Below, piece by piece: positions 1 to 64,000 of a stretch of DNA of 64,000 bases. Below the pieces are notes generated by a model. The model made no database searches. It saw only the letters and a program-made list of their open reading frames with translations, and was not told the DNA's origin. This stretch comes from Dehalococcoidia bacterium UBA6803. GTDB taxonomy: Bacteria > Chloroflexota > Dehalococcoidia > GIF9 > AB-539-J10. The first letter of the stretch is position 1. Each line of letters starts with the position of its first letter. Where the stretch lies: contig DKFF01000008.1 of assembly GCA_002452795.1 (NCBI GenBank), forward strand, positions 18,271-82,270. Direction: 5' to 3'. Both the position numbers and the translations under genes were made by a program.

Positions 1-2035
1 ACATGCGGGCCAGCGCCACCATGGCCGCCCCTTTATCGCCCAGCAGGTTGATCAGGTGTTCCGGCGAAGGCTCGGCCGTATCCACCATCTTTTTCTCGCG
101 TCCGTCCATCACGCTCCAGTCGGTTTCAGCGCCCCGGCTGATATACAGCCGGGCATACTTGATGCAGCGCGGGCCGATGATGACCGGAATGCCCAGCCGG
201 TTGCAGCCGGTGGCCAGCGCCAGTTCCTCTTCCCCACAGGCGCCCCAGGCCAGCCCACAGGCGCCCACGCGGTTGAGAATGTAGTCGGCCACCACCTCGT
301 AATTGGCTCTCAGCGGCAGGGCCGCGAAGATGCTGGCGATCTTGATGGCCGCGCCTGAGATATGCGCCGCGGCGAAACCGGATCCCATATTAACGATTCC
401 TCCCGCTTCGAAATCGGGCGGGTATTTTTCATAGATTGTCTTGCCCTCGGCGTCCTTTTTGATGGCTGCGGCGATGGCGGAATCCCCCGCCAGCACGACG
501 ATATACTTGCGGCGGGCGAACTCCCCGGCGATATCGGCGATATCATCAGGCGAGCCAGGATAGTTGGAGCCACCCACAATGGCGATCACGCCGGGTATAT
601 TGCCCAGCACCAGGGGTGCGCCCACCTTGCGTATCTCGGTGTCCATAACCGGCCCTCGTCCGGAGCGCATCTTGCCGGACTCCCGGCGGGCGGCGGCCTG
701 CAGCATACGTATGACAGGTATCTTTCCCTTCCCGGCCGATTCACATTTTCCGCAGCCAGTGCACTTTTCGAATACTTCTGAAAACAAATCGAATTCGTGG
801 CGGGCCGCTGCCTCAATCGCATCAGAGATGGGCAGCTTGTTGGGGCAGGCCGCATTACAGGCCCTGGCATCCTTGACCGCGGCCGCCATGGCGGTCACTT
901 CTTCTCTGCTCAGCAGTTGCTTTTTACGTTTAACTGCAAGCTTGATGGCGGCCTCGGCGGCAACGGCCGCAGCCTTGCGGGGATCCAGCACCAGCCGTCC
1001 GGCGCCACGGCCCAGTTCAGATGCTATCTGCCCGGGATCCAGCTCGGAGGCATCCTCCAGACCGTAGACAGCACGGGCGTCAGTGGCAATAAAGGCTGCC
1101 CCCGCGTCGGCAGCTTCTTGCGCAATATCGGTTAATAGATTACCGCCTCCACACATGACCACGTCGGCAATGCCGCAACGCAGGAAAAACAGCAGGCGGG
1201 AGAGCGGCCCGGCTATCCTGGCCCGGGGGCTGTACCTGACCAGGTCATGCGCTACCGGGCCTGCCCCCACCACCTCCACTTTTTCTTCCAGCCCGGCATT
1301 TCTTAAATAATCCACCAGGCAAACTGCAGCGACAGTATCGCATCCCACAATCAGAATAACGGCTTTGGACTGATCAACCGCTGCCCATCCGACATCCACC
1401 AGAGGCGTATCAGCCAGCGAAGCCGGAAAGCCCAGACCCGCGATACAGGCGATCTCGCCTGCTTCCATAGCAACGTGGCTGAGCATCGAGGCCTGCATGA
1501 CCCTCGACTCAAACTCCATATTGGACGTTTCCTGTCCCGTGTTGGCGGCAGCCAGCAGGAAGGCAAGCTGGTGTTCCAGGTAACCCAGCACCGGGGGCAG
1601 GTCGGACAGCTTCTCCGGCTTGAGCCCGATTACGGTGCGGATGTGGGGGGCTTCGATGGCCACCCTGTCGCCCAGCTCTATCTTTGTTTCAGCGCCTTTT
1701 ACATCGATGGCATAGTGAACCATGCGACGTGCGCCGGCGATAGAGCGGGACAATCCTTCGCAGCAAGCCTGCAGAGTAAGACGGGCCTGCATCGTGTTAG
1801 CATCCATGCCGCAGGAACCTTTCCTGCCTTCCGAGAGGTCGCATTCACCGTACGAGCAAAGGTTGCACTTATCGGTCACGGGCACATAAAGAGGAGGCCA
1901 GGTCCTGAGCAGCCTGCGGTCCCAATTCCTAAGGTCGAGCATACCCGGCAGCAGGGTATGCCCTACCGGCTCCCAAGTATCATCAGCGCGGATAAATTCA
2001 CCGGCTTCCCTGTTTTGCCGCTCAGTTTTAGCCAC
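1..2035 (-). CDS. CdhA-like protein (Ni-CODH / acetyl-CoA decarbonylase-synthase alpha-subunit family), N-terminal ~678 codons; C-terminus lies beyond window start
   Basis: Minus-strand frame open from GTG at 2033-2035 (8 nt after AGGAGG that overlaps the cdhD stop) to the window edge; absent from the ORF track only because it has no stop inside the window. By-eye translation gives an N-terminal Cys motif CNLCSYGECDLSEGRKGSCGMD, a ferredoxin-like insert (ACNAACP ... CTGCGKCES) and C-terminal blocks IVGGSNYPG / NMGSGFAAAHISG / NRVGACGLAWGAC that match archaeal CdhA from memory; positions aligned to C-cluster ligands are substituted. Confidence 0.6.
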   Translation of the reverse strand, partial: MAKTERQNREAGEFIRADDTWEPVGHTLLPGMLDLRNWDRRLLRTWPPLYVPVTDKCNLCSYGECDLSEGRKGSCGMDANTMQARLTLQACCEGLSRSIAGARRMVHYAIDVKGAETKIELGDRVAIEAPHIRTVIGLKPEKLSDLPPVLGYLEHQLAFLLAAANTGQETSNMEFESRVMQASMLSHVAMEAGEIACIAGLGFPASLADTPLVDVGWAAVDQSKAVILIVGCDTVAAVCLVDYLRNAGLEEKVEVVGAGPVAHDLVRYSPRARIAGPLSRLLFFLRCGIADVVMCGGGNLLTDIAQEAADAGAAFIATDARAVYGLEDASELDPGQIASELGRGAGRLVLDPRKAAAVAAEAAIKLAVKRKKQLLSREEVTAMAAAVKDARACNAACPNKLPISDAIEAAARHEFDLFSEVFEKCTGCGKCESAGKGKIPVIRMLQAAARRESGKMRSGRGPVMDTEIRKVGAPLVLGNIPGVIAIVGGSNYPGSPDDIADIAGEFARRKYIVVLAGDSAIAAAIKKDAEGKTIYEKYPPDFEAGGIVNMGSGFAAAHISGAAIKIASIFAALPLRANYEVVADYILNRVGACGLAWGACGEEELALATGCNRLGIPVIIGPRCIKYARLYISRGAETDWSVMDGREKKMVDTAEPSPEHLINLLGDKGAAMVALARM

Positions 2036-2047
2036 AGCGCCATCCTC

Positions 2048-2986
2048 CTATAGTTTTCCTTCAATAGCATCCCTGATCAGCCGGCAGTTGTCCGGGTGTC
2101 GCAGCACCAGAATATCTGCTCCGGCCAGCAACAGGCTGATGGCTGTCGTGCTTTCCCATTGCAGGCCCTGCTCTCTATCTGAACGCGCCTGGTTGGTCTT
2201 CCAGCATTCAGCACCGAGGTCGGCAATGACCGGCATCTGCATCGAGGTATCGCCAAAGATCACGCCCACCTGCCGGGTGCGTTCCATGATGGTAAAACTA
2301 TATTCCATACCATAGCCCAGCGCAGAACTGAGCGGATCGATGACTATTTTCTCGGGAGGCAGGCGCTTGAGCAGTTTAACGTTCAGCTCCTTCTCCAGGT
2401 TAATATCGATGGGCGTCTGGGCAATGATACAGTGGCCGTTTTCCGCCACTGCTCCGGCAATGGCTTCGTAATTCTCCTTGACCGCGGGGCCGAGCAGCAA
2501 ATTGGCGCCCTTGCAGGCGGCTGCCACGGCAGACAGCACCTCGATATCCTTTTTGTCGTCACCGCTGCCATAGACTATCAACGGCCGGTCGATGCTGTCG
2601 CTGATCTTTTTGACCAGGGCAGCGGCCTCATCAGCGGGTTTATTGGCGCCTTGCGGATCAGTGCCGTCCAGATGCAGGCAGACCAGGTCGGCGCCCAATT
2701 CAATACATTCATGTGCCCATTTCACCGGGTCATTAAGCACATCCCTGAACGGCGCCCTAATCCATTCCGCCCATCCGGCAGCCCCGTTGTCGTCTATTTG
2801 CAGCGCCACTACCTGGCGGTTGACTGCCTGCCCTTCAAAATAATGGAGCGGGAGTATGTTCTGGCCGCCGATCTTCAGCGCCTTGCTGCCGCTGCCGAGG
2901 ACCACCTCTTTAACCTTACCGGTATATGTTTCCAGCGGAACTTTATAATCCATCGATATCTCCCGGCTAAGACTCCAGCCAGGCAT
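2048..2986 (-). CDS. cdhD: acetyl-CoA decarbonylase/synthase delta subunit (corrinoid Fe-S protein small subunit, CdhD/AcsD)
   Basis: 312 aa; near-colinear similarity to Moorella AcsD recalled (HYFEGQ..NRPV, DPxxWA, LDGxDPxGAN, GYGxEYSFxIMERxR). Confidence 0.85.
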   Translation of the reverse strand: MPGWSLSREISMDYKVPLETYTGKVKEVVLGSGSKALKIGGQNILPLHYFEGQAVNRQVVALQIDDNGAAGWAEWIRAPFRDVLNDPVKWAHECIELGADLVCLHLDGTDPQGANKPADEAAALVKKISDSIDRPLIVYGSGDDKKDIEVLSAVAAACKGANLLLGPAVKENYEAIAGAVAENGHCIIAQTPIDINLEKELNVKLLKRLPPEKIVIDPLSSALGYGMEYSFTIMERTRQVGVIFGDTSMQMPVIADLGAECWKTNQARSDREQGLQWESTTAISLLLAGADILVLRHPDNCRLIRDAIEGKL

Positions 2987-3845
2987 TTGAATAGAGGGCC
3001 TCGCCCATCAGCACCATGGCTGTCTTAACATAATTGCATTCCTGCTGCGATAGAGAGGCAATGTCCACCGGCTCCCCATCCATCACCTTGTAGATAAGCT
3101 CCCTGACTTTGACCAGGCCGCCCTTGTTCAACTGGACAAGTTCCGGGTCAAGCACATCGGCAATGGCCGAGTACAAGCCGTTTTTCTCCAGCATGACCAT
3201 ATATGTTCGGTTGAGTGTTCCCCTCAGTTGGCCTGGCGTCCCGTTGGAGACATTGGAAAGGCCCACCACCGATTTCACTCCGGGCAGCAGGTCACCCAGA
3301 ATCTTGATGAACTCCAACGCCTCGCGCGCCTGCTTCTGGTCAGCGCTGACCGGCAGGATGATGGGATCGACCCAGATGTCTTCATTCTGGATGCCCAGCC
3401 CGTTGGCATAAGCCACGGTTTCCATAACACTCTCTACCCGTGAATCCACATCTGGCGGGCAGCCCTGGTCAGTAATGACTGAAATAATAACCTGCGTATT
3501 ATATTTTACCGCCAGCGGCAGCATGATTTCCCTGCTTTCAGCCTTGCCTGAAGCTGAATTCAACAGCGGACGTTTTTTGCAAAGTTTTAACCCGGCCTCC
3601 ATGGCCAGAGGGTTCATGGTATCGAGTGAAATGGGGAGGTCGGTTACCGCCTGGACCGTATTTACCAGCCATGAAGCGACTTCTTCGGGGTCTTTGCGGG
3701 CCGGGCCCAGGTTGAGGTCGAGCAGGTCGGCGCCGGCCGCGGCCTGTGCCCGGGCCAACTCCTGGATATAAGCAGGTTTACGTTCCCTGACCGCTTCACT
3801 GACAGCCTTTGAAATAATGTGGATGTTCTCGCCGATTAATATCAT
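2967..3845 (-). CDS. acsE: methyltetrahydrofolate:corrinoid/iron-sulfur protein methyltransferase (AcsE-type MeTr, pterin-binding domain)
   Basis: 292 aa; MILIGENIH..DLNxGPA..LSLDTxN..GLSNVS motif series as in Moorella AcsE; overlaps cdhD by 20 nt. Confidence 0.85.
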   Translation of the reverse strand: MILIGENIHIISKAVSEAVRERKPAYIQELARAQAAAGADLLDLNLGPARKDPEEVASWLVNTVQAVTDLPISLDTMNPLAMEAGLKLCKKRPLLNSASGKAESREIMLPLAVKYNTQVIISVITDQGCPPDVDSRVESVMETVAYANGLGIQNEDIWVDPIILPVSADQKQAREALEFIKILGDLLPGVKSVVGLSNVSNGTPGQLRGTLNRTYMVMLEKNGLYSAIADVLDPELVQLNKGGLVKVRELIYKVMDGEPVDIASLSQQECNYVKTAMVLMGEALYSNAWLES

Positions 3846-3946
3846 ATGTATAACAGAATTATATTTTCGGGCATTCTAACATCCTCAGCGCATCACGGGC
3901 AAGGAAAAGCGTTATACGGGTCCTCCAAATAGCGTATAATCTAATA

Positions 3947-4414
3947 ATGCCTGATAAAAAAAGGGTCATTATTTACTGCGACGGCGCCTGCTCGGGCAAC
4001 CAGTACCGCACCAACACCGGTGGATGGGGGGCCATACTTAAATACGGAGATAAGATTAAGGAAGTCTATGGCGGAGAGCCCAATACCACCAACCAGCGCA
4101 TGGAGCTGACGGCCTGCATCAGGGCGCTGGAACAGATTAAATCCGGCGGATACGACATCGATATATACACTGACAGCGCCTACTTGGCCAACTGTATGCT
4201 GCAGAAATGGTATCTGAAATGGCAAAAAAACGGCTGGAAAAACTCCAAAAAGGAACCCGTGGAAAACCGCGACCTTTGGGAGCAGTTGATTACGTATCTC
4301 CCTTTACATAATATTGCTTTCCATAAGGTGGACGCCCATTGCGGTGATGAACTTAACGAGAGGGCCGACGAGCTGGCCAGACTGGGCATTGCCGGAGTAA
4401 AAAAGGCTTTCTGA
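3947..4414 (+). CDS. rnhA: ribonuclease HI
   Basis: 155 aa; IYCDGACSGNQ ... TNQRMEL ... TDSxY ... HKVDAHCGDELNERADELA. Confidence 0.9.
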   Translation: MPDKKRVIIYCDGACSGNQYRTNTGGWGAILKYGDKIKEVYGGEPNTTNQRMELTACIRALEQIKSGGYDIDIYTDSAYLANCMLQKWYLKWQKNGWKNSKKEPVENRDLWEQLITYLPLHNIAFHKVDAHCGDELNERADELARLGIAGVKKAF

Positions 4415-4501
4415 CCGACGTGTCAACTCAAATAAAAATATTACCGAAAAAGACCGCGGATCCCATTATTAGTTCAATTAATAACCTGACAAGACACTAG
4501 T

Positions 4502-4735
4502 TTAAGCCTTAACCCGTTTGCGCAGCCGTTCCAGGATCCACATGCGGGCCAGCGTGGTCGGTCCTACACCAAGATCCCTGGCCTCTTTCCTGATTTCCTC
4601 CCACTTGTCCGCAGAGAGGCGGACGGGAATGACCTTGTTCAGCGGTTTCTTCACTTCTATTTGGACAACCTCGTCGCTTTCGTCCCAGGCATTACCCTGC
4701 TCGATTTCTTTAATCGCTTTATCTATATCGGCCAT
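4502..4735 (-). CDS. brnA: BrnA-type antitoxin (ribbon-helix-helix)
   Basis: Starts at MADIDKAIKEIEQG (ATG 4733-4735), 1 nt after brnT stop; small RHH-like protein ending ...LARMWILERLRKRVKA. Confidence 0.6.
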   Translation of the reverse strand: MADIDKAIKEIEQGNAWDESDEVVQIEVKKPLNKVIPVRLSADKWEEIRKEARDLGVGPTTLARMWILERLRKRVKA

Positions 4736-4736
4736 A

Positions 4737-5021
4737 TTACTTGCCTCCAGTTGACTTCTTGTAAAGCTGCCTCTCACTATCGGTCATCTCCCTGGCAGTG
4801 GCCACTTTCCAGCTGCCGCCTCCCAGGTTAACCAGCACCACCAGGATATATCTCCCGGCTGCCATCTGGCAGAAGACCTTATACAGCCCTTCTCTGCCTT
4901 TCCTGACATGCCGTTTCTCCGATAGACAGGCCTCCTCGACTTCATTAAAAGTAACGCTGTGCTTGCTCTCGATCTTATCCAGTATATGGTCGTCAATCTC
5001 TAAAGACTCGATGTAAAGCAC
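4737..5021 (-). CDS. brnT: BrnT-type toxin (DUF497 / RelE-fold ribonuclease)
   Basis: 94 aa; SKHSVTFNEVEEACLS ... RYILVVLVNLGGGSWKVATAREMTDSERQLYKK matches the BrnT pattern; toxin-first order typical of brnTA. Confidence 0.6.
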   Translation of the reverse strand: MLYIESLEIDDHILDKIESKHSVTFNEVEEACLSEKRHVRKGREGLYKVFCQMAAGRYILVVLVNLGGGSWKVATAREMTDSERQLYKKSTGGK

Positions 5022-5048
5022 CGAATTTTCCCTCTTTTCACCTCAAAT

Positions 5049-5067
5049 TGTATACGGTCTGTATACA
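5049..5067. promoter_or_regulatory. palindromic operator-like site TGTATAC-ggtc-TGTATACA upstream of brnT
   Basis: Two copies of self-complementary TGTATACA half-sites 28-46 nt upstream of the brnT start, where TA autoregulatory operators usually lie. Confidence 0.35.
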
Positions 5068-5089
5068 CTTGTCAAGGCAAAGCCATTAA

Positions 5090-5658
5090 TTTTTACCCCT
5101 GGAGAGAGAATATTCTAGTTTCCAGTCCGTGAAAGCTGATTACGACATAGAGGGACTGCAAGACAAGCCTAAACCTGGTCGTCCTCGCCGGATTGGGCAG
5201 GATAAAATCGCCGAGATTGTGGCCACCACCATGGCGCCATCACACTATTGGCAGCGCTAAACATAGCTACTGGGGAAGTTATCGGGGAGCGCCATCCCAG
5301 ACATCGTCACCAGGAGTTTCTCAAGTTTCTCAGACGACTGGACAAGGATGTGCCAGATAAGCAGTTGCATCTGATTCTGGATAACTACGGCGCCCATAAA
5401 CACGAGAAAGTGCAGAAACGGCTTAGGCGACATAAGCGTTTTCATCTTCATTTTACTCCTGCTGGAGCATCCTGGATGAATATGGTGGAAATCTGGTTTG
5501 GCATACTGACCAACCAGGCGATTCGCAGGGGCAGCTTTGATAGCGTTGGCCACCTCATCGAGGCAATAAAGGCCTTCGTTAGCCGGTGGAATGAAGGAGC
5601 AAAACCCTTTGTATGTATAAAAACGGCCGAACAAATCCTGGCAAAGGCGGTTAGATAA
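5090..5658 (+). pseudogene. IS630-family transposase remnant (N-terminal HTH segment, internal deletion/frameshift, C-terminal DDE segment)
   Basis: Frame A ...GLQDKPKPGRPRRIGQDKIAEIVATT... stops at 5258-5260; frame B (5248..5658) LAALNIATGEVIGERHPRHRHQEFLKFL ... ILDNYGAHK ... FTPAGASWMNMVEIWF = IS630 DDE core; about 70 codons between the two blocks are missing. Confidence 0.6.
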
Positions 5659-5676
5659 TGAAAGCTATTTACTGGA

Positions 5677-5976
5677 CTAGATACTAATTATAAGGCGTGG
5701 AATATAATCACCGGCCGCTACCGCTCCGCAATGATGCGCCAGGTCAGTCTCAAAGTTGCCCGGCGCCGTAGTCTGCCAGCTTAACCGCTCAATTGGCACA
5801 TACCGTAAGAGACGGTTGGGCGGTTGGGGCTTGCGTCGGGTTAGCTTCAGGGTATCCTGTCCCATTTCAGTCAGTAATTGGCTACGTTCCTTTCTCCCCG
5901 ATTGGACATACCTCGACCGAACCAGTTTCAGGTATTTTCTTCGTTCGTTTATGTTCATCCTTCCGTTGCTCGGCAT
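5677..5976 (-). pseudogene. truncated transposase N-terminal fragment (family unassigned)
   Basis: 99 aa MNINERRKYLKLVRSRYVQSGRKERSQLLTEM... resembles transposase N-terminal helper regions; too short to carry a catalytic domain; lies next to the IS630 remnant. Confidence 0.3.
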
Positions 5977-5986
5977 GATCCTCCCT

Positions 5987-6051
5987 CAGTAACATTTTTA
6001 TCTGAGTGAATCATACCCTACTCGGTAACATTTTAGATGAGTGAATACGAC
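5987..6051. repeat. pair of ~24-bp imperfect direct repeats (GTAACATTTT-nnn-TGAGTGAAT)
   Basis: 5987-6016 and 6023-6051, immediately upstream (on the minus strand) of the transposase fragment; candidate IS-end or transposase-binding repeats. Confidence 0.3.
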
Positions 6052-6207
6052 CAAGTGCATTTTAGCCCCTGATATGCTATACTTATAATGAATTTGCAAG
6101 TCCTAGTATTTTTCCTGCAAAAAAATACTATATATTGTGATATTAATTTCAAAATTATCGCCTCAAAAGAGGTCTCTGACAGGCGAAATTCCTGGAAGTG
6201 ATAAATC

Positions 6208-8127
6208 ATGACCCCTGAACCAAATCATAATGGCATCAATGGAGACTATAGCGCACAAAACATCCGCGTGCTGGACGGACTCGAAGCTGTCCGCCTACGG
6301 CCCGGCATGTATATCGGCGATACGGGCAAAGACGGCCTGCACCATCTGGTCTATGAAATAGTCTACAACAGCATCGATGAGGCCATGGCCGGCTACTGCA
6401 ACCGTATACAGGTCATCATCAATGCAGATAACTCCGTAACCGTGACCGATAACGGACGCGGCATCCCGGTGGACATCCATCCGGAAAAGGGCGTCTCGGC
6501 CCTGGAACTGGTCATGACCACGCTGCACGCCGGCGGTAAATTCGGCGACGGCGCTTACAGCGTTTCCTCCGGTCTGCACGGCGTCGGCGCCTCGGTCGTC
6601 AATGCCCTTTCCAAATGGATGAGGTCCGAGATCAAGCGTGACGGTAAAATATGGCGCCAGGAATACAAGGTCGGTGTGCAACAGGGCGAGGTCAAGGCCA
6701 TAGGTAAAACTACCGAGACCGGGACTACCCAGACCTTCATGGCCGATGACGAAATTTTCGGTGAGATCGATTATGATTTCAACGTGTTGGCCGAACGCCT
6801 CAGGGAGCTGGCCTTCCTCAACAAGGGCACCGAGATCAGCTTGCGGGATGAAAGGTCAGATAAGGAGGTAACCTATTTCTTCGAGGGCGGCATCGCCAGC
6901 CTGATACGCCGTATCAACAAAAACAGGCAGGTACTGGATAAACCGATCTATATCTCCGGAAGCGTCAACAGCACGGCAGTTGAAGTGGCCATCCAGTACA
7001 ACGACGGCTATTCGGAAAACGTCACTGCTTTCGCCAACTGTGTCAACACCAAGGAGGGCGGCACCCACCTGACCGGTTTCAGGGCTGCTCTGACCCGCGT
7101 GTTAAACGATTATGCACGCAAGAACAAATTCCTCAAGGATAGCGATCCCAACCTGTCCGGCGATGATGTCCGCGACGGGCTGACGGCAGTGGTCAGCGTC
7201 AAGGTGGGCTCACCCCAGTTCGAGGGCCAGACCAAGGCCAAGCTGGGCAATCCAGAGGTTAAAGGCCAGGTAGAAACGATCACCAACGACGGGCTGAACG
7301 AGTACCTGGAAAAACATCCTGAGGAAGGCAAGTCGATTATCGACAAATGCCTGCTGGCCGCCAAAGCCAGGGAAGCGGCGCGCAAAGCGCGCGACCTTAT
7401 ACTCAAGAAAACCGGACTTGAGTTCGGCACGTTGCCGGGCAAGCTGGCCGACTGTGCCAGCAACAACCCCAGGGACTGCGAGTTATACCTGGTAGAAGGC
7501 GATTCAGCCGGCGGATCGGCCAAGCAGGGCCGCGACCGCAATTTCCAGGCCATCCTCCCGCTGCGCGGCAAGATCCTGAACGTGGAAAAGGCTGCCAAGG
7601 ATAAGATCTTCGACCATGAAGAAATACGCGCTCTGATCACTGCGCTGGGTACGGGAATTGGCGAAGCCTATGATTACTCCAAGCTGCGCTACCACCAGAT
7701 CATAATTATGACCGATGCGGATGTTGATGGCGCACATATCCGCACGCTGCTTTTAACTTTCTTCTACCGCAACATGGCCGACCTGATCCAGAACGGCCAC
7801 CTGTTCATCGCCCAACCACCCCTCTACCGTCTGGCCGCCGGCAAACAGCAGTACTGGGTATACTCGGACGCCGAGAAGGATGCCAAGCTCAGCGCCATGA
7901 AGAGCAGCAAGGTGGACGTTCAGCGTTACAAGGGCCTTGGCGAGATGAGCCCGGAGCAGTTGTGGGATACAACGATGAACCCGGCCACAAGAACGTTGCT
8001 CAAAGTGCAGGTCGACGATGCTATGAAGGCCGATGAGATCTTCCATATACTGATGGGCAATGAAGTGCCGCCGCGCAAGTCATTTATCCAGGCCCATGCC
8101 CGCTCCGTTAAAAATCTGGATATATAG
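6208..8127 (+). CDS. gyrB: DNA gyrase subunit B
   Basis: 639 aa; GHKD ATPase, TOPRIM (EGDSAGGS) and C-terminal motifs all present. Confidence 0.95.
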   Translation: MTPEPNHNGINGDYSAQNIRVLDGLEAVRLRPGMYIGDTGKDGLHHLVYEIVYNSIDEAMAGYCNRIQVIINADNSVTVTDNGRGIPVDIHPEKGVSALELVMTTLHAGGKFGDGAYSVSSGLHGVGASVVNALSKWMRSEIKRDGKIWRQEYKVGVQQGEVKAIGKTTETGTTQTFMADDEIFGEIDYDFNVLAERLRELAFLNKGTEISLRDERSDKEVTYFFEGGIASLIRRINKNRQVLDKPIYISGSVNSTAVEVAIQYNDGYSENVTAFANCVNTKEGGTHLTGFRAALTRVLNDYARKNKFLKDSDPNLSGDDVRDGLTAVVSVKVGSPQFEGQTKAKLGNPEVKGQVETITNDGLNEYLEKHPEEGKSIIDKCLLAAKAREAARKARDLILKKTGLEFGTLPGKLADCASNNPRDCELYLVEGDSAGGSAKQGRDRNFQAILPLRGKILNVEKAAKDKIFDHEEIRALITALGTGIGEAYDYSKLRYHQIIIMTDADVDGAHIRTLLLTFFYRNMADLIQNGHLFIAQPPLYRLAAGKQQYWVYSDAEKDAKLSAMKSSKVDVQRYKGLGEMSPEQLWDTTMNPATRTLLKVQVDDAMKADEIFHILMGNEVPPRKSFIQAHARSVKNLDI

Positions 8128-8206
8128 GCAGCTTTACCGGCCAGTTGCGCATGGGATACCCCTCACCATAACGTATTGACCTGATCGGCTTATGTCAATA
8201 CCGGGA

Positions 8207-8812
8207 TTATGACGGTAAATAAAGCCCCTTAACCCTTATATACTGCTCCACCTCTTCCGGGACGAAATAACGTATGGATTTCCCCCCCGCTATGTTAGCC
8301 CTGATCTCGCTGGAGCTTATATCGATAAAAGGTTTTTCCAGGATAACCATACGTTCTTTGATCCCGGGTATGGCAGATTCCAGCGCTCCCATATCCGGTT
8401 TTGTGAAACCCGGCCGCGGAAATGATACCAATCGCGCCATTTTGGTAATCCGGTAAGGCTCTTTCCAGAACGGCACCGTGGCAAGGCTGTCCCAACCCAG
8501 CAACAGGTATAGATCCGTATTAACGCCGACCTCCCGCGCCAAAGCGTCCAGGGTATCCACGGTGTAGGAGGGACCTTTACGGTCGACCTCAACAGTCGAG
8601 ATGGTAAAGGATGGATTTGAATTGATAGCCAGCCTGACCATGGCCACCCTGTGCTCTGCCGGTGTGATCTGCCGGTCTGATTTCATCCACGGTTCTCCAA
8701 CAGGGATGAAGACCACCATTTCCAGACCAAACTCCACCCTTGCCTGCTCAGCAATGATCAGGTGGGCCAGATGCACAGGATCGAAAGTGCCACCCATTAA
8801 GCCGACTCTCAT
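8207..8812 (-). CDS. nadD: nicotinate-nucleotide adenylyltransferase
   Basis: 201 aa; GGTFDPVHLAHL N-terminal signature. Confidence 0.85.
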   Translation of the reverse strand: MRVGLMGGTFDPVHLAHLIIAEQARVEFGLEMVVFIPVGEPWMKSDRQITPAEHRVAMVRLAINSNPSFTISTVEVDRKGPSYTVDTLDALAREVGVNTDLYLLLGWDSLATVPFWKEPYRITKMARLVSFPRPGFTKPDMGALESAIPGIKERMVILEKPFIDISSSEIRANIAGGKSIRYFVPEEVEQYIRVKGLYLPS

Positions 8813-9874
8813 TCAAGCCTGCCTGTCCACCGGCCTGGGCCGGAAGATAATTTCGGGCGCTGGCTCTTCACTTTGCATGACGCCAGCATCCGTGACCATT
8901 TTGTGCACTGTCGCGACCAAATCTTTTAGCCCCGACTCCCCTATGGCCGATACCTGGAACAGTCTGACGCCCTCCACAGCCAGTTTTTCCGTTAAATTAG
9001 ACAAAGCTGTGTTATCTACGGTCTCATCCATTTTATTCGCCGCCACAACATACTTTTTACCGGCAAACTCCTGGTTGAATTCCTTCACTTCCTCCTTCAA
9101 GCAGGCCAGGTCTTCTTCTATCTGTTGCGAAGTGGCATCCAGCAGATAGACAAGAACAGCGGCCCTGGAAAGATGCCTGAGAAACCGCGAGCCGATCCCT
9201 TTTCCCTTGCGCGAACCCTCAATAATAGCCGGCATTTCTGCCCACACATACCTATTTCGCCCGTCGTCAACTGTTCCCATGACAGGTTCCTGCGTGGTGA
9301 AAAAATAATCCGCAGCCTTCGGTTTTGCTCCGGATATGGCTGAGAGAAGTGTGGATTTTCCGCTGTTCGGCATGCCTATGATACCCACATCGACCGGCAG
9401 GGAAATCTGAAGCTCTACATCAATTCGTTCTCCTTCTTCACCACTTTGAAATTCCCGCGGCGCCTTGTGCGTCGCTGTGGCAAAATGCACATTGCCTTTG
9501 CCTCCTCTGCCCCCCTTTGCAATCATTACCCTTTGACCATTAATCCTGAAATCCGCTTTTTGCACTAACTCACCGTTCTTCCTGACATAAGCTATAGTCC
9601 CGACGGGTATCTTTATACAAAGATCCGATCCATTCAAACCATGCATCTTATTCTTACCGCCCGGACCGCCATTTTCTGCTTTATAGAACAGTTTATGTTT
9701 AAAAGACGCCAGATCTTTAAGATCGATACTTGCCTCTAAAAATACATTTCCTCCCCGTCCTCCATCACCGCCATCCGGCCCTCCAAAAGGCAGGAATTTC
9801 TCCCTCCTGAAACTGGCCAGACCATTGCCGCCAGTACCTGCTTTCACAACTATTTCTACATTATCAACAAACAT
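8813..9874 (-). CDS. obg: GTPase Obg
   Basis: 353 aa; Obg fold glycine-rich N-terminus (GGNGLASFRREKF..GGPDGGDGGRGG) plus GTPase G1-G4 motifs. Confidence 0.9.
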   Translation of the reverse strand: MFVDNVEIVVKAGTGGNGLASFRREKFLPFGGPDGGDGGRGGNVFLEASIDLKDLASFKHKLFYKAENGGPGGKNKMHGLNGSDLCIKIPVGTIAYVRKNGELVQKADFRINGQRVMIAKGGRGGKGNVHFATATHKAPREFQSGEEGERIDVELQISLPVDVGIIGMPNSGKSTLLSAISGAKPKAADYFFTTQEPVMGTVDDGRNRYVWAEMPAIIEGSRKGKGIGSRFLRHLSRAAVLVYLLDATSQQIEEDLACLKEEVKEFNQEFAGKKYVVAANKMDETVDNTALSNLTEKLAVEGVRLFQVSAIGESGLKDLVATVHKMVTDAGVMQSEEPAPEIIFRPRPVDRQA

Positions 9875-10058
9875 ATTTATACTAATTATTTATGTTAATG
9901 CATTGTAGATATATATAATAATAGCAATATTAAGCACGTTAATCCTGGTGAAGGAGGTAAAAATAACTTTAGAAATGGCATAGATAGTGAGATAAAAAGT
10001 GTAAAAAAATCCGAAGTTATCCACAAAACCGCATGATTTATCCACAAGGATATAGATA
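9875..10058. other. candidate oriC: AT-rich tract plus two perfect DnaA boxes (TTATCCACA at 10017-10025 and 10038-10046)
   Basis: Intergenic region between obg start and dnaA stop; 55-bp A+T-rich stretch (9875-9930) followed by two same-orientation consensus DnaA boxes 12 bp apart. Confidence 0.45.
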
Positions 10059-11423
10059 TCAATGAGTCTTTTGGGATGCTTTAAGCAGATCGCGGATATC
10101 TTCTATAGATTTGCTCAGTTGCGAATCCACAATTATTTCAGAAGAGATCTTTTCGCAGCCGTGGATGACAGTAGAATGATCTCGATTACCCAGGACCTTG
10201 CCAATCTCAGAGAGGTTACATTGGTTTTGCTGCCGCAGAAGATACATGACGATATGGCGGGCGCGCGAAGTCTTCAAGTCTCTCTTTTTGCCTGTAATAT
10301 CATCGGGTGAAATGGAGTAATAGTTTGCTACCGCATTGATAACAGCGGAAGGCTGGAAATAACCTACATTCTGTTTGGAGACATTGATCATATCGCCCAG
10401 AAGCTGTTTCGCTATATTCACGTCAAGCGTGTAACCGTTGAGTCGGGCATAAGTTGCCAGCCTGAGAAGCGCACCTTCCAACTCCCTGACACTGTGATAA
10501 AAATGCGTGGCAAGGAAGTTCAATACGGCAATGTCCAAGTTTATACGCAGTTGTTGCGTTTTCAACTCGAGTATGGCAAGGCGGGTCTTGTGATCAGGAG
10601 GATAGATATCAGCTACCAATCCGCCTTCCAGCCTGGAGCGAAGACGTTCGTTAAGAGAAGCGATCTCTTTAGGCGGCCTATCCGATGTAATGACGACCTG
10701 ACGGCTGTCAGCCAGGTAATCGTTAAGAATATGGAAAAGGCATTCCTGGGTCTGAGTTTTGCAGCTTAAAAACTGGATGTCGTCCACCAGTAATACATCG
10801 AGATTACTGAACCTGTTTCTAAACTCTTCGTTTTTATGGTTTCTGATCGAGTTGATGAACTCATTGGTAAACTGCTCTGCGCTTATGTAAAGAACATTGA
10901 GGTCAAGGGACCTGGAAGCGTGTCCGATGGCATGCAGAAGATGTGTTTTGCCGGTGCCTGTTGCACCATATATATAGAGAGGATTAAAAGCCTCTCCAGG
11001 ATTGCCGGAGATCTCCATGGCTGCAGTAAAAGGAAGACGATTACAATCGCCCGCGATGAATGTACTGAAAGTATATTTATTGCTGAGGTTGGATGATTTG
11101 AGCAGGGGCTCACCTTCCTTCAAGCTGATGCCGCCATCGTGTATACTATGTGCTTTTTGCATACAGGTATTGTGCGAGACAGCCTGGACCTGGAACTGAA
11201 CCTCTACGTTTTGACCAGTGATGGAGCAGAGTATCCTGCTTACTATTGAATAAAGCCTGCTTTTCAACCACTCGGCAATGAACGTACTGGGGACGGCTAC
11301 GGTGAAAACGCCATTGGAGTAATCAATGCCCTTGGTATCTTTAAGCCATGTGTTGAAATTAGCTTTATTAACTTGAAGCTGCAGCTCACCGAGAGCCGCC
11401 TGCCAGATTTTATCAGCTTGCAT
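10059..11423 (-). CDS. dnaA: chromosomal replication initiator protein DnaA
   Basis: 454 aa; AAA+ Walker A GATGTGKTHLLHAIG, DnaA domain IV C-terminus. Confidence 0.95.
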   Translation of the reverse strand: MQADKIWQAALGELQLQVNKANFNTWLKDTKGIDYSNGVFTVAVPSTFIAEWLKSRLYSIVSRILCSITGQNVEVQFQVQAVSHNTCMQKAHSIHDGGISLKEGEPLLKSSNLSNKYTFSTFIAGDCNRLPFTAAMEISGNPGEAFNPLYIYGATGTGKTHLLHAIGHASRSLDLNVLYISAEQFTNEFINSIRNHKNEEFRNRFSNLDVLLVDDIQFLSCKTQTQECLFHILNDYLADSRQVVITSDRPPKEIASLNERLRSRLEGGLVADIYPPDHKTRLAILELKTQQLRINLDIAVLNFLATHFYHSVRELEGALLRLATYARLNGYTLDVNIAKQLLGDMINVSKQNVGYFQPSAVINAVANYYSISPDDITGKKRDLKTSRARHIVMYLLRQQNQCNLSEIGKVLGNRDHSTVIHGCEKISSEIIVDSQLSKSIEDIRDLLKASQKTH

Positions 11424-11663
11424 CCGTACCTAATCCATAATATAAATTTTTCACGGGCGCCAAAAAAGGGTAAAAAATCTCTCCTGGGAATTAAAGACGC
11501 AGACTTTTAACTTAATTAATAAAAGATTAGATTTAGCGTCTGCTGATTGTCTTCCGTGGCACCCCTCCCGAGAACAATGAATAGATTACCACAGCGGTCA
11601 TTTGGGCTGTCAATAGTTATTTTGACATAATGGGAAAAAATCTATAAATTTTACTTCGGTACG

Positions 11664-12599
11664 ATGCGCATCATATTTATGGGTTCAGCAACGTTCGCAA
11701 CGCCCTCCTTACAATCACTTATGTCAAACAAATACGACATAAGCGCTGTTTATACACAGCCCGATAAAAAGACCGGGCGCGGGCAGCAGTTAATGGCCAG
11801 TGCGGTCAAGCGGTATGCGCTTTCGCAGGGATTGAAAGTGATACAGCCGGAGACCTTCAAAGATCCTGCCGAAGTGGAAAACTTGAGGGCACTGAAGCCC
11901 GACCTGATCGTAGTAGCAGCCTATGGGCAGATCCTGCCTGAATCAGTTTTACAAATACCTGTATATAAGTGTATCAATATCCATCCCTCCCTGCTGCCCA
12001 GGTACAGGGGCCCTTCCCCTATAAGCGCGGCCATATTGAACGGAGATAATGTTACGGGGGTGACGATCATGCTGGTGGAGAAGAAAGTGGATAGCGGTCC
12101 TGTACTGGCGCAGAAAGAAACTAAAATTGCAGATGAAGATACAACGGAGACGCTGACGGAAAAATTGGCCTTACTGGGGGCAGCGATGTTAATCGAAGTG
12201 ATACCGGGCTGGATTGAGGGTAAAATACAGCCGAAGCCGCAGGATGAAAGCCGCGCCAGCCATACTAGAATGGCAAGCAAAGAAGACGGCAGGCTGAACT
12301 GGGAGCTCCCGGCAATTCAATTGTGGCGCATGGTCAGGGCTTATTACCCCTGGCCTGGTTGCTTTACAATCTGGAACAATGCCAGGTTGAAGGTGATCAG
12401 CGCGGTGCCTCTGTCGGGTACTGCTGGCGGGAAGGCCGGTGAAGTAATCGAGCTGCCGCGTGGCGCACCGGCGCGGGCGGCTGTACGAACAGGAAAGGGT
12501 TTGCTCGGCCTGGTAAAGGTGCAGTTTGAAGGAAAAAAAGAGATGCCGGTTGCAGATTTCGTGGCAGGCCACCGGGATTTTATCGGCTCAGTTCTTTGA
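11664..12599 (+). CDS. fmt: methionyl-tRNA formyltransferase
   Basis: 311 aa; MRIIFMGS ... formyltransferase N- and C-domains. Confidence 0.9.
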   Translation: MRIIFMGSATFATPSLQSLMSNKYDISAVYTQPDKKTGRGQQLMASAVKRYALSQGLKVIQPETFKDPAEVENLRALKPDLIVVAAYGQILPESVLQIPVYKCINIHPSLLPRYRGPSPISAAILNGDNVTGVTIMLVEKKVDSGPVLAQKETKIADEDTTETLTEKLALLGAAMLIEVIPGWIEGKIQPKPQDESRASHTRMASKEDGRLNWELPAIQLWRMVRAYYPWPGCFTIWNNARLKVISAVPLSGTAGGKAGEVIELPRGAPARAAVRTGKGLLGLVKVQFEGKKEMPVADFVAGHRDFIGSVL

Positions 12600-12661
12600 C
12601 TAAAATCTCACAGCGACATAAACTTATTAAGTACAATCCTCAGGTTCAGGAGTAAGAAGAC

Positions 12662-13363
12662 ATGATATTGTATTTGATATTAATGATACCGCCGCTTATC
12701 TTTATGATATATGCGCAGTTCAAGGTGAAGAACACCTATTCCAAATATGCCAAGATCGGCAACCACAAAGGCATCACGGGCGCACAGGCAGCAGCGCAGA
12801 TGCTCAGAGCCAACGGGATCAATATCCCAATAGAGACTGTAGCAGGCAAGCTGACCGACCATTACGACCCTGCCAAGAAGGTGCTCAGGCTGTCGCCGGA
12901 AGTGGGCGGGACGGCATCTGTGGCAGCTATCGGTATCGCCCTGCACGAGGTAGGCCATGCAGTGCAGCACCACACCAAATACGGCATGATGGGAATACGT
13001 ACATTCCTGGTCCCGGCAGCCAATATCGGCAGCAACCTCGGCTGGATATTCATCTTCGCCGGTGTGCTGCTGATGGGGTTTGGCGAGGTCTTCGCTGAAT
13101 TCGGCACACTGATAGCCATGATCGGGCTGATCCTGTTCTCGGCGGCTGTGCTGTTTACACTGGTTACGCTGCCGGTGGAATTCGATGCCAGCAACAGGGC
13201 CAGGCGTATGATGAAAGATACCGGCATACTGGTTGGGCAGGAGTACCAGGGGGCCAGCGCTGTGCTTTCGGCAGCGGCGCTGACTTATGTGGCAGCCATG
13301 CTGCAGGCAGTGGCCCAGCTCCTCTATTTCGGCCTGATGATTTTCGGCGTAAGACGGGATTGA
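12662..13363 (+). CDS. zinc metallopeptidase, YugP family (membrane Zn peptidase)
   Basis: 233 aa; HEVGHAVQH zinc motif and several TM helices. Confidence 0.7.
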   Translation: MILYLILMIPPLIFMIYAQFKVKNTYSKYAKIGNHKGITGAQAAAQMLRANGINIPIETVAGKLTDHYDPAKKVLRLSPEVGGTASVAAIGIALHEVGHAVQHHTKYGMMGIRTFLVPAANIGSNLGWIFIFAGVLLMGFGEVFAEFGTLIAMIGLILFSAAVLFTLVTLPVEFDASNRARRMMKDTGILVGQEYQGASAVLSAAALTYVAAMLQAVAQLLYFGLMIFGVRRD

Positions 13364-13440
13364 CATTTCAAATAGCGCTATAGTTGGGGCCAACCGCTTC
13401 TACGCCAGTTGGCCCTTTTTTTGTCACGCGGGCGGTCATA

Positions 13441-14250
13441 ATGAATAAGAAAATGAACAAGAAAATTCCTGAATTCAGCGAAGAAGAACTGGGCACATTC
13501 CAGGCGTTCCGGCGGATTATACAGCGTCTGCGCTCTCCGGACGGATGTCCCTGGGACAGGAAGCAGACCCACGTTTCGCTCAGACCCTACCTGCTGGAAG
13601 AAAGCTACGAAGTACTTGAGAGTATCGATAATAATGATATATCCAGCCTGAGTGAGGAGCTGGGCGACCTCTGGCTGCAGATCATGTTGCATTCACAGAT
13701 TGCAGAGGAGCAGGGTGAGTTCAAGCTGGAAGACGTGCTACGCAAGATCAATGCCAAGCTGATCTTCCGCCATCCCCACGTCTTTGGCGGTAAAGATGTA
13801 AAAGATGCCGAAGAGGTTTCGTTCAACTGGCAGGAGTTGAAAGGACGGGAGAAACCGGAAAACAGCTCGATACTGTCAGGTGTACCGAAGGAGATGCCCG
13901 CCCTGGCAGCGAGCCAGTCTCTGCAGCAGAGGGCAGCCTCTGTCGGCTTCGACTGGGACAAGTTGGATGATGTAATGGAAAAGCTGGTTGAGGAAGTTAA
14001 CGAGCTGAGGAATGCTGCCAGCAAATCTGAGCAGGAGAGTGAATTCGGTGATATCCTGTTTACACTGGCCAATATAGCGCGCCGTATGGATATTGAACTG
14101 GAAGCAGCCTTAAGGCAGACTAATGCGCGTTTTACCCGCCGCTTTAACTATATTGAACAAGCCTGCCATGCCAGCGGCGCAGATATAAAAAGCCTGACGT
14201 TGGCAGAAATGGATAGCCTCTGGAATGAGGCCAAGGAAAGACAGGAATAA
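13441..14250 (+). CDS. mazG: nucleoside triphosphate pyrophosphohydrolase MazG
   Basis: Tandem MazG domains (CPWDRKQTH ... EELGDLW); ATG at 13441 chosen over upstream GTG/TTG in the longer ORF. Confidence 0.8.
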   Translation: MNKKMNKKIPEFSEEELGTFQAFRRIIQRLRSPDGCPWDRKQTHVSLRPYLLEESYEVLESIDNNDISSLSEELGDLWLQIMLHSQIAEEQGEFKLEDVLRKINAKLIFRHPHVFGGKDVKDAEEVSFNWQELKGREKPENSSILSGVPKEMPALAASQSLQQRAASVGFDWDKLDDVMEKLVEEVNELRNAASKSEQESEFGDILFTLANIARRMDIELEAALRQTNARFTRRFNYIEQACHASGADIKSLTLAEMDSLWNEAKERQE

Positions 14251-14253
14251 GCT

Positions 14254-14331
14254 GGTCGGGGAGAGAGGACTCGAACCTCCGACCTCAGCGTCCCGAACGC
14301 TGCGCGCTAACCAGGCTGCGCTACGCCCCGC
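14254..14331 (-). tRNA. tRNA-Pro (anticodon CGG), CCA encoded
   Basis: Reverse complement CGGGGCGTAGCGCAGCCTGGTTAGCGCGCAGCGTTCGGGACGCTGAGGTCGGAGGTTCGAGTCCTCTCTCCCCGACCA folds as a cloverleaf; anticodon loop UUCGGGA; close to E. coli proK. Confidence 0.85.
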
Positions 14332-14415
14332 CCACGATATTATAGGCGGCTTTAACTTCTGCGGCAAGAATTGTAAACTAGAGGGCGAAGTGCTGTGACC
14401 TCTTGAAGGATCTAT

Positions 14416-15600
14416 ATGAAGTATTGCGTTTTAATCATTGATGGGGCGGCCGGCTGGCCGTTGCCCTGGCGGGGAGGGAAAACCAGCCTGGAACTGGCGC
14501 GTACGCCGAACATGGATGCTCTGGCCAGAGAAGGGATGCTGGGAATGGCCAGCACCGTGCCGACGGGGATGGAACCGAGCAGCGCCTGTGCTTGTATGTC
14601 GGTGCTGGGTTATGATCCTGTACTTTATTATCATGGGCGAGGAGCTATTGAGGCCCGGAGCATGGGAATTACTGTCGACAAAGGAGAAGCTGTTTTTCGC
14701 TGCAACCTGGTATCTGTGCAGGCGGGACAAATGGCAAGCTATAGTTCCGGCTATATCAGCAGTGGTGAAAGCCGGACACTCATTGCCTTCCTGAATGAAA
14801 AGATGGGAGGAGAGGAAGTGTTTTTCTATCCTGGAGTTGGCTACAGGCATATCTGCAAGATTAAAGGACACACAGAAACCCTGCGCGCCGTCTGTACTCC
14901 TCCTCATGATATTCCAGGACAAGAGATAAAGGAGTTTCTCCCTCGCGGCAGAGGGAGCGGCGTGTTGCGCGACTTGATGAAACGCTCAGCTGCCGTGCTG
15001 GAAGGACACCCTGTTAACCTGGAACGGCGAAAGAAGGGGGAGTTTCCTGCCTCTGCGATATGGCTTTTCTGGGGAAGCGGGCAAATACCGGATTTGCCTG
15101 CTTTTCGCAAAGTATATGGACTGGAGGCGTCTTTAACCTCCGGAGTTGATTTATTGCGGGGGTTGGCTAAAATGATGGAGGTTGAGGTATTGGACATAGC
15201 CGGCGTGACCGATGGCCCCGATAACGATTATGCCGCCCAGGCGGAGGAAGCGCTGCGAGCTCTTGCGAGGAAAGACATGGTGGTAGTCCATGTAGAAGCT
15301 CCCGATGAGGCAGGACATGCCGGTGATATTGATGCTAAAGTGGAAGCAATACAGCAGGTAGACCGAGAAATCGTGAGGCGTATTCGTGATTGGGAGGGAG
15401 GGCCTCTGCGCGTTTTAATTATGCCTGACCATCCAACTCCGATTGAATTTAGAACGCATGTAAGGGAGGAAGTTCCCTTTCTATTATGGGGCAGGGGAAT
15501 TGTCTCCAACGGAGGGCAGAGATTTACCGAAAGGGAGGCGAGGAGCACGGCTTTTCATGAGGGAAAAGGCTATAATCTTATGAGCAGGCTGGTGGAGTGA
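14416..15600 (+). CDS. ApgM-family cofactor-independent phosphoglycerate mutase-like enzyme (possibly the 'proposed homoserine kinase' subfamily)
   Basis: 394 aa; archaeal-type iPGM family signatures; sits directly upstream of aspartate kinase. Confidence 0.7.
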   Translation: MKYCVLIIDGAAGWPLPWRGGKTSLELARTPNMDALAREGMLGMASTVPTGMEPSSACACMSVLGYDPVLYYHGRGAIEARSMGITVDKGEAVFRCNLVSVQAGQMASYSSGYISSGESRTLIAFLNEKMGGEEVFFYPGVGYRHICKIKGHTETLRAVCTPPHDIPGQEIKEFLPRGRGSGVLRDLMKRSAAVLEGHPVNLERRKKGEFPASAIWLFWGSGQIPDLPAFRKVYGLEASLTSGVDLLRGLAKMMEVEVLDIAGVTDGPDNDYAAQAEEALRALARKDMVVVHVEAPDEAGHAGDIDAKVEAIQQVDREIVRRIRDWEGGPLRVLIMPDHPTPIEFRTHVREEVPFLLWGRGIVSNGGQRFTEREARSTAFHEGKGYNLMSRLVE

Positions 15601-15607
15601 AAAGGCA

Positions 15608-16831
15608 ATGTCTTTGATAGTTCAAAAATATGGCGGCAGTTCGCTGGCAGATATAGCCAAAATTAAGCGGGTAGCCCGGCGAGTGGCTAAGGTTCGCGAA
15701 CAGGGAGAACAGGTGGTGGTAGTTGTCTCAGCTATGGGGAAAACTACGGACCATCTGATTGAAATGGCCCACCGGGTGTCTGATCAACCTGATGCCAGAG
15801 AATTGGACAGGTTGCTTTCTACGGGAGAGGCAATTTCCAGCACGCTCCTGGCGATGTCCTTGAAGAAGCTGGGATGTCCGGCGATCAGCCTCAGCGGAGC
15901 GCAGGCGGGTATCCATACCGATTCCAGCTATAGTCGGGCTCGGATACTTAATATTGAAACGGGGCGTATTTTTCGCGAGATGAGCAAGGGAAAAGTGGTT
16001 ATTGTAGCTGGTTTTCAGGGGATTACCCGGGATATGAATATTGCAACGCTGGGGAGGGGTGGCTCGGATACCACAGCGGTTGCTCTGGCTATCGGGTTGA
16101 AAGCAGATATGTGCCAGATTTATACTGATGTTGAAGGGATTTATACTGCTGACCCTCGCCTTGTCCCGGAAGCAGTTAAGATGGAGAAAGTTGATTACGA
16201 TGAGATGCTGGAGCTGGCCAGTTCAGGGGCGAAGGTAATGCATGCCAGAGCGGTAGAACTGGGAGGGATATATGGCATGCCGATTTTGGTAGCTTCCAGT
16301 TTCAGCGATAGGGCAGGGACGATTATTTGCAGGGAGGCGTCGTTTATGGAGAATATTAATAAGGTCAGAGGAATTGCTCATGATACCAATGTAGCGAAAA
16401 TCACAGTTGTCCGGGTGCCGGATCAGCCAGGCGTTGCCGCAGCTATCTTTGTTCCCTTGGCTGAGGCAGGGATAAGCGTAGATACTATTGTCCAGAACGC
16501 CAGCATTGAAAACTGCACCGACCTTACTTTTACCGTAACTCGTGACGATCTGCCTCGGGCGATAGAGGTGACGGAGAAGGTGACTCAACGCATAGGGGCG
16601 GAGAGGTGTGTTAGCGCCGTCGGACTGGCCAAGATCAGCGTCGTGGGTACGGGCATGCAGAGCACCCCGGGTTATGCAGCCAAGATGTTTCGTTCTATGA
16701 AAGATGCGGAGATAAACATACAGATGATCACTACCTCCGAGATAAAAATCACCTGTATTATTTCCGAAGGCAGGGTTGAAGACGCCGTACGGGTGTTGCA
16801 TAAAGAATTCGGACTAGCTAGGGGAGAGTAA
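15608..16831 (+). CDS. lysC: aspartate kinase
   Basis: 407 aa; KYGGSSL N-terminus, two C-terminal ACT domains. Confidence 0.9.
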   Translation: MSLIVQKYGGSSLADIAKIKRVARRVAKVREQGEQVVVVVSAMGKTTDHLIEMAHRVSDQPDARELDRLLSTGEAISSTLLAMSLKKLGCPAISLSGAQAGIHTDSSYSRARILNIETGRIFREMSKGKVVIVAGFQGITRDMNIATLGRGGSDTTAVALAIGLKADMCQIYTDVEGIYTADPRLVPEAVKMEKVDYDEMLELASSGAKVMHARAVELGGIYGMPILVASSFSDRAGTIICREASFMENINKVRGIAHDTNVAKITVVRVPDQPGVAAAIFVPLAEAGISVDTIVQNASIENCTDLTFTVTRDDLPRAIEVTEKVTQRIGAERCVSAVGLAKISVVGTGMQSTPGYAAKMFRSMKDAEINIQMITTSEIKITCIISEGRVEDAVRVLHKEFGLARGE

Positions 16832-16858
16832 AGGAACCGCAGTTGAGAGAACAGCGTT

Positions 16859-17761
16859 TTGCCAACTTGCCGATATTGTTTCGGTTGTTTGGCGGGGGAA
16901 CGCTTTTTGTGTGAGGAGCAGATGGAACGCTATTGTCGGCAGGAAGAGGGACAGTCCTGGTTGCGAAAGCAATTGGTGCGGGAAGCCGTGTCTTTGGCGC
17001 TGAGAGATTGTTGGGAAGAAGCGGTACTAGTTAACGAGAAAATACTAGAGCAATTCCCCGAAGACGCAGAAGCTTATAACCGCCTTGGCAAGGCGTTGGC
17101 GGAATTGGGGAGGAATTATCAGGCTAAGAAGGCTTATATGAAGGTCATGGAAATCAATCCGGGTAACGCTATTGCCAGGAAAAATCTGGCCCGTCTGTCC
17201 CGGTTGCCTGAAGAGGAGGTTCCTGAAAGTGCTAAACGGGGCAAGCTCTCCTCGGAGGTGTTCATTGCCGAGAGAGGAAAGGTGGGCATAGCCAAGCTGA
17301 TTGATTTGGGGCAGAGAGAGGAACTAGATAGATTGAGCCCCGGGGATATTGTGTATCTGAAAGAGAAGGGACAGCGATTGGTAGCCATGGATGGACGGGG
17401 AAAGTATCTGGGGAAAGTGGAACAGAGGCACGAGGTGAGATTGATGAACCTGATCAGGGGGGGGAACAAGTATGACGCAGTTGTCCTGGGGATACGACAG
17501 CAAGAAGTGAGATTGATTATCCGGGAAGTGTTTAGCTCGCCGGCGCAGAAGGGACGGCTCTCTTTCCCTGCTCGTGGTGCAGTGATACAGAGAGAGGAGA
17601 AAGGGATGGAACATTTTCTTGAGGCAGACGGGGATGTGATTCTTGCCCCTGAATATTTCAGAGAAGAGGAAGACAGTTTGAAGGAAGAAGAGAGAGAAAA
17701 GATACCTGAAGGCTTTTTTGTGATTGATGATGTTGACAAAACAGAAGAGGGGAAAGAATGA
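16859..17761 (+). CDS. TPR-repeat protein with Cys-rich N-terminus and acidic C-terminus
   Basis: 300 aa; TPR-like [40 protein letters not shown]; stop overlaps gyrA start (ATGA). Confidence 0.55.
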
Positions 17762-20232
17762 AGGAACCAGAAAAACAAGGGACTGGGGCAGTGTTGCCCG
17801 TAAACATTGAGGAGGAAATGAAGACCTCTTACCTTGATTATGCCATGAGCGTCATTGTTTCCCGGGCGTTGCCTGACGTGCGCGATGGGCTCAAGCCTGT
17901 GCAGCGGCGTATCCTGTATGCCATGAATGACTTAGGGTTGCAACGCCGCAGCCCGTATAAGAAAAGCGCGCGTATTGTAGGAGAGGTTCTGGGGAAATAC
18001 CATCCCCATGGAGATAGTTCGGTATACGAAGCCATGGTGCGGATGGCGCAACCTTTTTCCCTGAGGAATCCGCTTGTCGAGGGTCAGGGTAATTTTGGTA
18101 GTGTGGATAACGATCCTCCTGCGGCGATGCGTTATACGGAGGCCAGGCTAGCGGCTGTAGCACAAGAGATGCTGGTTGACCTAGAAAAAGAAACAGTCAA
18201 CTTCGTGCCTAATTTTGACGAATCTTTGCAAGAGCCTGCCGTGCTACCCGCTAGATTACCCAATTTATTGGTAAATGGCGCTTCAGGTATAGCTGTGGGC
18301 ATGGCGACTACAATTCCGCCGCATAATCTGGGAGAAGTTTGTGACGCCATTGCTTACTTGATAGAGAATCCTGATGCTTCTACGGAAGAGCTGATGAGGT
18401 TTGTTCAAGGGCCTGATTTTCCTACAGCAGGCATTATAATGGGGCGCGAAGGAATTAAAAATGCTTATGTTTCGGGAAAAGGCAAGGTAGTAGTGCGAGC
18501 GAAGGTGGAGACAATTCCGCTGAAGGGAGATAGGCAACAACAGTTGGTTATTACTGAGCTTCCTTACGAGGTAAACAAAGCCGCCCTGGTAGAGAGAATA
18601 GCGGAACTGGCTAGGAGCAGGAAAATAGAAGGGATCCTGGAGGTGCGGGACGAGTCAGATCGTCGTGGTATGCGGGTAGTAATTGAACTTAAGAAGGCGG
18701 CACAGCCGCAGCATATACTGAACAATTTATTCAAATACACTTCAATGCAGTCGTCTTTCTATATCAACATGGTGGCATTGGTGGAGGGACAACCCAAGTT
18801 GATCAATCTCAGAGAAGCACTGGGCTGTTACATTGATTTTCGCCGTGAAATTATTACCCGTCGTTCTCGGTTTGATCTCAATAAGGCGCGGGACAGAGCA
18901 CACATTTTGGAGGGATTACGGGTTGCATTGGATAACATGGACAGGATTATTAAATTGATTCGCGAGTCAGAGACTGTCGATATCGCCCGTGCCAATTTGA
19001 TGGCGGTTTTCGATCTGTCTCACCTTCAGTCTCAGGCGATTCTGGATATGCAACTGCGCCGGTTGGCGCATCTGGAGAGGGAAAAGATCATGGAGGAATA
19101 CGCCGAAGTGTTGAAGAGCATTTCCTACTTTGAGGATCTGTTGGCGTATCCTCAAAAGATATTGTTTTTGACCAAACAGGACGTGCTTGCCCTTAAGAGT
19201 CAATACGCCGATCCCAGGCGGACTGTTGTTCTGGCAGAGGAGGCTATGGAATTTTGCCGCGAAGATCTGGTTCCCCACCAGATGGTGGTGGTTACCTTGA
19301 CTGAGCAAGGGTTCATTAAGAGGCTTCCTATCAGCACCTATCGGTTGCAGCATCGCGGAGGGAAGGGGGTTATGGGCATGGTAACCAGGCAGGCGGATAT
19401 ACTGCAGAAAGTACTTGTGGCAGATACGCACGATTCCCTGTTTTTCTTTACTGCTTCAGGCAAGGTTTATACGCTGAAGTGTTATGAGGTTCCGGAAGAA
19501 GTATCTCGCACAGCTAAAGGTGTCGCACTGGTCAATTTGCTTTCTGTTGACCTGAAAGATCAGGTAACGGCGCTGGTATCCGTCCGGGAGATTTCTTCGG
19601 ACAGATTTTTGTTGATGGCTACAGAAGCAGGGCTAGTGAAAAAGACTCCCCTGGACAAGTTTGCTTCTATACGGCGAAGCGGGCTTGTGACAATGGGTCT
19701 CAGGTCTGGGGACAGGCTGGTCGTCTCCAGAATAGTGTCTGATTTAGAGGAGGTGGTAATGGTAAGTCAGGCGGGACAGGCTGTCCGGTTTGGGGTAAAG
19801 GATCTGAGAAGCGCCTCCCGCACTAGTGGAGGAGTGAGAGGTATCCGTTTAGGTGGGGAAGATAAGGTTGCTGGCGTTGATGTCGTTTTTGACGAAGCGT
19901 ATGCTTTGCTGGTGACAGACAACGGGTATGGCAAGCTTACTCCTATAAAGAATTATCCCCTCCATCGTCGGGGAGGCAAAGGGGTGCGGGCCTACCGAGT
20001 TAATGACAAAACGGGCGGATTAATTTCCTTCAAGTTGGTGACGCCTGCTGGATCTCTGGTGTTGCTCTCGGGTAGGGGTAAAGTTAATTGTATTAGATTG
20101 GAGCAGATTGCGAAACAGAGCAGGAATAGCAGCGGAGTGCGATTGATGTCTATGGACGAAGGAGATAGAGTGGTCTCCATTGCTGTGCCCGAACAGGAAG
20201 TTGGGCAGGAGGGGCGGGGAAGCCTGCAATAG
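17758..20232 (+). CDS. gyrA: DNA gyrase subunit A
   Basis: 824 aa; GyrA N-terminal domain with active-site Tyr region, C-terminal beta-pinwheel repeats. Confidence 0.95.
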
Positions 20233-20289
20233 TCTGTTCGCCATTGGCTGCAATGATGGAAGTGAATCTGGAAGGCCAGAGAATATTAG

Positions 20290-22134
20290 CTATCGTAGGG
20301 TAGGGAGGTTTCCTTGTTCTTTTTTTGCCCGCACCAATTTTTCCCGGCAGGGAAGTTGCCAGCGCTGTAATCCACAGGCATTGCAGTGCTCATGGTCACA
20401 GGTCGGAGTTTCTTTCCCCTGTCGCAACTTGAAGTATTCTTCCTTCAGGAAAGAGGAAGTTACCCCTGTGTCAATATGCGCCCAGGGCAATAATTCCTCC
20501 AGGTCTCGTTCCCGGTTGGCATAAAAGGAGATGTCAAGCTCACATCGAGCAAAGGCAGCTTCCCACTTGTGGAAAGAAAAGAGTTCCCGCCATGCGTCAA
20601 ATTTGCATCCTTCTTGCCATGCTTGGTGAATAACCTTGCCCAAGCGACGGTCTCCCCTGGACAGGGCTGCCTCTATGCGGCATGCCTCCAGATTGGGCCA
20701 GGACAGCTTCACCTTTCGTTTGCGCAATGATTCTTTTAAAACGTCAAGCTTGGGAAGTAGCAGTTCCTCGGTTTCTTGTGCCAACCACTGGCAAGCAGTG
20801 TGAGGCTTGGGTATCAGAACGGAAGTGCCTATACGCAGCTGTGGTTTTTTCTGCAGGTGAAGTATGGCCTCTGCCAGCGTGGCGATGCTTCGGACATCCT
20901 CCATGGTCTCGGAAGGAAGCCCCAGCATAAAATAAAGCTTGAATTTTTTCCATCCGTCTCCTACAAGAGTGGCCAGGGCATCTAGAATGGCTTTATCGGT
21001 AAGATTTTTGTTGATGACTTTACGCAGCCTTTCGTTACCTGCCTCAGGGGCAAAAGTTAAGGTCATTTTGCGTTGTGATGAAGATAGCAAACTGGATATT
21101 TCTGGGGAGATCATGTCCAGGCGCAGGCTGGGGAGAGAGAAGGAAAGATTGTTGCTGTAATGTTGCTGGATAAGCCTGGAAACGAGGCATGTGATTTCAG
21201 GGTAATCCAGGACGCTGAAAGAGAGCAGCGACAATTCGCTGTAGCCACAGTTTTTCAGCAGGGCATTTGTAGCCGCCAAGATCTCTTCTTGGGGGCGCTT
21301 TCTCTCAGGTCGGTATAGTGTGCTTGCCTGGCAGAAACGGCAGCCACGATTACAGCCTCTCTGAATTTCTATAACGCCGCGGTCGTGGACTGTTTCTATG
21401 TAGGGAACCACAGGTTTGACAACAGGAGAAGGCAGATTGTTAACCAGTCTGCGCTTGATCTTGGGCTTGGCCTCGGGAACTAGGGGAAGAAAAGCCTCCA
21501 AGGTACCGTCAGCGTAATATTTCACCTGGTAGAAGGAAGGAACATAGATGCCGTCTATAGTAGCTGCTTGACGCAACAAAGAGGTCTTGTTGCCACTATG
21601 CAGCCGGAAAGCGTCCAGTAATTCCAGAATTACCTCTTCTCCCTCCCCGATTACGAAGAGATCAATAAAATTTGCCATAGGCTCAGGGTTGCAAGAGCAA
21701 CAGCCGCCGGCGATTATCAGAGGAGAAGAGGCAGTCCTCTGGGAGGCTAGCAGGGGGATTTGAGCTAGGTTCAACATGTTCAGGCAGTTGGTATAAGTAA
21801 GTTCGTATCCCAAGGAAAATCCGACGATATCGAAGTTTTTCAAGGGATGGCGTGTTTCCAGGCTGAAGAGAGGAAGTTTTTCCCTGCGCATGATGTTTTC
21901 CATATCTATCCAGGGAGCAAATACTCTTTCTGCTAAAATGTCTGGCTCTCTGTTTAGGATGTCGTAAAGAATAGTTATAGCCAGATTGGACATGCCTATC
22001 TCGTAGATTTCAGGGTAACACAGGGCGACTTTGATATTGATGGAACGCCAGTCCTTGCTAATGCTGTTCCATTCACCTCCTGTATAGCGGGCTGGCTTGG
22101 TAACACGGTTCAGTATATAGTTCAAGGAAGACAT
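20290..22134 (-). CDS. B12-binding-domain radical SAM protein (TIGR03960-like with fused C-terminal domain)
   Basis: Start at MSSLNYILNRVTKPARYTGGEWN (ATG 22132-22134); CNRGCRFC radical SAM motif; C-terminal CDHEHCNACG. Confidence 0.7.
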   Translation of the reverse strand: MSSLNYILNRVTKPARYTGGEWNSISKDWRSINIKVALCYPEIYEIGMSNLAITILYDILNREPDILAERVFAPWIDMENIMRREKLPLFSLETRHPLKNFDIVGFSLGYELTYTNCLNMLNLAQIPLLASQRTASSPLIIAGGCCSCNPEPMANFIDLFVIGEGEEVILELLDAFRLHSGNKTSLLRQAATIDGIYVPSFYQVKYYADGTLEAFLPLVPEAKPKIKRRLVNNLPSPVVKPVVPYIETVHDRGVIEIQRGCNRGCRFCQASTLYRPERKRPQEEILAATNALLKNCGYSELSLLSFSVLDYPEITCLVSRLIQQHYSNNLSFSLPSLRLDMISPEISSLLSSSQRKMTLTFAPEAGNERLRKVINKNLTDKAILDALATLVGDGWKKFKLYFMLGLPSETMEDVRSIATLAEAILHLQKKPQLRIGTSVLIPKPHTACQWLAQETEELLLPKLDVLKESLRKRKVKLSWPNLEACRIEAALSRGDRRLGKVIHQAWQEGCKFDAWRELFSFHKWEAAFARCELDISFYANRERDLEELLPWAHIDTGVTSSFLKEEYFKLRQGKETPTCDHEHCNACGLQRWQLPCREKLVRAKKEQGNLPTLR

Positions 22135-22386
22135 CCTGCTATTATACCTGCAGGGTACCATCTCCTCAAGAGAATCAGGGTTATTAGGAAAAGGAGAGCA
22201 CAATTTGACAATCCTTAGTGCCTTGTGATAATTTCTTATCCTGTCGCTTGCCGAAACGGAAGAGCCGTGGTTTTATGAACTCCTGCCTGAGGTGTTTCGC
22301 GGACAGAAGAGGTTTTGAATAAGGCAGGATGGGGAAAGCTGGCGGCTTTTTAATTGTCCGGAAGCAAAACGAGGAGACAAAAGATA

Positions 22387-22806
22387 ATGCCGACTATTAA
22401 TCAACTTGTGCGTAAGGGGAGACGTAAGTCCCCGAAGGCGACTAAGGCTCCGGCATTGCATGTTAACTATAATGCTCTTAGTGGTAAGAGCAGGTGGAAC
22501 CGTGTGGGTGCGCCGCAAAAAAGGGGTGTTTGCATTCAGGTTAAGGTTGTTACACCGAAGAAGCCGAATTCTGCCTTACGCAAGGTTGCCCGTGTCAGGT
22601 TGACTAATGGCATGGAAGTAAATGCTTATATCCCTGGAGAAGGACATAATCTTCAGGAACATTCGGTAGTTTTGATTCGTGGTGGCAGGGTTAAGGATGT
22701 TCCTGGTATTCGTTATCATATTATACGGGGCACTCTGGATACTGAAGGAGTGACTGGCAGGCAACGGGGACGTAGTCGATATGGCACTAAGAAATCCGCA
22801 AAGTAG
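22387..22806 (+). CDS. rpsL: 30S ribosomal protein S12
   Basis: [14 protein letters not shown]...; ATG at 22387 inside the longer ORF. Confidence 0.95.
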
Positions 22807-22844
22807 AAGCAAAGAATAGGAAAAGGAAGAGAACGAGGTAGCCA

Positions 22845-23321
22845 ATGCCAAGAAGAGCAAGCAGAAAAACAGCGAGGAGGCAAATTGCTTCTGACGCTAA
22901 ATATGGCAGTGTGACTGTATCGACATTGATAAACAAGGTCATGCGGCGTGGACAGAAGGCTACTTCTGAGAGAATAGTCTATGGGTCTCTTGAAATTGTG
23001 GAGCAAGAGGCAAAAGAAGAGCCCATAGGGGTTCTGGAACGGGCGCTAAAAAATGTGACGCCTTTGCTAATGATCAAGCCGCGAAGAGTTGGAGGGGCTA
23101 CCTATCAGGTTCCCATGGAGGTGCCTGTCGTTCGGGGAAGGTCTTTGGCCATGTGCTGGCTTTTAAATTCGGCACGGGCACGAGCAGGCAAATCCATGAA
23201 GGAAAAGTTGGCGCGAGAAATACTTGATGCAGTGCAGGGGCAGGGCGCATCGGTGAAAAAACGTAGTGAGATTCACAAAATGGCTGAAGCAAATAAGGCC
23301 TTTGCTCATTATCGGTGGTAA
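22845..23321 (+). CDS. rpsG: 30S ribosomal protein S7
   Basis: 158 aa S7. Confidence 0.95.
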
Positions 23322-23377
23322 ACAACATGATTGTAGTAGCGCAAGCGAAAAAAGAGACGAAAGTGGAGAGCGGATTT

Positions 23378-25459
23378 ATGCCCAGGTCATTTCCCCTGGA
23401 GGCGGTTAGAAATATAGGGATTATTGCCCATATTGATGCGGGCAAGACCACTGTCACTGAAAGGGTGCTCTATCATACGGGTCGCACATACAAGATTGGG
23501 GGAGTAGACGAGGGGACAGCGGTGATGGATTGGATGCAACAGGAGAGAGAGAGGGGAATTACCATTACCTCCGCTGCTACAACTTGCCATTGGAAAGATC
23601 ACCGTATCAATATTATTGATACGCCGGGGCATGTGGATTTTACGGCGGAAGTGGAGCGTAGCCTCAGGGTGTTGGATGGAGGGGTTGTGGTTCTGGACGC
23701 GGTTGCTGGAGTGGAAGCTCAATCCGAGGTAGTATGGCATCAGGCGGATCGGCATCACGTGGCCAGGATTTGTTTTGTGAATAAGATGGACAGGGTGGGG
23801 GCGGATTTTGAACGTGTGTTGACGATGATGGAACAGCGGTTGCATGCCCGAACGTTACCCTTGCAAATTCCTTTGGGGACAGAAAATCTTTTCAGGGGGG
23901 TAATTGATCTCATAGAGGAGCACGCCATAATTTTTCCCGAGGAAGCGGATGGAGAGTTGCAGGTATCGCCTGTGCCGGAAGAAATTAGACAGCAGGCGAA
24001 AAAGTCTCGGCAGGCGTTGATAGAAAAGTTGGCAGAAAATGATGACCGGGTGATGTTGATGTATCTTGAAGGGGAGGAAATCTCTGTTGCCGAGCTTAAA
24101 GCGAGTATACGTAGATTAACAGTGACGGGGCGAATAGTGCCAGTGTTGTGTGGCAGTGCATTGAAGGGTAGAGGAATTCGTCCTTTGCTTGATGCTGTCG
24201 TGGAGTATTTGCCATCGCCTCTTGATTTGCCATCGATTCGCGTCCTTGACCCCGATGTGCAGAAAGAAGTGTATTGCCGAGCAGATGATGACGAACCTTT
24301 TTCGGCTCTGGCTTTCAAGGTAGTTTCTGATCCCTTTATGGGCAAATTGACCTATATACGGGTATATTCCGGAAGAGCCGAGACGGGAATGCAGGTTATG
24401 AATTCTTCCAGAGGAACGAAAGAGCGTCTGGGCAGATTATGTCTTATGCATGCTAATTGCCGTGAAGAGATCAAGCAGATTGATACAGGAGCGATTGTCG
24501 CTATTTTAGGACTTAAAAAAACACTCACAGGTGACACGCTTTGCAGTCCTTCGCGCATTGTCCTTTTTGAGGCTATTAAGTTTCCGGAACCTATCCTTTC
24601 TATGGCGATTGAACCTAAGAGCAAAGTTGACCAGGAAAAACTGGAAGGGGGCCTTTCCAAGCTCGTCAATGAAGACCCGACTCTCAGGTTCTATACCGAT
24701 TTTGAGACGGGGCAGGGCATCATTGCCGGAATGGGGGAATTACATCTTGAAGTGATGGTTGACCGCCTGTTCACTGAGCATGGAATACGAGTTAGTGTGG
24801 GTAGGCCGCAAGTGGCTTACAAGGAAACAGTTACCGTATCGGCGGAGGCCGAGGGTAAGTTTGTGCGTCAGTCCGGAGGTAGAGGCCAGTATGGGCAGGT
24901 AAAGATCAGGCTGGAGGCGGGAGAAAGAGGCAGTGGCTTTAAATTTATTGACCAGATTCGGTCAGGTGCAATTCCTCGGGAGTTTATTTCTTCTGTGGAG
25001 GCAGGGATCAGGGAAGCTCTAAGCAATGGAGGGGTGGCAGGGTACCCACTGGTAGATGTGCAAGTGGTTCTTTGTGATGGCAGTTTTCACGAAGTAGATT
25101 CCTCCGAGATGGCTTTTAAAATTGCAGGGTCTATGGCATTGAAGAATGGTGTGCGCAAAGCCAGCCCTATTATTCTGGAACCGATTATGAAGATGGAAAT
25201 TATATCGCCGTCACAGTTTATGGGTGATGTTATTGGCGACTTGGCCGCCAGGCGTGGGCGTATTGATGGAATAGAAACATACGAAGAGAGCTGTGCAGTG
25301 CATTGTTTCATTCCATTGTCAGAGACTTTTGGCTATGCTAGTGCTCTAAGGTCTCTCAGCCAGGGAAGGGCGAACTATTCCATGGATTTCTACTCCTACG
25401 ATAAGTTGCCGGACGCCCTTGCCTGTCAATTGATAGTCGCAACAGGGGAGAGGAAGTAA
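23378..25459 (+). CDS. fusA: elongation factor G
   Basis: Start at [25 protein letters not shown] (ATG 23378, GGAGAG RBS); full five-domain EF-G. Confidence 0.95.
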
Positions 25460-25768
25460 GTGACCAAACAGAAAATTCGTGTGAAGATTAAGGGATTTGA
25501 TCACAGGTTGGTTGATCAGTCCGTGGTGCAGATTGTGGAAGCGGCGGAGCGTACCGGAGCGGTTATTGTTGGCCCGGTGCCTTTGCCCACTCGTATTGAG
25601 AAGTTTTGTGTCATTCGTGCCTCAAATATTGACAAAGACTCTAGAGAACAGTTTGAGATACGGACACATAAGCGGTTCATTGATATTCTTGAACCGAGTG
25701 CTAAGACTATAGATGCGCTGACGCAGCTCAGTTTGCCATCGGGTGTGGAGATAGAGATTAAGTCGTAG
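25460..25768 (+). CDS. rpsJ: 30S ribosomal protein S10
   Basis: 102 aa, GTG start immediately after the fusA stop. Confidence 0.9.
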
Positions 25769-25776
25769 GAAAAAAA

Positions 25777-26403
25777 ATGATAAAGGGAATTCTTGGTAGA
25801 AAAATAGGGATGACGCAGGTCTTCCTGGAGGGGGGAGAGGCGGTACAGGTGACGGCTATCGAGGCCGGCCCATGTTTTGTCATCCAGGTGAAGAGCAAGG
25901 GCAGCGATGGTTATGACGCTGTGCAACTGGGTTTTCTTGAAGCTAAGAAGCTTAATGCTCCTCTTGCCGGGCGTTTTAAAGAAATGGGAAAGCTTCGCTT
26001 TCTGCGGGAATTTGAAATTGACGAGGTATCCTCGGTCAACAGAGGCGACAGAGTAGATGTCAGTTTTCTTAAACCGGGGGATTTGGTAACCGTATCAGGG
26101 GTATCCAAGGGCAGAGGATTTGCCGGGGTGGTGAAGCGGCATCATTTTGCTGGCGGGCCCAAAACACACGGGCAGTCCGATCGTCATCGAGCCCCGGGGT
26201 CTATAGGGGCGACCACCTATCCCGGGCGAGTGATTAAGGGAATGAAGATGGCGGGACATATGGGAAACAGAAAGGTGACCGTACGTAATTTACGGGTGGT
26301 TGAAGTTGATCCGGAACGTAATCTTTTGCTAGTTAAAGGGGGTGTCCCTGGAGCCAGCAGTGGTTTATTGACAATTAAAAGAAGCGGGGAAGGATCAGCG
26401 TGA
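25777..26403 (+). CDS. rplC: 50S ribosomal protein L3
   Basis: 208 aa L3. Confidence 0.95.
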   Translation: MIKGILGRKIGMTQVFLEGGEAVQVTAIEAGPCFVIQVKSKGSDGYDAVQLGFLEAKKLNAPLAGRFKEMGKLRFLREFEIDEVSSVNRGDRVDVSFLKPGDLVTVSGVSKGRGFAGVVKRHHFAGGPKTHGQSDRHRAPGSIGATTYPGRVIKGMKMAGHMGNRKVTVRNLRVVEVDPERNLLLVKGGVPGASSGLLTIKRSGEGSA

Positions 26404-27074
26404 AAATACCGGTATATAATTTGTCAGGTGAGGTTGTGGAGCAGATAGAGGTGGATGGAGAAGTTTTTGGCATCCCTTTTAACCAGGCGGTGGTACATCA
26501 GGCGTTGGTACGGCAGCTGGCAAACAGGCGGCAGGGAACAGTGAGCACGAAGACGCGAAGAGATGTTGTGGGGAGTACGCGTAAGCTTTATGCGCAGAAG
26601 GGCACAGGGCGGGCCCGAAGAGGAGACATCAAATCTCCTTTGCTTAGGGGAGGAGGGGTAGTATTTGGACCTAAGCCGCGTGATTATGGACAGTCCATGC
26701 CCAGGAAGATGCGGCAGCTGGCCTTGAAGTGTGTTCTTTCTGCCAAAGTGGAGGAAGAGGAGATGAAGATAGTGAAAGAGCTGGTGCTGGAAATACCTAA
26801 AACCAGGGAGATGAGTAAGGTGTTGTCAGGGCTGGCGGTTGAGTTTCCTATGTTGCTTGTCACCGAAAAAGCCGAGGCCGGTTTGGTCATGGCCTCCCGT
26901 AATCTGCAGGGAGTGAAAGTTTTGCCATCCTCTCTGGTTAATGTACTTGATTTGATGTCATGTCACACGGTGCTGGTTTCTGAGTTGGCTCTACGTAATA
27001 TGGAAAGGCTCTGGGGAAAAAGAGAGAAGCATCCTATGGAAACACGAGATGACGTCGAAAAGGCAGGTGAATAA
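26400..27074 (+). CDS. rplD: 50S ribosomal protein L4
   Basis: 224 aa L4. Confidence 0.9.
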
Positions 27075-27078
27075 CAGG

Positions 27079-27363
27079 ATGCATTTTTATGAAGTGTTGC
27101 GGCGCCCCTTAATTACGGAGAAATCAGCTTTACTGCAAGAGAGCAATCAGTATACTTTTGAGGTGAGCAAGTGTGCTACCAAGAGCCAGATTAGGGAAGC
27201 GGTGGAGAGAGCGTTTCACGTGGAAGTTGCAGATGTTAATGTGATGATCGTTCATGGCAAGACGCGACGGATGGGACTGAGGCAGGTGGTAAGGCCGTCC
27301 TGGAAGAAGGCAGTAGTCACTTTGAAAGAGGGGCATAAAGTTGCCTTTTTCGAAGGTGTTTAA
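27079..27363 (+). CDS. rplW: 50S ribosomal protein L23
   Basis: Start MHFYEVLRRPLITEKS (ATG 27079, AGGTGA RBS). Confidence 0.9.
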   Translation: MHFYEVLRRPLITEKSALLQESNQYTFEVSKCATKSQIREAVERAFHVEVADVNVMIVHGKTRRMGLRQVVRPSWKKAVVTLKEGHKVAFFEGV

Positions 27364-27398
27364 TATGATTAGCGGGAATACTTTCCGAGGAGTTGAAA

Positions 27399-27494
27399 TT
27401 GGGCTCAGTTCTTAAGTGGCGAAAGAAGAAAATGTCGAAGCATAAGCACAAGAAGTTGCTTAAGAAGAATCGTTGGAAGAAGACGCACTCGTAG
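27399..27494 (+). CDS. small highly basic protein, bS22-like (31 codons, TTG start)
   Basis: GAGGAG at 27387-27392, TTG at 27399; translation [32 protein letters not shown], stop at 27492-27494; lies in the 211-bp rplW-rplB spacer; closely resembles the mycobacterial bS22 peptide as recalled (MGSVIKKRRKRM.KKKHRKLL...). Confidence 0.5.
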
Positions 27495-27574
27495 CGTGTG
27501 CAAGGGCGGAGGATGTAGCGGGTCAGCGTTTGGGCCAGAGTATAAAATTTGGTGATTTGTGGTGTGATAAAGTT

Positions 27575-28399
27575 ATGGCATTGAAGATATATAAGCCGAC
27601 TTCTCCTGGCAGAAGAGGGATGACGGGGTTTGCTTTTGAGGAGATTACCAAAAAGACACCGGAGAGATCTCTTGTTATACCATTGAAGAAGTTGGCGGGA
27701 CGAAATTCTCGTGGGGTGATTACTGTTCGGCACAGGGGGGGGGGAGCTAAGCGCATGCTTCGTATTGTCGATTTTAAGAGGAGAAAGCTTGGCGTGGCTG
27801 GGCGGGTGGCCGCTATAGAGTATGATCCCAATCGCTCCGCCAGAATAGCGCTGATTCATTACCTTGACGGGGAAAAGAGGTATATTCTTGCTCCTCTGGG
27901 TTTGCAGGTAAATGATATGGTAGAGGCAGGAGAGAATAGTGAACCGAAAGTGGGTAACGCCTTGCCGTTGAAGGCAGTTCCCGTAGGTACGCTGGTGCAT
28001 AATCTTGAATTGCAGCCAGGACGAGGAGGGCAGGTGGTACGCAGCGCCGGTGTAGGCGCACAGGTGTTAGGGAAGGAAGGTAGACATGTGCTGGTGCGTT
28101 TACCTTCGGGAGAGGTGCGGCGGTTCCTGCAGGATTGTTTTGCTACAATCGGGCAGGTAGGCAATGTGGAGCATGAGAGTATATGCTTGGGGAAGGCAGG
28201 GCGCAAACGATGGCTGGGGATAAGGCCTTCTGTACGGGGTTCCGCTATGACTCCCAGGGATCATCCTCATGGTGGAGGGGAAGGCAGGGCTCCTATAGGG
28301 ATGCATCCCAAGACACCATGGGGAAAGCCTGCGTTGGGCTACAAGACGCGTAAGCGCAAGAAATCTTCGGATAATATGATAGTGACACGGAGGGAATGA
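27575..28399 (+). CDS. rplB: 50S ribosomal protein L2
   Basis: Start [15 protein letters not shown] (ATG 27575); 274 aa. Confidence 0.95.
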
Positions 28400-28403
28400 G
28401 GGT

Positions 28404-28697
28404 ATGTCGCGATCTACTAAAAAAGGGCCCTATTGTGATCCCAAATTATTAAAGAAAATAGAATTGATTAACAGTTCCGGAGAGAAAGCGGCAATAAAGA
28501 CGTGGTCCCGTGCGTCTACTATTTTGCCTCAGATGATAGGGCATACTATTGCGGTACACAATGGGCGCAAACATGTCCCTGTCTTCATCACCGAGAGCAT
28601 GGTGGGGCAGAAGCTGGCAGAGTTTTCCCCTACCAGGACGTTCAGGGGACACGTTACCAAAGCCCAAGTGACCACTCAAGGCAAAAAACAGGTGTAA
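28404..28697 (+). CDS. rpsS: 30S ribosomal protein S19
   Basis: 97 aa S19. Confidence 0.95.
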
Positions 28698-28703
28698 ATG
28701 TAG

Positions 28704-29042
28704 ATGAAAGTGAAAGCTGTGGCAAAGGATATTGGATATTCTCCGCGAAAAGTTCGCCTGGTAGCGAATATGATTCGCGGGAAGAAGGTTGATCGGGCGC
28801 TGGATATTCTCAGATTTATGACTACTCCCGCGGCAACTGCTGTGGCTAAAACGGTGCGATCGGCTGCTGCGAATGCCGAGAATAATTTTCAGATGTTACC
28901 GGCAGAGCTTAGGGTAACAGAGATAATGGTTGACCAGGGGCGTACACTGAAGAGACACAGGCCTCAGTCCAGGGGTAGAATTGACCCGATTTTGCGGCGG
29001 TCTGCGCATATTACGGTTTTTGTTGCAGAGGAGGAAAAATAG
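28704..29042 (+). CDS. rplV: 50S ribosomal protein L22
   Basis: 112 aa L22. Confidence 0.95.
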   Translation: MKVKAVAKDIGYSPRKVRLVANMIRGKKVDRALDILRFMTTPAATAVAKTVRSAAANAENNFQMLPAELRVTEIMVDQGRTLKRHRPQSRGRIDPILRRSAHITVFVAEEEK

Positions 29043-29714
29043 TTGGGACAGAAAGTTGATCCACGGGGTTTTCGTCTGGGAGTTATCCGGGATTGGGATG
29101 CTCGGTGGTATGCAGAGAAGGACTATGCAAAGTTTCTGCAGCAGGATCTGCAGATGCGCAGCATGGTGAAGCGCAAATGCAGCAATGGTTATGTCGCGCG
29201 GATGGAGATTGAACGTATCAGCGGAGAAGTAATGGTAACTCTTTATTCTTCCCGTCCTGGCATTTTGATTGGCAGAGGGGGACAGAACGTAGAGGCTTTA
29301 AAGTCGGACATGGAGAAGCTCGTAGAGGAAAAGATCCGTTTGACAATAAAGGAAGTGGAAAACCCTGAGGTCGAAGCTGTTCTGGTAGCGAGAAATATAG
29401 CGGAGCGGCTTGAGGGCCGGGTGACTTTCCGTTGGGCGATGAAGCAAACTGCGGGCAGGACCATGCAGGCCGGTGCCCTGGGGGTTAAGATAAAGTGTGC
29501 AGGTAGGCTGGGGGGGCAGGAGATTGCCCGTTCCGAGACGTTGCATCTGGGCAGGGTTCCGTTGCATACTTTGCGTGCTAACATTGATTACGGTTTTAGC
29601 GAAGCGCGTACCGCAATGGGTCGAATTGGCGTTAAAGTCTGGATTTACAAGGGAGACATTCTCCCTGAAGAGAGGAAGAGTGGTGTTACAGCCGAAGAGG
29701 GTGAAGCATCGTAA
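29043..29714 (+). CDS. rpsC: 30S ribosomal protein S3
   Basis: 223 aa, TTG start; KH domain motifs. Confidence 0.9.
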
Positions 29715-30102
29715 AGTGCATAGAGGCAGGATGAAAGGTTCTGCTTCCAGGGGCGCTAGCGTAGCTTTTGGTGAATTTGGTTTGAGAGTAGAGGAATCTA
29801 CTTGGATTACTGCCAGGCAAATTGAGGCTGCTCGTCGGGTGCTGGTGCGTTTTTTACGCAAGGGTGGGCACATGTGGATCAGGATTTTTCCGGATAAGCC
29901 TGTGACTAAAAAGCCGGCGGAGACCAGAATGGGGGGAGGAAAGGGCGCAACGGAGGAATGGGTGGCTGTAGCGAAGCGGGGCAGGGTAATTTTTGAAGTT
30001 GAGGGAATAGGTGAAGAAGAGGCTAGGAGGGGATTACGCCAGGCTGCACATAAGCTTCCTGTAAGCACCAGTTTTGTGATGAAAGAGGGGGAGGGGAGTT
30101 GA
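29683..30102 (+). CDS. rplP: 50S ribosomal protein L16
   Basis: GTG at 29683 gives [19 protein letters not shown]; overlaps rpsC end. Confidence 0.9.
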
Positions 30103-30302
30103 AGGCTAGCGATATCCGTGCGTTAAATGATGACGAGCTTCGAAAGAAGCTGTTGGAGGCGCGAGAAGAGCTTTTCAACCTTCGTTTTCGGCATGCGACG
30201 CGACAGTTGATAAATCACAGGGAGCTTCCGGTTGCGAAGAGGAAGATTGCCCGCCTGGAAACTATTTTGAGAGAAAGAGACATTAATATAGAGGATGATT
30301 AG
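30099..30302 (+). CDS. rpmC: 50S ribosomal protein L29
   Basis: 67 aa, TTG start. Confidence 0.9.
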
Positions 30303-30609
30303 TATGGGAAACAGAAAGACTAGAATAGGACAAGTTATAAGCGACAAAATGGAGAAAACCGTAGTTGTGGTTGTGGAGACGAAAAATAAGCATCCTCTTT
30401 ACAGGAAGACCGTGAGTCATGCCAGGAAGTACAAAGCCCATGATGAAGGCAATACGTGTAGAGTAGGGGATGTGGTAAAAGTCATTGAAACAAGGCCTTT
30501 CTCCAAGGGAAAGCACTGGCGTGTTGAGCAAGTGCTTTCCAGGGGAGAAATTACGGGGAAGGAATTAGCGGAGAGCAAAAAAGATGATTCAGAGCTATAC
30601 CAGGCTTAA
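30295..30609 (+). CDS. rpsQ: 30S ribosomal protein S17
   Basis: 104 aa (alternative ATG at 30304); C-terminal ~20-aa extension overlaps rplN start. Confidence 0.9.
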
Positions 30610-30952
30610 AGTTGCCGATAATACTGGTGCTAGGCAGATCATGTGTATCACCGTGCTTGGTGGTACGAGGCGAAGGTATGCGTGTGTGGGAGATGTTATC
30701 GTTGCTACGGTAAAGAGGGCTATCCCGCATGGCACGGTGAAGGAAGGAGAAGTAGTGCGGGCGGTAGTTGTGCGTGTAGCTAAGCCATATCGGCGTTTTG
30801 ATGGGTCCCATATCAGGTTTGATGAAAATGCTGCAGTGATACTTGATGACAAAGGAAACCCCAGGGGGACACGTGTTTTTGGTCCCGTGGCGCGAGAGTT
30901 GAGAGATAAGAATTTTTTAAAGATAATTTCACTGGCGCCAGAGGTTTTATGA
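30584..30952 (+). CDS. rplN: 50S ribosomal protein L14
   Basis: 122 aa [17 protein letters not shown]. Confidence 0.95.
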
Positions 30953-30953
30953 T

Positions 30954-31265
30954 ATGAAAATTAGAAAGAATGATACGGTTGCTATTATAGCGGGCAAAGA
31001 TAAGGGAAAAAGGGGGACGGTACGGGTGGCTCTCCCAGGGAAAAGCGTGATAGTAGTGGAAGGGTTGAATATGATCAAGCGGCATTCCCGTACCCAGGGC
31101 GCTGCTCGCCAAGCTGGGATTATTGATATGGAAGCGCCGATGCACGTTTCCAATGTCATGCTGGTATGCAGCAAGTGTGATAAACCCGTTCGTGTGGGAA
31201 GGCGTTTCCTTGACGATGGCAAGAAAGTGCGTGTTTGTCGTGCCTGTCACGAGGTGATAGATTAA
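30954..31265 (+). CDS. rplX: 50S ribosomal protein L24 (with C-terminal C4 zinc-ribbon extension)
   Basis: 103 aa; KOW motif plus CSKCDK...CRACH tail. Confidence 0.9.
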
Positions 31266-31299
31266 AGTTAGTGGACAGGGTTCATCGGGGAAGATAGAT

Positions 31300-31845
31300 A
31301 TGGCAAATGATTTGAAAGAAAAATATTTAAGGGAGACAGCTCCTCGGATGAAAGAGGAGTTTGGGTATGCTAACGTGATGCAAGTACCCAGGATGAAGAA
31401 GATTGTCCTTAGCATTGGCCTGGGTGAAGCAATACAGAACCCCAAAGCTCTGGAGGCAGCGGAAGGAGATTTGGCGATGATTTCCGGGCAACACCCGGTA
31501 ATAACCCGGGCCAAGAAGTCCATCGCTGCTTTTAAGGTGAGGGAAGGTATGCCTATAGGCATGATGGTGACGCTGCGAGGTAAGCGGATGTATGATTTCT
31601 TTTCCAGGTTGACGAATGCCGTATTGCCCCGTCTGCGTGATTTCCAGGGGCTATCCAAAGATTCTTTCGACGGCAGAGGGAATTATAGCTTGGGGATAAA
31701 GGAGCAGATCGTTTTTCCTGAGATTGATTATGATAAGGTGGACAGAGTACGCGGGCTCCAGGTGACTATTATTACCTCGGCTAACAGTGATGGCGAGTCC
31801 ATGAAATTACTAGAACTGATGGGTTTTCCCTTTAGGAGGAATTAA
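31300..31845 (+). CDS. rplE: 50S ribosomal protein L5
   Basis: 181 aa L5. Confidence 0.95.
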
Positions 31846-31846
31846 G

Positions 31847-32032
31847 GTGGCAAAGGTATCTAAAGTAGTACAGTCAAAGCGTATTCCGAAGTACAAGGTG
31901 CAGCAGTATAGTCGGTGTCAGTTATGCGGCAGACCCCGGGCGTATATGCGCAAGTTCGGCTTGTGCCGTATCTGTTTTCGCGAGCTTGCTCTTTCAGGGC
32001 AAATCCCAGGCGTGCGAAAGTCGAGTTGGTGA
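31847..32032 (+). CDS. rpsN: 30S ribosomal protein S14 type Z (zinc-binding)
   Basis: 61 aa with CxxC...CxxC. Confidence 0.9.
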
Positions 32033-32043
32033 GGAGCGAATTA

Positions 32044-32439
32044 ATGGCAGTTACTGATACAATTGCAGATATGTTGACCCGGATACGCAATGCTATCATG
32101 GCTTGCCATGATAGCGTGGTTGTGCCTTCCTTCCGAGTGGGGGTTGTTATTGCTAGGATCCTTGAGCAAAAAGGGCTTATTTCCGGCTATGAGGAGTTGC
32201 AGGGCAAACCGCAGCAAGCGATCAGGATACACCTCAAATATGATGGCAAGCAGCCTGTTATTCGTGGCTTGGAACGGGTTAGCAAGCCGGGATTGCGGGT
32301 CTATGTGGGCAAGGGAGAGATTCCGCGTGTTTATGGGGGACTGGGGTTTGCTATGGTATCTACATCTAAGGGGATTATGACAGGGCAGGAGGCATGGCGG
32401 CGAGGGATTGGTGGCGAGCTCCTGTGCTATATTTGGTAA
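32044..32439 (+). CDS. rpsH: 30S ribosomal protein S8
   Basis: Start MAVTDTIADMLTRIRNA (ATG 32044). Confidence 0.95.
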   Translation: MAVTDTIADMLTRIRNAIMACHDSVVVPSFRVGVVIARILEQKGLISGYEELQGKPQQAIRIHLKYDGKQPVIRGLERVSKPGLRVYVGKGEIPRVYGGLGFAMVSTSKGIMTGQEAWRRGIGGELLCYIW

Positions 32440-32455
32440 ACGAGGAGAACTGAAA

Positions 32456-33004
32456 ATGTCTCGAGTAGGTCAGCGTCCAATACCGATTCCTTCAGGGGTG
32501 GATGTGAAGATCGTGGGTAGGGAAGTGTCGGTGAAGGGAAACAAAGGTGAATTATCTCGTTTTCTTCACGAGGATATTGCTGTTGCCCTAAAAGAGGGTG
32601 AGTTAGTTGTGTCCCGGCGAACTGATAGTAAAGAACATCGAGCCCTGCACGGGTTGATGCGTAGTTTGCTGTCCAATATGATTATAGGAGTAAGCGAAGG
32701 ATTCGAGAAAATCCTAGAATTGAATGGAGTGGGATATAGGGGGCATGCAAGCGGTAAAAAGCTAGTATTCCAGGTGGGTTTTTCCCATCCTGTAGAGTTC
32801 GTGCTCACTGAGGGGGTATCGGTTTCCATCAATGAGGGAAACCGTGTTTGCGTGGTGGGCATTGACAGGGAAGCTGTAGGGGAGGCAGCTGCTAATATCC
32901 GTAAAATTCGCCCTGCTGACGCGTATAAGGGTAAGGGCTTCAAATATCTTGGGGAGACGTTGCGGCTGAAGCCAGGCAAAGCGGGCAAAGCGGGTAAGGC
33001 TTAA
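32456..33004 (+). CDS. rplF: 50S ribosomal protein L6
   Basis: Start [12 protein letters not shown] (ATG 32456, GGAG RBS); C-terminal [10 protein letters not shown] tail. Confidence 0.9.
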
Positions 33005-33042
33005 CAGGAAGGATCGATTTAAAGAAAGCGGAGAGAGCAAGT

Positions 33043-33408
33043 ATGGCAAAATTGAGCCCAAGAGCAATGCGCATCGTGCGGCATGCACGAATACGAAAGA
33101 GTCTATCTGGCACATCTGTACGCCCGCGACTGAATGTTTTTCGTAGTCTGAACCATGTTTATGCTCAAATTATTGATGATTCTCAGGGGCACACTCTCCT
33201 CTCTGTAAGCACTCTGTCTACAGAGGTCAGAGATAAAGAGGGGAAGAAAGCGAAAGTGAAGCAGGCTGAGGTTGTAGGTACGATGTTGGCCCAGCGGGCC
33301 ATGGCAATGGGCATCAATAAAGTTGTTTTTGACCGTGGCGGTTACAGGTATCACGGTAGAGTTAAGGCGCTGGCAGAAGCGGCTCGTAAAGAAGGACTAT
33401 TATTCTAA
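33043..33408 (+). CDS. rplR: 50S ribosomal protein L18
   Basis: 121 aa L18. Confidence 0.95.
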
Positions 33409-33450
33409 AATGTCATATGAGCCGAAAAGATTTTCGGGGAAGGATTTGTT

Positions 33451-34008
33451 ATGAAGGCAGTAACTAAAGCAGAGGGAAAGAGGGCGAAAATTGATTTCTC
33501 TGAGGTTGCGATTAAGGAGAAGTTAATATCCATTGATCGTGTCACTAAGGTGGTGAAGGGGGGCAGACAGCTTCGATTCAGGGCGTTGATGGTGGCAGGT
33601 GACGGTAGAGGGCATGTAGGTTTTGCGTCGGCTAAAGCCAGGGGGGTTCCTGATGCGATTCACAAGGCCTCTGCTGTTGCACGGAAGAACATGATAGAAG
33701 TTCTTGTGGAAAACACTACCATTCCCCACGAGATTCTAGCTAAATTTGGAGCGTCACGGGTATTGCTTAAGCCAGCTGCGCCAGGAACAGGGATCATCGC
33801 CAGTGATTCAGTCAGAGCGGTGCTTGAAGCGGCGGGCATTAAAAATATTGTTAGCAAGTCATTGGGTAGCTCTAATCGAGGAAACACAGTTAAGGCTACT
33901 GTGATAGCTCTGAGCAATTTGAGACAGAGAAAACGGCATGCGGTTGTTATCGATAAGGTTGCGCCAAGGAAGGAAACGGAGGAGGAATTGAGCAGTGAGG
34001 CAGAATGA
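33451..34008 (+). CDS. rpsE: 30S ribosomal protein S5
   Basis: 185 aa S5. Confidence 0.95.
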
Positions 34009-34450
34009 AGTGAGGTCTGCTCCTGGCTCCAGAAGTGAAGTTAAGCGCGTGGGGAGAGGGAATGGCAGTGGGCACGGCACTTATTCAGGCAGAGGTTGCA
34101 AGGGACAAAAATCCCGTTCTGGAGGTGGAGTTCGCCCTGGTTTTGAGGGCGGCCAATTATCTTTGATCAAGAGATTGCCGAGGAAGCGAGGATTTACCAG
34201 CATCTTCAGGACGGAGTATAGTATCGTTTCTGTAGAAAAGTTAAATGTTTTCCCCCCGGGCACAGAAGTTACTCCTGAGGCATTGCTTCAGGCAGGGCTG
34301 ATTAAATCGCTGAAGAAACCGATCAAGATTCTTGGTGGTGGAGAGGTCTATCATGCTTTATTGATCAAGGCTGACAGGTTTTCTGCCAGTGCACAAGACA
34401 AGATTGTGGCGGCGGGAGGAAAGGTGGAGAAGGCTAGGGATGCAACGTAG
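33995..34450 (+). CDS. rplO: 50S ribosomal protein L15
   Basis: 151 aa; follows rpsE directly, no rpmD (L30) between them. Confidence 0.9.
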
Positions 34451-35756
34451 CGAAAGCCAACCACGCCTCATCCAGGCGATGATGGATGCATTCAGGTTGC
34501 CTGACTTGAGGCGAAAGATACTTTTTACACTGGGTATCTTGGTCGTTTTTCGTTTTGTGGCGCATATTCCTCTGCCAGGAGCGGACCTGGCAGCTTTAGG
34601 TAATTTTTACGACGAGACGCCCCTTATGGGCATGCTGGACCTTTTCAGCGGTGGGGCAATGAAGAGCTTCAGTGTGTTGGCTATGGGGGTTTATCCTTAT
34701 ATCACCGCTACCATCGTTATGCAGTTGTTGACCCCGGTTCTCCCCGGCCTGGCGGCGCTGGCGCAGGAGGGAGAGACCGGGAGGCAGAAAATCAATCGCA
34801 TTACCCATATCATTACTGTGCCGCTGGCCGCCCTGCAGGGGTATAGTCAGGTGGCTTTATTACAGAGTCAACATATTGTGGGGTATTTGTCTCCAGAGAT
34901 GATGGCGGTTGCCCTGTTGTCTATGACGGCGGGAACGATGTTTTTGGTCTGGCTGGGAGAGTTGATCACCGAGAGAGGGATAGGCAACGGTATTTCGATA
35001 GTAATTTTTGGAGGAATAGTTGCCCAGTTGCCAGATATGGTGGGGCGGGGTTTTGTTGCCAAAGAGGATCCTGCTGGATTAATCACCTTTGTTATTCTCG
35101 GACTTATTACCCTGGTGTTGGTGGTTGTTTTTACCGAGGCGCACCGCCGTATCCCGGTACAATATGCTCGCAGTACTTTTCGTGGCGGCCGTATGTATCG
35201 CCAGTCAGGGTCAAGTTATATTCCGCTGAAGGTAAATACCGCAGGGATGATTCCTATTATTTTTGCTATAGCAATCATGACTTTTCCGTGGACGATCTCG
35301 ACATGGTTTATGAACGCTCCGGGGCAGGATCCGAATTTTTGGAATTCGGTATATCACCTGTTCAATCCCGGAAACAGTGCCCCCCTGGGACTGGCTTATT
35401 GGCTGCCATATTTTGCCTTGGTGGTAGGTTTTGCTTTCTTTTATACTATGATCACATTTGAACAAATGAAATTACCCAGCACGTTGCAACAACAGGGCGG
35501 TTTTATTCCTGGTGTTCGTCCAGGGAAGCCTACAGTCGATTATTTAAACGGGGTCATTAAGCGGATTACCTGGGGAGGAGCACTTTTCTTGGCTGTGGTG
35601 GCTATCTTGCCCTTTGTTGCCCGTGAGGTTACCGGCGTTGTGGTTCTTTCCTTTCAGAGCACTGCTTTGCTGATAGTGGTGGGGGTGGCACTTGATACCA
35701 TGAAGCAGATGGAATCGCAGTTAACCATGCGGCGTTATGAAGGTTTTTTGAAGTAA
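34440..35756 (+). CDS. secY: preprotein translocase subunit SecY
   Basis: Ten-TM SecY; start codon uncertain (ATG 34440, or ATGATG at 34479/34482). Confidence 0.9.
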
Positions 35757-35766
35757 GGAGAAGACG

Positions 35767-36423
35767 ATGTATGTTATTTTGCTGGGAGCACCGGGTGCAG
35801 GTAAGGGGACCCAGGCAGCGATTCTTGTCGACGAGTTGAAATTACCCCATGTATCTTCGGGAGATTTGTTTCGTTCAAACTTGGAAGGCAGGACCGAGAT
35901 GGGATTACTGGCCAAGTCATATATGGAGGAAGGGAAGTTGGTGCCCGATGAGGTGACTATCAGGATGACACTTGAAAGGATAGCGGAAACTGATTGTGTT
36001 TCGGGGTGTCTTTTTGATGGTTTTCCCAGAACGCTGGAACAGGCCAGTGCGCTGGATGCGGCAATGCTCAAGCAAAACAGGAAGATAGATATGGCTGTGT
36101 ATATCCGTGTGCCAGAAGAAGAGCTGGTAAAGCGGCTCAGCGGGAGATGGATTTGTTCCGGGTGCTTGTTGCCGTATCATAACGTGGCCTCTCCGCCGAA
36201 GATATCGGGGAAATGCGATAAATGTGGGGGAGAATTATATCAGCGAACTGATGATAAGGAAGAAGTGGTGAGAGAGCGACTGAAGGTATTTTTTAATCAA
36301 ACCATGCCCGTGCTTGATTATTATAGGGAACAGGATAAACTGATTGAGGTGGATGGCAGTGGGGAAATTTCCAAGATAGCGGAAGAGATACTTGCTGCTA
36401 TTAGGAGTAAGAGTAGCCATTAA
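35767..36423 (+). CDS. adk: adenylate kinase (zinc-binding lid)
   Basis: 218 aa; GAPGAGKGTQ P-loop; CSGC...CDKCG lid. Confidence 0.95.
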   Translation: MYVILLGAPGAGKGTQAAILVDELKLPHVSSGDLFRSNLEGRTEMGLLAKSYMEEGKLVPDEVTIRMTLERIAETDCVSGCLFDGFPRTLEQASALDAAMLKQNRKIDMAVYIRVPEEELVKRLSGRWICSGCLLPYHNVASPPKISGKCDKCGGELYQRTDDKEEVVRERLKVFFNQTMPVLDYYREQDKLIEVDGSGEISKIAEEILAAIRSKSSH

Positions 36424-37161
36424 ATGGTGATTTTAAAATCCCTTGAAGAAGTGGTCATTATGCGCCAGGGCGGTGAAATATTAAAGGCTATTCTGGCGAA
36501 ATTGAGGGAGGCAGTTAAGCCGGGGATCAAGACGATATCTCTGGATGCCATGGTGGTGGCGGAATTGAACAGGAGGGGGGCCGAGGCCTCTTTTAAAGGC
36601 TATCAGGGTTTTCCTGCCAGCCTGTGTGTTTCCGTAAACGACGAGATAGTGCACGGCATTCCCGGTGACAGGGAATTGAAAGAAGGGGATATCGTTTCGC
36701 TGGATGTGGGGGTAAAATGGAAGGGTTTCCACACAGACGCGGCGATCACAGTTGGTGTAGGGAAAATAAGCCCTGACGCCGAGAGGCTTATAGCGATCAC
36801 GGAACAGAGCCTTGAAGAGGGCGTTGCGCATGCCAGGCATGGTGTATATTTGAAAGATGTTTCTGCGGCAGTGCAGCGGTGTGCGGAAGGAAATGGTTTT
36901 TCGGTGGTTAGGGAGTATTCTGGTCATGGTGTGGGCAGAGAATTGCATGAAGATCCTCAAATACCGAACTTTGTCTGCGGACGGGGAATTTTGTTGCGAC
37001 AGGGAATGACATTAGCAATAGAGCCTATGATTAATATTGGTGATTGGCGAACCAGATTGGCGGCTAACCGTTGGACGGTGTTAACGGTGGATGGCAGTCT
37101 TTCAGCTCATTTTGAACATACGATAGCCATCACTGATAATGAAGCAGAGGTGCTTGCTTAG
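36424..37161 (+). CDS. map: methionine aminopeptidase type I
   Basis: 245 aa; pita-bread fold metal ligands. Confidence 0.9.
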
Positions 37162-37166
37162 AGATA

Positions 37167-37385
37167 ATGGCTAAGAGGGAACGATTAGAAGTTGAGGGCA
37201 AGGTGGTGGAATGTTTGCCCGGCACCATGTTTTACGTTGATCTGGCGAATGGGCACAGGGTACGGGCGCACATTTCGGGAAAAATGAGGAAGCATTATAT
37301 CAAGATTTTGCCAGGGGATAGGGTGCTGGTTGAGCTTTCTCCTTATGATCTGAGCCGGGGCCGTATTACTTATAGATTGAGGTAA
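37167..37385 (+). CDS. infA: translation initiation factor IF-1
   Basis: 72 aa S1-like. Confidence 0.95.
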
Positions 37386-37459
37386 GGCGGCCTCCTTTGA
37401 CGAGCAGGTGGGAAAAGGTTAAGATAGGGGGATTTTCGTTTTTGTGGGGTGAAGAAAAA

Positions 37460-37573
37460 GTGAAAGTAAGAGCGTCTGTTAAACGTCGTTGCAGAAAATG
37501 CAGGGTTGTTCGAAGGGAAGGCGTGGTAAGGGTTCTCTGTGAGAATCCTAGACATAAGCAAAGGCAGGGTTAG
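37460..37573 (+). CDS. rpmJ: 50S ribosomal protein L36
   Basis: GTG start; [37 protein letters not shown]; below the ORF-track size cutoff. Confidence 0.85.
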
Positions 37574-37575
37574 AA

Positions 37576-37965
37576 ATGGCACGTATTGCTGGCGTAGATC
37601 TCCCCAAGGAGAAACAAATTTTAATAGCTTTGCAGTATATCTATGGTATTGGGCATACCATGAGCCGCAGAGTTCTGGCTAATGCTGAAGTGGACCCCTG
37701 TATAAAAGTTAAGGATCTCAATGCAGAGCAAATTAGTCGGCTACGAGATATTATTGAAGAGCAACATAAAGTGGAAGGTGATCTTCGCAGAGAAGTACAA
37801 TCTAATCTTAAGAGGTTAATGGAGATAGGCAGTGTACGCGGGATGAAGCACCGTATGCATTTACCTGTCCATGGACAGAGGACGCGTACTAATGCTCGCA
37901 CGAGGAAAGGGCCCAAAAAGACGGTTGCAGGTAGAGGGCAGCGGCGCGGTGTAGCTAAGAAGTAA
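37576..37965 (+). CDS. rpsM: 30S ribosomal protein S13
   Basis: 129 aa. Confidence 0.95.
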
Positions 37966-37983
37966 GGAGGGTTTGATTGACAA

Positions 37984-38379
37984 ATGCCCAGGAAAAGAAA
38001 AACTGGAGTAAATAAGAAGGCGCAGAAGGGAGTTGTTGAGGGAAAGGTCTACATCCAGTCCACTTTTAATAACACCATAGTCACTGTTACTGATTTGCGA
38101 GGCAATGTGCTTTCTTGGAGCAGCGCAGGCAAAACGGGATTTAAGGGTTCCAGAAAAGGTACTCCTTATGCAGCTCAGCTGGCAGCGCAGGAAGCGACAC
38201 AGCAGGCTATGAATAATAATGGTTTGCGGCAGGTGCAGATTTATGTCAAGGGCCCTGGTAGCGGTAGAGAAGCCGCCATTCGTGCCCTGCAAGCCTCTGG
38301 CTTGGTCGTTACCAGCATTAAGGATGTTACTCCTGTTCCTCATAACGGCTGCCGGCCACGAAAGAAGAGGAGGGTGTAG
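37984..38379 (+). CDS. rpsK: 30S ribosomal protein S11
   Basis: 131 aa. Confidence 0.95.
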
Positions 38380-38382
38380 GGA

Positions 38383-39015
38383 ATGGGACGTTATACGGGG
38401 GCTAAATGTCGTTTGTGCCGTTACGTTGGCACAAAGCTAATGCTCAAAGGGGAGAGATGTTTTTCAGCCAAGTGTGCTCTTGAGAAAAAAAAGGAGGCTC
38501 CTGGTCGTCAGCCGTTGAATCGCCGGCGCAGGAAGGTGTCTGCATGGGGCGAGCGCCTGAAGGAAAAACAGAAAGTGCGTTTTAGTTATGGAGTAATGGA
38601 GAAGCAATTTCGTGGGACTTTTGCCAGGGCTACTAGAGCGCCTGGTGATACGGGGGACAATTTGTTTATTTTATTGGAGAGACGTCTGGATAATGTTACT
38701 TATCGTTTGGGTTTTGCCGGGTCACGAGCGCAGGCAAGACAGATAGTGCGGCACGGTCATATTTGGCTGAATGGGCGTAAGACGGACATTCCTTCATGCT
38801 TGGTAAAGGAAGGCGACGTTATTGAATGGAAGGAGCGCAGCCAGAAGACGGGGTGTTATGATATGGCGGTCGAGGAAGCCAAGGGCAAGAGTGTGCCGGT
38901 ATGGTTGAGTTTGGATGTAGAGAAGATGAAGGGCAAAATGCTACGATTGCCCGAAGCAGAAGAGGTGGTTGCTGGCTTTGATGGCAGGGCTATCGTAGAG
39001 TTTTATTCGAGATAA
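38383..39015 (+). CDS. rpsD: 30S ribosomal protein S4
   Basis: 210 aa with N-terminal Cys4. Confidence 0.95.
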   Translation: MGRYTGAKCRLCRYVGTKLMLKGERCFSAKCALEKKKEAPGRQPLNRRRRKVSAWGERLKEKQKVRFSYGVMEKQFRGTFARATRAPGDTGDNLFILLERRLDNVTYRLGFAGSRAQARQIVRHGHIWLNGRKTDIPSCLVKEGDVIEWKERSQKTGCYDMAVEEAKGKSVPVWLSLDVEKMKGKMLRLPEAEEVVAGFDGRAIVEFYSR

Positions 39016-39046
39016 ATTAAGTAAATGGCAAGGGGGAGTTTATAAG

Positions 39047-40024
39047 TTGATTGCATTGCCTGTGTCTGGAATTAAAAGCATTGAAAGCGTGGGTAATTAT
39101 GGCCGTTTTGTAATTGAGCCCTTGCAAGTAGGGTTTAGTATTACTGTAGGGAATGCCATGCGGCGGGTGATGCTTAGTTCCCTTTCCGGCGCTGCGGTGA
39201 CCTGGATTAAGGTTGAAGGGATTCAGCATGAGTTTTCCGCTATCCCCTGTATCAGGGAAGATATGCTGGATTTTTTGATGAATGTTAAGGAAATAAGACT
39301 GCGGCCATTGACGCATGATCCGGGGAAATTGTATTTGGATGTAAAAGGGGAAGGGGAGGTTTGTGCCTCTGATATTACTCCGTCCTCGAATTTTGAGATA
39401 GTTAATCCTGAATTACATCTGGCGACGCTTGATTCAGTGGAAGCCAGTCTTTCTGTAGAGTTTAATATAGAGGTGGGAAGGGGTTACATGCCTGCATTCT
39501 CGGCGGAAGGTTTACCGATGGGGGCGTTGCCTGTGGATGCTGTTTTTTCACCTGTGCACAAAGTGAATTTTTTGGTGGAAGCGATTCAACCTGGCCGTGA
39601 AGGAAGCCCTGAGAGGCTTGTTTTCGAAGTGTGGACCGATGGGACCATCGCGCCAGGAGAGGCGATCAGGCAGGGTGCTGTTATTTTGACAGAACAGTTA
39701 ATGCCTCTGAAAGATTTGAAGAACCAGGTGGAGAAGTGGCAGGAAGCGGGACAGGAGACGGATGCGCTTGCCTTAACCAATATGTCGTTGGAGGAAATGG
39801 GGATGGGGACGCGTGCCTACAATAGCTTGCGCAGAGGAGGGGTTACGACATTGGGGCAACTTCTAGAGATAATGCAAGACGTAGGTTTATCATCATTGCC
39901 TGGCATGGGGGCTAAGTCCCAGGACGAAGTGAAGGAAATTGTTGCGAGGATGGGGTTTACTGTCGGTAGCAAAGGGAAAAAGAAGGAAAAGGATGAGACA
40001 TCAGGTAGCGGGCAGGAAATTTAG
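39047..40024 (+). CDS. rpoA: DNA-directed RNA polymerase subunit alpha
   Basis: 325 aa, TTG start; NTD and CTD plus a Lys/Glu-rich C-terminal tail. Confidence 0.9.
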   Translation: MIALPVSGIKSIESVGNYGRFVIEPLQVGFSITVGNAMRRVMLSSLSGAAVTWIKVEGIQHEFSAIPCIREDMLDFLMNVKEIRLRPLTHDPGKLYLDVKGEGEVCASDITPSSNFEIVNPELHLATLDSVEASLSVEFNIEVGRGYMPAFSAEGLPMGALPVDAVFSPVHKVNFLVEAIQPGREGSPERLVFEVWTDGTIAPGEAIRQGAVILTEQLMPLKDLKNQVEKWQEAGQETDALALTNMSLEEMGMGTRAYNSLRRGGVTTLGQLLEIMQDVGLSSLPGMGAKSQDEVKEIVARMGFTVGSKGKKKEKDETSGSGQEI

Positions 40025-40343
40025 CAGAACAGCAGGACATCGCAGGGCGTTATACCGCAACTTGGTGATGTCTTTGCTGGAGCATGAAAAGATGGTCACT
40101 ACTGAAGCTAAAGCCAGAGAGATTCGTGGTTTGGCTGAAAAGATGATTACCTTGGGCAAAGAAGGGAGCGTTGCTTCAAGGCGACAGGCGTTGGCTTTTG
40201 TTGGCAACGGAAAGATAGTAAAAAAGCTTTTTGATGATATTGCCATCAGGTATAATGGCCGCCAAGGTGGCTACACCCGAATAGTCAAGTTGGGGTTTCG
40301 CTCAGGGGATAGTGCTCCTGTGGCACGAATTGAGCTGGTTTAG
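39993..40343 (+). CDS. rplQ: 50S ribosomal protein L17
   Basis: Start MRHQVAGRKFSRTAGHRRA (ATG 39993, AAGGAAAAGG RBS); overlaps rpoA by 32 nt. Confidence 0.9.
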   Translation: MRHQVAGRKFSRTAGHRRALYRNLVMSLLEHEKMVTTEAKAREIRGLAEKMITLGKEGSVASRRQALAFVGNGKIVKKLFDDIAIRYNGRQGGYTRIVKLGFRSGDSAPVARIELV

Positions 40344-40349
40344 CGCGGA

Positions 40350-41138
40350 GTGAGTTTTGCTAAGTTTATTTTGGTTGTGGAGTATCAGGGTACGCGATAT
40401 CATGGGTCACAGTGGCAGGCGAAAGGGGATACCATTCAAGGGGTGATAGAGGAAGCCTTGAGCAAGATTTGCAAAGAGCATAGTCGGGTTATGATGGCAA
40501 GTAGAACTGACGCAGGAGTCCATGCCAGAGGGCAGGTGGCCAGTGCTTGGGCTGAGACAAAGCTTACCGCTTCTGTGATGATGCGAGCTTTGAATCATTA
40601 TTTGCCGGGTGATATTGCGGTGAAGGAGGCATACGGAGCTGGCGCTGATTTTAGTGTACGGAAGGACGCCATAAGCAGGGAATATCGGTACGATGTCTTT
40701 AATGGAGACACCAGGTCTCCTTTTGCCAGGGATTTTGCCTTGTTTATGTCTCAGGAACTGGATATTTTAGAGATGAACAGGGCGTGCCAGTTTCTCTTGG
40801 GAGAGCACGATTTTAGTTCCTTTGTCTCCGCGGTTAAAGAAAAGAGGAGCATGGTGCGCACTGTGTATAATGCCGAAGTTAGACGCAGCGGTAAATTTGT
40901 CATTTTTGAGATGAAAGCAAGCTCTTTTTTGCCGCATCAAGTGCGTAATACCGTGGGGCTATTGCTCAGAGTGGGAACGGGAAAAGTGGACGTAGAGGGG
41001 TTTTGCCATATTATGGAAGCAAGAGAACTTGGCATGGCAGGGCCCACAGTCCCTGCTTGTGGTTTGTGTTTGGCTAAGGTGAATTATGCCAGGCCACTTG
41101 AGGACATGCTTTCAGAGACAGGATTTGCAGGAGAATAG
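40350..41138 (+). CDS. truA: tRNA pseudouridine(38-40) synthase
   Basis: 262 aa TruA; catalytic Asp in the RTDAGVHA motif. Confidence 0.9.
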   Translation: MSFAKFILVVEYQGTRYHGSQWQAKGDTIQGVIEEALSKICKEHSRVMMASRTDAGVHARGQVASAWAETKLTASVMMRALNHYLPGDIAVKEAYGAGADFSVRKDAISREYRYDVFNGDTRSPFARDFALFMSQELDILEMNRACQFLLGEHDFSSFVSAVKEKRSMVRTVYNAEVRRSGKFVIFEMKASSFLPHQVRNTVGLLLRVGTGKVDVEGFCHIMEARELGMAGPTVPACGLCLAKVNYARPLEDMLSETGFAGE

Positions 41139-41140
41139 AA

Positions 41141-41575
41141 GTGAAAACATATAGTACCAGAGCCAGAGATATACAGAGAGAGTGGCATGTGATTGATGCT
41201 CGTGGGCAGGCGCTGGGCAGGCTTGCTACCCGGGTGGCGGGATTGCTGATGGGGAAGCACAAACCGATTTATGCTCCCCACCTTGACACCGGTGATTGTG
41301 TGGTGGTGATTAATGCTGACAGGGTGTATATGTCTGGAAACAAGGCACAACAGAAGGTTTATTATCGTCATTCTGGATATCCTGGAGGCTTAAAAACAAT
41401 AGCTTTTAAAGATATGGCCGCAGCTCATCCTGACAGAGTCGTAGAACTGGCAATCAAGAGAATGCTGCCCCATAATCGTTTGGGCAGGGCAATGTTTAAG
41501 AAGCTCAGGGTTTATGCAGGTGAGGAACATCCTCATCTGTCTCAGCTGGCGGCGAAAGTGAAAGGTGATAACTAA
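41141..41575 (+). CDS. rplM: 50S ribosomal protein L13
   Basis: 144 aa. Confidence 0.95.
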   Translation: MKTYSTRARDIQREWHVIDARGQALGRLATRVAGLLMGKHKPIYAPHLDTGDCVVVINADRVYMSGNKAQQKVYYRHSGYPGGLKTIAFKDMAAAHPDRVVELAIKRMLPHNRLGRAMFKKLRVYAGEEHPHLSQLAAKVKGDN

Positions 41576-41970
41576 TGAGCACAGAGAGGTATGTTTGGGG
41601 AACAGGAAAGCGCAAAACTGCGATAGCTCAGGTAAAGCTTTTTGCCGGAGGAGGGGGAGTTATTGTTAATGACAAACCTTATGAGGAGGTTTTCCCTCGT
41701 CTGGAGCATCGTTGCAGGATAGAGGAGCCTTTTTTGGTCACCGAAACCGTGGGCAAGTTTCATGGCGTAGTTAAGGTGGTTGGTGGAGGGCTGAGCGGGC
41801 AGAGTGACGCCATTCGACATGGCATCGCCCGGGCACTGGCTAAGGAAAATGAGTTGCTTAAGCCTGTTCTGCGCAAAGAGGGGCTGCTTACCAGGGACCC
41901 CCGAATTAAGGAACGCAAAAAATACGGGCTTAGGCGTGCTCGCAAGGCACCACAGTATACCAAGCGATAA
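41575..41970 (+). CDS. rpsI: 30S ribosomal protein S9
   Basis: 131 aa ending ...RKAPQYTKR. Confidence 0.95.
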   Translation: MSTERYVWGTGKRKTAIAQVKLFAGGGGVIVNDKPYEEVFPRLEHRCRIEEPFLVTETVGKFHGVVKVVGGGLSGQSDAIRHGIARALAKENELLKPVLRKEGLLTRDPRIKERKKYGLRRARKAPQYTKR

Positions 41971-41991
41971 GAACCTATTGTTTTCGGGGGG

Positions 41992-42585
41992 TTGTCTTTG
42001 TCTGGAAGACGGGGAGAGAAAGGTCGCTTTTATCCTGGCAGGGATGATGTGGTTCTGGTGGTGGTGGATATGCAGGACAGCGTGCTGGCGGCTATGGAAG
42101 ATGGCGTAGCCAGACTGGTTAAAGACAACATGGGTGTCCTGATAGATTCCTTTCGTTTCATGAATATCCCACTGCTGATTACTGAACAGTATCCGCAGGG
42201 GTTGGGACGAACCGTCGCGACTCTTCGGGAGAAAATAGCAGAATTTTATTTGCCTGTCGAGAAAACGACCTTTAGTTGTTACAGACAGACGCACTTTCAG
42301 GAAAAATTGCAGAAAGAGGGAAGCCGACATGTGGTGCTGGCGGGGGTGGAAACGCATATCTGTGTTTTGCAGACAGCTCTGGATTTGCTGGATGCAGGGT
42401 ATGAAGTGAGTGTGGTTGGGGACGCCACCTGTTCACGCTATAAGTTTGACTGGCGAGTGGGGCTAAGAGAGATAGAACGGGCAGGCGGAGTAGTAACCAG
42501 CACCGAAGCCATAATTTTTTGCTTGCTCAAGGAAGCGGGAACTGCAGAATTCAAGGCTATTTCCCCTTTGATCCAGGGAAGGTAA
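41992..42585 (+). CDS. isochorismatase-family cysteine hydrolase
   Basis: 197 aa; LVVVDMQ ... VLAGVETHICVLQTALDLLDAGYEV. Confidence 0.7.
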   Translation: MSLSGRRGEKGRFYPGRDDVVLVVVDMQDSVLAAMEDGVARLVKDNMGVLIDSFRFMNIPLLITEQYPQGLGRTVATLREKIAEFYLPVEKTTFSCYRQTHFQEKLQKEGSRHVVLAGVETHICVLQTALDLLDAGYEVSVVGDATCSRYKFDWRVGLREIERAGGVVTSTEAIIFCLLKEAGTAEFKAISPLIQGR

Positions 42586-42639
42586 AAGCCACTTATAATG
42601 AAGGCAAATTAATGATGCCATCGTGGCGCTTGGCGGGCG

Positions 42640-43779
42640 TTAAGTTTTTATCCCGACGGTGATTTCTGTGCCTTTGCCCGGTTGCGATTTTATGGAGAAG
42701 GTGCCGCCGAGCAAGCGGGCTCGCTCCTGCATGCCGATCAGTCCCAGCTTGCCTTTGCTGGCAAATCCACCTGCCACTTCAGGCACCTTGAATCCTCTGC
42801 CGTTGTCGGCAATGGTCAAGTTGACTTTATCGGGAGCAAACTCGACCTTAACCAGTACCTCCGTTGCCATGGCATGTTTCCTGACGTTGCGCAGTGCTTC
42901 CTGGGCGATGCGGAATAAGGCCAGTTCGATCTCCGGTGGCAGGCGATAACTAGAACCGGTTGTCTCAAAACGTGTATTAATCTCTTTTTCTTCATTGTGA
43001 AATTTGTTTGTTAGGTTTACCAAAATTGGCGTTAGTCCCAGTTGGTCCAAGTCACCAGGGCGAAGTTCTTGTGCAAAGAAGCGAGCTTTTTTTGCTGTAT
43101 TGTTGATATTGCTTTGGAGTTGTTCCAATTGGGAAAAGATTTTCTCCGGTGCAAACTCTCTGTTTCCGATTAGCATGTCGATCTTCAAAGATATGGTTGT
43201 CAATTCTTGGAGGAAGGTGTCGTGTAACTCGCGAGCAATATACTTCCTTTCCCCCTCTTGGGCGCGGGTGATTTCTGCGAGGTAGAATTGCATATTCTCC
43301 TGCCTTTGTCGCTGCTCGGTTATATCTCTGGCTGTAGTCATAATGCCTATTATTTGCTCATTTTTCTTTATCAAAGAGGGTGCGGACTCGGTGATCATTT
43401 TTTCGCCGTTCTTTCTGAAGATCTCATATTCGTAGTAGCATTGCTTAATGCACCGATCCCTAAGCCATTTCTGTTGCTCTTTCATGAGGGATTCAAAGCT
43501 TTTCGGGGAGAGAAGGCGTGATACGTGTAGCCCGACCAGTTCTTCGGCCGTATTGTAGCCGAAGAGATCTACTGCTCGTTGGTTGACTGCAAGAATCATT
43601 CCCTCAAGGGTGCGAATGAAAATGACATAATTGGTTTGAGTGAAAATGCTTGAGTAGAGAGCCTTCGTAGTCGTGAGGAGCTTGCTCTTTCTTTGTAGTT
43701 CTTTCTGGAGGTGAAATATTTCTACAAGAGCCCTCTTTTTGCTGATTCTCCTGTTGGGTTTGAAAAAGTTAGTCCTCAT
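42640..43779 (-). CDS. cytoplasmic PAS-domain sensor histidine kinase (HisKA_3 / NarX-type)
   Basis: 379 aa; no TM segments; PAS region, H-box ARELHDTFLQ, HATPase_c with DNGRGF and G-box. Confidence 0.8.
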   Translation of the reverse strand: MRTNFFKPNRRISKKRALVEIFHLQKELQRKSKLLTTTKALYSSIFTQTNYVIFIRTLEGMILAVNQRAVDLFGYNTAEELVGLHVSRLLSPKSFESLMKEQQKWLRDRCIKQCYYEYEIFRKNGEKMITESAPSLIKKNEQIIGIMTTARDITEQRQRQENMQFYLAEITRAQEGERKYIARELHDTFLQELTTISLKIDMLIGNREFAPEKIFSQLEQLQSNINNTAKKARFFAQELRPGDLDQLGLTPILVNLTNKFHNEEKEINTRFETTGSSYRLPPEIELALFRIAQEALRNVRKHAMATEVLVKVEFAPDKVNLTIADNGRGFKVPEVAGGFASKGKLGLIGMQERARLLGGTFSIKSQPGKGTEITVGIKT

Positions 43780-44449
43780 GTTCGGTTACTTTAAAAATAT
43801 CGTCGAGTGCCAGCCAATTTTCTTTTAAGGCGTAAAGCACAGCCTCGGTGCGAGATCCGACTTTTAATTTTTTGAAAGTGTTTACCATGTGAGTTTGAAC
43901 AGTGCGTTCACTGATCACAAACTCCTCGGCGATTTCCCTGTTGGTTAACCCGCCACCTGCCAGTTTAAGTATTTCTAACTCGCGTGGAGACAATATCACG
44001 GATTTTTGTCCGGTTTTGGTAGCATTAACCACTAACTGATGTACGATTTGGCTGGCGGATTGAAAAGAAAACACCGCTTCTCCTGCATACACCATGCGGA
44101 TGGCATCGGTTAGCTTATTTATAGGAGAATTCTTTAACAAATATCCTGCTACTCCCGCCTCTAAAGAAGCTGAAATATATGACGCGTAGTTATAAGCGGT
44201 GAGTATGATGATAGCTGTCCTCGGACAAAATATTTTAATCTGCCGGGCGGCTTCGATGCCGCCAACGACAGGCATAGAAACATCGAGGATGACCACATCT
44301 GGCAACAGCTCCGTTGTTAAGCTGATTGCTTCTTCGGCAGTGGTTGTCTTTGCTACTATAAGTAAGTCCGCCTCTTTTTCTAGAAGAAGAGACAGTCCTT
44401 CTAAGACCAAAGTGTGGTCATCCGCTAAGAGAACTTTAATTTTCTCCAT
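43769..44449 (-). CDS. NarL/LuxR-family response regulator
   Basis: Start MEKIKVLLADDH (ATG 44447-44449, AAGGGG RBS); receiver domain plus LuxR HTH; overlaps the kinase gene by 11 nt. Confidence 0.8.
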   Translation of the reverse strand: MEKIKVLLADDHTLVLEGLSLLLEKEADLLIVAKTTTAEEAISLTTELLPDVVILDVSMPVVGGIEAARQIKIFCPRTAIIILTAYNYASYISASLEAGVAGYLLKNSPINKLTDAIRMVYAGEAVFSFQSASQIVHQLVVNATKTGQKSVILSPRELEILKLAGGGLTNREIAEEFVISERTVQTHMVNTFKKLKVGSRTEAVLYALKENWLALDDIFKVTEHED

Positions 44450-45015
44450 AATCAAGCCCCTTTTTGCTGAAGAATATGAACAAACTTTGCGGGAGGTTAA
44501 GTCTATTTCCATTGTAACATATGTTGTTTGAAGGTTTGCCTTCGAGTCGTTTGTGACGTCCAATTGTTAATTTATGCTTTGTATAGGGCAAGGTAGTGCC
44601 AGAAGGGGAGGGTGTTAATGCTACTGCTTGTTCAGGTTATGCGTGGACACAAGAGTTGATAGAGGCAGTGACCGAATGTGAGGTAGGGGAGGCCTTGGGC
44701 GAAGCATATGCTTCTCATGGCATGATATCGGTTGGTATATTATCATGGGGGATGCCAATCTGGCTGTGTTTAATTTATCTGTATTTGTTATGAGGTTGTA
44801 TGTATCGTGGTAAGTAGTTTTCTGGAGGTGGAAATACGTAGTTTGTCTGATATGAAGATTGTATTTGAGAGGATATACTTAAGTTGCTAATAAGAGGTGG
44901 TATCTGCGGGCGGTTATTTGGGTTATAAGAGATTTGGGCCCGGAGAGGAAACTGAAGATGTGTTGTGCATTTGAGTCGAGAGAATTTTAACGTAGAGAAG
45001 TTAAAGGAGGTAAAA

Positions 45016-47628
45016 ATGGCAACAGCAGTGGAAAAAATAATGAAAATGAACGAGAAAGAGGAAGGGAAGGAGTATTTACTGGACCCGGAGGAGGCGGGGG
45101 TAAAGCTGGATACCCCAGGTGAACCTACAAGTAAGGCATGGGCAGTTGTTACTCCGGAGATGTGGAAATTCAGGTTCTCAGTCGCAGACAAGATACAAGT
45201 TGATGAGCCGGATTATTTCGCTGATAAGGATGCCTATACAGATATGGGGCCGTTCATGGCAATGAAGGAAGCCTGTGACGAGAATCCGGAGGCTACAGTT
45301 GCGCGTATAGTTGCTGTGGCATTCGCAAAATCTCTTGACCGTCAACGTCTGCCAATTAGGCCATACGAGATGGTCATTGGCTTGTATTCCAGTGATGAGC
45401 ACGGCATGCCGGGAGATCCGCAAAAGCAGAACTGGCAGCAATTGGTGGCGAACTTTAAGAACGCGCCGGAAAGGATGATGTACTGGAAAGGTGACGAAAA
45501 AGTCAGGCTTTCCAAACAGGAGATGGATGAGCTCACAGCAAAGATAGGCAATAAATTTAATGCAGTGTCAAGAGTTGTTGGCAAACTGACGCCTGAAGAG
45601 CAGCACCTGTACTTTTGTCCTGAAGCTCCCGGGAGATACTTTGAAGCGTTTGGCTCTGTACAGCGTGCCAGTGCCGACCATGGCTGGTATATGAGGCTGG
45701 GCTGGAGAAAACTGGTAGAGATGAAGAAGGAGAAGCTGGGGGAGTACGAGAAGGAATTTGAGCGTGTCAAATTAGCTGAGCCACTTGACTATCACAAGAC
45801 TGATGAGATACAGGACAGGATTGATAACGCTAAAGCTAGCATCCTGGTTGGTGAGGCGGTCATCAGGTGGATAAAGAGGTGGGCAGAGGCAGCGAGGAAA
45901 GCTGCCCCTCAGATGCCCGACGAGAAGTCAAAATGGATAGCCGAACAGGCAGCAGCGAATTGTGATTGGGTCGCGGAGAACGCGCCCCGCACCTTCTGGG
46001 AAGCCGTGCAGATGTTCTGGCTTAGCTATTGTGTTTTTCGTGGTTTAGAATCCTGCCACCCTGGTGCATTCAAGCCGGATGATCTTTTATGGGAATGGTA
46101 TGAACGCGACGTGGTAAAAGAGAAAACGCTGGACAGGACTACAGCGGGCGAGATAATAGCTTGTTGGGCAGCTAAGTACCACGAAACGGCCGGATTTGGG
46201 CCTGCGAGGTTTGGTGGCTTGGGCAAGTCAGCTCAGGGAACCAGAGACTATACGGTCTGGACGATTGGTGGGCAGGATGGGCATGGTTGTGACGCCACGA
46301 ATGAGCTTACTCGTTTAATCCTGGATGTCTGGGACGGATACAGACTTCATTTTCCCGACCTTAAATTCAGATGGCACCCTGCGACTAAAAGGGACGATTT
46401 TAGAAGAGTCGTTGAGGTAGCCAGAACAGGATTGGGGCTTCCCTCTCTGCGGAACGATCCAATGGCCATTGAGACTCTTTTGAGCCAGTATCCGGGAGAG
46501 TTGACCCTGGAGCAGGCGAGACAGTGGGGAATCGTAGGCTGCAATACGCCGGGATGTATTGTTGATTCCAAAGGGCCTGTCAGGCGGGAGGTTTCTTATG
46601 CGGACATTGAGAAGGCGCCGGAATTCGCGCTCTTCAATGGCAGAGACCCGGAGCCGGGGTTCGAGTGGGTTAAGTCGATAGAGACCGGAGACCCCACCAA
46701 GTTTAAGGATTTTGAGGAGTTTTACCAGGCCTGGCTCAGGCAGTATGAATGGTTCGTGACCATGGAACTCAGGTACCGAAACAGGTTTCTTGAGGAACTG
46801 GAAAAGACAAACAAAATGCCGTTTGTAAGCCTTCTGTATAAATGCTGCATGGAATCAGGGCTGGATGCGCTTCAAGACCCTGCCATAGCAAGATTTAGTT
46901 TTCAGAGCATAGTCGGCTGGGTGGATTCGATAGATAGCCTCATAGGGGTGAAATACTGGGTTTACGATAAGAAGAAGTACACTATGGAGCAACTCCTGAA
47001 GGCATTGAAAGCTGACTGGGTAGGCTATGAGGACATGAGGCGGGATTTCCGGAACGCGCCCAAGTTCGGGAACGATGATGACTATGCCGATGAAATAATG
47101 GCAAGGGCAACCGACGACGTCTTTATAGTGCACAAGACAAAGACTCTGGACAGGAGAGGTTACCCGGTCTACCCCAATCAGCTTCCCGTAAGCCGTATGT
47201 TTCAGTCTGCTCCCATGGTAGGGGCATTGCCTAACGGGAGAAAGCGCGGTGACCAGCTGTGTGATGGAGGGATTAACCCTCATGCCGATTTTGATAAAGC
47301 CGGGCTCTGGGGAAGGATGAGGTCAGCCCTAAAGGTTGATCAAGGTAAAGCCAGGGCGTACATTTACAATCAGAGGGTTGATTATTCCTCGGTGGCAGGT
47401 GAGGTTGGTCTGGCTAAGTTTGCGGATTATTGCTGGGACAGCCTTGCGCAGGGGCAGACTCAGATGCAGTTCAACTTTGTCTCGACTGAAGTGTTGCGGG
47501 ATGCGCAGAAGAGTCCGGAGAAATATCCCTATCTTACGGTAAGGGTATCCGGCTATAATGCCTTCTTTACCGGGCTGCCTGTCTTTATGCAGAATGCGGT
47601 GGCAAGCCGCGTAGAGCAGAAATTGTAG
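45016..47628 (+). CDS. glycyl radical enzyme, uncharacterized subfamily (870 aa)
   Basis: ATG at 45016 with AAGGAGG RBS; C-terminal glycyl-radical motif RVSGYNAFF; Cys loop VGCNTPGCIV; PFL-fold conserved blocks throughout. Confidence 0.85.
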   Translation: MATAVEKIMKMNEKEEGKEYLLDPEEAGVKLDTPGEPTSKAWAVVTPEMWKFRFSVADKIQVDEPDYFADKDAYTDMGPFMAMKEACDENPEATVARIVAVAFAKSLDRQRLPIRPYEMVIGLYSSDEHGMPGDPQKQNWQQLVANFKNAPERMMYWKGDEKVRLSKQEMDELTAKIGNKFNAVSRVVGKLTPEEQHLYFCPEAPGRYFEAFGSVQRASADHGWYMRLGWRKLVEMKKEKLGEYEKEFERVKLAEPLDYHKTDEIQDRIDNAKASILVGEAVIRWIKRWAEAARKAAPQMPDEKSKWIAEQAAANCDWVAENAPRTFWEAVQMFWLSYCVFRGLESCHPGAFKPDDLLWEWYERDVVKEKTLDRTTAGEIIACWAAKYHETAGFGPARFGGLGKSAQGTRDYTVWTIGGQDGHGCDATNELTRLILDVWDGYRLHFPDLKFRWHPATKRDDFRRVVEVARTGLGLPSLRNDPMAIETLLSQYPGELTLEQARQWGIVGCNTPGCIVDSKGPVRREVSYADIEKAPEFALFNGRDPEPGFEWVKSIETGDPTKFKDFEEFYQAWLRQYEWFVTMELRYRNRFLEELEKTNKMPFVSLLYKCCMESGLDALQDPAIARFSFQSIVGWVDSIDSLIGVKYWVYDKKKYTMEQLLKALKADWVGYEDMRRDFRNAPKFGNDDDYADEIMARATDDVFIVHKTKTLDRRGYPVYPNQLPVSRMFQSAPMVGALPNGRKRGDQLCDGGINPHADFDKAGLWGRMRSALKVDQGKARAYIYNQRVDYSSVAGEVGLAKFADYCWDSLAQGQTQMQFNFVSTEVLRDAQKSPEKYPYLTVRVSGYNAFFTGLPVFMQNAVASRVEQKL

Positions 47629-47672
47629 CATCTCGCAGAGATAAGCGAGGGAGACTACCGCAACGAGAGTTG

Positions 47673-47712
47673 GCCGGTGTGGCGATCTCCGGTCGGGGGT
47701 TGCCACACCGGC
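47673..47712 (+). promoter_or_regulatory. intercistronic stem-loop between the GRE and its activase (GGCCGGTGTGGC ... GCCACACCGGC)
   Basis: 11-12-bp near-perfect inverted repeat with 18-nt loop; no U-tract; AAGGAGG RBS for the activase follows. Confidence 0.3.
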
Positions 47713-47755
47713 TCTGTGTAGCGGTGAGTATTTATGTAAAGGAGGTTGTCTGCTT

Positions 47756-48682
47756 ATGTCGATTGAGGCAATAATTAAGACTGTAGATGAGCATGCGGTT
47801 CATGATGGCCCGGGGGCGAGGGCGCTTGCTTTCATAAAGGGTTGCAACTTGCATTGTAAATGGTGTCAGAATCCGGAGCTCATAAAGTTTGAGCCCCAGA
47901 TATGGTTCCATAAAGCGTTTTGCAAAGGATGTGGTGTATGCGAAGCGGCATGTCCTGTTAAGGCTATTGATTTAAATGCAGACGCCATGCACAGAATTGA
48001 TAGAGAGAAGTGCCTGGGAATTGAATGCAGCAAGTGTGTTCGGGTATGTTCGTATAATGCATTGCAGACGGTTGGTGTTAAGATCACTGCCGAGGAACTC
48101 TGGAGGTGGCTGGCGAAGTATAAAAGTTTTTATCAGGGTTCAGGGGGAGGGATAACGCTCAGTGGCGGAGATCCTTTACATTCGCCGGATTTCTCGGCTG
48201 AGGTACTTGAGCTTTGTAAAAGGGACAATATACATACGGCTATTGAAACGAGTTTATATGCCAGTTACGACAATTTGTGGAAGGTGGCGAGGCACTGCGA
48301 CCTTATTCTGTGTGATATTAAGCACATGGACAGCAAAAAGCATAAAGAGGGGACGGGTGTATCCAACGAACTGATTCTTGAGAATCTTCAGCGGCTTAAT
48401 GCGGATTTTCCTGGCGAAATCGTGGTGCGGGTGCCACTGATTCCCGGATACAATGACGACGAAGAGAACATTCGCCAAACAGCGGAGTTTCTTTCTCCAC
48501 TGGAACGGGTAAAAGGGATAGACCTGTTGCCCTTCAATAATTTCCCCGTGACGAAATTCGAGGCGCTTGGTATAGACTGGGAGTATACGAACGTTCTCAG
48601 TCAAACGGACGAGCAGTTGAACAAGCTTCATGAAATAGTGAAACCTTATAAAGCTCATTGCACGGTAGGGGGGATGTGGTAG
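47756..48682 (+). CDS. glycyl radical enzyme activating enzyme (radical SAM, with two auxiliary ferredoxin-like [4Fe-4S] motifs)
   Basis: 308 aa; CNLHCKWC radical SAM motif; CKGCGVCEAACP and CLGIECSKCVRVC insert typical of non-PflA-type activases. Confidence 0.85.
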   Translation: MSIEAIIKTVDEHAVHDGPGARALAFIKGCNLHCKWCQNPELIKFEPQIWFHKAFCKGCGVCEAACPVKAIDLNADAMHRIDREKCLGIECSKCVRVCSYNALQTVGVKITAEELWRWLAKYKSFYQGSGGGITLSGGDPLHSPDFSAEVLELCKRDNIHTAIETSLYASYDNLWKVARHCDLILCDIKHMDSKKHKEGTGVSNELILENLQRLNADFPGEIVVRVPLIPGYNDDEENIRQTAEFLSPLERVKGIDLLPFNNFPVTKFEALGIDWEYTNVLSQTDEQLNKLHEIVKPYKAHCTVGGMW

Positions 48683-48742
48683 GCATTACGATTGTCTGAC
48701 AAATCGGATAACTGCTTTTCAGAGGTTCTCTTCCGTGCAGGA

Positions 48743-49816
48743 CTAAAGCTCACTCAGCCGTTTTTTCAGGTGGCCGATTGTTTTTACTGGAGTGGGGTCG
48801 ATTTCGTTCAACATTGCCAGGTAGTAACTTGTCCAGTCTCCGAAGAAGACCGTGCTCATCATCTGGCACAGTAGGCTTTTGCCTTTGCTGTCCACGATCC
48901 GGCGATCGACGCCACTTTTTCCCAAAAGCTCGTCGGTTATGTGGTAGCGTGCCAGGATGCGCTGGTGCAGGTCAGAAGAACGCAACATCACCACGAAGAG
49001 TTTTTTTGCCATTTCCCGGGGGAATTCATATCCGACTACGGCATTATGATTGAGCTCGGGGAAGGCTTCGTAAAAAGCCCAGGCTTTGCCGTTTTCGTTG
49101 AGTTGTCCTTTCCAGCGTCGGGCTACGGGAGAAAGAAAGCCTGCTCCATAAAGCACCGCTATTTTGCCGTAGAGACTGAGCGCTAACTTTTTGGCTGGAT
49201 TTTCCCGGAGGGGTACATTTTCCTGTAGCCTGCCGCGTAATTCCTCCAGCATTTGCACGGTTTCGCTGACATTTTCTTCCTCGTTGCCAGTAATTCCCAA
49301 TTTGCTGGCGAAGGCGAGGAGTGGGAAAAACCCCCAGCCCAGGGCGGCTCTGGGGGGAGAAATATAATTTATAGAGAAAACGGGAACGCCTGCCTCCTCT
49401 GCTGCCTCTCGCAAAGACCCACCCGTGGTGATAGCCAGTTTTTTGCAGTCTGTTTCCAGTGATTGAGAGAAGGCGGATAAAGTTTCCTCGGTCATGCCTG
49501 AATAACTTGCGGCGATGACCAGTGTTCGCTCATTGACAAAAGTGGGTAGACCATAATCCCTGTGAACGTAAATGGGAGCTCTGCTCGAAGCAGAAACCAG
49601 GCTGCCTAACAAATCACCGCTGATGGCAGACCCTCCCATCCCACAGATGACGATTTTATCGATGTCCGCATAATCAGCAGGTAGCTTGAAGTCACTGGCT
49701 TTTTGCCATGCCTCCAGGCACTGCCCGGGTAGCCCGTGCAGATGAGATGCCATGCCCTCTGTATCGTATTGCTTATATATGTCCTGATTATCCAGGTCTA
49801 CCATGTCCTTAAACAC
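48743..49816 (-). CDS. bifunctional phosphoglucose/phosphomannose isomerase (SIS-domain, archaeal type)
   Basis: 357 aa; SIS motif ICGMGGSAISGDL. Confidence 0.7.
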   Translation of the reverse strand: MFKDMVDLDNQDIYKQYDTEGMASHLHGLPGQCLEAWQKASDFKLPADYADIDKIVICGMGGSAISGDLLGSLVSASSRAPIYVHRDYGLPTFVNERTLVIAASYSGMTEETLSAFSQSLETDCKKLAITTGGSLREAAEEAGVPVFSINYISPPRAALGWGFFPLLAFASKLGITGNEEENVSETVQMLEELRGRLQENVPLRENPAKKLALSLYGKIAVLYGAGFLSPVARRWKGQLNENGKAWAFYEAFPELNHNAVVGYEFPREMAKKLFVVMLRSSDLHQRILARYHITDELLGKSGVDRRIVDSKGKSLLCQMMSTVFFGDWTSYYLAMLNEIDPTPVKTIGHLKKRLSEL

Positions 49817-51227
49817 CCGCTATCTTTCTGCCTTCGTCCAGCAGTTCCCTGACTTTCTCGGGGCTTTCGTCCTCTGCGTAGATTCTGACCAAAGGCTCCG
49901 TACCCGAGAAGCGAATAAGCAGCCAGGAATCTTCGGAGGTAAAAAAACGAAAGCCGTCGGTAGTATCCATCCTGAGCACTTTACTGCCCGCGATGGCCTG
50001 CGGCATGCTATCAGATAGTCGCTTGAGCATTTCTCCGCGGCTGTCCGGGGAGATATGAGTATCAATACGGTCGTAATAATGCGGGCCAACCTTACTGTAA
50101 AGGTAATCCAGAAGTTCGCCCGGGGTCTTTCCTGTTTTTACCATGAAATCCAGGAAGTAAAGCCCGGCCAAGAGGCCATCCCTCTCGGGAATATGCCCAC
50201 GGAAGCCGTATCCGCCGCTTTCTTCTCCTCCCACGAGGGCATTTTCCCGTATCATCAAGGGGGCAACCCACTTGAAACCTATCGGCGTTTCATAAACGGG
50301 AACAGTAAATATCTCCCCCAGGCGTTTCAGCATGCTGGTGCAATTTAATGACTTGATTATGGCTCCTCGCTCCCCGCGCACTTCCAGAAGATAAAGGGCA
50401 AGCAGGGCGAAAACCTGGTGCTGGTTCAAGAAATTTCCCTGCTCGTCTATTATACCCAGGCGGTCAGCATCACCGTCAGTGGCCAGGCCGACGGCTGCTT
50501 TACTATCGACAACCCGGATGGAGAGCTCCTCCAGGTTTTTGGCAATAGGCTCCGGCTGAATGCCGGGGAAAGAAGGATTTTGCTCTCCATGTATTTCGAC
50601 AAGCGTAGTCTCTCTGCCCTGCAGGAGATTTTTGAAATATCCATTGCCAGCGCCATACATGGAGTCAACAATGATCCTCAGTTTATGCCGCCTCAGTTCC
50701 TCTATGTCCACGAGTGTTTTTAGATGTTTCAGGTAGCTGATATCGGGGTCGAGATAATTGACTGTGCCCTGCTTCAGAGCATCGCCCAGATAAACTCGTT
50801 TGACTTCTTTGATGCTGGAGATACCGGCGATATTTTTCTCCACTCTGCGAGTGGTTTCGTCTGTGGCGCTCTCTCCCCTGGATAGCCTGAACTTAAAACC
50901 GTTCCACGAATAGGGGTTGTGGCTGGCAGTGATGATAATGGCGCCGTCAGACAGGGTATCAGGGACGGTATAGCTTACTACTGGAGTAGGAGTTGGCTTT
51001 GAACATAAGTATACTTTGATCTGGTTACCAGCGATTACTTCGGCGGCAGCCACTGCGAAATCCTTAGAGCCGAAACGAGTATCGTAACCGATCACCAGGC
51101 TTAGATCTTTGTCGGGATTTTCCTGTTTAAAGTAGCTTGCCACCCCCTGCGCGCAGATGCGCACGTTGTCAAAAGTGAAGTCCTCGGCAATGACTCCCCG
51201 CCAGCCATCGGTGCCAAACTTGATCAT
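49809..51227 (-). CDS. phosphoglucomutase/phosphomannomutase
   Basis: 472 aa; active-site TASHNP; four-domain PGM/PMM. Confidence 0.85.
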   Translation of the reverse strand: MIKFGTDGWRGVIAEDFTFDNVRICAQGVASYFKQENPDKDLSLVIGYDTRFGSKDFAVAAAEVIAGNQIKVYLCSKPTPTPVVSYTVPDTLSDGAIIITASHNPYSWNGFKFRLSRGESATDETTRRVEKNIAGISSIKEVKRVYLGDALKQGTVNYLDPDISYLKHLKTLVDIEELRRHKLRIIVDSMYGAGNGYFKNLLQGRETTLVEIHGEQNPSFPGIQPEPIAKNLEELSIRVVDSKAAVGLATDGDADRLGIIDEQGNFLNQHQVFALLALYLLEVRGERGAIIKSLNCTSMLKRLGEIFTVPVYETPIGFKWVAPLMIRENALVGGEESGGYGFRGHIPERDGLLAGLYFLDFMVKTGKTPGELLDYLYSKVGPHYYDRIDTHISPDSRGEMLKRLSDSMPQAIAGSKVLRMDTTDGFRFFTSEDSWLLIRFSGTEPLVRIYAEDESPEKVRELLDEGRKIAGV

Positions 51228-51233
51228 GCTCTA

Positions 51234-52421
51234 TTATAGTCCAGCGCTGGCTCTTAACGCTGCAACTCTATCTGTTTTCTCCCAGGGCAAATCAAGGTCT
51301 TCTCTGCCGAAGTGTCCATAAGCAGCGGTCTGCCTGTAAATGGGACGGCGCAGGTTCAATGTCCTGATGATTGCCTCGGGACGCAGATCGAAATGTTCAT
51401 TGATCAATCCAAGTATAGCCTCATCTGCTATTTTCCCTGTGTGGAAAGTTTCGACTGAGAGAGAAAGAGGGTGAGCTTTGCCAATGGTATAGGCAACCCG
51501 TATCTCGATGCGGTCAGCAATGCCTGCCGCCACTATGTTCTTGGCGATATACCTGGACATATAAGCGGCGCTACGGTCAACTTTCGTGGGATCTTTGCCG
51601 GAAAAAGCCCCGCCGCCATGATGGGCGGCGCTTCCATAAGAGTCAACGATGATTTTACGCCCGGTGAAGCCCGTATCGCTGACAGGCCCACCGATGACAA
51701 ATTGCCCGGTGCTGTTGATGAAAAATTCAGAACTGGAGTCCAGTAAATCAGCGGGGATGGCCTCTCTGATCACCTGCTTTATCAGGTCGTTTTCGATGGC
51801 GGCGTGATTTATTCCGGGGTCGTGTTGGGCGGCAATCACGACACGGGCAACTCTTTTAGGCTTGCCGTAGCAATACTCAATGGTTACCTGGGATTTGCCG
51901 TCAGGGCGCAGATATGGAACAATCCCCTCTTTTCTCACCAGGGCTAACCTTCGGCACAGTTTGTGTGCCAGGGAGATGGACAGGGGCATAAATTCCGGTG
52001 TGACGTTGTGCGCATAACCGACCATCATGCCCTGGTCGCCGGCACCTGTTTTGCTCAATTCGTCTTCCTGTTGACCGCCTTTCTTTTCCAGTGATTGGCT
52101 CACTCCCATATCTATGTCGGAAGATTGCTTCTTTAATGAAACGATTACGCCAACGGTACGATAGTCATAACCGTATTCTGGATTGGTGTAACCAGCATCC
52201 TTGATTACCTGTTTTACCACATCGGGGATATCCACATAACAGTTGCAGGAGATTTCTCCCAGGACTATCACCATGCCCAGTGTCACAGCTGTCTCGCAGG
52301 CGACGCGGGCGTAGGGGTCTTTTTCTAGCATGGCGTCCAGAATGGCGTCGGATATCTGGTCACAAAGCTTATCAGGATGTCCTTCAGTGACTGATTCCGA
52401 CGTGATTAAGCATGACTTCAT
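51234..52421 (-). CDS. metK: S-adenosylmethionine synthetase
   Basis: Start [18 protein letters not shown] (ATG 52419-52421); GHPDK and GAGDQG motifs. Confidence 0.9.
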
Positions 52422-52483
52422 TTCTTTAAAAGCGTCTTTGCAAGGTCCCGACATGATCATCCTCCTTGATTTATTATTTTATG

Positions 52484-53806
<1,323 letters not shown>

Positions 53807-53910
53807 ACAACGGGCAGAAATATTAAACACGAAGAATATCCTTTTGTGTGTTAAATGCGCAAATTGCCATGTGAAAAAGTGGTTTGGTAGGTTTGCTCGG
53901 GTCATTTAGG

Positions 53911-54438
53911 TTACATCCCCAACATCGGGCGGCATTCCGGGCAAAAAAGCAGTTCTTTTCGGTCGGTATCTGCCAGACAGCCCGAGAAATGCATGATGCA
54001 CCCGGGATTGGTGCAATGAGCAAGTCCAAAAGTGTGCCCCAGTTCGTGCACTATTTCCTTGAGGGCTCTTTTCAAGAGGAGAACTTCATCCGGAGTAGAG
54101 CCGTAAAATTCCTCTCGCAGACGGCACAGGGAGACAATCGCTGTTCCTGTCGCCGGGCTGGCCTGTCCGAAAACGAAATTGAGTCCCCGTGTATAAAGGT
54201 CAATATCGGTTATGCCTACGGCCCGCGCTTCTTTCTCCCCTTCCCCAGGGGCATTTTCGAGCGAGGACAAGAGCATGGAAGAGGAGTACTGGTTTCTGTC
54301 AGGGACATAGAAAACGTCTATTTGCTTCGTGTTCTGTCGTATTTCTACGAGGCAGCCGAAAAACGCCGATAGATTGGAGCGGAGCGTCTCCATGATGTTG
54401 TCATTGATGGAGCCTATCTGTTCGAGAATGATTTTCAT
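53911..54438 (-). CDS. archaemetzincin-like zinc metalloprotease
   Basis: 175 aa; HELGHTFGLAHC plus C-terminal CPEC Cys4. Confidence 0.7.
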   Translation of the reverse strand: MKIILEQIGSINDNIMETLRSNLSAFFGCLVEIRQNTKQIDVFYVPDRNQYSSSMLLSSLENAPGEGEKEARAVGITDIDLYTRGLNFVFGQASPATGTAIVSLCRLREEFYGSTPDEVLLLKRALKEIVHELGHTFGLAHCTNPGCIMHFSGCLADTDRKELLFCPECRPMLGM

Positions 54439-54611
54439 TAAGTAACTTCCTTAAGAGAATGCCTCTGGTGTCGATATTAGCGGAATGCATGATCACCAAC
54501 AAAAGAACTTCAAGAATTTTATCAGCATCGGGCGCTTATTTCACTGCTGCTGTATAATATAGCGGGGTTATGAATAGAGGGTAAATATATTTTTACAAGG
54601 GGGTTTATGTT

Positions 54612-55406
54612 ATGGATTGGGGTATGGCAAATCGTATGGCACAATTAATCAAGGAGGATGGACGCTGTTTCTTCATGCCCATTGACCACGGGTATTTCCA
54701 GGGGCCAACGAGGAAACTGGAGGAACCTCGCAAGGCTCTGGAACCCCTTCTTCCCTATATTGATGCGGTTTTTGTGACCAGAGGAGTGCTGCGCACTTCA
54801 GTAGACCCCGCCGCTGCCAAGCCTGTTATTCTCAGGGTATCTGGCGGTACCAGCATGGTAGGGAAAGACCTGGCTCATGAAGGAACCACTACTTCCATGG
54901 AAGAGGCTATCCGCCTGAATGTGGCGGCGGTGGGGAACTCCATTTTTGTGGGTACTGATTATGAACATGATTCGCTGCTCAATTTGGCAAAGCTGGTTGA
55001 TGAAGGCAACCGCTACGGCATACCGGTGATGGCAACTACGGCGGTTGGCAAAGAGCTGGAGAAGAGAGATGCTCGTTACCTCGCCTTGTGTTGCCGCATC
55101 GCTGCCGAGTTGGGTGCCAGCGTGGTCAAAACCTACTGGTGTGAGAATTTTGAGAAAGTGGTGCAGGGGTGCCCCGTGCCTGTAGTTATGGCAGGTGGCC
55201 CCAAAGTGAGCACCGAGCTTGAGGTTTTCGAGTTTGTTCATGACGGGCTGCAGAACGGCGCTGTGGGAGTAAACCTGGGCAGAAATGTCTGGCAGAATGA
55301 TTATCCTGTGGCTATGGCTCGTGCCTTGCGCGCCATCATTCACGAAAACGCCTCGCCTCGCGAAGCGCAGGAGATATACGAGAGCATAAAGCAAGGGAGG
55401 GCGTAG
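54612..55406 (+). CDS. class I aldolase, DhnA/FbaB family (MJ0400-like: fructose-bisphosphate aldolase / ADH synthase group)
   Basis: 264 aa; colinear with the M. jannaschii MJ0400 sequence as recalled (PIDHG, VVKTYW, GCPVPVVMAGGPK, GVNLGRNVWQ). Confidence 0.75.
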   Translation: MDWGMANRMAQLIKEDGRCFFMPIDHGYFQGPTRKLEEPRKALEPLLPYIDAVFVTRGVLRTSVDPAAAKPVILRVSGGTSMVGKDLAHEGTTTSMEEAIRLNVAAVGNSIFVGTDYEHDSLLNLAKLVDEGNRYGIPVMATTAVGKELEKRDARYLALCCRIAAELGASVVKTYWCENFEKVVQGCPVPVVMAGGPKVSTELEVFEFVHDGLQNGAVGVNLGRNVWQNDYPVAMARALRAIIHENASPREAQEIYESIKQGRA

Positions 55407-55407
55407 T

Positions 55408-56463
55408 GTGAAGCAGGGGCAAATGATGCGGGTGGCTATGTGGTATAACAACCGCGACGTGCGGTTGGAAGAGATTCCTGTGCCTCAAATCGGCGCGGGA
55501 GAGCTTCTCGTGCGGGTGGAGGCCAGTGGCATTTGCGGCAGCGATGGGATGGAATGGTATCGCCTGCACAAGGCACCGCTGGTGCTGGGGCATGAAATAG
55601 CAGGTGTGGTCGTCGCTGTGGGAGAGGGAGAACGGCGTTATAGAGAAGGGGACAGGGTAACAGTGGCTCATCACGTGCCCTGTAACACCTGCCATTATTG
55701 CTTGAGTGGACATCACGGCGTCTGCGAAGCGCTTCTTTCTGAAACGCATTTTGACCCGGGCGGCTTCGCCGAGTACATCCGCGTGCCGGCGATTAATGCG
55801 GATAGAGGTGTGTTTCCGCTTCCTCAGGAGGTGTCTTTCGAGGAAGCCACTTTTGTAGAGCCGTTAGCTTGTGTTCTACGCGGTCAGAGGATGGCGCATC
55901 TGCGACCCGGTGGCAGTGTACTGGTCGTGGGTAGTGGTATTGCCGGGCTTTTACATGTCAAGCTGGCGCGTTCTCTGGGGGCGGGGTGCATTGTGGCCAC
56001 GGATGTTGTTGAGCACCGCTTGGCGGCAGCCAAAAAATTTGGCGCCAATGCTGTTTTTGCCGCGGGGGATTATACGCCTGAGTGTCTGCGAGGGGTTAAT
56101 AACGGCAGACTGGCTGACCTGGTAATAATATGTACAGGGGCAGTGGCAGCCGTAAAACAGGCACTGCAATCTGTGGACAGGGGCGGAACGGTGCTTTTCT
56201 TTGCCCCTGCGAATGAAGGAGATGCTGTTCCCCTGTCGATAAACGAGCTTTTCTGGCGCAAAGAAGTAACGCTTACCAGCAGTTATGCCGGGCCGCCAGC
56301 AGATTCCACATCGGCGCTAGAGCTACTTCGCTCGGGTAGCATTGATGTTCGTGAGATGATTACTCATCGCCTGGGGCTTGAGGAAACGGAAAAGGGCTTT
56401 TACCTTCTTGTCCACCCGCAAGAAGGGCAGGCAATCAAGGTAATTATCGAACCCCAGCGGTAG
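55408..56463 (+). CDS. zinc-dependent alcohol/polyol dehydrogenase (MDR superfamily)
   Basis: 351 aa; GICGSDG...GHEIAGVV catalytic-Zn motifs; structural-Zn Cys4 CNTCHYCLSGHHGVC; Rossmann GSGIAGL. Confidence 0.75.
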   Translation: MKQGQMMRVAMWYNNRDVRLEEIPVPQIGAGELLVRVEASGICGSDGMEWYRLHKAPLVLGHEIAGVVVAVGEGERRYREGDRVTVAHHVPCNTCHYCLSGHHGVCEALLSETHFDPGGFAEYIRVPAINADRGVFPLPQEVSFEEATFVEPLACVLRGQRMAHLRPGGSVLVVGSGIAGLLHVKLARSLGAGCIVATDVVEHRLAAAKKFGANAVFAAGDYTPECLRGVNNGRLADLVIICTGAVAAVKQALQSVDRGGTVLFFAPANEGDAVPLSINELFWRKEVTLTSSYAGPPADSTSALELLRSGSIDVREMITHRLGLEETEKGFYLLVHPQEGQAIKVIIEPQR

Positions 56464-56502
56464 AGGGCGTAAGCGCAGAGGTTGCTTTCGGCGGAGCGGT
56501 GG

Positions 56503-57366
56503 TTACTGCAGGTATTTTCCTAAAAGCAATTTCAGAGAATCCTTCGTTTCGCGCGAAATACTTTCCGGCGCGCTGGCGATAGCGTCTTTGAGTGCGTGTC
56601 CGCAGGCGCAGGTTCTCTCCGCTGGAATGTCATCGACTGCTGTCTTTAATATCTTCTTGGCCGTACCAATGCCTTTTTGCAGATTGCCGATAATCATCTC
56701 TGTGGTCACGGAATCGTGTCTGGGATGCCAGCAGTCAAAATCAGTAACAGAGGCGAGCGTGGCATAACAGATTTCCGCCTCCCGGGCCAACTTGGCCTCA
56801 GGAATGGCTGTCATGCCGATGATGCTGGCGCCCCAGGAGCGGTAAAGCTCCGATTCTGCCCTGGTGGAGTACTGAGGGCCCTCCATGGCCAGGTAAATGC
56901 CTCCTTCGTGGATGTTTGCTCCTGTGCGCCGGCCGGCCTGGGACAGCAGGTGGCTGAGGTCGGGACAGAAGGGGTCGGCGAAAGCGATATGCACCACGAT
57001 GCCGTCGGAGAAAAAGGTACTGTCTCTCCCTTTAGTGCGGTCAATAATCTGGTCTGGAACGACTATGTCCATGGGAGGAAGCTCTTCCTTGAGACTGCCC
57101 ACGGCACTCACTGAAATAATTCTCTCGACCCCTAGGGATTTTAAGGCATAGATGTTGGCTCGCACGGGCACCGCCGTTGGGTAAATGAAATGTCCTTTGC
57201 CGTGTCTGGGTAGAAAAGCGACAGCTTTCCCTTCCAGTTGTCCCAATGTTATGGCAGCGCTGGGCTTGCCGAAAGGGGTGTCTATGGTAACTTCTCTTAT
57301 TTCGCTCATCCCCTCTATCTGATCCAACCCGCTGCCGCCGATGATACCTATCTGTGCCTCTGCCAT
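56503..57366 (-). CDS. mtnP: S-methyl-5'-thioadenosine phosphorylase
   Basis: 287 aa PNP/MTAP family (IGIIGGSGL ...). Confidence 0.85.
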   Translation of the reverse strand: MAEAQIGIIGGSGLDQIEGMSEIREVTIDTPFGKPSAAITLGQLEGKAVAFLPRHGKGHFIYPTAVPVRANIYALKSLGVERIISVSAVGSLKEELPPMDIVVPDQIIDRTKGRDSTFFSDGIVVHIAFADPFCPDLSHLLSQAGRRTGANIHEGGIYLAMEGPQYSTRAESELYRSWGASIIGMTAIPEAKLAREAEICYATLASVTDFDCWHPRHDSVTTEMIIGNLQKGIGTAKKILKTAVDDIPAERTCACGHALKDAIASAPESISRETKDSLKLLLGKYLQ

Positions 57367-57469
57367 GAATGTATTCCTCCTTACGCTATTCAGGGACTAT
57401 TTTAACAGAATTGATCAGGATTAAACCCGCTTTTCCCTGCCTGTGTTCATTGTGGCAGGACGGTTGGAT

Positions 57470-58090
57470 TCAGAGTGGCACTGGTAAATCCTTTATCTGA
57501 CATCCCTGGCATTCCTCTGGCAGGCTGAGATTTTCCAGGTGGAAATCCAGCTTCTTGAGGTCGCGTACCAAGGCGCAAAGAGGCAGCCCGACAACATTGA
57601 GGTAACAGCCTGCACAGGAGGCGACAGGACGGAAAGAGGAGTCCTGGATGGCGTATGCACCTGCCTTGTCCATCGCCTCTCCTGAAGCGATGTAGGTCAC
57701 TGCGTCACTCTTATTGTAGCGCCGCATAGTCACCCTGGTAATGCAGCAGGACGAAGCCAGTCTGCCTTGAAAGAGAGAAGCTATCGCGGTGATGACGAGA
57801 TGCTCCCGTCCGCGGAGAGCAAGAAGCATTGCCAGTGCCTCTTTTTCATCGGTGGGCTTGCCCCAAAATCTACCGTCAATGGCCACTGTTGTATCTGCGG
57901 ACACCACCACTCCCTCTCCTTTGCAGGATTGCGCCTTGCGGATAGCAAGATTGACCAGCGCCTCGGGTTTGTCCGAGCGCAGCGTTTCGTCCACCATGGG
58001 TGTAAAAATCGAGAAGGGGACACCCAGTGCCTTTATGAGCTCTCTTCTCCGTGGGGAGGCGGAAGCAAGGGTAAGATTATCTAATTTCAA
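57470..58090 (-). CDS. maf: Maf-like nucleoside-triphosphate pyrophosphatase
   Basis: TTG start giving MKLDNLTLASASPRRRELI; Maf fold motifs; start codon uncertain; overlaps upstream gene end. Confidence 0.7.
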   Translation of the reverse strand: MKLDNLTLASASPRRRELIKALGVPFSIFTPMVDETLRSDKPEALVNLAIRKAQSCKGEGVVVSADTTVAIDGRFWGKPTDEKEALAMLLALRGREHLVITAIASLFQGRLASSCCITRVTMRRYNKSDAVTYIASGEAMDKAGAYAIQDSSFRPVASCAGCYLNVVGLPLCALVRDLKKLDFHLENLSLPEECQGCQIKDLPVPL

Positions 58091-59243
58091 GGACGGTGAC
58101 ACACTCCATATGATAAGTATAAGGAAAAAGGTCCACTGGCTGCACCTCCGATACTTTGTACGTAGGCGAAAGAGCTTTGATGTCCCGCACCAGGGTGGTG
58201 AGGTTGCAGGATACATAAACAATTTTTGGGGGCAGGAGGGTTAAAAGAGCTCGGAGCATTTCTTCAAGACATCCTGCTCTGGGAGGGTCAAGAATCACCA
58301 CGTCGGGATGCTCCTCGGTCTCCTTCATGACTTCCTCCGCTTTCCCCTTAATGAGACGGACATTTTTCACCCCGTCCAGATTGCGCGCGGCGTCCTGGCA
58401 GGCGGCAGAGGATTCCTCCACGGCGATCACTTTTTCTGCCATGCCTGAGAAGGCTAGAGAAAAGGTGCCCACCCCGGCGTAGGAGTCAACCAGGAGATTG
58501 GATCCCTTGACCCACTGCCCCATAACCTCGATGATTTTTTCCGCGCCTTGCGTATTGACCTGGAAGAAAGAGGCGGCAGAAACCTGAAAGCGATGCCCTG
58601 AAAGAACCTCGTGGTAAAAAGATTGCCCCGTGGGAATACCAGCGGTCTTAATCTCGGGCTGAATGAGAACTTCGCCTGTGGCGCTGCCACACCTGATGCT
58701 CAAGTGGGCGGTTTCCGCGCAGCAGCCGCTGAGACTTTCCAGTGCGGCATTGATTTTCTTGTTCATGAGCAGGCAGGAAGTAACAGGTACAAAGTGACGG
58801 CTTTGCCTGTTCACGAATCCCGGGACGCCTTCTCTGACGGTGAAACGGGCATGGTTGCGGTAATACAGCGTTTCCGGAGAAGAGATTATGGGTAGAACGC
58901 GCTCTTCTTCTATGCCTGCTGGCAAAAGCGCCTCTTTTATTCCCAGGGATTTTATCTCTAGTTGCCGGGCGTAACTGACATGCTGCCACTGGCAGCCTGA
59001 GCATTCTCCAAAATAGGGGCAGAGAGGAAGGATGCGCTCCGGGGAGGGCGTGGATATCTCCAGTACGCGGCAGAAAGAGCGCCTTTTTCTACTGACAATT
59101 TCTATCGTTACTTCTTCGCCAGGCAGAGTGGTGGGGATGGGGGGCAACCCTCTCTCCCCTGCGGCAAGACCCTCTCCCAGATCGTTCAGGCCGTCGATCC
59201 TTACTTGCAGAAGCTCGCGGGTTTCCTTCGGCTCGTTTCTCAT
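58077..59243 (-). CDS. 23S rRNA (uracil-C5)-methyltransferase RlmD/RumA-like (TRAM + Fe-S + SAM MTase)
   Basis: 388 aa; CPYFGECSGCQWQH cluster; SAM-binding motifs. Confidence 0.8.
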   Translation of the reverse strand: MRNEPKETRELLQVRIDGLNDLGEGLAAGERGLPPIPTTLPGEEVTIEIVSRKRRSFCRVLEISTPSPERILPLCPYFGECSGCQWQHVSYARQLEIKSLGIKEALLPAGIEEERVLPIISSPETLYYRNHARFTVREGVPGFVNRQSRHFVPVTSCLLMNKKINAALESLSGCCAETAHLSIRCGSATGEVLIQPEIKTAGIPTGQSFYHEVLSGHRFQVSAASFFQVNTQGAEKIIEVMGQWVKGSNLLVDSYAGVGTFSLAFSGMAEKVIAVEESSAACQDAARNLDGVKNVRLIKGKAEEVMKETEEHPDVVILDPPRAGCLEEMLRALLTLLPPKIVYVSCNLTTLVRDIKALSPTYKVSEVQPVDLFPYTYHMECVTVLEIR

Positions 59244-59291
59244 AATGATCGCTTGATTATACTGGATTGCGAAAGGGGAGAGAGCGTGAAT

Positions 59292-60329
59292 TCAGGCGAG
59301 CGCTTTCCTCAAGCCCTCTGCATATGGCTCGTGAAGTACCCCTTTTTCGGTGACGATAGCGCTGATATAGCGATGCGGGGTAACATCAAAAGCCGGGTTT
59401 GCCGCCGCAATGCCTTCCGCAGCGACGCGTATTCCCTTGATGTGGGTTATCTCTTCAGGGGCGCGCTCCTCGATGGGGATTTCTGCCCCTGAAGCAAGAG
59501 AGAGGTCAATGGTGCTGGTGGGAGCGGCGATATAGAAGGGTATGTTGTTCTCGTGCGCCAGCACCGAAACGGTGTAAGTACCGATCTTGTTGGCGGCGTC
59601 TCCGTTAGCGGCAATCCTGTCTGCCCCGACCACGGCGCAGTTGATTTTGCCTCTGTTCATAAAATGTCCGACCATGGAATCAGTGATGAGAGTTACGGGG
59701 ATACCCATCTGTTTCAGCTCCCAGACGGTCAACCTGGCTCCCTGAAGGAGAGGGCGGGTCTCTGCGGAGAAGACCGTTATCTTCTTTCCTGTGTCATATG
59801 CCGCCTTGATGATGCCCAGAGCGGTGCCATATCCGGCAGTGGCCAGCGGGCCGGCGTTGCAATAGGTGAGCACGGTATCGCCGTGCCTGATAAGCTCTGC
59901 GCCCAACAGGCTGAGGCGCCCGGTGGCCTCTATTTCCTGTCTGTGAATCTCCTCCGCTTCTCTTACCAGGCGCTCCTTCAGTTCGCCAAAATTGCTTTCT
60001 GCCGCGGCTTTACGCATGCGGCCAATGGCGTGAAAAAGGTTGATGGCGGTGGGCCTGGTGGCGGCGAAATCGGCCATCACCTGGGTGAGCGCGTGGCGAA
60101 ACTCCTCCTCACTGTCTGTTTTTATGCCCAGTGCTCCCAGGGCGATACCATAAGCGGCGGCCACGCCGATGGTCGGCGCCCCTCTCACCTGCATCGTTTT
60201 GATAGCCAGAACTACATCGCGGTAGTCTGCTGTGTTTATAAAAGCCTGCTCATGGGGAAGCCTGCTCTGGTCAAGGATTCTTAAGCTATCTCCGAACCAT
60301 TCCAGCGCTTTTATGCCTGTTTCATCCAT
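59292..60329 (-). CDS. mtnA: S-methyl-5-thioribose-1-phosphate isomerase
   Basis: 345 aa eIF2B-like MtnA family. Confidence 0.85.
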   Translation of the reverse strand: MDETGIKALEWFGDSLRILDQSRLPHEQAFINTADYRDVVLAIKTMQVRGAPTIGVAAAYGIALGALGIKTDSEEEFRHALTQVMADFAATRPTAINLFHAIGRMRKAAAESNFGELKERLVREAEEIHRQEIEATGRLSLLGAELIRHGDTVLTYCNAGPLATAGYGTALGIIKAAYDTGKKITVFSAETRPLLQGARLTVWELKQMGIPVTLITDSMVGHFMNRGKINCAVVGADRIAANGDAANKIGTYTVSVLAHENNIPFYIAAPTSTIDLSLASGAEIPIEERAPEEITHIKGIRVAAEGIAAANPAFDVTPHRYISAIVTEKGVLHEPYAEGLRKALA

Positions 60330-60381
60330 GTTTTTGTCCTTTTTCCTTGCATCCTGCGGCGGTATAACAGGGGAATTTTAC

Positions 60382-61911
60382 CTAACTCAGCCTGCTCGCG
60401 ATGGTATCTGCCACAATTTTGCCTGATAGGGCGGCAGCGGCTACGCTTCCCCTGGAAAAGGTCCAGTGCCCCACGGCGTAGAGATTTTCTATCGGCGTGG
60501 CGAACTCTCCCTCTTTCTTCTGGATAAAGGACAGGCGTGGGTCACGGTTCCACCCTGTTGAAGCTCCGCCGCTGTTTCCTGTGAAGAGCTCATGGGTTAG
60601 AGGAGTGGCGACATCTATCACCTGGATGCGTGCTGCCAATCCCGGTATGATATCGTCTGCGGTGGCGATCATCTGGTCGGCTACTTTTTCCTTCAGCCTG
60701 CGGTAGGACTGTGTCCTGTTATTATTTTTGCCTGCACGCCATTTTTTCTGCCAGTCATATGTGGCCGGAGATTGCAAGACGACTGAACTTTGTCCTATTG
60801 GTGCCAGGCTTCTGTCGCAAAGAGAGGGAACGGAGATAGAAAGGTTGCATTTTTCGTAAAAGTGGGAGTTGCTGGCATCGTCCAGGTTTACTGGCTTGCA
60901 GGAAGGATAGTACAGGACACGCTGTGCCTCCATGAATTCTCTCATCTCCTCGGGGGCATAATCTATCCCCAGGTAAACGGTAGCAACTGTTTCGGAAACT
61001 GGCGCCGCCTTTATTTTTTCCAGCCAGGAAGGAGAAAGGTGCTTACCCTCAATCAATCTGGTGAAAGCTTGTTTGTAATCGCCGGCGCTGATTACATAAG
61101 GGGCATAAATTTCCTCCCCTTCCCCTGTGACGATGCCCCTTGCCCTTCCTTTTTCGACGATGATTTGCTTCACTTCGGTGCGGAAGCGCATATCGCCACC
61201 GTGCTCGATGAAATTATCGGTCAGGCGGTTGGAGAGAGCCTGCATGCCTCCCATAGGGTACCAGTAGTCGTGAAACCAGGAATGCCACATATCTCCCAGG
61301 CAGAAGGCACTCATGTTGCGATCGCCGAGTTGAGAAAAGAGCGCACGCAGGGTCTCATCTGTGAAATGCTTATCTATGATCTCTGTAGCCAGCAGTTTCT
61401 CGTATTTACCTGCACGTCGCAGGTTGCCCAGGCGGGGAAGCCAGTCAAGCATTGTTCTTGCCTTTGTCCTGTCGTTTTCCAGCAGAGAAGTCTGTCTTTT
61501 GGTAGAAATGGCGACGGCAGTAATCAGGCCGTCCAGTTCGCGAAAAAAGCTTTCTATGCTTGCTGTCTCCTGCGGGAAAGCCCTTGTGAAGGCCCTGGTA
61601 GCGGCGGTAATGGAACTGAGTGGTGCCCTGAGACCGGGGGTGATCAGTCGAAAATCCGAGTGAGAGAACCTCGTCTCGTCAAAGAGGTCAAGTTTTTTCA
61701 GCAGAGGGAAAAGAACTCCGCTGGAGCTGAAGGACTGACAACCATTGTCGAAATAAAAGCCCCTGCGTTTGAACCCATGAAGATAGCCTCCTGGCTTACA
61801 GTGCCGTTCACAAATAAGCACCCTGTGGTTATTCTGGGCTAGAAAATTGCCGCTTATCAAGCCGCCGGCACCAGCGCCAATGATGATAACATCGTAATCC
61901 TGCTTTTGCAT
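60382..61911 (-). CDS. FAD-dependent oxidoreductase, phytoene-desaturase (CrtI) family
   Basis: 509 aa; N-terminal DVIIIGAGAGGL dinucleotide-binding motif. Confidence 0.7.
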   Translation of the reverse strand: MQKQDYDVIIIGAGAGGLISGNFLAQNNHRVLICERHCKPGGYLHGFKRRGFYFDNGCQSFSSSGVLFPLLKKLDLFDETRFSHSDFRLITPGLRAPLSSITAATRAFTRAFPQETASIESFFRELDGLITAVAISTKRQTSLLENDRTKARTMLDWLPRLGNLRRAGKYEKLLATEIIDKHFTDETLRALFSQLGDRNMSAFCLGDMWHSWFHDYWYPMGGMQALSNRLTDNFIEHGGDMRFRTEVKQIIVEKGRARGIVTGEGEEIYAPYVISAGDYKQAFTRLIEGKHLSPSWLEKIKAAPVSETVATVYLGIDYAPEEMREFMEAQRVLYYPSCKPVNLDDASNSHFYEKCNLSISVPSLCDRSLAPIGQSSVVLQSPATYDWQKKWRAGKNNNRTQSYRRLKEKVADQMIATADDIIPGLAARIQVIDVATPLTHELFTGNSGGASTGWNRDPRLSFIQKKEGEFATPIENLYAVGHWTFSRGSVAAAALSGKIVADTIASRLS

Positions 61912-61973
61912 CCTGTTCCCTTTCCAGGGAAGTAGTATAGACGCTGGCAGCGTTTCATGTAAACACGGTCGCC

Positions 61974-62023
61974 CTGGCCAGCATCCTTCTTGGGATTACG
62001 AGTTTATCCGGGATGCTGGCCAG
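61974..62023. promoter_or_regulatory. 13-bp perfect inverted repeat (CTGGCCAGCATCC ... GGATGCTGGCCAG) with 24-nt loop
   Basis: Between the DUF4349 gene end and the oxidoreductase gene start on the minus strand; terminator or operator candidate. Confidence 0.25.
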
Positions 62024-62041
62024 AAGGGAGTTTTATGGGAA

Positions 62042-62875
62042 TTAACTCGCCTTTCTGCGCCGTCGCTTGAGCCAGATTACGAGGGGTGGAATCCATGCCC
62101 AGCAGAAAATGCCCAGCCAGATTAACGCTGTCAGCAGTCCTCTGCCGAAAGAAACCAATCCCTGGAAAGCGGCCTTTAAGGGACCCAGAGCGCTCCAGGA
62201 AGTGACCAGCGTTCCTTGTTCTTCCAGGCTTGTCGTGATGAGGGACATATCCGTTGTTCGGTCCAGATAGTTTATACGTCCCTGGATTTGCTCAATCTGC
62301 CCGCGCACGCTGGAAAGAGCTTGTTGTACTTTCAGTATTTCTTCAACTGTCGTAGCTTTTTCTAACAGCGCTAAGTACTGGGATTCAGTGGCCTGCAGAT
62401 TATGCAGTTGAGCCTGAAGATCAATATACTCCTCGGTGACGTCCTGGCTCGCTGTACTTTCCGCTGGCACGCTGATAGCTATATCGCGCAGTTTGTCCAG
62501 GGCATTATTGAAACTCTCTGCGGGTATGCGAAAAGAGACGCTGCCGTGAGTTCTGTCGCCGTATTCATATTTGTTCGAGGAGACCACATAACCGTTCAGG
62601 CTTTCTGCTATTGCAGCGATTTCAGTCATAGCCCCCGTAATACTCTCCACCTCCAGAGTGATATTGCCGGACTTGATGGTCTTACGATCCGTGGAGAGTT
62701 CTATTCCCGCGCCGGCATCTACCTCGTAGCGCATCGCCGAGTCTTCCCCTTTGGGCGAATACAGTGCCTCCCCGCTGGAACCGAGAGGGGAATTTATCTG
62801 TGGCGCCGCGCAGGCACTTATCGGCATCAAGCCGATAATCACCAAAGGCAGCGTAATTTTGAGCCATTTCTTCAT
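62042..62875 (-). CDS. DUF4349-like lipoprotein with C-terminal TM segments
   Basis: 277 aa; signal peptide with lipobox (LMPISAC); coiled-coil middle; C-terminal hydrophobic helices. Confidence 0.55.
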   Translation of the reverse strand: MKKWLKITLPLVIIGLMPISACAAPQINSPLGSSGEALYSPKGEDSAMRYEVDAGAGIELSTDRKTIKSGNITLEVESITGAMTEIAAIAESLNGYVVSSNKYEYGDRTHGSVSFRIPAESFNNALDKLRDIAISVPAESTASQDVTEEYIDLQAQLHNLQATESQYLALLEKATTVEEILKVQQALSSVRGQIEQIQGRINYLDRTTDMSLITTSLEEQGTLVTSWSALGPLKAAFQGLVSFGRGLLTALIWLGIFCWAWIPPLVIWLKRRRRKAS

Positions 62876-63004
62876 TTTATTGCCTCCCTGGATAAAACCT
62901 TTTCTTCTTCAGCAATATAAACGAGGGGGAAACCTAAAAGTTTAGACCTCTGGCAGGGAGAATTTTCCCTGCCAGAGGTGAAACGTTCTTCTGTAGTAGC
63001 CCTG

Positions 63005-63970
63005 TCAATCTTTTTCGGCAGGCGTTGATGTATCGGCTGCGCCCCTGGGCAGGGTATCGTGTGGCTCGGGGGCAGAAGGCTTGAGCCTTTTGGAGATCAC
63101 CAGAAGCACAACGCCCACTACAAGGGTGATGCTGGCATATATCACCATGGGTTGGCTCAAATCGCTAGCGAACAATGATGCTTTCTCTGTAAACTGTGTG
63201 GGAATGTCAAGCTGGAGGCGAGAAAGCACCTGCAATAGGAAATTGGACATAACCAGTGCCCCGGTCAGGCTCACTGCCCCAGCTATGGTGCAAGCGACAC
63301 CGACATGGTGGGCCAAATCCTTGATGCGCCGCCACTGCAGGAAGGCTATCAGTGCTACCATTAACACGGCCAGGCCGATGAGTCCTTTGAAAACGGTGTC
63401 GGTGTAACCAAGGATATCTCTTGTCCGTTCCAGTTGTGTCATCACCTCTGTCCCCAGGAGCTCTTCGTCTACGGCAAATTCTTGTGGTATGTCCTCTTCC
63501 ACCATGGTCTGCATTTCAGCGATGAAGTTGTCGATGTCGCTCCGGGAAACTCCCGTATCTGTGGGAATATTTTCACGAATGATTTGCTCCAGTTTGTCTG
63601 AGACGGTGGTCTTCATTTGTGCCATAGGAATGACGATGCTTAAGTGTTCAGTTTCTCCCTGGAGATAAGCATAGCCGCCATTGACGGCGTTGGTAGTTTG
63701 CTCTTTGATCCATGGTTCAAGTTCAGTGAAGACTTCGTTCATGATTTGTTTCAGGGAGACGTTGATCGTGGCGATGGCTTTTGCCTGTTCTAACTGTGTC
63801 ATCACCTCCGTTCCCAGGAAGCTCTCGTCGATAGTTACCTGTTCTGCTATCTCGCTATCAATCTTGGCACAGACTTGTTCAATGGCGGCATCCTGCGCGG
63901 CTGCAGGCAGGATCGCTATTTCTGACGGTGGATTATCCCGCATTGCCTGTGCCAGGTTATCTTTAAGCAC
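63005..63970 (-). CDS. hypothetical membrane protein with internal tandem duplication (N-terminus may extend beyond the listed start)
   Basis: 321 aa; duplicated ...LGTEVMTQLE... segments mirrored by DNA repeats near 63421-63480 and 63781-63840; C-terminal TM helices. Confidence 0.45.
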   Translation of the reverse strand: MLKDNLAQAMRDNPPSEIAILPAAAQDAAIEQVCAKIDSEIAEQVTIDESFLGTEVMTQLEQAKAIATINVSLKQIMNEVFTELEPWIKEQTTNAVNGGYAYLQGETEHLSIVIPMAQMKTTVSDKLEQIIRENIPTDTGVSRSDIDNFIAEMQTMVEEDIPQEFAVDEELLGTEVMTQLERTRDILGYTDTVFKGLIGLAVLMVALIAFLQWRRIKDLAHHVGVACTIAGAVSLTGALVMSNFLLQVLSRLQLDIPTQFTEKASLFASDLSQPMVIYASITLVVGVVLLVISKRLKPSAPEPHDTLPRGAADTSTPAEKD

Positions 63971-64000
63971 AGGCTTTAATTCTGTAAGCGAGACGGTGAT

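What the first reader, a model, noticed from the sequence alone, without database searches (positions are those of the whole stretch)
1..2035. CdhA-family CODH homolog with every C-cluster ligand position substituted, encoded next to cdhD and acsE
The minus strand reads open from a GTG at 2035 to the window edge. The encoded protein is colinear with archaeal ACDS alpha subunit (CdhA), comparing against the Methanosarcina sequence as I recall it. At the positions that aligned to the NiFe4S4 C-cluster ligands I re-read the DNA directly. IGHN becomes VGCDT, a CCT motif becomes GAGPVA, GCPNYP becomes GGSNYP, SGCSA becomes AGDSA, and GSCVSNAHISG becomes GSGFAAAHISG. The ferredoxin-like insert keeps only 5 of its 8 Cys, and the N-terminal B/D-cluster motif keeps some of its Cys. 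This looks like a non-catalytic CODH scaffold inside an otherwise intact methyl-branch module. That would fit a Dehalococcoidia-type incomplete Wood-Ljungdahl pathway that cleaves acetyl-CoA without oxidising CO. It could equally be a repurposed Fe-S protein.
Basis: partly seen in the sequence, partly recalled or inferred. Interest (0 to 1): 0.7.

Follow-up and report, generated by a model that had tools for sequence, protein, structure and literature searches.

The report
Catalytically dead CODH subunit beside ACS
A Dehalococcoidia bacterium keeps a well-conserved copy of the CO-dehydrogenase alpha subunit that has lost every residue holding its nickel-iron active site but still sits in an intact acetyl-CoA synthase operon, so it is probably a structural helper rather than an enzyme, and databases wrongly count it as a working CO dehydrogenase.

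Summary
The minus-strand ORF 2035..2 (678 codons, cut by the window edge; 764 aa in a 96.6%-identical contig) is a CdhA homologue with an intact CdhA fold (model TM 0.91 to solved CdhA). All six C-cluster ligand positions are substituted, as are both acid-base residues and one D-cluster Cys. It is not a one-off. At least 45 protein clusters from Dehalococcoidia MAGs share the pattern, form one clade, and evolve under strong purifying selection (dN/dS 0.05-0.13). The gene is the positional orthologue of canonical cdhA. In every relative the epsilon subunit gene cdhB is gone. cdhC (A-cluster motifs intact), cdhD/E, acsE, nuoEF-like genes and a CooC/AcsF-type ATPase remain, and a CoA-transferase is added. 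Four Cys with B-cluster spacing are invariant. The residues that in Methanosarcina CdhA form the CO alcove over the ACS A-cluster are invariant too. Best reading: a pseudo-enzyme kept as the A1-domain-like partner of an A1-less ACS, in a module that cannot interconvert CO and CO2. Published CODH surveys list only partial-loss groups or filter such sequences out. NCBI and JGI name these proteins as ordinary CdhA. I class it as a new variant of a known kind. The direction of flux and a possible new site in the old pocket remain untested.

The parts
2..2035 (-). cdhA* : C-cluster-less CdhA homologue, residues 1-678 of about 764 (3' end runs off the window)
   Evidence: Open frame. TIGR00314 cdhA 714.6 bits. 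8riu_A E=1.5e-176. The full-length orthologue in L079 is 96.6% nt identical.
1811..1867 (-). Retained 4-Cys site C57-x2-C60-x4-C65-x9-C75 (B-cluster type spacing). D-cluster Cys39-equivalent is Thr and Cys48-equivalent is Asn.
   Evidence: All four Cys are 100% conserved in the clade (42 of 42 aligned members).
1340..1342 (-). Former C-cluster His261 position, here Cys232 (Asn/Ser/Asp in relatives); followed by the clade-invariant Asp233-Thr234
1256..1261 (-). Former Cys294/Cys295 positions, here Gly259-Pro260; the gained His263 lies 3 residues on
1139..1153 (-). Former Cys333 position, here Asn299, in C295-G-G-G-N (canonical T-D-E-Q-C)
731..862 (-). Ferredoxin-like insert remnant. C397(P) plus C425, C428 and C431 form one complete [4Fe-4S] ligand set; the other cluster's ligands are lost.
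   Evidence: These four Cys are invariant in the 13 764-aa-type sequences aligned (window included). The whole insert is deleted in the ~695-aa forms.
602..643 (-). Helix alphaA block DTEIRKVGAPLVLG with Arg469 and Val476 (= M. thermophila CdhA Arg500, Val507: contact to the A-cluster Gly and the CO alcove)
   Evidence: Mapping from the alignment and PMC11474084. Invariant in 42/42 degenerate and 23/23 canonical sequences.
569..571 (-). Former Cys446 position, here Gly489
482..484 (-). Former Cys476 position, here Asp518 (Asp/Glu in 42/42)
377..379 (-). Former Cys526 position, here Gly553
326..328 (-). Phe570 (= M. thermophila CdhA Phe601, alcove/channel gate on helix alphaB)
224..238 (-). Former Lys563 region, here C600-G-E602-E603-E604 (canonical Y-S-Q-K-A)
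2048..2986 (-). cdhD (CoFeSP small subunit). The likely true start is ATG 2953 (301 aa, as in relatives).
   Evidence: NF003376 339 bits and PF03599; start comparison with L079
2967..3845 (-). acsE (methyl-THF:CoFeSP methyltransferase), first gene of the operon
   Evidence: NF005719 231 bits (below its 259-bit cutoff) and PF00809. Same position in all related loci.
3873..3902 (-). Candidate sigma-70-like promoter upstream of acsE (TTGCCC-18-TAGAAT, TG-extended); weak evidence
   Evidence: The number of sites in the region is not above the shuffle expectation.

Best explanation
cdhA* encodes a pseudo-enzyme: an alpha subunit of the archaeal-type CODH/ACS (ACDS) that no longer carries the Ni-Fe-S C-cluster or the D-cluster. 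It therefore cannot interconvert CO and CO2.

It is kept under selection because the short, A1-domain-less acetyl-CoA synthase CdhC encoded next to it needs the alpha subunit's Rossmann-fold 2 and C-terminal extension. In solved methanogen complexes these pack against the A-cluster, form the CO-binding alcove and gate the gas channel. This is the job the cluster-less, CODH-derived A1 domain does in bacterial AcsB.

The operon would then make a CODH-less acetyl-CoA decarbonylase/synthase from CdhA*, CdhC, CdhDE and AcsE. Most likely it splits acetyl-CoA (possibly supplied by the linked CoA-transferase) into methyl-THF, CoA and free CO that leaves the cell, as shown experimentally for Dehalococcoides mccartyi. 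Alternatively it builds acetyl-CoA from external CO.

Shown:
- loss of all catalytic residues
- fold retention
- clade-wide purifying selection
- orthology by position
- co-loss of cdhB
- intact A-cluster motifs in CdhC
- invariance of the alcove residues

Inferred: physical CdhA*-CdhC pairing, the alcove function, the direction of flux and the fate of CO.
For: (1) 0 of 6 C-cluster ligands remain, plus K563->E, H93->S and C39->T.

(2) The fold is intact. The AF2 model of the 96%-identical P0001 has pLDDT 79.5 and pTM 0.85. Foldseek gives TM 0.91, 0.90 and 0.91 to 8riu, 9c0q and 3cf4.

(3) There is a coherent clade of 45 clusters with the same pattern. It is monophyletic in an NJ tree, next to canonical Dehalococcoidia CdhA.

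(4) dN/dS is 0.054-0.082 for pairs with dS 0.3-0.9. Window versus relatives gives 0.08-0.13. Every domain is under purifying selection, and Rossmann 2 is the tightest at 0.040.

(5) Synteny shows positional orthology. The degenerate operon is acsE-cdhD-cdhA*-cdhC-cdhE-nuoE-nuoF-CbiA ATPase-DUF3786-CoA transferase-|mutL. The canonical operon is acsE-cdhD-cdhA-(DUF166)-cdhB-cdhC-cdhE-nuoE-nuoF-CbiA-DUF3786-|mutL. All 12 of 12 degenerate loci lack cdhB. Every canonical locus that extends past cdhA has it. Epsilon is the subunit that buries the D-cluster (PMC11474084), so losing both together makes sense.

(6) The partner CdhC keeps CxxC..C..C and Cys-Gly-Cys in 40 of 40 409-aa clade members, and keeps the alcove Phe in CALCQSF.

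(7) M. thermophila CdhA alcove/contact residues Arg500, Val507 and Phe601 (PMC11474084) map to Arg469, Val476 and Phe570. These are invariant in 42/42 sequences.

(8) The ACS A1 domain (6yua_A) aligns to this same region. It keeps the same Arg/Val/Phe and has no Cys at the C446, C476 and C526 equivalents. That is a natural precedent for a cluster-less CODH Rossmann-2 serving ACS. [quoted passage not shown]

(9) A second, unrelated full-loss CdhA-like lineage (P0305/P0318) is not next to any ACS gene and does not keep the alcove residues.

(10) There is a precedent for CODH-less acetyl-CoA cleavage with CO release in the same class (D. mccartyi; PMC7005905).
Against: - No experiment or complex model was possible, so CdhA*-CdhC contact is inferred from homology.
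- Rossmann 2 is also the most constrained domain in canonical CdhA. By dN/dS the relaxation looks roughly uniform (2-3x) across domains apart from the Fd insert (few canonical pairs). Domain-specific retention is therefore not strong evidence.
- A pure lid would not obviously need the invariant B-type 4-Cys site, nor the conserved ferredoxin 4-Cys set of the 764-aa forms.
- Three ligand Cys became Gly and the pocket gained invariant acidic residues (D233, D/E518, E604) plus near-invariant H263, C295 and C624. This looks more like a remodelled pocket than a filled-in one.
- A monofunctional cooS elsewhere in the genome could not be excluded.
- I could not verify whether D. mccartyi ACS carries an A1 domain.
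Confidence: 0.6

Rival explanations
1. Repurposed pocket. The former C-cluster cavity now binds a different metal, cofactor or substrate, and CdhA* has a new redox or metal-handling activity (for example Ni/Fe delivery to the A-cluster, or a new reaction). Electrons would come through the retained B-type cluster and, in the 764-aa forms, one ferredoxin cluster.
For: The substitutions are fixed, not random. G259 is invariant, G489 and G553 are kept in 39/42 each, D233-T234 are in 42/42, D/E518 is in 42/42, and E602/E603/E604 are near-invariant. Several residues are gained: H263 in 41/42, C624 in 40/42, C239 in 39/42, C295 in 38/42 and C600 in 33/42. By the model's secondary structure, H263, C295, C600 and C624 sit at strand ends or first helix turns facing the old site. 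The B-type Cys are invariant. One complete Fd 4-Cys set is kept in the 764-aa forms. There is precedent for CODH scaffolds evolving other chemistry: ChCODH-V and clade B RfCODH.
Against: The gained Cys are not invariant. C600 is Ser/Ala/Asn in 9 of 42, C295 is Phe/Gly in 4, and C239 is Ser/Tyr in 3. The true cluster ligands in the same proteins are 42/42. The Fd insert is dispensable, being deleted in most of the clade. No coordinates were available to test whether these residues are within bonding distance. It does not explain the invariance of the ACS-alcove residues, though the two ideas are compatible.
Confidence: 0.2
2. Electron relay. CdhA* is kept mainly as an Fe-S wire that passes electrons from the NuoE/NuoF-like flavoprotein encoded downstream to activate the A-cluster or CoFeSP reductively.
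For: The B-type 4-Cys site is invariant, and one Fd cluster is retained in the 764-aa forms. nuoE- and nuoF-like genes are kept in all degenerate operons although there is no CO oxidation for them to couple to.
Against: The nuoEF-like genes are equally present in canonical operons, so they are not specific to this variant. In solved CODHs the B-cluster serves the C-cluster of the partner subunit and is far from the ACS-binding face (general CODH structural knowledge, not computed here). The surface-exposed entry cluster domain is deleted in most of the clade.
Confidence: 0.12
3. Decaying relic. The gene is a pseudogene in the making, after loss of CO metabolism, and has no function.
For: Constraint is relaxed relative to canonical CdhA: 54-56% identity for CdhA against 69-74% for the neighbouring CdhC, and higher dN/dS. 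One basal partial-loss relative (P0068) is followed by a CdhC with SCGWF in place of SCGCF.
Against: The frame stays open over 764 codons in dozens of independent assemblies. dN/dS is 0.05-0.13. 260 alignment columns are shared at >=90% with the catalytic clade. Operon position and translational signals are conserved.
Confidence: 0.03
4. Still a CO dehydrogenase, with a C-cluster held by relocated ligands.
For: Four Cys and one His are gained near the old site, numerically close to the five Cys and one His that were lost.
Against: The gained residues are variable. Both acid-base catalysts are replaced by Glu and Ser/Thr. The epsilon subunit and D-cluster are gone. No known Ni-CODH works with such a ligand set, and even a single C295 change gives a different cluster without CO oxidation (Jeoung 2022, as cited in PMC13240472).
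Confidence: 0.02

Closest known systems
CdhA, alpha subunit of archaeal-type ACDS / CODH-ACS (M. barkeri 3CF4, M. thermophila 9C0Q-9C0T, Ca. Ethanoperedens 8RIU; TIGR00314; Ni-CODH clade A)
   Same: Colinear over the whole length at 34-42% identity, with model TM about 0.9. Same operon position as canonical Dehalococcoidia cdhA. A B-type Cys site, the Rossmann-2 helix alphaA/alphaB motifs and the C-terminal extension are conserved.
   Different: It has no C-cluster ligands, no acid-base Lys/His, no D-cluster and no epsilon partner. One (764-aa forms) or both (695-aa forms) of the E/F clusters are lost.
A1 domain of bacterial acetyl-CoA synthase AcsB (e.g. 6YUA/6YTT, Moorella 1OAO)
   Same: A CODH-Rossmann-2-derived module without a catalytic cluster. 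It caps the A-cluster, forms the CO alcove and gates the channel. It aligns to residues 461-621 of CdhA* and shares the Arg, Val and Phe alcove residues.
   Different: A1 is fused to ACS and is only one helical bundle plus a Rossmann fold. CdhA* is a separate, full-size alpha subunit that still has the N-terminal Fe-S domain and Rossmann 1. The functional equivalence is inferred, not tested.
Ni-CODH structural groups A-4 and A-6 of Inoue et al. 2019 (PMC6344411)
   Same: Bacterial clade-A CODHs lacking the D-cluster, with incomplete C-cluster and acid-base signatures, found in gene clusters with ACS. P0065 here (H261N, C295S) is of this kind.
   Different: A-4 and A-6 lose only His and Cys1 and keep the other four Cys. 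P0065 still has cdhB. The present clade loses all six ligands and cdhB. No published group with total loss was found.
Incomplete Wood-Ljungdahl pathway of Dehalococcoides mccartyi (Zhuang et al. 2014, as described in PMC7005905)
   Same: Same bacterial class. ACS and CoFeSP are present without CO-oxidising capacity. Acetyl-CoA cleavage to a methyl group plus free CO is the documented function.
   Different: D. mccartyi has no CODH gene at all and no acsE. Here a full-length dead cdhA and acsE are kept. The MTHFR status of this organism is unknown.
Repurposed CODH scaffolds: ChCODH-V (clade D) and RfCODH (clade B)
   Same: CODH-fold proteins that have left canonical CO oxidation.
   Different: Those still bind a modified cluster at the C-site and are not ACS partners. 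CdhA* has no ligands left.
Second full-loss CdhA-like lineage (P0305, P0318)
   Same: All six ligand positions are non-canonical and the B-type Cys are kept.
   Different: It is much more divergent, is not in an ACS operon (L081), and does not conserve the alcove residues.

Membership tests
Catalytic Ni,Fe-CODH (CdhA equivalog, TIGR00314 / clade A) | Sequence and fold homology to CdhA over the full length | tested here: met
   TIGR00314 scores 714.6 bits for the truncated window protein. Full-length P0001 scores 809 and P0008 825, against a cutoff of 781.3. Foldseek TM is 0.90-0.91 to 8riu, 9c0q and 3cf4.
Catalytic Ni,Fe-CODH (CdhA equivalog, TIGR00314 / clade A) | C-cluster ligands His261, Cys295, Cys333, Cys446, Cys476, Cys526 | tested here: not met
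   The six positions are Cys, Pro, Asn, Gly, Asp and Gly in the window protein. No member of the clade (45 clusters; 42 aligned) keeps the set.
Catalytic Ni,Fe-CODH (CdhA equivalog, TIGR00314 / clade A) | Acid-base residues Lys563 and His93 | tested here: not met
   Glu603 and Ser; Glu/Asp and Ser/Thr/Ile across the clade.
Catalytic Ni,Fe-CODH (CdhA equivalog, TIGR00314 / clade A) | B-cluster: four Cys | tested here: met
   C57, C60, C65 and C75 are invariant. The first Cys is the former D-cluster Cys47 position, giving the CooS-like spacing CxxCx4C.
Catalytic Ni,Fe-CODH (CdhA equivalog, TIGR00314 / clade A) | D-cluster (type I C-x2-C-C) and the epsilon subunit CdhB that covers it | tested here: not met
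   The Cys39 equivalent is Thr. cdhB is absent between cdhA* and cdhC in 12/12 related loci and in the 96.6%-identical L079. The window itself ends before this point.
Catalytic Ni,Fe-CODH (CdhA equivalog, TIGR00314 / clade A) | CO oxidation / CO2 reduction activity; Ni content | not testable with these tools
   Needs purified protein.
ACS-capping module (functional analogue of the AcsB A1 domain / CdhA Rossmann fold 2) | Alcove and contact residues Arg500, Val507, Phe601 (M. thermophila CdhA) = Arg142, Val149, Phe229 (Moorella A1) | tested here: met
   Arg469, Val476 and Phe570 are invariant in 42/42. The same residues align in the A1 domain of 6yua_A.
ACS-capping module (functional analogue of the AcsB A1 domain / CdhA Rossmann fold 2) | A partner ACS lacking A1, with an intact A-cluster site and alcove Phe | tested here: met
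   The partner is a 409-aa CdhC (TIGR00316, 570 bits) directly downstream in relatives. CxxC..C..C, SCGCF and the CALCQSF Phe are kept in 40/40. This is inferred for the window organism from L079.
ACS-capping module (functional analogue of the AcsB A1 domain / CdhA Rossmann fold 2) | Physical packing of Rossmann 2 on the A-cluster; gating of a gas channel | not testable with these tools
   No multimer modelling or coordinates were available.
Hybrid-cluster protein (HCP) / ChCODH-V-type hybrid cluster | Hybrid-cluster ligand set (His, Glu and several Cys at C-site-equivalent positions); best match to HCP families | tested here: not met
   Only the generic PF03063 family matches, and the best specific family is cdhA. 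The positions equivalent to C333, C446, C476 and C526 are Asn, Gly, Asp and Gly. The expected HCP ligand pattern is from my own knowledge.
D. mccartyi-type incomplete Wood-Ljungdahl pathway | ACS + CoFeSP present; no functional CODH; no acsE; no MTHFR | tested here: inconclusive
   ACS and CoFeSP are present in relatives, and the operon lacks CODH function. acsE is present, which differs from D. mccartyi. MTHFR and any cooS elsewhere in the genome could not be checked.

The most novel reading that the evidence does not exclude
CdhA* is not just a lid. The emptied and enlarged C-cluster cavity, lined by clade-invariant Asp233, Asp/Glu518 and Glu602-604 and by near-invariant His263, Cys295 and Cys624, would be a newly evolved metal- or substrate-binding site. 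The retained B-type cluster would wire it, with one ferredoxin cluster added in the 764-aa forms. This would give the CODH scaffold a new activity coupled to ACS, for example Ni or Fe handling for the A-cluster, or a new way of disposing of or capturing CO.
Probability: 0.2. Interest if true: 0.85.

Novelty: new variant of a known kind. Interest (0 to 1): 0.66.

Why it matters
(1) It is a natural separation-of-function variant. If a CODH alpha subunit with no active site is still kept under strong selection next to an A1-less ACS, then the alpha subunit has a CO-chemistry-independent role in ACS catalysis. Recent cryo-EM work proposes exactly this role (alcove, channel gating), and it can now be tested with a protein that nature has already "knocked out".

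(2) It is an intermediate on the path from a complete archaeal-type CODH/ACS in Dehalococcoidia to a CODH-less module such as the D. mccartyi pathway. A graded series is visible: P0065, then P0068, then the full-loss clade.

(3) The CbiA-family ATPase and the NuoEF-like proteins survive the loss of the C-cluster. This suggests they serve ACS or CoFeSP rather than CODH.

(4) There is a practical consequence. The 764-aa forms pass the TIGR00314 equivalog cutoff, and NCBI and JGI name them CdhA. Metabolic reconstructions of peat, fen, soil and hydrocarbon-site Dehalococcoidia would therefore wrongly score a complete carbonyl branch (CO2 fixation, homoacetogenesis, CO oxidation). Curated CODH surveys do the opposite: they discard such sequences and never see them.

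Tried and rejected
- Coordinates of the AF2 model are not exposed to scripts. I could not measure distances between the gained Cys/His/acidic residues or inspect the cavity. Only secondary-structure placement was used.
- A new 4-Cys cluster made from C239, C295, C600 and C624 was considered. I downgraded it because these positions vary (33-40 of 42), unlike the true ligands.
- The idea that constraint was relaxed only in the N-terminal and Rossmann-1 domains was suggested by column entropy. Per-domain dN/dS did not clearly support it (few usable canonical pairs). I do not rely on it.
- I tried to learn whether D. mccartyi ACS is an A1-containing AcsB. Zhuang 2014 is not held, the other papers do not say, and a CdhC homologue search listed no D. 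mccartyi protein in the top 120. This stays unresolved.
The only indirect hint is weak. None of the 74 canonical CdhA clusters has a longest contig as long as the 2.46-Mb chromosome or the 2.2-Mb contig that carry cdhA*. This says nothing about cooS.
- HCP membership was rejected.
- The pseudogene reading was rejected.
- Rfam found only a tRNA in the window.
- The promoter and terminator scan near the operon is not above chance.


Full report
**Observation.** The minus strand of the window is open from GTG 2035 to the window edge, 678 codons. An RBS GGAGG lies 8 nt upstream. The product is an unambiguous CdhA homologue.
- TIGR00314 (cdhA) scores 714.6 bits and Pfam Prismane also matches.
- The best solved relatives are CdhA of Ca. 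Ethanoperedens (8riu_A, E=1.5e-176), M. thermophila (9c0q_A) and M. barkeri (3cf4_A).

They fall on the C-cluster ligand columns in the pairwise alignments and in a 122-sequence alignment.

In C. hydrogenoformans CODH-II numbering, the catalytic and D-cluster changes are:

| Canonical residue | In the window protein |
|---|---|
| H261 | C232 |
| C294/C295 | G259/P260 |
| C333 | N299 |
| C446 | G489 |
| C476 | D518 |
| C526 | G553 |
| K563 (acid-base) | E603 |
| H93 (acid-base) | Ser |
| C39 (D-cluster) | Thr |
| C48 | Asn |

The ligand numbering and its motifs come from my knowledge of CODH-II, checked against the canonical sequences.

**What is kept.** Four Cys are invariant: C57-x2-C60-x4-C65-x9-C75. 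This is the spacing of a CooS-type B-cluster. The ferredoxin-like insert keeps C393, C397, C425, C428 and C431. Of these, C397(P) plus C425/428/431 are invariant in the 764-aa forms. By the usual cross-ligation rule of 2x[4Fe-4S] ferredoxins (established knowledge), they make up exactly one complete cluster site. The other site is destroyed.

**It is a family, not an accident.** The homologue search returned three groups:
- 12 clusters of 737-764 aa (all but one 762-764 aa) at 67-96% identity, with the same pattern;
- about 32 clusters of roughly 695 aa with the same pattern but the ferredoxin insert deleted;
- canonical 766-771-aa Dehalococcoidia CdhA at 54-56% identity, with every ligand present.

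An NJ tree (no support values) makes the degenerate sequences one clade beside the canonical Dehalococcoidia clade. A partial-loss form, P0068, sits at its base.

Selection is clearly purifying. dN/dS is 0.054-0.082 for pairs with unsaturated dS (0.3-0.9), and 0.08-0.13 for the window gene against relatives. Every domain is under purifying selection: N-terminal 0.096, Rossmann 1 0.100, Fd insert 0.172, Rossmann 2 0.040, C-terminal extension 0.073.

An AlphaFold2 model of P0001 (96% identical, full length) has pLDDT 79.5 and pTM 0.85. It superposes on solved CdhA with TM 0.90-0.91. The fold is therefore intact.

**Recovering the missing end.** Contig L079 (Logan SRR28876186) is 96.6% identical to the window over 4.4 kb. 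It shows a 764-aa protein, followed after 75 nt by cdhC, with no cdhB.

**Genomic context.** In the window the operon reads, on the minus strand, acsE (3845..2967), cdhD (2953/2986..2048), cdhA* (2035..). It lies next to rnhA, gyrB, nadD, obg and dnaA at the replication origin, where GC skew switches near 12 kb. Relatives with the degenerate gene have the same origin-side synteny.

| Operon type | Gene order |
|---|---|
| Degenerate | acsE-cdhD-cdhA*-cdhC(409 aa)-cdhE-nuoE-like-nuoF-like-CbiA-family ATPase-DUF3786-CoA-transferase, then convergent mutL |
| Canonical Dehalococcoidia | acsE-cdhD-cdhA-DUF166-cdhB-cdhC-cdhE-nuoE-nuoF-CbiA-DUF3786, then mutL |

So cdhA* is the positional orthologue of cdhA. 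A tblastn survey of 78 loci gave a clean split:
- 12 of 12 degenerate loci lack cdhB.
- Every canonical locus that extends past cdhA has cdhB.
- The CoA-transferase occurs only in degenerate loci, in 10 of the 12. Two of the three hit-less loci show no hit past DUF3786, which lies within about 1 kb of the locus end.

Epsilon is the subunit that buries the D-cluster (PMC11474084). Its loss together with the D-cluster ligand is therefore coherent.

The partner CdhC is intact. CxxC..C..C, SCGCF and the alcove Phe in CALCQSF are present in 40 of 40 members of the 409-aa CdhC clade. CdhC is 69-74% identical to canonical CdhC, against 54-56% for CdhA.

**Why keep a dead alpha subunit?** Cryo-EM of the M. 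thermophila CODH/ACS (Biester et al. 2024, PMC11474084) shows three relevant things. The A1-less archaeal ACS packs its A-cluster directly against Rossmann fold 2 and the C-terminal extension of CdhA. CdhA residues Leu504, Val507 and Phe601, with ACS Phe195, form the CO alcove. Arg500 hydrogen-bonds the A-cluster Gly. These are the same roles that Ile146, Val149, Phe229 and Arg142 of the A1 domain play in Moorella ACS. Zimmer et al. [quoted passage not shown]

Using the 9c0q alignment, Arg500, Val507 and Phe601 map to Arg469, Val476 and Phe570. These are invariant in all 42 degenerate and 23 canonical sequences. Leu504 is Ala in both.

The A1 domain of a solved ACS (6yua_A) aligns to residues 461-621 of CdhA*. 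It keeps the same Arg, Val and Phe, and has no Cys at the C446, C476 and C526 equivalents. A1 is thus a natural precedent for a cluster-less CODH Rossmann-2 module working for ACS.

A search of 1.84 billion cluster representatives found only 264 CdhA-like clusters. Among 35 full-length representatives, total ligand loss occurs only in this clade (representative P0033) and in one divergent lineage (P0305/P0318). That lineage is not next to ACS genes and does not keep the alcove residues. This contrast modestly supports the ACS-partner reading.

**Most likely mechanism (confidence about 0.6).** CdhA* is a pseudo-enzyme that caps and gates the A-cluster of CdhC. The module is an acetyl-CoA decarbonylase/synthase without CO/CO2 interconversion. 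By analogy with D. mccartyi, which cleaves acetyl-CoA to a methyl group and free CO (PMC7005905), I favour cleavage of acetyl-CoA to methyl-THF via CoFeSP and AcsE, with CO release. The clade-specific CoA-transferase may supply the acetyl-CoA. Synthesis from external CO is the alternative.
- Shown: the sequence, phylogenetic, selection and synteny facts above.
- Inferred: the CdhA*-CdhC contact, the alcove function, the direction of flux and the fate of CO.

**What does not fit neatly.** The pocket is remodelled rather than filled.
- Three ligand Cys became Gly, and DEQC became GGGN.
- Invariant acidic residues appear: D233, D/E518 and E604. E602 and E603 are near-invariant.
- His263 (41/42), Cys624 (40/42), Cys239 (39/42), Cys295 (38/42) and Cys600 (33/42) are gained.

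In the model's secondary structure, H263, C295, C600 and C624 lie at strand ends or first helix turns facing the old site. Together with the invariant B-type site, this keeps a repurposed-pocket reading alive, at about 0.2. Because the gained Cys vary, I do not think they ligate an obligatory cluster. Rossmann 2 is also the most constrained domain in canonical CdhA. Its conservation alone is therefore not diagnostic.

**Comparison with what is known.** Inoue et al. 2019 described bacterial clade-A groups A-4 and A-6 with only His and Cys1 replaced, and noted that the last three Cys are conserved "with a few exceptions". P0065 here is such a form and still has cdhB. P0068 is a further step: H261, C295, C446 and K563 are lost, and the Fd insert and cdhB are gone. 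The 2026 marine survey removes any sequence lacking a C-cluster Cys. Six literature searches found no description of a total-loss CdhA linked to ACS.

NCBI and JGI name these proteins "CO dehydrogenase/acetyl-CoA synthase complex subunit alpha". Examples are MGA9048397.1 on the closed chromosome OY970123.1, MGD0354287.1, MDD5311711.1 and MCX6004268.1. The 764-aa forms pass the TIGR00314 equivalog cutoff, at 809 and 825 bits against 781.3. Canonical P0096 scores 1122, and the 695-aa form fails at 714.

**Verdict.** The feature is a new variant of a known kind: a conserved, catalytically dead CdhA retained in an ACS operon. Interest is 0.66. A specialist would find it surprising, it makes the non-catalytic role of CODH in ACS function directly testable, and it exposes a systematic annotation error for environmental Dehalococcoidia.

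Noticed in passing
window 44965-48682 (+), with 42640-44563 (-): A PFL-like glycyl radical enzyme (887 aa). Its best NCBIfam hits (HypD 316 bits, sulfopropanediol dehydratase 297, CutC 253) are all far below the equivalog cutoffs of about 1000-1100, so its substrate is unknown. Its activase is at 47756-48682. A PAS-HisKA_3 kinase and a NarL-type response regulator lie upstream.
   Followed up: partly
L001 19368-21140; L075 18452-20221; L077 19693-21465: A 590-aa CoA-transferase (PF01144, no NCBIfam hit) follows DUF3786 in 10 of 12 degenerate-type operons and in none of the canonical ones. It may feed or drain acetyl-CoA for the CODH-less module.
   Followed up: partly
L078 2039-5403: The partial-loss CdhA P0068 keeps C333, C476 and C526 but has lost H261, C295, C446, K563 and the Fd insert. 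It has no cdhB downstream. Its CdhC reads SCGWF instead of the Cys-Gly-Cys motif SCGCF, so this may be a truly decaying operon or a sequencing error.
   Followed up: partly
L080 (GCA_016930155.1, JAFGHL010000071.1): P0065 is an A-6-like CdhA (H261N, C295S, other ligands kept). It still has cdhB and sits in a rearranged origin-proximal locus: acsE-cdhD-cdhE-nuoEF on one strand, rnhA, and cdhA-cdhB-cdhC on the other, next to gyrB and dnaA.
   Followed up: partly
L081 310-2955 and 8812-10955: A second, divergent CdhA-like lineage with every C-cluster position replaced (P0305, 881 aa; also P0318). It is not in an ACS operon. It lies near toxin-antitoxin genes, an SMC-like ATPase and another large multi-Prismane protein of 1052+ aa.
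   Followed up: partly
window 5248-5658 (+): A DDE_3 transposase fragment (136 aa) in the 1.8-kb gap between rnhA and gyrB. Relatives carry other small genes in this origin-proximal stretch, either between gyrB and nadD (an acetyltransferase in L001 and L077) or between rnhA and acsE (HTH, C_GCAxxG in L001).
   Followed up: no
window 51234-53788 and 56503-60329 (-): A methyl-cycle and methionine-salvage cluster: ahcY, metK, an MTA-phosphorylase-like PNP_UDP_1 and mtnA (IF-2B family). It is possibly relevant if the ACS module supplies methyl groups, but no link was tested.
   Followed up: no
L003-L008, between cdhE (about 13640-15000) and nuoE (16476-18079): The 75%-identity group of degenerate operons carries roughly 1.5-3 kb of extra DNA between cdhE and the nuoE-like gene. 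It is absent from L001, L075 and L077. The content was not examined.
   Followed up: no
window 2953-2986: The mechanical cdhD ORF starts at ATG 2986 and overlaps acsE. Comparison with L079 and the other relatives (301 aa), plus an RBS GGGAG, points to ATG 2953 as the real start.
   Followed up: yes
window 20290-22203 (-): A TIGR03960-family B12-binding radical SAM protein (725 bits) lies between gyrA and the ribosomal protein/EF-G cluster.
   Followed up: no
NCBI names (P0053, P0065, P0088, P0106): Several canonical 765-769-aa Dehalococcoidia CdhA proteins are named 'subunit epsilon' in NCBI records. This is a naming error unrelated to the true CdhB gene found downstream.
   Followed up: no

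What the first reader, a model, noticed from the sequence alone, without database searches (positions are those of the whole stretch)
27399..27494. Probably unannotated bS22-like mini-protein gene inside the S10 operon
The rplW-rplB spacer is unusually long at 211 bp. It contains a GAGGAG ribosome-binding site and a TTG-initiated 31-codon ORF encoding [31 protein letters not shown], which is about 55 percent Lys/Arg/His. This closely resembles the ~33-aa ribosomal protein bS22 seen in mycobacterial and Bacteroidota ribosome structures, recalled as MGSVIKKRRKRM.KKKHRKLL.... Such tiny genes are routinely missed, and its placement inside the S10 operon would be notable.
Basis: partly seen in the sequence, partly recalled or inferred. 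Interest (0 to 1): 0.6.

Follow-up and report, generated by a model that had tools for sequence, protein, structure and literature searches.

The report
Uncalled bS22 ribosomal mini-gene in S10 operon
The 31-codon ORF between rplW and rplB is a real gene for the tiny 30S ribosomal protein bS22, missed by gene callers in this Dehalococcoidia genome but already annotated at the same place in related genomes, so it is a sound but fairly ordinary annotation catch.

Summary
Window 27399-27494 (+) is a TTG-initiated 31-codon ORF, with GAGGAG 6 nt upstream, in a 211-nt rplW-rplB spacer. The median spacer in 78 related loci is 12 nt.

The interpretation also holds. The peptide scores 47.1 bits against NCBIfam NF047430 (30S ribosomal protein bS22, equivalog; cutoff 34) and 32 bits against Pfam COX24_C (cutoff 23). 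It aligns from residue 1 with bS22 chains of solved ribosomes. The best score in 20 codon-shuffled windows is 9.8 bits. Across relatives pN/pS is 0.10-0.38 with synonymous sites near saturation.

The window is 100% identical to a Dehalococcoidia (Chloroflexota) MAG contig. On that contig no gene is called in the spacer, and rplB is called 34 codons too long, overlapping the mini-gene's end.

The rplW-bS22-rplB order recurs in at least six other lineages, five of them labelled Dehalococcoidia. NCBI names some of these proteins "30S ribosomal protein bS22". Other Chloroflexota, two Nitrospirota and one Desulfobacterales lineage encode bS22 outside ribosomal operons.

This is a new member of a known family. 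The operon position is clade-specific and did not appear in the papers I could search. Ribosome incorporation is inferred, not shown.

The parts
27399..27494 (+). bS22 coding sequence: TTG start, 31 codons, TAG stop. Product [31 protein letters not shown].
   Evidence: NCBIfam NF047430 47.1 bits against a cutoff of 34. Pfam PF08213 32 bits against a cutoff of 23. PDB bS22 chains match at E 7e-5 to 7.5e-4, aligned from residue 1. Orthologous ORFs sit at the same position in L004, L083-L087, L094/95 and L106. pN/pS is 0.10-0.38.
27387..27392 (+). Shine-Dalgarno-like GAGGAG, 6 nt upstream of the TTG start.
   Evidence: Read directly from the sequence. Relatives also carry purine-rich GGAG/GGGGA motifs upstream of their start codons.
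27079..27363 (+). rplW (uL23), the upstream neighbour. The ORF opens at 27049 (104 aa), but relatives have 94 aa, which fits ATG 27079.
   Evidence: ORF list. Called L23 genes are 94 aa in L083-L087 and L094. Both the 104-aa and 94-aa forms are in the collection.
27575..28399 (+). rplB (uL2), the downstream neighbour. The homology-supported start is ATG 27575 (274 aa).
   Evidence: tblastn of the 274-aa form aligns from residue 1 to relatives' L2. Recorded gene calls use TTG 27473 (308 aa) instead, which overlaps the last 22 nt of the bS22 ORF.
27495..27574 (+). 80-nt gap between the bS22 stop and the rplB start, with no recognised feature.
   Evidence: RNA fold z-score 0.29. No terminator-like site. 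No Rfam match anywhere near gathering score. The same gap is 10-37 nt in relatives.
25460..27363 (+). Upstream part of the S10 operon, rpsJ-rplC-rplD-rplW, same strand and tightly packed.
   Evidence: ORF list. Pfam labels on the gene calls of the 100% identical contig L098.

Best explanation
The ORF is the gene for small-subunit ribosomal protein bS22 (Pfam COX24_C / DUF1713 family; bacterial counterpart of mitochondrial mS38). It sits between rplW and rplB in the S10 operon of a Dehalococcoidia (Chloroflexota) bacterium.

Shown here:
- The peptide belongs to the bS22 family by curated model thresholds.
- It is conserved under purifying selection.
- It has its own Shine-Dalgarno motif and a TTG start.
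- It lies on the operon strand, with no terminator-like site and no better-than-chance promoter in the spacer.

Inferred from solved ribosomes of Mycobacterium, Flavobacterium and Borrelia:
- The roughly 31-residue, highly basic helical peptide is made together with the other S10-operon proteins.
- It is buried in the 30S pocket formed by 16S rRNA helices h2, h27, h44 and h45, next to the decoding centre.
- It touches the 50S subunit as an inter-subunit bridge.
- The conserved Lys16 contacts the h44 backbone.

Placement in the S10 operon would tie its synthesis to that of the core ribosomal proteins.
For: Family membership:
- NCBIfam bS22 equivalog 47.1 bits (cutoff 34), model positions 1-30 of 31.
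- Pfam COX24_C 32 bits (cutoff 23).
- Alignment from residue 1 with bS22 chains 8crx_X, 9e16_x, 5o5j and 6dzi_j: 57% identity to the two compared (the mycobacterial 5o5j-group sequence and 8crx_X), 75-79% with K and R treated as equivalent.
- All invariant family columns are kept (M1 G2 V4 K6 R8 M12 K19), and all nearly invariant ones except R28, which is K here. K16 is present.
- Chance is excluded: 46.6 bits against at most 9.8 bits in shuffled windows.

Conservation:
- The ORF recurs at the same rplW-rplB position in L004, L083, L084-86, L087, L094/95 and L106.
- pN/pS is 0.10-0.38 with pS mostly 0.6-1.1.
- TTG starts recur in L004, L084-86 and L096/97.

Operon context:
- No terminator-like site in the spacer. 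Promoter-like matches are not above expectation, 4 found against 2.3 +/- 1.5.

Literature:
- The binding pocket, Lys16-h44 contact and helical fold come from PMC10618245, PMC10081302 and PMC7797042.
- AlphaFold2 predicts a confident helix over residues 2-30, pLDDT 93.7.
Against: There is no direct evidence of expression or of the peptide in ribosomes of this uncultured lineage.

The window holds no 16S rRNA, so the binding pocket could not be examined.

Only 64 kb are visible, so a second bS22 copy elsewhere in the genome cannot be excluded.

Foldseek found no structural match, as expected for a single helix, so the fold evidence is weak.

The gaps of 35 nt before and 80 nt after the ORF are looser than in relatives and remain unexplained.
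Confidence: 0.9

Rival explanations
1. The ORF is a cis-acting leader peptide (uORF) whose translation tunes rplB expression, and the peptide itself is not a ribosome component.
For: It lies directly upstream of rplB in an unusually long spacer. It uses a weak TTG start. The rplB Shine-Dalgarno motif in this window looks weak.
Against: The same peptide family is encoded at unrelated loci in other Chloroflexota, Nitrospirota and Desulfobacterales, with no rplB nearby. It passes the curated bS22 equivalog cutoff. The amino-acid sequence, not merely the presence of an ORF, is under purifying selection. The 80-nt segment before rplB has no structure beyond chance.
Confidence: 0.04
2. It is a bS22-family paralogue with a conditional or non-canonical role, for example an alternative copy used under particular conditions, while a second housekeeping copy lies elsewhere in the genome.
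For: Only 64 kb of the genome are visible. bS22 genes sit at several different places in Chloroflexota. bS22 is non-essential in M. smegmatis (PMC10081302).
Against: Only one bS22-like segment exists in the window. Placement in the core S10 operon argues for constitutive, stoichiometric expression. The sequence is a typical member of the family alignment, not a divergent one.
Confidence: 0.05
3. It is a chance ORF in a lysine-codon-rich, non-coding spacer.
For: It is very short, has low-complexity composition and a non-ATG start, and gene callers skipped it.
Against: 46.6-47.1 bits against at most 9.8 bits in codon-shuffled windows. Orthologues show saturated synonymous change but a conserved peptide. 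The spacer is long only where this ORF is present; L042 is the one exception.
Confidence: 0.01

Closest known systems
bS22 of Mycobacterium smegmatis / M. tuberculosis (MSMEG_0945; PDB 5o5j, 5o61 and others)
   Same: Same family (NF047430, PF08213). Same length class, 31 vs 33 aa. Identical N-terminus MGSV. M12, K14, K16, H17, K19, L20 and L21 are conserved. 57% identity over 28 residues. Extremely basic.
   Different: The window peptide has W7 and W26 and a ...RWKKTHS tail, close to the ...TRWQRxH tail typical of Chloroflexota. The papers read give only a locus tag for the mycobacterial gene (MSMEG_0945) and say nothing about its neighbours. Here the gene sits between rplW and rplB.
bS22 genes annotated by NCBI in Dehalococcoidia MAGs (for example P0006, P0014, P0019, P0044)
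   Same: 67-81% identical peptides. Identical gene order L23-bS22-L2 in the S10 operon. Several also start with TTG.
   Different: Those are called and named, and are tightly packed: a 1-nt overlap to a 23-nt gap before the gene, and 10-37 nt after it. The window's copy is uncalled, has gaps of 35 and 80 nt, and its exact sequence is not in the collection.
Borrelia burgdorferi bS22 (bb0822)
   Same: A genetically unannotated mini-protein with a non-canonical start codon (GUG there, TTG here). It was found only by translated search, and that paper predicted that more such cases exist (PMC10618245).
   Different: The Borrelia protein was seen directly in cryo-EM density; the protein here is only inferred. 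By sequence the window peptide is much closer to the actinobacterial, Nitrospirota and Chloroflexota type.
Mitochondrial mS38 (AURKAIP1 / Cox24) and eukaryotic eL41
   Same: Shares the COX24_C domain with mS38: weak matches at E 0.1-1 to the C-terminal parts of mS38 chains. These proteins occupy the analogous 30S pocket according to PMC10618245 and PMC10081302.
   Different: mS38 proteins are much longer (about 70-200 aa chains) and carry the domain at the C-terminus. The window peptide is the domain alone.

Membership tests
30S ribosomal protein bS22 (NCBIfam NF047430, equivalog) | Whole-protein score at or above the curated cutoff of 34 bits | tested here: met
   47.1 bits, E 1.8e-12, protein residues 1-30 on model positions 1-30 of 31.
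30S ribosomal protein bS22 (NCBIfam NF047430, equivalog) | Size of about 30-33 aa and extreme basicity | tested here: met
   31 aa, 17 of 31 residues K/R/H. Family members are 29-33 aa.
30S ribosomal protein bS22 (NCBIfam NF047430, equivalog) | Conserved residues of the family, including the N-terminal MGSV motif and the Lys16 reported to contact 16S h44 | tested here: met
   M1 G2 S3 V4 K6 R8 K10 M12 K14 K16 H17 K19 L21 R25 are all present. The role of Lys16 is taken from PMC10081302. The contact itself cannot be tested here.
30S ribosomal protein bS22 (NCBIfam NF047430, equivalog) | Sequence similarity to chains physically observed as bS22 in solved ribosomes | tested here: met
   8crx_X E 7.2e-5, 9e16_x 7.7e-5, 5o5j group 1.3e-4, 6dzi_j 7.5e-4, all aligned from residue 1 or 2.
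30S ribosomal protein bS22 (NCBIfam NF047430, equivalog) | Alpha-helical peptide | tested here: inconclusive
   AlphaFold2 gives a helix over residues 2-30 at pLDDT 93.7. Any Lys-rich peptide could give the same result, and Foldseek against the PDB returned no match.
30S ribosomal protein bS22 (NCBIfam NF047430, equivalog) | Physical presence in the 30S subunit pocket between h44 and h45 | not testable with these tools
   Needs cryo-EM or mass spectrometry of ribosomes. There is no 16S rRNA gene in the window.
Pfam PF08213 COX24_C (DUF1713) | Score at or above the gathering threshold of 23 bits | tested here: met
   32 bits, E 1.1e-7, residues 1-27 on model positions 1-27 of 33.
S10 ribosomal-protein operon (as a transcription unit) | Same strand as its neighbours, with no terminator or independent promoter separating it from rplW and rplB | tested here: met
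   Same strand. No terminator-like site in 27364-27574. The one promoter-like match at 27341-27369 is within chance expectation. The gene order is conserved in seven lineages counting the window.
S10 ribosomal-protein operon (as a transcription unit) | Co-transcription with the flanking genes | not testable with these tools
   Needs RNA-seq or metatranscriptome reads spanning rplW-bS22-rplB.

The most novel reading that the evidence does not exclude
The rplW-bS22-rplB order may be a derived character of one Dehalococcoidia lineage. In that reading a free-standing bS22 gene was captured once by the otherwise almost invariant S10 operon, which fixed bS22 as a constitutive, stoichiometric core ribosomal protein there. 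The gene was later lost from that site, or moved, in sister lineages. The arrangement would then serve both as a phylogenetic marker and as a rare documented case of remodelling of the most conserved bacterial operon. No paper I could search mentions it.
Probability: 0.45. Interest if true: 0.4.

Novelty: new member of a known kind. Interest (0 to 1): 0.3.

Why it matters
Practically, this corrects two linked annotation errors in this genome. A real ribosomal protein gene is missing, and rplB is called 34 codons too long because the caller filled the empty spacer.

It is also one more example of how bS22 escapes gene finders because it is tiny, has low-complexity composition and uses a non-ATG start. 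The Borrelia ribosome paper predicted that more such cases exist.

Biologically, it extends bS22 to Chloroflexota with good sequence evidence. It also shows that the family has entered the S10 operon in one clade, while it sits at unrelated loci in other Chloroflexota, Nitrospirota and Desulfobacterales. That is useful for tracing the history of this mS38/eL41-like protein.

It does not change the understanding of the ribosome. The same gene at the same place is already named by NCBI in related MAGs.

Tried and rejected
I worked around this with the 41-aa stop-to-stop translation and then with a profile.
- Single-sequence phmmer against 1.84 billion representatives gave only one hit at E <= 1e-3, because a 31-aa query cannot reach significance in so large a library. 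It says nothing about distribution.
- Foldseek of the AlphaFold2 model against the PDB gave no match. It is uninformative for a single helix.
- The 80-nt gap after the ORF showed nothing: RNA fold z 0.29, no terminator, and only a sub-threshold chance hit in Rfam.
- The promoter-like match at 27341-27369 is within chance expectation, so I rejected it as evidence for an internal promoter.
- I rejected the upstream in-frame TTG at 27393 (33-aa form) as the start. It scores lower against the model, lies immediately after the GAGGAG with no spacing, and relatives begin M/L-GSV.
- I rejected the TTG at 27473 as the rplB start. Homologues align from MALK at 27575.
- Literature searches for bS22 together with Chloroflexota, Dehalococcoidia or the S10 operon returned nothing relevant. 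The two listed hits use BS22 as a strain name.

Full report
OBSERVATION

The sequence is as described.
- rplW ends with TAA at 27361-27363.
- A GAGGAG motif lies at 27387-27392.
- A TTG at 27399, 6 nt downstream, opens a 31-codon frame ending with TAG at 27492-27494.
- The frame encodes (M)[30 protein letters not shown].
- rplB begins with ATG at 27575 (MALKIYKP...), which gives a 211-nt spacer.
- K+R+H make up 17 of 31 residues.

The mechanical ORF list starts the frame two codons earlier, at TTG 27393. That start has no spacing from the GAGGAG and scores lower against the family model (44.3 vs 47.1 bits). Relatives also begin M/L-GSV.

The spacer is a true outlier. In 78 related loci fetched through the L2 protein, the rplW-rplB gap has a median of 12 nt. 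Only L004 (133 nt) and L042 (233 nt) are also long.

WHAT IT IS

The peptile passes the curated cutoffs of two family models.
- NCBIfam equivalog model for 30S ribosomal protein bS22, NF047430: 47.1 bits against a cutoff of 34, E 1.8e-12, model positions 1-30 of 31.
- Pfam COX24_C (PF08213): 32 bits against a gathering score of 23.

Against all PDB chains it aligns from residue 1 with chains deposited as bS22 (8crx_X, 9e16_x, the 5o5j/5o61 group, 6dzi_j; E 7e-5 to 7.5e-4). It aligns more weakly with mitochondrial mS38 chains. Identity to the mycobacterial sequence (5o5j group) and to 8crx_X is 57% over 28 residues, and 75-79% if K and R are treated as equivalent.

An HMM built without the window or L004 sequences scores the ORF at 46.6 bits. 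The next best of the window's 1758 six-frame segments scores 10.0 bits, and the best in 20 codon-shuffled windows scores 9.8 bits. Chance is excluded.

In a 35-sequence family alignment the window peptide keeps every invariant column (M1 G2 V4 K6 R8 M12 K19). It also keeps every nearly invariant one except R28, which is K here. It has the Lys16 that, in M. smegmatis, contacts the h44 backbone beside the aminoglycoside site (PMC10081302).

AlphaFold2 predicts one confident helix over residues 2-30, pLDDT 93.7. This is consistent with the helical peptides seen in ribosomes but is weak evidence, and Foldseek found nothing.

ORGANISM AND ANNOTATION STATUS

The window's L2 is closest to Dehalococcoidia/Chloroflexota MAGs, at 75% identity or less. 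Contig DJWI01000007.1 of NCBI assembly GCA_002440925.1 is 100% identical to window 24549-29863.

The window's L23, S19, L22 and L3 are in the 15-billion-protein collection as exact sequences, on up to 15 contigs. The bS22 peptide is not, in either the 31-aa or the 33-aa form. The 274-aa L2 is also absent.

The recorded gene calls on the identical contigs explain this. Nothing is called in the spacer. On L098 and L102 L2 is called as 308 aa, and on L099 the call starts at the same coordinate but is cut by the contig end; that start is the TTG at window 27473, which overlaps the last 22 nt of the bS22 ORF. On two short contigs (L100, L101) an antisense ORF is called there instead.

So "unannotated" is correct for this genome's calls. 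One caveat applies: these are the collection's gene calls, and I could not see the original record's own annotation.

CONSERVATION AND DISTRIBUTION

A profile search found 4099 proteins at E <= 1. All but one of the 120 listed carry PF08213, and many come from Dehalococcoidia/Chloroflexota MAGs. NCBI names them "30S ribosomal protein bS22" or "AURKAIP1/COX24 domain-containing protein".

| Group | Loci | Position of bS22 |
|---|---|---|
| Dehalococcoidia MAGs | L004, L083, L084-86, L087, L094/95 | L23-bS22-L2, inside the S10 operon |
| 2.2-kb contig binned as "TA06" | L106 | L23-bS22-L2; among the loci held, its L2 is most similar to L087 and L083 |
| Other Chloroflexota | L088-91 | between a ChsH2-like gene and an aldehyde dehydrogenase, downstream of a glutamate-kinase-like gene |
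| Other Chloroflexota | L092-93 | between an HGD-D gene and GAPDH |
| Other Chloroflexota | L104-105 | upstream of a DNA polymerase III delta'-like gene |
| Nitrospirota | L081, L082 | outside ribosomal operons |
| Desulfobacterales | L096-97 | outside ribosomal operons |

Of the 80 loci picked by L2 similarity, only L004 has the gene in the spacer. About a dozen other Dehalococcoidia in that set lack it there.

On a neighbour-joining tree of L2, the window groups with L083, L087, L004 and L084-86 in one clade whose members all carry the insertion. L094/95 carry it too but sit inside the sister Dehalococcoidia clade, whose other members lack it. This is a single-protein tree without support values, so it is only indicative.

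Among the S10-type ORFs, synonymous sites are near saturation (pS mostly 0.6-1.1) while pN/pS is 0.10-0.38. That is purifying selection on the peptide. TTG starts recur in L004, L084-86 and L096/97, and GTG occurs in L081. The non-ATG start here is therefore normal for the family, as with the GUG start of Borrelia bS22 (PMC10618245).

HOW IT MOST LIKELY WORKS

Shown here:
- It is a family member under selection.
- It has its own Shine-Dalgarno motif and start codon.
- It lies on the operon strand.
- The spacer has no terminator-like site and no promoter match above chance.

Inferred:
- It is transcribed as part of the S10 operon and translated independently. In the window it sits 35 nt after rplW. 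In L083 and L087 its start overlaps the rplW stop by 1 nt, which suggests translational coupling there.
- The product enters the 30S subunit pocket formed by h2, h27, h44 and h45 near the decoding centre and bridges to the 50S subunit. This is what is seen in Mycobacterium, Flavobacterium and Borrelia ribosomes.

I put the probability that this is a bS22 gene at about 0.9. Incorporation into the ribosome is untested.

RIVALS

| Rival | Probability | Main argument against |
|---|---|---|
| Leader peptide or uORF regulating rplB | about 0.04 | The same family is encoded at unrelated loci, and the amino-acid sequence itself is under selection |
| Conditional paralogue, with another copy elsewhere | about 0.05 | Cannot be excluded from 64 kb, but the core-operon placement argues against it |
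| Chance ORF | about 0.01 | Refuted by the model scores, the shuffled controls and the substitution pattern |

COMPARISON WITH WHAT IS KNOWN, AND NOVELTY

This is a typical bS22 of the Chloroflexota type, with a W7 variant and an ...RWxxxH tail. The family, its structure and its habit of being missed by gene finders are all published.

The S10-operon position is already visible in public NCBI annotation of related MAGs. No paper in the searchable library links ribosomal bS22 with Chloroflexota or with the S10 operon.

I rate it a new member of a known kind, with modest interest (0.3). It is a sound annotation correction plus a clade-specific insertion into a very conserved operon.

UNEXPLAINED

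- The 80-nt gap after the ORF is 10-37 nt in relatives and has no detectable structure, terminator or Rfam match.
- Whether the S10 placement arose once or more than once is not settled.

Noticed in passing
window 27473-27574: On contigs 100% identical to the window across the spacer, rplB is called as 308 aa from TTG 27473 (L098, L102; the same start on L099, cut by the contig end). Homologues support ATG 27575 (274 aa). The false 34-codon extension overlaps the last 22 nt of the bS22 ORF and probably helped hide it.
   Followed up: yes
window 27049-27078: The rplW ORF opens at ATG 27049 (104 aa) and overlaps the end of rplD (stop at 27074). Relatives' L23 is 94 aa, which fits the second ATG at 27079 (MHFYEVLRRPL...). 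Both forms occur in the protein collection.
   Followed up: partly
window 25457-25462; also L083-L087, L094, L098: fusA (EF-G) ends at 25459 and rpsJ starts at 25460, with no tuf gene between them. The related Dehalococcoidia loci likewise show EF-G followed by S10 with at most a 9-nt gap. tuf must be encoded elsewhere.
   Followed up: no
L042 3768-4000 (Clostridiaceae MAG JAAYKJ010000119.1): A 233-nt rplW-rplB gap, the longest of the 78 loci. It has stop codons in all three forward frames, no bS22 hit and no Rfam match near threshold. Its content is unexplained.
   Followed up: partly
L100 2769-3224 and L101 2769-3212 (minus strand); window 27317-28000 (minus strand): Where the contig ends inside rplB, gene callers picked the long antisense ORF (227 aa in the window) instead of the truncated rplB. 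This is an annotation artefact on the opposite strand of rplB and the spacer.
   Followed up: partly
L088-L091 (Chloroflexota, bS22 cluster P0039): Here bS22 sits downstream of a glutamate-5-kinase-like gene (AA_kinase+PUA) and directly upstream of an aldehyde dehydrogenase. This looks like a proline-biosynthesis setting. From memory (unverified), the actinobacterial bS22 gene also lies beside a proline gene (proC), so this may be an older linkage.
   Followed up: no
L106 (SOIP01000248.1, labelled candidate division TA06): This 2.2-kb contig has L23-bS22-L2-S19-L22-S3. Among the loci held, its L2 is most similar to L087 and L083 (72-73%), both from MAGs named Dehalococcoidia. The TA06 label may be a binning error, or the arrangement may extend beyond Chloroflexota.
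   Followed up: partly
P0005 (46 aa) and PDB chain 9j1m_x (66 aa): Both contain the bS22 motif twice in tandem: an internal KKRRKRMSKKKHRKLLRK repeat in P0005, and two complete copies in 9j1m_x. Whether these are real fused genes or artefacts of assembly or deposition is not known.
   Followed up: no
window 27495-27574: The 80-nt gap between bS22 and rplB is 2-8 times longer than in relatives (10-37 nt). It shows no fold beyond chance, no terminator and no Rfam hit. The rplB Shine-Dalgarno motif looks weak (GGTG about 10 nt upstream).
   Followed up: yes

Follow-up and report, generated by a model that had tools for sequence, protein, structure and literature searches.

A glycyl radical enzyme cassette related to X-succinate synthases at the rpsI-pgi junction of a Dehalococcoidia bacterium

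Why a glycyl radical enzyme (GRE) should stand between a ribosomal protein gene and the pgi operon of Dehalococcoidia bacterium UBA6803, and which reaction it might catalyze there, is the question raised by a locus in a 64,000-nucleotide stretch of contig DKFF01000008.1 (hereafter the window). An earlier note, made from the sequence alone, had described the locus as an accessory insertion comprising a two-component system, a GRE and its activase. All four genes were found where it had placed them with strong domain matches, and its limits, 42586 and 48742, are exact intergenic boundaries. The genes for the histidine kinase (42640-43779; PAS_9, 1e-11; HisKA_3, 2e-12; HATPase_c, 8e-14) and the response regulator (43769-44449; 226 aa in the NCBI and JGI gene calls; Response_reg, 1e-23; GerE, 4e-19) lie on the minus strand. 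The plus strand carries, in divergent orientation, the genes for the GRE (45016-47628; 870 aa; PFL-like PF02901, 5e-97; Gly_radical PF01228, 8e-18) and the radical-SAM activase (47756-48682; 308 aa; TIGR02494, 314 bits vs. a cutoff of 174), so that the cassette occupies 42640-48682 and is divided by a 566-bp control region (44450-45015) between the regulator and GRE genes.

The flanks had been described as core housekeeping genes. This holds for rpsI (41575-41970) on one side and for pgi (48743-49804, minus strand), followed by pgm, metK and ahcY, on the other, but not for the isochorismatase-family gene next to rpsI (41992-42585, plus strand; YcaC-like cysteine hydrolase; Pfam Isochorismatase, 1e-30), which is variable rather than core. 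It is missing from the pgi-rpsI junction in all 38 other Dehalococcoidia (see below), is deleted in the sister species and was never found beside the GRE in other genomic contexts. It is part of the variable rpsI-pgi segment and probably lies outside the functional four-gene cassette.

A PGI-anchored scan of species-representative genomes gave 80 Dehalococcoidia/Chloroflexota loci, and pgi and rpsI were <10 kb apart in 38 of them, representing 38 other Dehalococcoidia species. The gap between the two genes was <300 bp (n = 17), 508 bp (n = 1), 765-1115 bp (n = 13) or 4.6-7.7 kb (n = 7), and homologues of the GRE, activase, kinase, regulator and isochorismatase genes were present between them in none of the 38 loci. 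Because the larger gaps hold unrelated cargo, the rpsI-pgi junction is a hotspot for variable genes. The insertion proposed in the earlier note is backed by this synteny, rpsI directly abutting pgi in the 17 loci with the shortest gaps and the cassette being found at none of the 38; conservation throughout the lineage, which the note had named together with housekeeping-like composition as the pattern that would speak against an insertion, was clearly not seen. The shift in GC content or codon usage that it had suggested looking for was not decisive, since base composition is host-like: the GRE gene has a GC content of 0.506 and a codon distance of 0.086, among the lowest in the window and closest to the host pattern within the region, and the regulator (GC, 0.431) and kinase (GC, 0.463) genes are only mildly low. 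No integrase, transposase or flanking direct repeats were detected in 41900-48800 by gene annotation and repeat search. The data support a direct convergent rpsI-pgi junction as the ancestral Dehalococcoidia state, which later came to hold the cassette and the variable isochorismatase gene.

A search for the same four-gene cassette in other genomes showed that it recurs as a unit, but only within the same species and in a single sister species. In the latter, the four genes are located between SurE and tRNA-Met/23S rRNA, with a different right flank, and their left end carries a 131-bp remnant made of the rpsI 3' end (45 nt) and the isochorismatase 5' end (about 65 nt). Between the two species, dS was 0.37-0.82 for the cassette vs. 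0.14-0.24 for flanking core genes; at dN/dS values of 0.10 (GRE) and 0.13 (activase), both proteins are under purifying selection and therefore functional. The tRNA-Met gene adjoins the cassette in the sister species. GRE orthologues with 74-81% identity were located in unrelated genomic contexts, among them a 77%-identical one in a Moorella-like Bacillota MAG (EF-P of the same contig is 91% identical to that of Moorella) and another, also 77% identical, in a MAG labelled Deltaproteobacteria; a 67%-identical orthologue adjoins an Mla outer-membrane lipid system. For the pgi of the window, identity to other Dehalococcoidia genera is only ~60%. The distribution is thus patchy and the location variable, with absence at 38 related loci, another locus in the sister species and presence in other phyla, supporting that the cassette reached the Dehalococcoidia bacterium by horizontal acquisition.

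The kinase is soluble, with no transmembrane segment (maximum KD19, 1.13), and Pfam and NCBIfam matches place it in the PAS-HisKA_3-HATPase_c class with a NarL-type partner. Its named homologues are from Chloroflexota/Dehalococcoidia, and the orthologue of the sister species is 70% identical. The regulator is of the NarL/LuxR type (REC and GerE HTH); it starts at ATG 44449, which is kept in the sister species, and not at TTG 44563, and 11 nt are shared by its gene and the kinase gene. Pairs of a PAS kinase and a NarL/LuxR regulator stand beside accessory catabolic genes in Dehalococcoidia, for example reductive dehalogenase genes. The present pair resembles these in combining a soluble PAS/HisKA_3 kinase with a REC-GerE regulator divergent from an accessory catabolic operon, and differs from them in that the operon encodes a glycyl radical enzyme. 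No two-component system was found near other members of the GRE family, where IclR or GntR regulators are present instead. Alignment of the control region with that of the sister species showed conserved blocks adjoining each start codon.

The GRE, an oxygen-sensitive type of enzyme, starts at ATG 45016 after AAGGAGG, both of which are kept in the sister species, and has the traits of the superfamily, namely a PFL-like barrel and a C-terminal glycine-radical domain with the family-invariant motif R843-V-S-G846-Y. Cys509, in a G-C-N-T-P loop, is also invariant in the family and aligns with BSS Cys493 and MASS Cys477. The AF2 model of the protein (pLDDT, 89.5) has TM scores of 0.85-0.89 to GRE structures, and no curated family cutoff is reached. 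Residues 30-37 of the activase form a CX3CX2C motif; the protein also has a ferredoxin-like cluster insert, and its gene is adjacent to that of the GRE in 24 related loci.

Among solved structures, the top relatives of the GRE by phmmer are MasD (336 bits) and BSS-alpha (275 bits), both X-succinate synthases (XSS), although identity to these alpha subunits is only ~33%. GRE 1,2-eliminases and isomerases (HypD, CutC, glycerol/propanediol dehydratase, IslA, HpsG, HplG, YbiW/PflD) score below XSS by sequence, by family profile (MasD, 478 bits, and BSS, 415 bits, vs. ≤392 bits for eliminases, a modest margin in which BSS exceeds CutC by 23 bits) and by structure (Foldseek with the GRE model; TMq, 0.85 for XSS vs. 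0.77-0.83). Like XSS, the GRE combines a ten-stranded barrel with a glycine loop R-V-x-G-Y, a glutamate-free Cys loop C-x-[ST]-P (C-N-T-P here vs. C-M-S-P in XSS) and an arginine at C+15. This residue, Arg524, is invariant (40/40 family members). Its counterpart in the alignment with BSS is Arg508, and the neighbouring Arg523 aligns with MASS Arg492; BSS Arg508 and MASS Arg492 are the fumarate-binding arginines (PMC12358834). Secondary fumarate contacts of BSS are not kept, Trp613 corresponding to an invariant Phe629, Asn615 to Ser/Thr631 and Gln707 to Leu723; BSS and MASS are not alike in these contacts either (PMC12358834). Judged from sequence and a structural model, the protein probably belongs to a relative of the X-succinate synthases, a clade with no characterised member.

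Two differences from XSS bear on the substrate. The beta and gamma FeS subunit genes are missing: no conserved Cys-rich ORF of 35-130 aa was found within 2.5 kb of the GRE gene in 63 family loci and the window, and the only conserved small-ORF candidates there were antisense shadows of real genes. XSS have such beta, gamma and delta (in MASS) FeS/rubredoxin subunits, and the alpha subunits of BSS and MASS are insoluble without beta/gamma (PMC13450708). The other difference concerns the pocket. BSS Leu711, a toluene-pocket residue (PMC4848970), is replaced by Arg727, and the alignment shows Arg in 13/13 members of the subclade of the window and, in the subclades associated with genes for beta-oxidation and mutases, M, L, W or F (in three cases Q, H or Y); further pocket residues are smaller by alignment (BSS Ile384 to Ser/Ala; Phe385 to Gly/Ala).

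In other lineages, the operons that contain members of the window's subclade also encode a TRAP transporter, a PrpD-like protein, fumarase and malic enzyme, of which none was found within the 64-kb window. Non-homologous fumarases adjoin the GRE in different lineages, class II in one case (774 bits vs. a cutoff of 665) and class I alpha/beta in another (415 vs. 276 and 261 vs. 238 bits), and malic enzyme and the TRAP transporter are recurrent near GRE relatives. The neighbouring DctP proteins, which have the isethionate-binding DctP 8t9t among their best PDB matches, score below the canonical dctP cutoff and therefore may not import C4-dicarboxylates. CoA ligase, CoA transferase and beta-oxidation genes are missing from the operons of the subclade, the latter two in contrast to XSS clusters, and downstream CoA/beta-oxidation genes are missing from the 64-kb window. 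More distant subclades (45-65% identity) adjoin methylmalonyl-CoA-mutase-like, thiolase/DUF35 and acyl-CoA dehydrogenase genes. The neighbourhoods of the GRE family also share with XSS clusters the PNPOx-like, DUF4125 and MoxR/BssE-like ATPase genes, known as XSS accessory genes (PMC12583861), and a ferredoxin-type activase.

Taken together, we favour, with a probability of roughly 0.6, a horizontally acquired four-gene cassette in the ancestral rpsI-pgi junction, encoding a two-component-controlled, fumarate-using GRE with a predicted polar co-substrate. In this scheme, the cytoplasmic PAS kinase would sense an intracellular signal and phosphorylate the NarL-type regulator, which would act on the divergent control region and thereby turn on expression of the GRE and activase genes. 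The activase would then place a radical on Gly846, from where it would pass to Cys509, and the resulting thiyl radical would take a hydrogen atom from the co-substrate, giving a substrate radical that reacts with fumarate. As in X-succinate synthases, the amides of the Cys loop would hold fumarate together with the invariant Arg524. We infer that fumarate is a substrate and prefer the addition direction. The co-substrate is expected to be polar or anionic, such as an organic acid, and not a hydrocarbon, because no FeS small-subunit gene adjoins the GRE and because Arg727 replaces a hydrophobic pocket residue. More tentatively, and at odds well below even, the GRE may found a new reaction class of the XSS lineage, as a stand-alone enzyme free of small subunits that would either couple fumarate with a metabolite that is polar or anionic and not a hydrocarbon, or rearrange such an adduct; a candidate would be the addition of an alpha-hydroxy or other organic acid to fumarate, yielding a tricarboxylate that is then processed by the PrpD-like enzyme.

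The operons of other lineages, with regulator, importer, GRE, fumarase and malic enzyme, would by themselves read more naturally as fumarate-producing than as fumarate-consuming catabolism. The GRE may accordingly release fumarate as a lyase, or serve catabolism in another way, with a substituted succinate or related organic acid as its substrate. In other lineages the TRAP system would import this substrate, and the product would be converted to pyruvate by way of fumarase and malic enzyme. The gene order regulator, TRAP, GRE, activase, (PrpD-like), fumarase, malic enzyme, which without CoA ligase, CoA transferase or beta-oxidation genes resembles a self-contained route to pyruvate, the low dctP scores and Arg727, which would suit an anionic leaving group, all fit this possibility. 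We nevertheless regard it as unlikely, since C-C cleavage to fumarate (retro-hydroalkylation) would be endergonic by ~30-40 kJ/mol (a rough estimate from standard formation energies), heteroatom elimination from succinate is the job of polar aspartase/fumarase-type enzymes, which need no radical, and all characterised relatives run in the addition direction (PMC13450708). A conventional hydrocarbon-activating, fumarate-adding alkyl- or arylalkyl-succinate synthase would fit the XSS structures closest to the GRE; many homologues originate from oil-sands tailings and from methanogenic cultures that degrade hydrocarbons, and the mutase-like, thiolase and acyl-CoA dehydrogenase neighbours of the distant subclades resemble genes downstream of alkylsuccinate synthases. 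This seems improbable given the missing beta/gamma subunit genes, the missing CoA/beta-oxidation genes in window and subclade, the arginine at a hydrophobic-pocket position and an identity of 33% to BSS/MasD, compared with 55-61% to BSS for recognised new XSS (PMC6776118, PMC12583861).

That the GRE is a 1,2-eliminase or dehydratase like HypD, CutC or the diol dehydratases, with a hydroxylated or sulfonated acid as its substrate, is more doubtful still. It shares with these enzymes its fold, size, predicted single-subunit organization without accessory subunits and the activase type with extra ferredoxin-like clusters, and their scores are only modestly below those of XSS. Known sulfonate-cleaving GREs are accompanied by TRAP transporters, which also recur near members of the present family, where DctP has the isethionate-binding protein among its best PDB matches. 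The best NCBIfam scores, HypD (316 bits), HpsG (sulfopropanediol dehydratase; 297 bits), CutC (253 bits) and HpfG (233 bits), are all far under the cutoffs of 1000-1100 bits, however. The C-x-E glutamate of the Cys loop, the general base that defines GRE eliminases/isomerases (PMC13450708), is replaced at C+2 in all 40 family members (Thr, 33; Ser, 5; Asn, 2), which carry instead the C+15 arginine that eliminases lack. Least probable, in our view, is that the cassette is no insertion at all but ancestral to Dehalococcoidia at rpsI-pgi and repeatedly lost. Host-like composition, the missing mobility genes and repeats and the Chloroflexota type of kinase and regulator are in line with such a history, and are outweighed by its absence from all 38 informative loci with a clean junction in 17, by a GRE identity across phyla (77%) exceeding that of pgi between Dehalococcoidia genera, and by the different locus in the sister species. 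Pyruvate formate-lyase was rejected as an identity for the GRE, which has no Cys-Cys pair (Gly508-Cys509) and scores 42 bits vs. 994 for TIGR01255 and 183 vs. 1109 for PRK09983.

To our knowledge, every characterised fumarate-adding GRE activates hydrocarbons and requires FeS small subunits. If the present clade does perform fumarate chemistry, radical fumarate chemistry would extend beyond hydrocarbons, and a simpler single-subunit enzyme would become available to enzymologists. Should the new reaction class exist, fermenting and syntrophic anaerobes, Dehalococcoidia among them, would gain a new route of carbon assimilation or degradation. Dehalococcoidia are known for their streamlined genomes and for organohalide respiration; in this class, the cassette illustrates the capture of a foreign radical-enzyme module at a conserved junction, with a PAS two-component switch typical of the lineage as its predicted control. 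The rpsI-pgi junction can be recognised in genome scanning as a hotspot of accessory cargo in Dehalococcoidia.

Within the control region, ~220 bp (44594-44815) constitute an insertion that is missing from the sister species. The 65-aa ORF called there by NCBI and JGI (44596-44793) sits in this non-conserved stretch and is probably not a real gene. The gap between the GRE and activase genes contains an inverted repeat (47673-47712, plus strand) with 19-nt arms, 84% complementary, and a 2-nt loop, which may form a hairpin in the mRNA and so allow the two genes to be expressed at different levels.

The four genes that the earlier note had placed between the ribosomal-protein cluster and the pgi operon were all found there by ORF listing and Pfam/NCBIfam scans. 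The minus strand carries a PAS-HisKA_3-HATPase histidine kinase (42640-43779) and a NarL/LuxR-type REC-GerE response regulator (43769-44449), whose genes overlap by 11 nt; no hydrophobic segment was found when one was looked for in the kinase, which is therefore considered cytoplasmic. The plus strand carries the glycyl radical enzyme (GRE, 45016-47628) and its activase (47756-48682; TIGR02494, 314 bits against a cutoff of 174), and the two-component system is thus oriented divergently from the GRE-activase pair. The GRE start, an ATG at 45016 with AAGGAGG upstream, is kept in the sister species, MAG CSMAG_2448. This four-gene cassette is flanked on the left by rplM-rpsI and an isochorismatase-family gene and on the right by the pgi end of the ahcY-metK-pgm-pgi operon, which is convergent on it. 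The window is matched by contig DJWI01000007.1 (MAG GCA_002440925.1), and the cassette arrangement is the same in further samples of the window's species.

Synteny was analyzed by a PGI-anchored genome scan of 80 loci from other Dehalococcoidia/Chloroflexota species, onto which the window proteins were mapped; the scan also assigned the window to Dehalococcoidia. The ahcY-metK-pgm-pgi operon was conserved widely among these loci, and in 38 of them rpsI-rplM-truA lay convergent to pgi at a distance of no more than 10 kb. The pgi-rpsI gap measured 508 bp in 1 of the 38, 765-1115 bp in 13 and 4.6-7.7 kb in 7, and the remaining 17 had less than 300 bp. No homologue of the GRE, activase, kinase, regulator or isochorismatase was present in any of the scanned pgi loci, and the larger gaps contained unrelated cargo (M48 peptidase, YgjP-like peptidase, TPP enzyme with Zn-ADH, dCTP-deaminase-like protein, EamA transporter and a 1080-aa surface protein). 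The gap sizes and unrelated cargo in relatives indicate that the direct rpsI|pgi junction is ancestral and acts as a cargo hotspot, and that the 6.8-kb filling in the window (41971-42639 plus the cassette) is lineage-specific. The proposed accessory insertion was therefore borne out, the cassette occurring in 0 of the 38 informative Dehalococcoidia loci. Its flanks had been described as core housekeeping genes, which holds for the pgi operon and fails for the isochorismatase gene, as the latter has no homologue at the scanned loci and is dispensable in the sister species. Among the gap cargo, the locus L058 (~13075-15240) encodes a 720-aa protein, possibly with a role in defence, whose C-terminal domain is dCTP-deaminase-like; L016/L021/L040 and L078/L086 are other loci with filled gaps, examples of the cargo being the TPP-enzyme and Zn-ADH pair and the ~1080-aa surface protein.

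A shift in GC composition or codon usage, suggested as a further check, was not decisive: the GRE gene has a GC content of 0.506, its codon usage is the closest to the host's in the region, and GC was mildly low only in the regulator (0.431) and kinase (0.463) genes. Searches around the cassette turned up no integrase or transposase genes, no flanking repeats and no RNA elements; the Rfam scan of 41500-49500 gave no match, and the signal of promoter and terminator scans stayed at background level. The locus is a genuine accessory insertion, an event of an ordinary kind.

The search for the same cassette in other genomes succeeded in the sister species, whose core proteins are 89-96% identical to those of the window and where the cassette lies on a different contig (JAUWOK010000024.1, locus L176). 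The order there is PRTase, aaRS, ThyX, MFS and SurE, followed by activase, GRE, regulator and kinase; at 11139-12242 of L176, the kinase gene is directly followed by a 131-bp remnant, tRNA-Met(CAT) and the 23S rRNA 3' end. The remnant consists of the last 45 nt of rpsI and the first ~65 nt of the isochorismatase region and is 78% identical to window 41926-42056, indicating that the cassette was once beside rpsI and isochorismatase, that the relocated cassette brought along a piece of its former flank, and that the isochorismatase itself is dispensable. Together with the layout, it also indicates that the cassette moves as one block. The sister-species pgi contig (locus L022) ends inside pgi, so that the rpsI|pgi junction is not directly visible there.

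Synonymous divergence (dS) was calculated between the window and the sister species for the cassette (window 42640-48682 versus L176) and for adjacent core genes (window 49809-53740 versus L022). The dS values were 0.37-0.82 for the cassette genes and 0.14-0.24 for pgm, metK and ahcY, a two- to fourfold excess in the same genome pair, indicating that the cassette copies diverged before the core genomes split. This fits separate acquisition of the cassette, or its exchange or recombination. The dN/dS ratios were low (0.10 for GRE and 0.13 for activase), and the cassette is therefore under purifying selection.

About 72 database proteins, nearly all metagenomic, are at least 44% identical to the GRE. 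Orthologues of 74-81% identity have wholly different neighbourhoods: one at 77% shares its contig with an EF-P gene whose product is 91% identical to that of Moorella (Bacillota), and another at 77% is labelled Deltaproteobacteria. A 67% orthologue adjoins an Mla outer-membrane system, and a 57% group belongs to Synergistaceae. Since housekeeping pgi is only ~60% identical between Dehalococcoidia genera, the 77% identity of the GRE across phyla indicates spread by horizontal transfer. The named homologues of the kinase are from Chloroflexota/Dehalococcoidia, and no two-component system was found near other GRE family members in 63 non-redundant loci, which have IclR or GntR regulators instead. 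A foreign GRE-activase pair seems to have been put under the control of a lineage-typical regulator pair. Downstream of the operon of a 78% orthologue (locus L006, 10310-15984) come the C-terminal fragment of a Mu transposase, a HEPN/DUF499 protein and AbiEii, and this cluster is placed in a mobile or defence-rich region.

No curated family accommodated the GRE, as every NCBIfam GRE equivalog scored 3- to 20-fold below its cutoff (best match HypD, 316 bits versus 1100). The X-succinate synthases (XSS, fumarate-adding GREs), of which BSS (alpha subunit) and MASS (MasD) are solved, ranked first in three independent comparisons. Phmmer against PDB sequences gave 336 bits for MasD, 275 for BSS-alpha and 257 for HypD; a 40-sequence family profile gave 478 for MasD, 415 for BSS, 392 for CutC and 390 for HypD; and Foldseek with a confident AlphaFold2 model (pLDDT 89.5, pTM 0.91) gave a TMq of 0.85 for MasD and BSS and 0.77-0.83 for all other GREs. 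A relationship to XSS is supported, not proven, with ~33% identity to each of MasD and BSS.

The Cys loop of the GRE reads G-C509-N-T-P, the corresponding motif being C-M-S-P in XSS and C-[VI]-E in eliminases/isomerases (PMC13450708). Arg524, at C509+15, is invariant (40/40 family members) and aligns with BSS Arg508, and the adjacent Arg523 aligns with MASS Arg492; that arginine and the Cys-loop amides are the only fumarate contact common to both solved XSS (PMC12358834). The GRE-activase pair is intact and under purifying selection, with the catalytic glycine and cysteine and an XSS-type fumarate clamp. BSS Trp613, Asn615 and Gln707 are, in contrast, replaced by Phe, Ser/Thr and Leu in the family. 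At the position aligned with BSS Leu711, a toluene-pocket residue (PMC4848970), Arg is present in 13/13 members of the window's subclade (at least 65% identical to the window GRE) and mostly M/L/W/F elsewhere, which suggests that the co-substrate in this subclade is anionic or polar. This residue follows the subclade split in genomic partners.

No conserved Cys-rich small ORFs, only antisense artefacts, were found near the GRE in the 63 family loci or the window, so no candidate gene for a beta or gamma subunit is seen in the vicinity. The first ~65 residues of the GRE (45016-45210) are strongly conserved, family-specific (invariant P37, W42, V45, P47, W50, F52, R53, D58 and K59) and well ordered in the model (pLDDT 87-95), and a profile search aligned no solved GRE to them. 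One may speculate that this segment takes the place of the absent small subunits.

Neighbour ORFs were clustered across the 63 loci and named with Pfam and NCBIfam. The window's subclade is accompanied by a DctPQM TRAP transporter (9 loci), an IclR regulator (5), a PNPOx-like protein (4), class I fumarase (alpha subunit in 4, beta too in 2), and DUF4125, malic enzyme and a very divergent MmgE/PrpD-family protein (3 each). The Synergistaceae group has DctPQM-GRE-activase, continued in one lineage by class II fumarase, malic enzyme, MFS and GntR. Both fumarases scored above curated cutoffs, and the recruitment of two non-homologous fumarases beside the GRE argues strongly, on genomic grounds, for fumarate as the substrate or product of the GRE. 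The 45-65% subclades have methylmalonyl-CoA-mutase-like, thiolase/DUF35, acyl-CoA dehydrogenase and SDR genes and tandem GRE paralogues, and their partner genes resemble pathways downstream of alkylsuccinate synthases. None of the family's partner genes occurs within the 64-kb window. The best PDB match of the TRAP binding protein DctP reached only 78 bits, and no ligand was predicted. Limonenylsuccinate synthase clusters likewise contain PNPOx-like, DUF4125 and BssE-type ATPase genes as unexplained accessories (PMC12583861). Two or three family GRE paralogues stand in tandem or close together in the distant-subclade loci L118, L120, L121, L127, L134, L137 and L113.

In the proposed mechanism, an intracellular cue would be sensed by the soluble PAS kinase, and through the 566-bp control region the NarL-type regulator would turn on the GRE operon. 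The activase would form the Gly846 radical on the GRE, the Cys509 thiyl radical would abstract a hydrogen atom from a polar co-substrate, the co-substrate radical would add to a fumarate bound between Arg524 and the Cys loop, and the product radical would take hydrogen back from Cys509. The main counter-argument to addition is the operon logic of regulator, importer, GRE, fumarase and malic enzyme, which suggests a catabolic pathway with pyruvate as its end product, the first rival reading. Addition is nevertheless the direction we prefer, because retro-addition, with C-C cleavage to fumarate, would cost roughly 30-40 kJ/mol (a rough estimate) and heteroatom elimination from succinates needs no radical chemistry. 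Cleavage of a tricarboxylate to fumarate and a monocarboxylate was set aside on the same roughly estimated thermodynamics. The preference for addition also rests on the characterised relatives, the XSS, which all run in that direction (PMC13450708).

The XSS listed in a 2026 superfamily review are all hydrocarbon-adding and all have small subunits (PMC13450708), and a Guaymas Basin survey reported GREs grouping with no characterised class (PMC6258724). The Atribacteria 'faeA' genes form a different, BSS-like clade (55% identity) with beta and gamma subunits (PMC6776118), and the literature search found no paper characterising the clade of the window GRE. The cassette GRE thus appears to be a member of an uncharacterised XSS-related lineage in which small-subunit genes are absent nearby.

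Within the regulator|GRE control region, ~220 bp (44594-44815) have no counterpart in the sister species. This stretch holds a 10-nt palindrome, GAAGCATATGCTTC, at 44701-44714 and a 65-aa ORF (44596-44793) called by public annotations; the ORF was rejected as a small subunit, having three Cys and low complexity and lying in the stretch absent from the sister species. The 127-bp GRE/activase spacer contains a hairpin at 47673-47712 (19-nt arms, 84% complementary, 2-nt loop), which may be a processing or attenuation site setting the GRE:activase ratio. Elsewhere in the window, dnaA (10059-11423, minus strand) has gyrB (6208-8127), obg and fmt close by, and the cumulative GC skew reaches its minimum at ~9-10 kb and rises steeply after; the chromosomal replication origin is probably at 9000-12000, ~32 kb from the cassette. 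Window 1-4000 is GC-rich (0.56-0.62 versus ~0.50 elsewhere) and encodes two ORFs without Pfam match and, at 2048-3845 on the minus strand, CdhD/AcsD-like and pterin-binding (AcsE-like) proteins belonging to the Wood-Ljungdahl corrinoid module.

Follow-up and report, generated by a model that had tools for sequence, protein, structure and literature searches.

In the window (the whole 64,000-nt stretch of the Dehalococcoidia bacterium UBA6803 genome analysed here), the genes for a soluble histidine kinase and a NarL-type response regulator lie beside an operon encoding a glycyl radical enzyme (GRE) and its activase. Judged by gene content and order across related loci, the pair is probably a dedicated, locally acting two-component switch for this adjacent operon, because it travels and is lost together with it. 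An earlier sequence-only reading had proposed that the pair is positioned to control the GRE operon, and the comparative evidence, namely co-inheritance, co-loss and replacement of the regulator in other lineages, supports this indirectly. The pair itself is an ordinary NarL-family two-component system beside a catabolic operon, and its practical value is that of a handle: a soluble PAS sensor lends itself to expression and ligand screening, and the regulator-promoter pair could serve as a reporter.

The kinase-regulator pair and the GRE operon

The four genes concerned are the following:
42640..43779, minus strand: soluble sensor histidine kinase of 379 aa, with an N-terminal helix, one PAS domain, HisKA_3 and HATPase_c
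43769..44449, minus strand: NarL-type response regulator of 226 aa, with REC and a GerE/LuxR helix-turn-helix
45016..47628, plus strand: GRE, the presumed regulatory target (PFL-like, 4.6e-97; Gly_radical, 8e-18)
47756..48682, plus strand: GRE-activating radical SAM enzyme (TIGR02494, 314 bits against a cut-off of 174)

The kinase and regulator genes are divergent from the GRE-activase operon (45016-48682, plus strand), from which they are separated by a 566-nt spacer, and an isochorismatase gene is the neighbour on the other side of the pair. The first 11 nt of the kinase gene overlap the end of the regulator gene, and this overlap, together with a pairing that is kept in every locus seen, supports a partnership between the two predicted proteins. 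The regulator is taken to start at 44449 rather than at an upstream TTG (44563), because the former is preceded by an AAGGGG ribosome-binding site and because a 1-nt indel just upstream in the orthologue of locus L055 breaks the longer frame.

The kinase matches PAS_9 (1e-11, residues 53-155), HisKA_3 (PF07730, 2.1e-12, residues 177-244) and HATPase_c (PF02518, 7.7e-14, residues 285-377). Its highest 19-residue Kyte-Doolittle mean is 1.13 and a membrane segment is therefore not predicted; the AlphaFold model (mean pLDDT 88.6) is likewise free of a hydrophobic helix and runs from the N-terminal helix through one PAS domain and a continuous helix into the DHp and then the catalytic domain. The HisKA_3 E-L-H-D motif, with H186 as the phospho-accepting histidine, and the N and G boxes of HATPase_c are present; H186, D187, N298, D325, G327 and G329 are invariant across 60 homologues, and G346 is also listed as invariant. 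The regulator matches Response_reg (PF00072, 7e-24) and GerE (PF00196, 3e-19), and its REC acidic pocket and phospho-acceptor (D10, D11 and D56) can be read from the sequence. Open reading frames, Pfam matches, hydropathy and the structural model thus agree with the earlier reading on the coordinates and domains of the pair, on a soluble PAS-HisKA_3 kinase with a NarL-type regulator, and on their orientation away from the GRE gene, on opposite strands across the spacer. With its catalytic and phospho-acceptor residues complete and the kinase model confident, the system looks functional. The closest solved relatives are VraS and DesK for the kinase and VraR, NarL and DesR for the regulator, which places the pair by similarity in the HisKA_3 / VraSR-DesKR-NarXL class; the NCBIfam models closest to the regulator (MctR, MadR and NarL) all score under their equivalog cut-offs.

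The sequence and fold of the PAS domain were searched for a clue to its ligand and gave none: Foldseek matches are to generic PAS-kinases (LOV chimeras, WalK), and no haem or flavin motif was recognised. A sensor shared between lineages was also considered, but the similarity to the PAS domain of the sigma-54 activators found beside GRE orthologues is not significant (E above 0.8). In Staphylococcus, NreB is a soluble PAS-HisKA_3-HATPase oxygen sensor with the NarL-type partner NreC, and four cysteines of its PAS domain ligate an iron-sulfur cluster. Such a site was considered for the window kinase and excluded, because the three orthologues have a single PAS cysteine in common, C109; C113 is peculiar to the window.

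The GRE scores under every NCBIfam equivalog cut-off and therefore matches no characterised enzyme. The solved structures closest to it are MasD (336 bits) and TutD (275 bits), both X-succinate synthases; in the alignment its cysteine loop GCNTPG falls opposite ACMSP and LCMSPG, and R524 opposite TutD R508, although identity is low. Small-subunit genes are absent.

Inheritance, loss and replacement of the pair

The kinase is seen on 14 contigs. The only relatives found to be more than 60% identical to it over the full length are P0122 (80%, in L055) and P0123 (70%, in L003), each in a locus with the kinase-regulator / GRE layout. All three kinase orthologues found (70-100% identity) sit in the same four-gene arrangement of kinase, regulator, GRE and activase; the regulator is 83% (L055) and 79% (L003) identical, and the activase 86% in L003. 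Flanking genes could be compared for L003, the only locus readable besides the window, and these are SurE and an MFS transporter, whereas those of the window are isochorismatase and PGI. Since only three loci were found and they are fairly close relatives, the conserved adjacency is in part a reflection of shared ancestry.

The genes that flank the module in the window also occur on contigs L089 and L090, where their proteins are 89-99% identical, and between isochorismatase and PGI the sole remnant is a 234-aa HisKA_3+HATPase fragment, 57% identical to the window kinase. About 5.3 kb is missing: both genes of the GRE-activase operon, the regulator gene and the PAS half of the kinase gene. No run of N lies at the L090 junction, and the missing segment is therefore not an assembly gap. 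Presence/absence variation of the whole module is thus documented between contigs with the same flanking genes.

In other lineages, non-homologous regulators occupy the equivalent position beside GRE orthologues (66-82% identity). A divergent sigma-54 PrpR_N-PAS activator is found in L001/L056 and L004, where canonical TGGCAY-N5-TTGCA promoters precede the GRE, a promoter type also present at that place in L085 and L002; an IclR regulator is found in L057 and L061, and a GntR/FCD regulator in L063. One enzyme cassette, probably shared horizontally, is in this way combined with four unrelated regulator types, namely sigma-54 activator, IclR, GntR and NarL-type pair. Contigs assigned to several different phyla carry the GRE-activase pair (75-91% identity), and the named relatives of the regulator's kind are almost all from Chloroflexota. 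The likely history is that the enzyme arrived by horizontal transfer and later came under the control of a paralogue from a regulator family native to the host.

Paralogous pairs from Chloroflexota metagenomes (L077, L078, L080, L081, L086, L087 and L088) share the window's gene order, at 44-50% identity for the kinase and 47-59% for the regulator. Seven sampled paralogues could be read upstream, and in every one the regulator-kinase operon and an enzyme or stress operon point away from each other. The operons they face are assorted, catabolic or energy-related (e.g. NuoE/F-like genes, molybdoenzymes), and the L078 pair faces a MasD-like GRE. Four of the five aligned paralogue kinases have an extra N-terminal hydrophobic region, which the window kinase lacks. 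Divergence between paralogues is greatest in the PAS domain (32-43% identity), as expected if they differ mainly in signal, and least in the helix-turn-helix (57-76%); their recognition helices are nearly identical, so that cross-regulation or extra targets are possible.

The spacer between the two operons

The spacer consists of two blocks that can be aligned in the three loci and a variable middle, with the following candidate elements:
44450..44590, unstranded: block A, the leader and promoter region of the regulator-kinase operon
44519-44511, minus strand: candidate extended -10 element TGTTACAAT, read by eye and not a tool result
44591..44809, unstranded: variable middle, unalignable with L055 and missing from L003
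44810..45015, plus strand: block B, the GRE promoter and leader, with candidate elements
44832-44844, in block B: imperfect palindrome AAATACGTAGTTT, a candidate only, with its centre some 48 nt upstream of the inferred start
44874-44879, plus strand: candidate GRE -10 element TATACT (TATAAT in L003, TAGAAT in L055)
45003-45010, plus strand: candidate GRE ribosome-binding site AAAGGAGG, in block B

No good -35 element for the GRE promoter was found in block B. Block A is 75-83% identical in the three-locus alignment and four-fold degenerate sites are 0.66-0.78 identical among the same loci, the alignable spacer blocks being no better conserved than these, so that conservation by itself proves little. 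Regulator-binding repeats, a search for which had been suggested in 44452-45015, could not be demonstrated: the sole conserved palindrome is single, and its pattern AAATACGTATTT is not enriched, since the window holds 2 matches where 1.8 would be expected. Repeats within the spacer are limited to short matches in two copies and a handful of small palindromes, and a search for positionally conserved inverted repeats returned one weak site, in the regulator leader. Inverted repeats common to ten regulator-proximal spacers (orthologous and paralogous, eight independent groups) were no better than in shuffled sequence, and a generic promoter and terminator scan gave counts at chance level.

A riboswitch or leader RNA was considered as an alternative form of control and set aside; the spacer has no Rfam match down to E=1, and the three-sequence consensus fold is weak (-13 kcal/mol), with almost no covariation. 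A 65-aa open reading frame at 44596-44793 was rejected because the region is missing from L003.

Proposed function, alternatives and related systems

In the proposed model, the soluble kinase would take up an intracellular signal through its single PAS domain, most likely a small molecule connected with the GRE reaction, namely its substrate or, in the manner of the TdiSR system described below, its product. Genes for a TRAP transporter, fumarase, malic enzyme and MmgE/PrpD neighbour the orthologues and suggest fumarate, succinate derivatives, C4-C6 hydroxy- or dicarboxylates and sulfonates as candidate ligands of the PAS domain (residues about 35-165). The kinase would autophosphorylate on H186 and pass the phosphate to D56 of the regulator, a dimer of which would bind within the spacer and activate a sigma-70-type GRE promoter with a -10 but no good -35 element, and probably act on its own operon as well. 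We infer that phosphate is transferred, where the regulator binds, that it activates the promoter and does not repress it, and what the signal is; substrate-induced expression of the GRE, as the earlier reading had suggested, is plausible. More tentatively, the kinase could act inside the cell as a receptor specific for the GRE substrate or for a product of the succinate-adduct type, the GRE being an uncharacterised enzyme that resembles X-succinate synthases, lacks small-subunit genes and would have spread horizontally among anaerobes, with each lineage supplying its own regulator type; we give this possibility limited credence. If true, ligand binding by the PAS domain and by the regulators found in other lineages would lead directly to the GRE substrate, and the Chloroflexota regulator family, which also occurs beside the MasD-like enzyme of L078, would be a marker of anaerobic pathways of radical C-H activation in the phylum.

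Several other explanations bear on the same observations. The pair might control the GRE while its PAS domain reports a general state (redox poise, anoxia or energy status), thereby restricting an oxygen-sensitive radical enzyme to permissive conditions; the architecture is that of the NreB/NreC oxygen-sensor pair, as known for that family, and paralogues face redox and energy operons such as those with NuoE/F-like genes or molybdoenzymes. Indirect sensing by way of redox-sensitive components of the cell is also considered possible for the soluble rdh-linked kinases of Dehalococcoidia (PMC13390414; PMC7755780). However, the single conserved cysteine C109 excludes an NreB-type iron-sulfur site, the PAS domain has no recognised haem or flavin motif and is the most divergent part between paralogues beside different enzymes, and a generic sensor is not expected to vanish with one accessory operon as in L089/L090, so that we regard a general-state signal as rather unlikely, though deserving real weight. 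It is improbable, on the other hand, that the adjacency is a passenger effect, with the pair regulating other genes or itself and merely riding the same accessory segment as the GRE. The negative operator search, the near-identical recognition helices, which permit distant targets, and the small number of loci (three) would fit such an arrangement, but the promoter-to-promoter divergent layout is kept where the flanks differ (L003), the genes are lost together in L089/L090, and unrelated regulators stand at the equivalent position elsewhere, with sigma-54 promoters matching the sigma-54 activators.

The pair had also been labelled "rdh-type", and here the architectural analogy stands, whereas a relationship is not supported. 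Soluble kinases adjoin rdh genes in Dehalococcoides and Dehalogenimonas (PMC1183210; PMC13390414), and a soluble kinase, a pair beside a catabolic gene and the class Dehalococcoidia are common to both settings, as they would be if the pair were a specific relative of RdhS/RdhP re-used for the GRE. We consider such descent very improbable: no rdhA gene lies beside the window pair or at any of the ten sampled loci of this kinase, its orthologues and close paralogues, and the best 120 of 5299 kinase matches include no Dehalococcoides-named protein. Moreover, rdh-linked kinases and RdhS/RdhP share just 27-36% identity across genera (PMC13390414) and are therefore not a defined sequence family, and our literature search found no paper stating that rdh-linked regulators belong to the HisKA_3/NarL class. 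The link to dehalogenase regulators thus appears to be only a loose architectural analogy.

A dedicated switch for the GRE operon, the reading we prefer, can be set against known systems at several levels. DesK/DesR, VraS/VraR and NarX/NarL include the closest solved relatives of both window proteins and share their phosphotransfer chemistry, but DesK, VraS and NarX are membrane sensors, whereas the window kinase is predicted to be soluble with a cytoplasmic PAS input. NreB/NreC has a domain order identical to that of the window pair and differs in its four cluster-binding PAS cysteines; the window kinase and its orthologues have one PAS cysteine in common. RdhS/RdhP resemble the pair in that the kinases lack membrane helices and are proposed to sense an intracellular cue, and in that a catabolic gene lies alongside, again within the class Dehalococcoidia; their neighbour is rdhAB and that of the window pair a GRE gene, and the rdh-linked pairs are themselves very diverse. 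The best-studied precedent is TdiSR of Thauera, Azoarcus and Aromatoleum (TdiS/TdiR = TutC1/TutB1), which regulates the benzylsuccinate synthase (bss) operon: a PAS kinase and a NarL/FixJ-type regulator, co-transcribed and divergent from the bss GRE operon, that form a pathway-specific inducer system induced by the GRE product (PMC5874301). In both cases a PAS kinase with a single transmitter and a helix-turn-helix regulator are encoded in an operon divergent from a GRE operon, and MasD and TutD, the solved structures closest to the window GRE, are X-succinate synthases. The systems, compared here by description, differ in host phylum and in that TdiS has two tandem PAS domains and the window kinase one.

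The kinase-regulator pair and the operon it faces

The pair comprises a PAS/HisKA_3 kinase and a NarL-type regulator, and faces a glycyl radical enzyme (GRE) gene and the gene for its radical SAM activating enzyme (activase):

42640-43779, minus strand: kinase gene; 379 aa, with one PAS (PAS_9, 1e-11), HisKA_3 (2e-12) and HATPase_c (8e-14)
43769-44449, minus strand: regulator gene; 226 aa, with Response_reg (7e-24) and GerE (3e-19)
45016-47628, plus strand: GRE gene, across a 566-nt spacer, 44450-45015, from the regulator
47756-48682, plus strand: activase gene, on the same strand as the GRE

The kinase start lies 11 nt ahead of the regulator stop, and the overlapping genes are thus read as a single operon in which the regulator gene leads. 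No hydrophobic stretch occurs in the kinase (top 19-residue Kyte-Doolittle mean, 1.13), whose AlphaFold model is confident (mean pLDDT 88.6), running from a long N-terminal helix (10-48) through the PAS core (52-152) and a continuous helix into the DHp (154-205) to the catalytic domain. The phospho-accepting H186 and the N and G boxes are present, as are D10, D11 and D56 of the regulator. Among proteins of solved structure, the kinase is closest in sequence to VraS and DesK and the regulator to VraR, NarL and DesR, which places the pair in the HisKA_3/NarL class. Domains, hydropathy and layout agree that the architecture proposed in the sequence-only reading, a soluble PAS/HisKA_3 kinase and NarL-type regulator divergent from the GRE, is correct in every particular. 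The kinase PAS domain lacks an NreB-type cysteine set, has generic PAS-kinases as its fold neighbours and is not significantly similar to the PAS domains of the sigma-54 activators found beside GRE orthologues.

The four genes are flanked by isochorismatase and PGI genes, both converging on the set, within a core region that includes the ribosomal-protein/rpoA cluster, metK and dnaA. The pair has no dehalogenase gene next to it, nor was one seen on reading through the window's ORF list. The window also holds dnaA (10059-11423, minus strand) and gyrB (6208-8127, plus strand), and since cumulative GC skew stops falling and begins to rise near 10 kb (about 8000-12000), the replication origin probably lies inside it.

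As for the enzyme itself, the GRE looks less like a member of the dehydratase/lyase group than like an X-succinate (fumarate-adding) synthase. Its best solved matches are MasD (336 bits) and TutD (275 bits); in the cysteine loop, GCNTPG, which aligns with ACMSP and LCMSPG, the second residue after the Cys is not Glu, and TutD R508, which we take to be the fumarate-binding Arg, is matched in alignment by R524, a residue invariant in 26 homologues. No small-subunit genes lie between GRE and activase. Many paralogues of the GRE family, 45-55% identical, occur in some MAGs (loci L005-L029, labelled Desulfobacteraceae, Geobacteraceae and 'Pseudomonadales'), including three in tandem at L006 and at least eight contigs with such paralogues in each of the isolates CSMAG_3047 and binchicken_co357_64.

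Inheritance and loss of the module, and replacement of its regulator

Relatives of the kinase were sought among 5.8 billion proteins. Among the matches listed, only P0122 (80%) and P0123 (70%) are full-length kinases above 60% identity, after which identity is at most 50% and most of the proteins are longer; apart from one labelled Acidobacteria, the named relatives listed are from Chloroflexota or Dehalococcoidia. Both P0122 and P0123 lie within the same kinase-regulator/GRE arrangement as in the window. At the orthologous locus L055, identities to the window are 84% (GRE N-terminus), 83% (regulator) and 80% (kinase); at L003, the best genomic match, from a MAG labelled Dehalococcoidia, they are 91% (GRE), 86% (activase), 79% (regulator) and 70% (kinase). 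L003 is flanked by SurE and an MFS transporter, unrelated to the window flanks, which argues that the four genes were kept together while their surroundings changed.

The module has also been lost together. L089 and L090 are independently assembled contigs that share the window neighbourhood at 89-99% protein identity (S4, rpoA, L17, truA, L13, S9 and isochorismatase, then PGI, PMM, MetK and AdoHcy hydrolase); L089 7602-8705 and L090 correspond in synteny to 42586-48742 of the window. All that they hold between isochorismatase and PGI is an intact-looking 234-aa HisKA_3+HATPase fragment, 57% identical to window kinase residues 138-379; the regulator, GRE, activase and PAS half of the kinase, about 5.3 kb, are missing. 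The L090 junction contains no run of N, so this is not a scaffolding gap, and the loss pattern marks the module as accessory and lost as a unit. Divergence of the kinase fragment left behind is far greater than that of the neighbouring genes, which may reflect fast decay or a different allele.

In other lineages, GRE orthologues of 66-82% identity have different regulators directly upstream. At L001 and L056 (Peptococcaceae) and L004 (Spirochaetales) this is a divergent sigma-54 activator (PrpR_N, PAS, AAA+ and HTH_8 domains), with canonical sigma-54 promoters (TGGCAT-N5-TTGCA, TGGCAC-N5-TTGCA) ahead of the GRE; the same promoter type precedes the GRE in L085 and L002 and is absent from the window and L003. 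An IclR regulator occupies the position in L057 and L061, and a GntR/FCD regulator in L063. Such constant pairing of an enzyme cassette with a regulator in this position, of whatever type the lineage prefers, typically marks control that is local and pathway-specific.

Among GRE orthologues of 75-82% identity, linkage to TRAP transporter genes (DctPQM; L001, L004, L057, L059, L060, L064 and L084) recurs, and at some loci it extends to a protein of MmgE/PrpD, DUF4125 or PNPOx-like type (L057, L084, L004, L002 and L058); class I fumarase and malic enzyme genes occur in L002 and probably also in L004 and L060. These linkages hint at a dicarboxylate-type substrate or co-substrate. None of these genes adjoins the window GRE.

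Eight kinase paralogues (44-50% identical) were looked up, and seven paralogous regulators (47-59% identical) compared. The regulator gene comes first in all eight pairs, and wherever the upstream sequence could be read, at seven loci, the pair is transcribed away from a second operon:

L077: faces an old-yellow-enzyme gene
L078 (1-7503): faces a true MasD-like GRE of the alkylsuccinate-synthase type (756 bits to MasD)
L080: faces a molybdopterin oxidoreductase
L081: faces Usp/HSP20 genes
L086: faces solute-binding proteins and MmgE/PrpD
L087: faces a corrinoid protein with CobW and URO-D
L088: faces NuoE/F-like genes

Divergence is greatest in the PAS domain (32-43% identity), intermediate in the transmitter (49-57%) and least in the regulator helix-turn-helix (57-76%), the pattern expected of paralogues that are set apart chiefly by the signals they sense. 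Short, cysteine-rich ORFs of 58 and 136 aa lie downstream of the L078 GRE, as do two PNPOx-like proteins and an activase. Four of five aligned paralogues (L077, L078, L081 and L083) have an additional N-terminal stretch, about 100-130 aa long and including several hydrophobic helices, which is missing from the window kinase, its two orthologues and L080; the soluble kinase may have arisen by truncation within a membrane-anchored family.

The spacer and the proposed switch

Two blocks can be aligned across the three orthologous spacers, and within them we read candidate elements by eye and without statistical support:

44450-44590: alignable block next to the regulator
44519-44511, minus strand: candidate extended -10 of the regulator operon, TGTTACAAT (TGCTAAAAT in L003)
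44810-45015: alignable block next to the GRE
44832-44844: candidate imperfect palindrome, AAATACGTAGTTT (perfect AATACGTATT in L055)
44874-44879: candidate GRE -10, TATACT (TATAAT in L003, TAGAAT in L055)

Block identity, 75-83%, is close to the 0.66-0.78 at four-fold degenerate codon positions, and conservation alone is therefore no evidence of function. The middle (44591-44809, about 200 nt) is unalignable with L055 and missing from L003, so that a 65-aa ORF there (44596-44793) is probably not a gene. No good -35 element was read for the GRE promoter, and searches of the spacer for a riboswitch or a conserved leader structure were negative. The palindrome is centred about 48 nt upstream of the inferred start, a geometry that would suit an activator. 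Regulator-binding repeats, which the sequence-only reading proposed to look for in this spacer, found no support: the palindrome is not enriched and, although the recognition helices of the paralogous regulators are nearly identical, the spacers of paralogous loci share no inverted repeat beyond chance.

The earlier suggestion that the pair is positioned to control the GRE operon is supported by comparative evidence, namely co-inheritance, co-loss, regulator displacement and the habit of the family. In the proposed switch, an intracellular ligand would bind the kinase PAS domain, the kinase would phosphorylate H186, the phosphate would move to D56 of the regulator, and the regulator would activate the GRE-activase promoter and probably regulate its own operon as well. 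The two-component system is real and ordinary in kind, and the indirect evidence that it switches the adjacent GRE is good; it is quite probably the dedicated local regulator of that operon. That its signal is the substrate or product of the GRE, rather than a general redox or energy cue, is possible at slightly short of even chances, and the two propositions taken together we rate as somewhat likely. The sensor opens a way to identify what substrate this uncharacterised GRE acts on.

Comparison with known systems

Soluble kinases beside reductive dehalogenase (rdh) genes are documented in Dehalococcoides and Dehalogenimonas (PMC1183210; PMC13390414) and are thought to sense intracellular cues (PMC7755780; PMC1183210; PMC13390414). 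The label 'rdh-type' given to the window pair is fair as a description of a soluble kinase pair beside a catabolic gene, but no rdhA gene occurs at the ten loci sampled for this kinase and its orthologues or paralogues. As RdhS/RdhP, the regulators adjoining rdh genes, are themselves only 27-36% identical between genera (PMC13390414), we treat the label as a loose analogy and not as membership. The closer functional precedent is TdiSR (TutC1B1), a PAS kinase and NarL/FixJ-type regulator divergent from the bss GRE operon and induced by benzylsuccinate, the enzyme's product (PMC5874301). The window likewise has a PAS kinase and NarL-type regulator divergent from a GRE operon, but its kinase has one PAS domain where TdiS has two in tandem; the pair would work like TdiSR, a likeness of function that does not establish membership of the TdiSR group.
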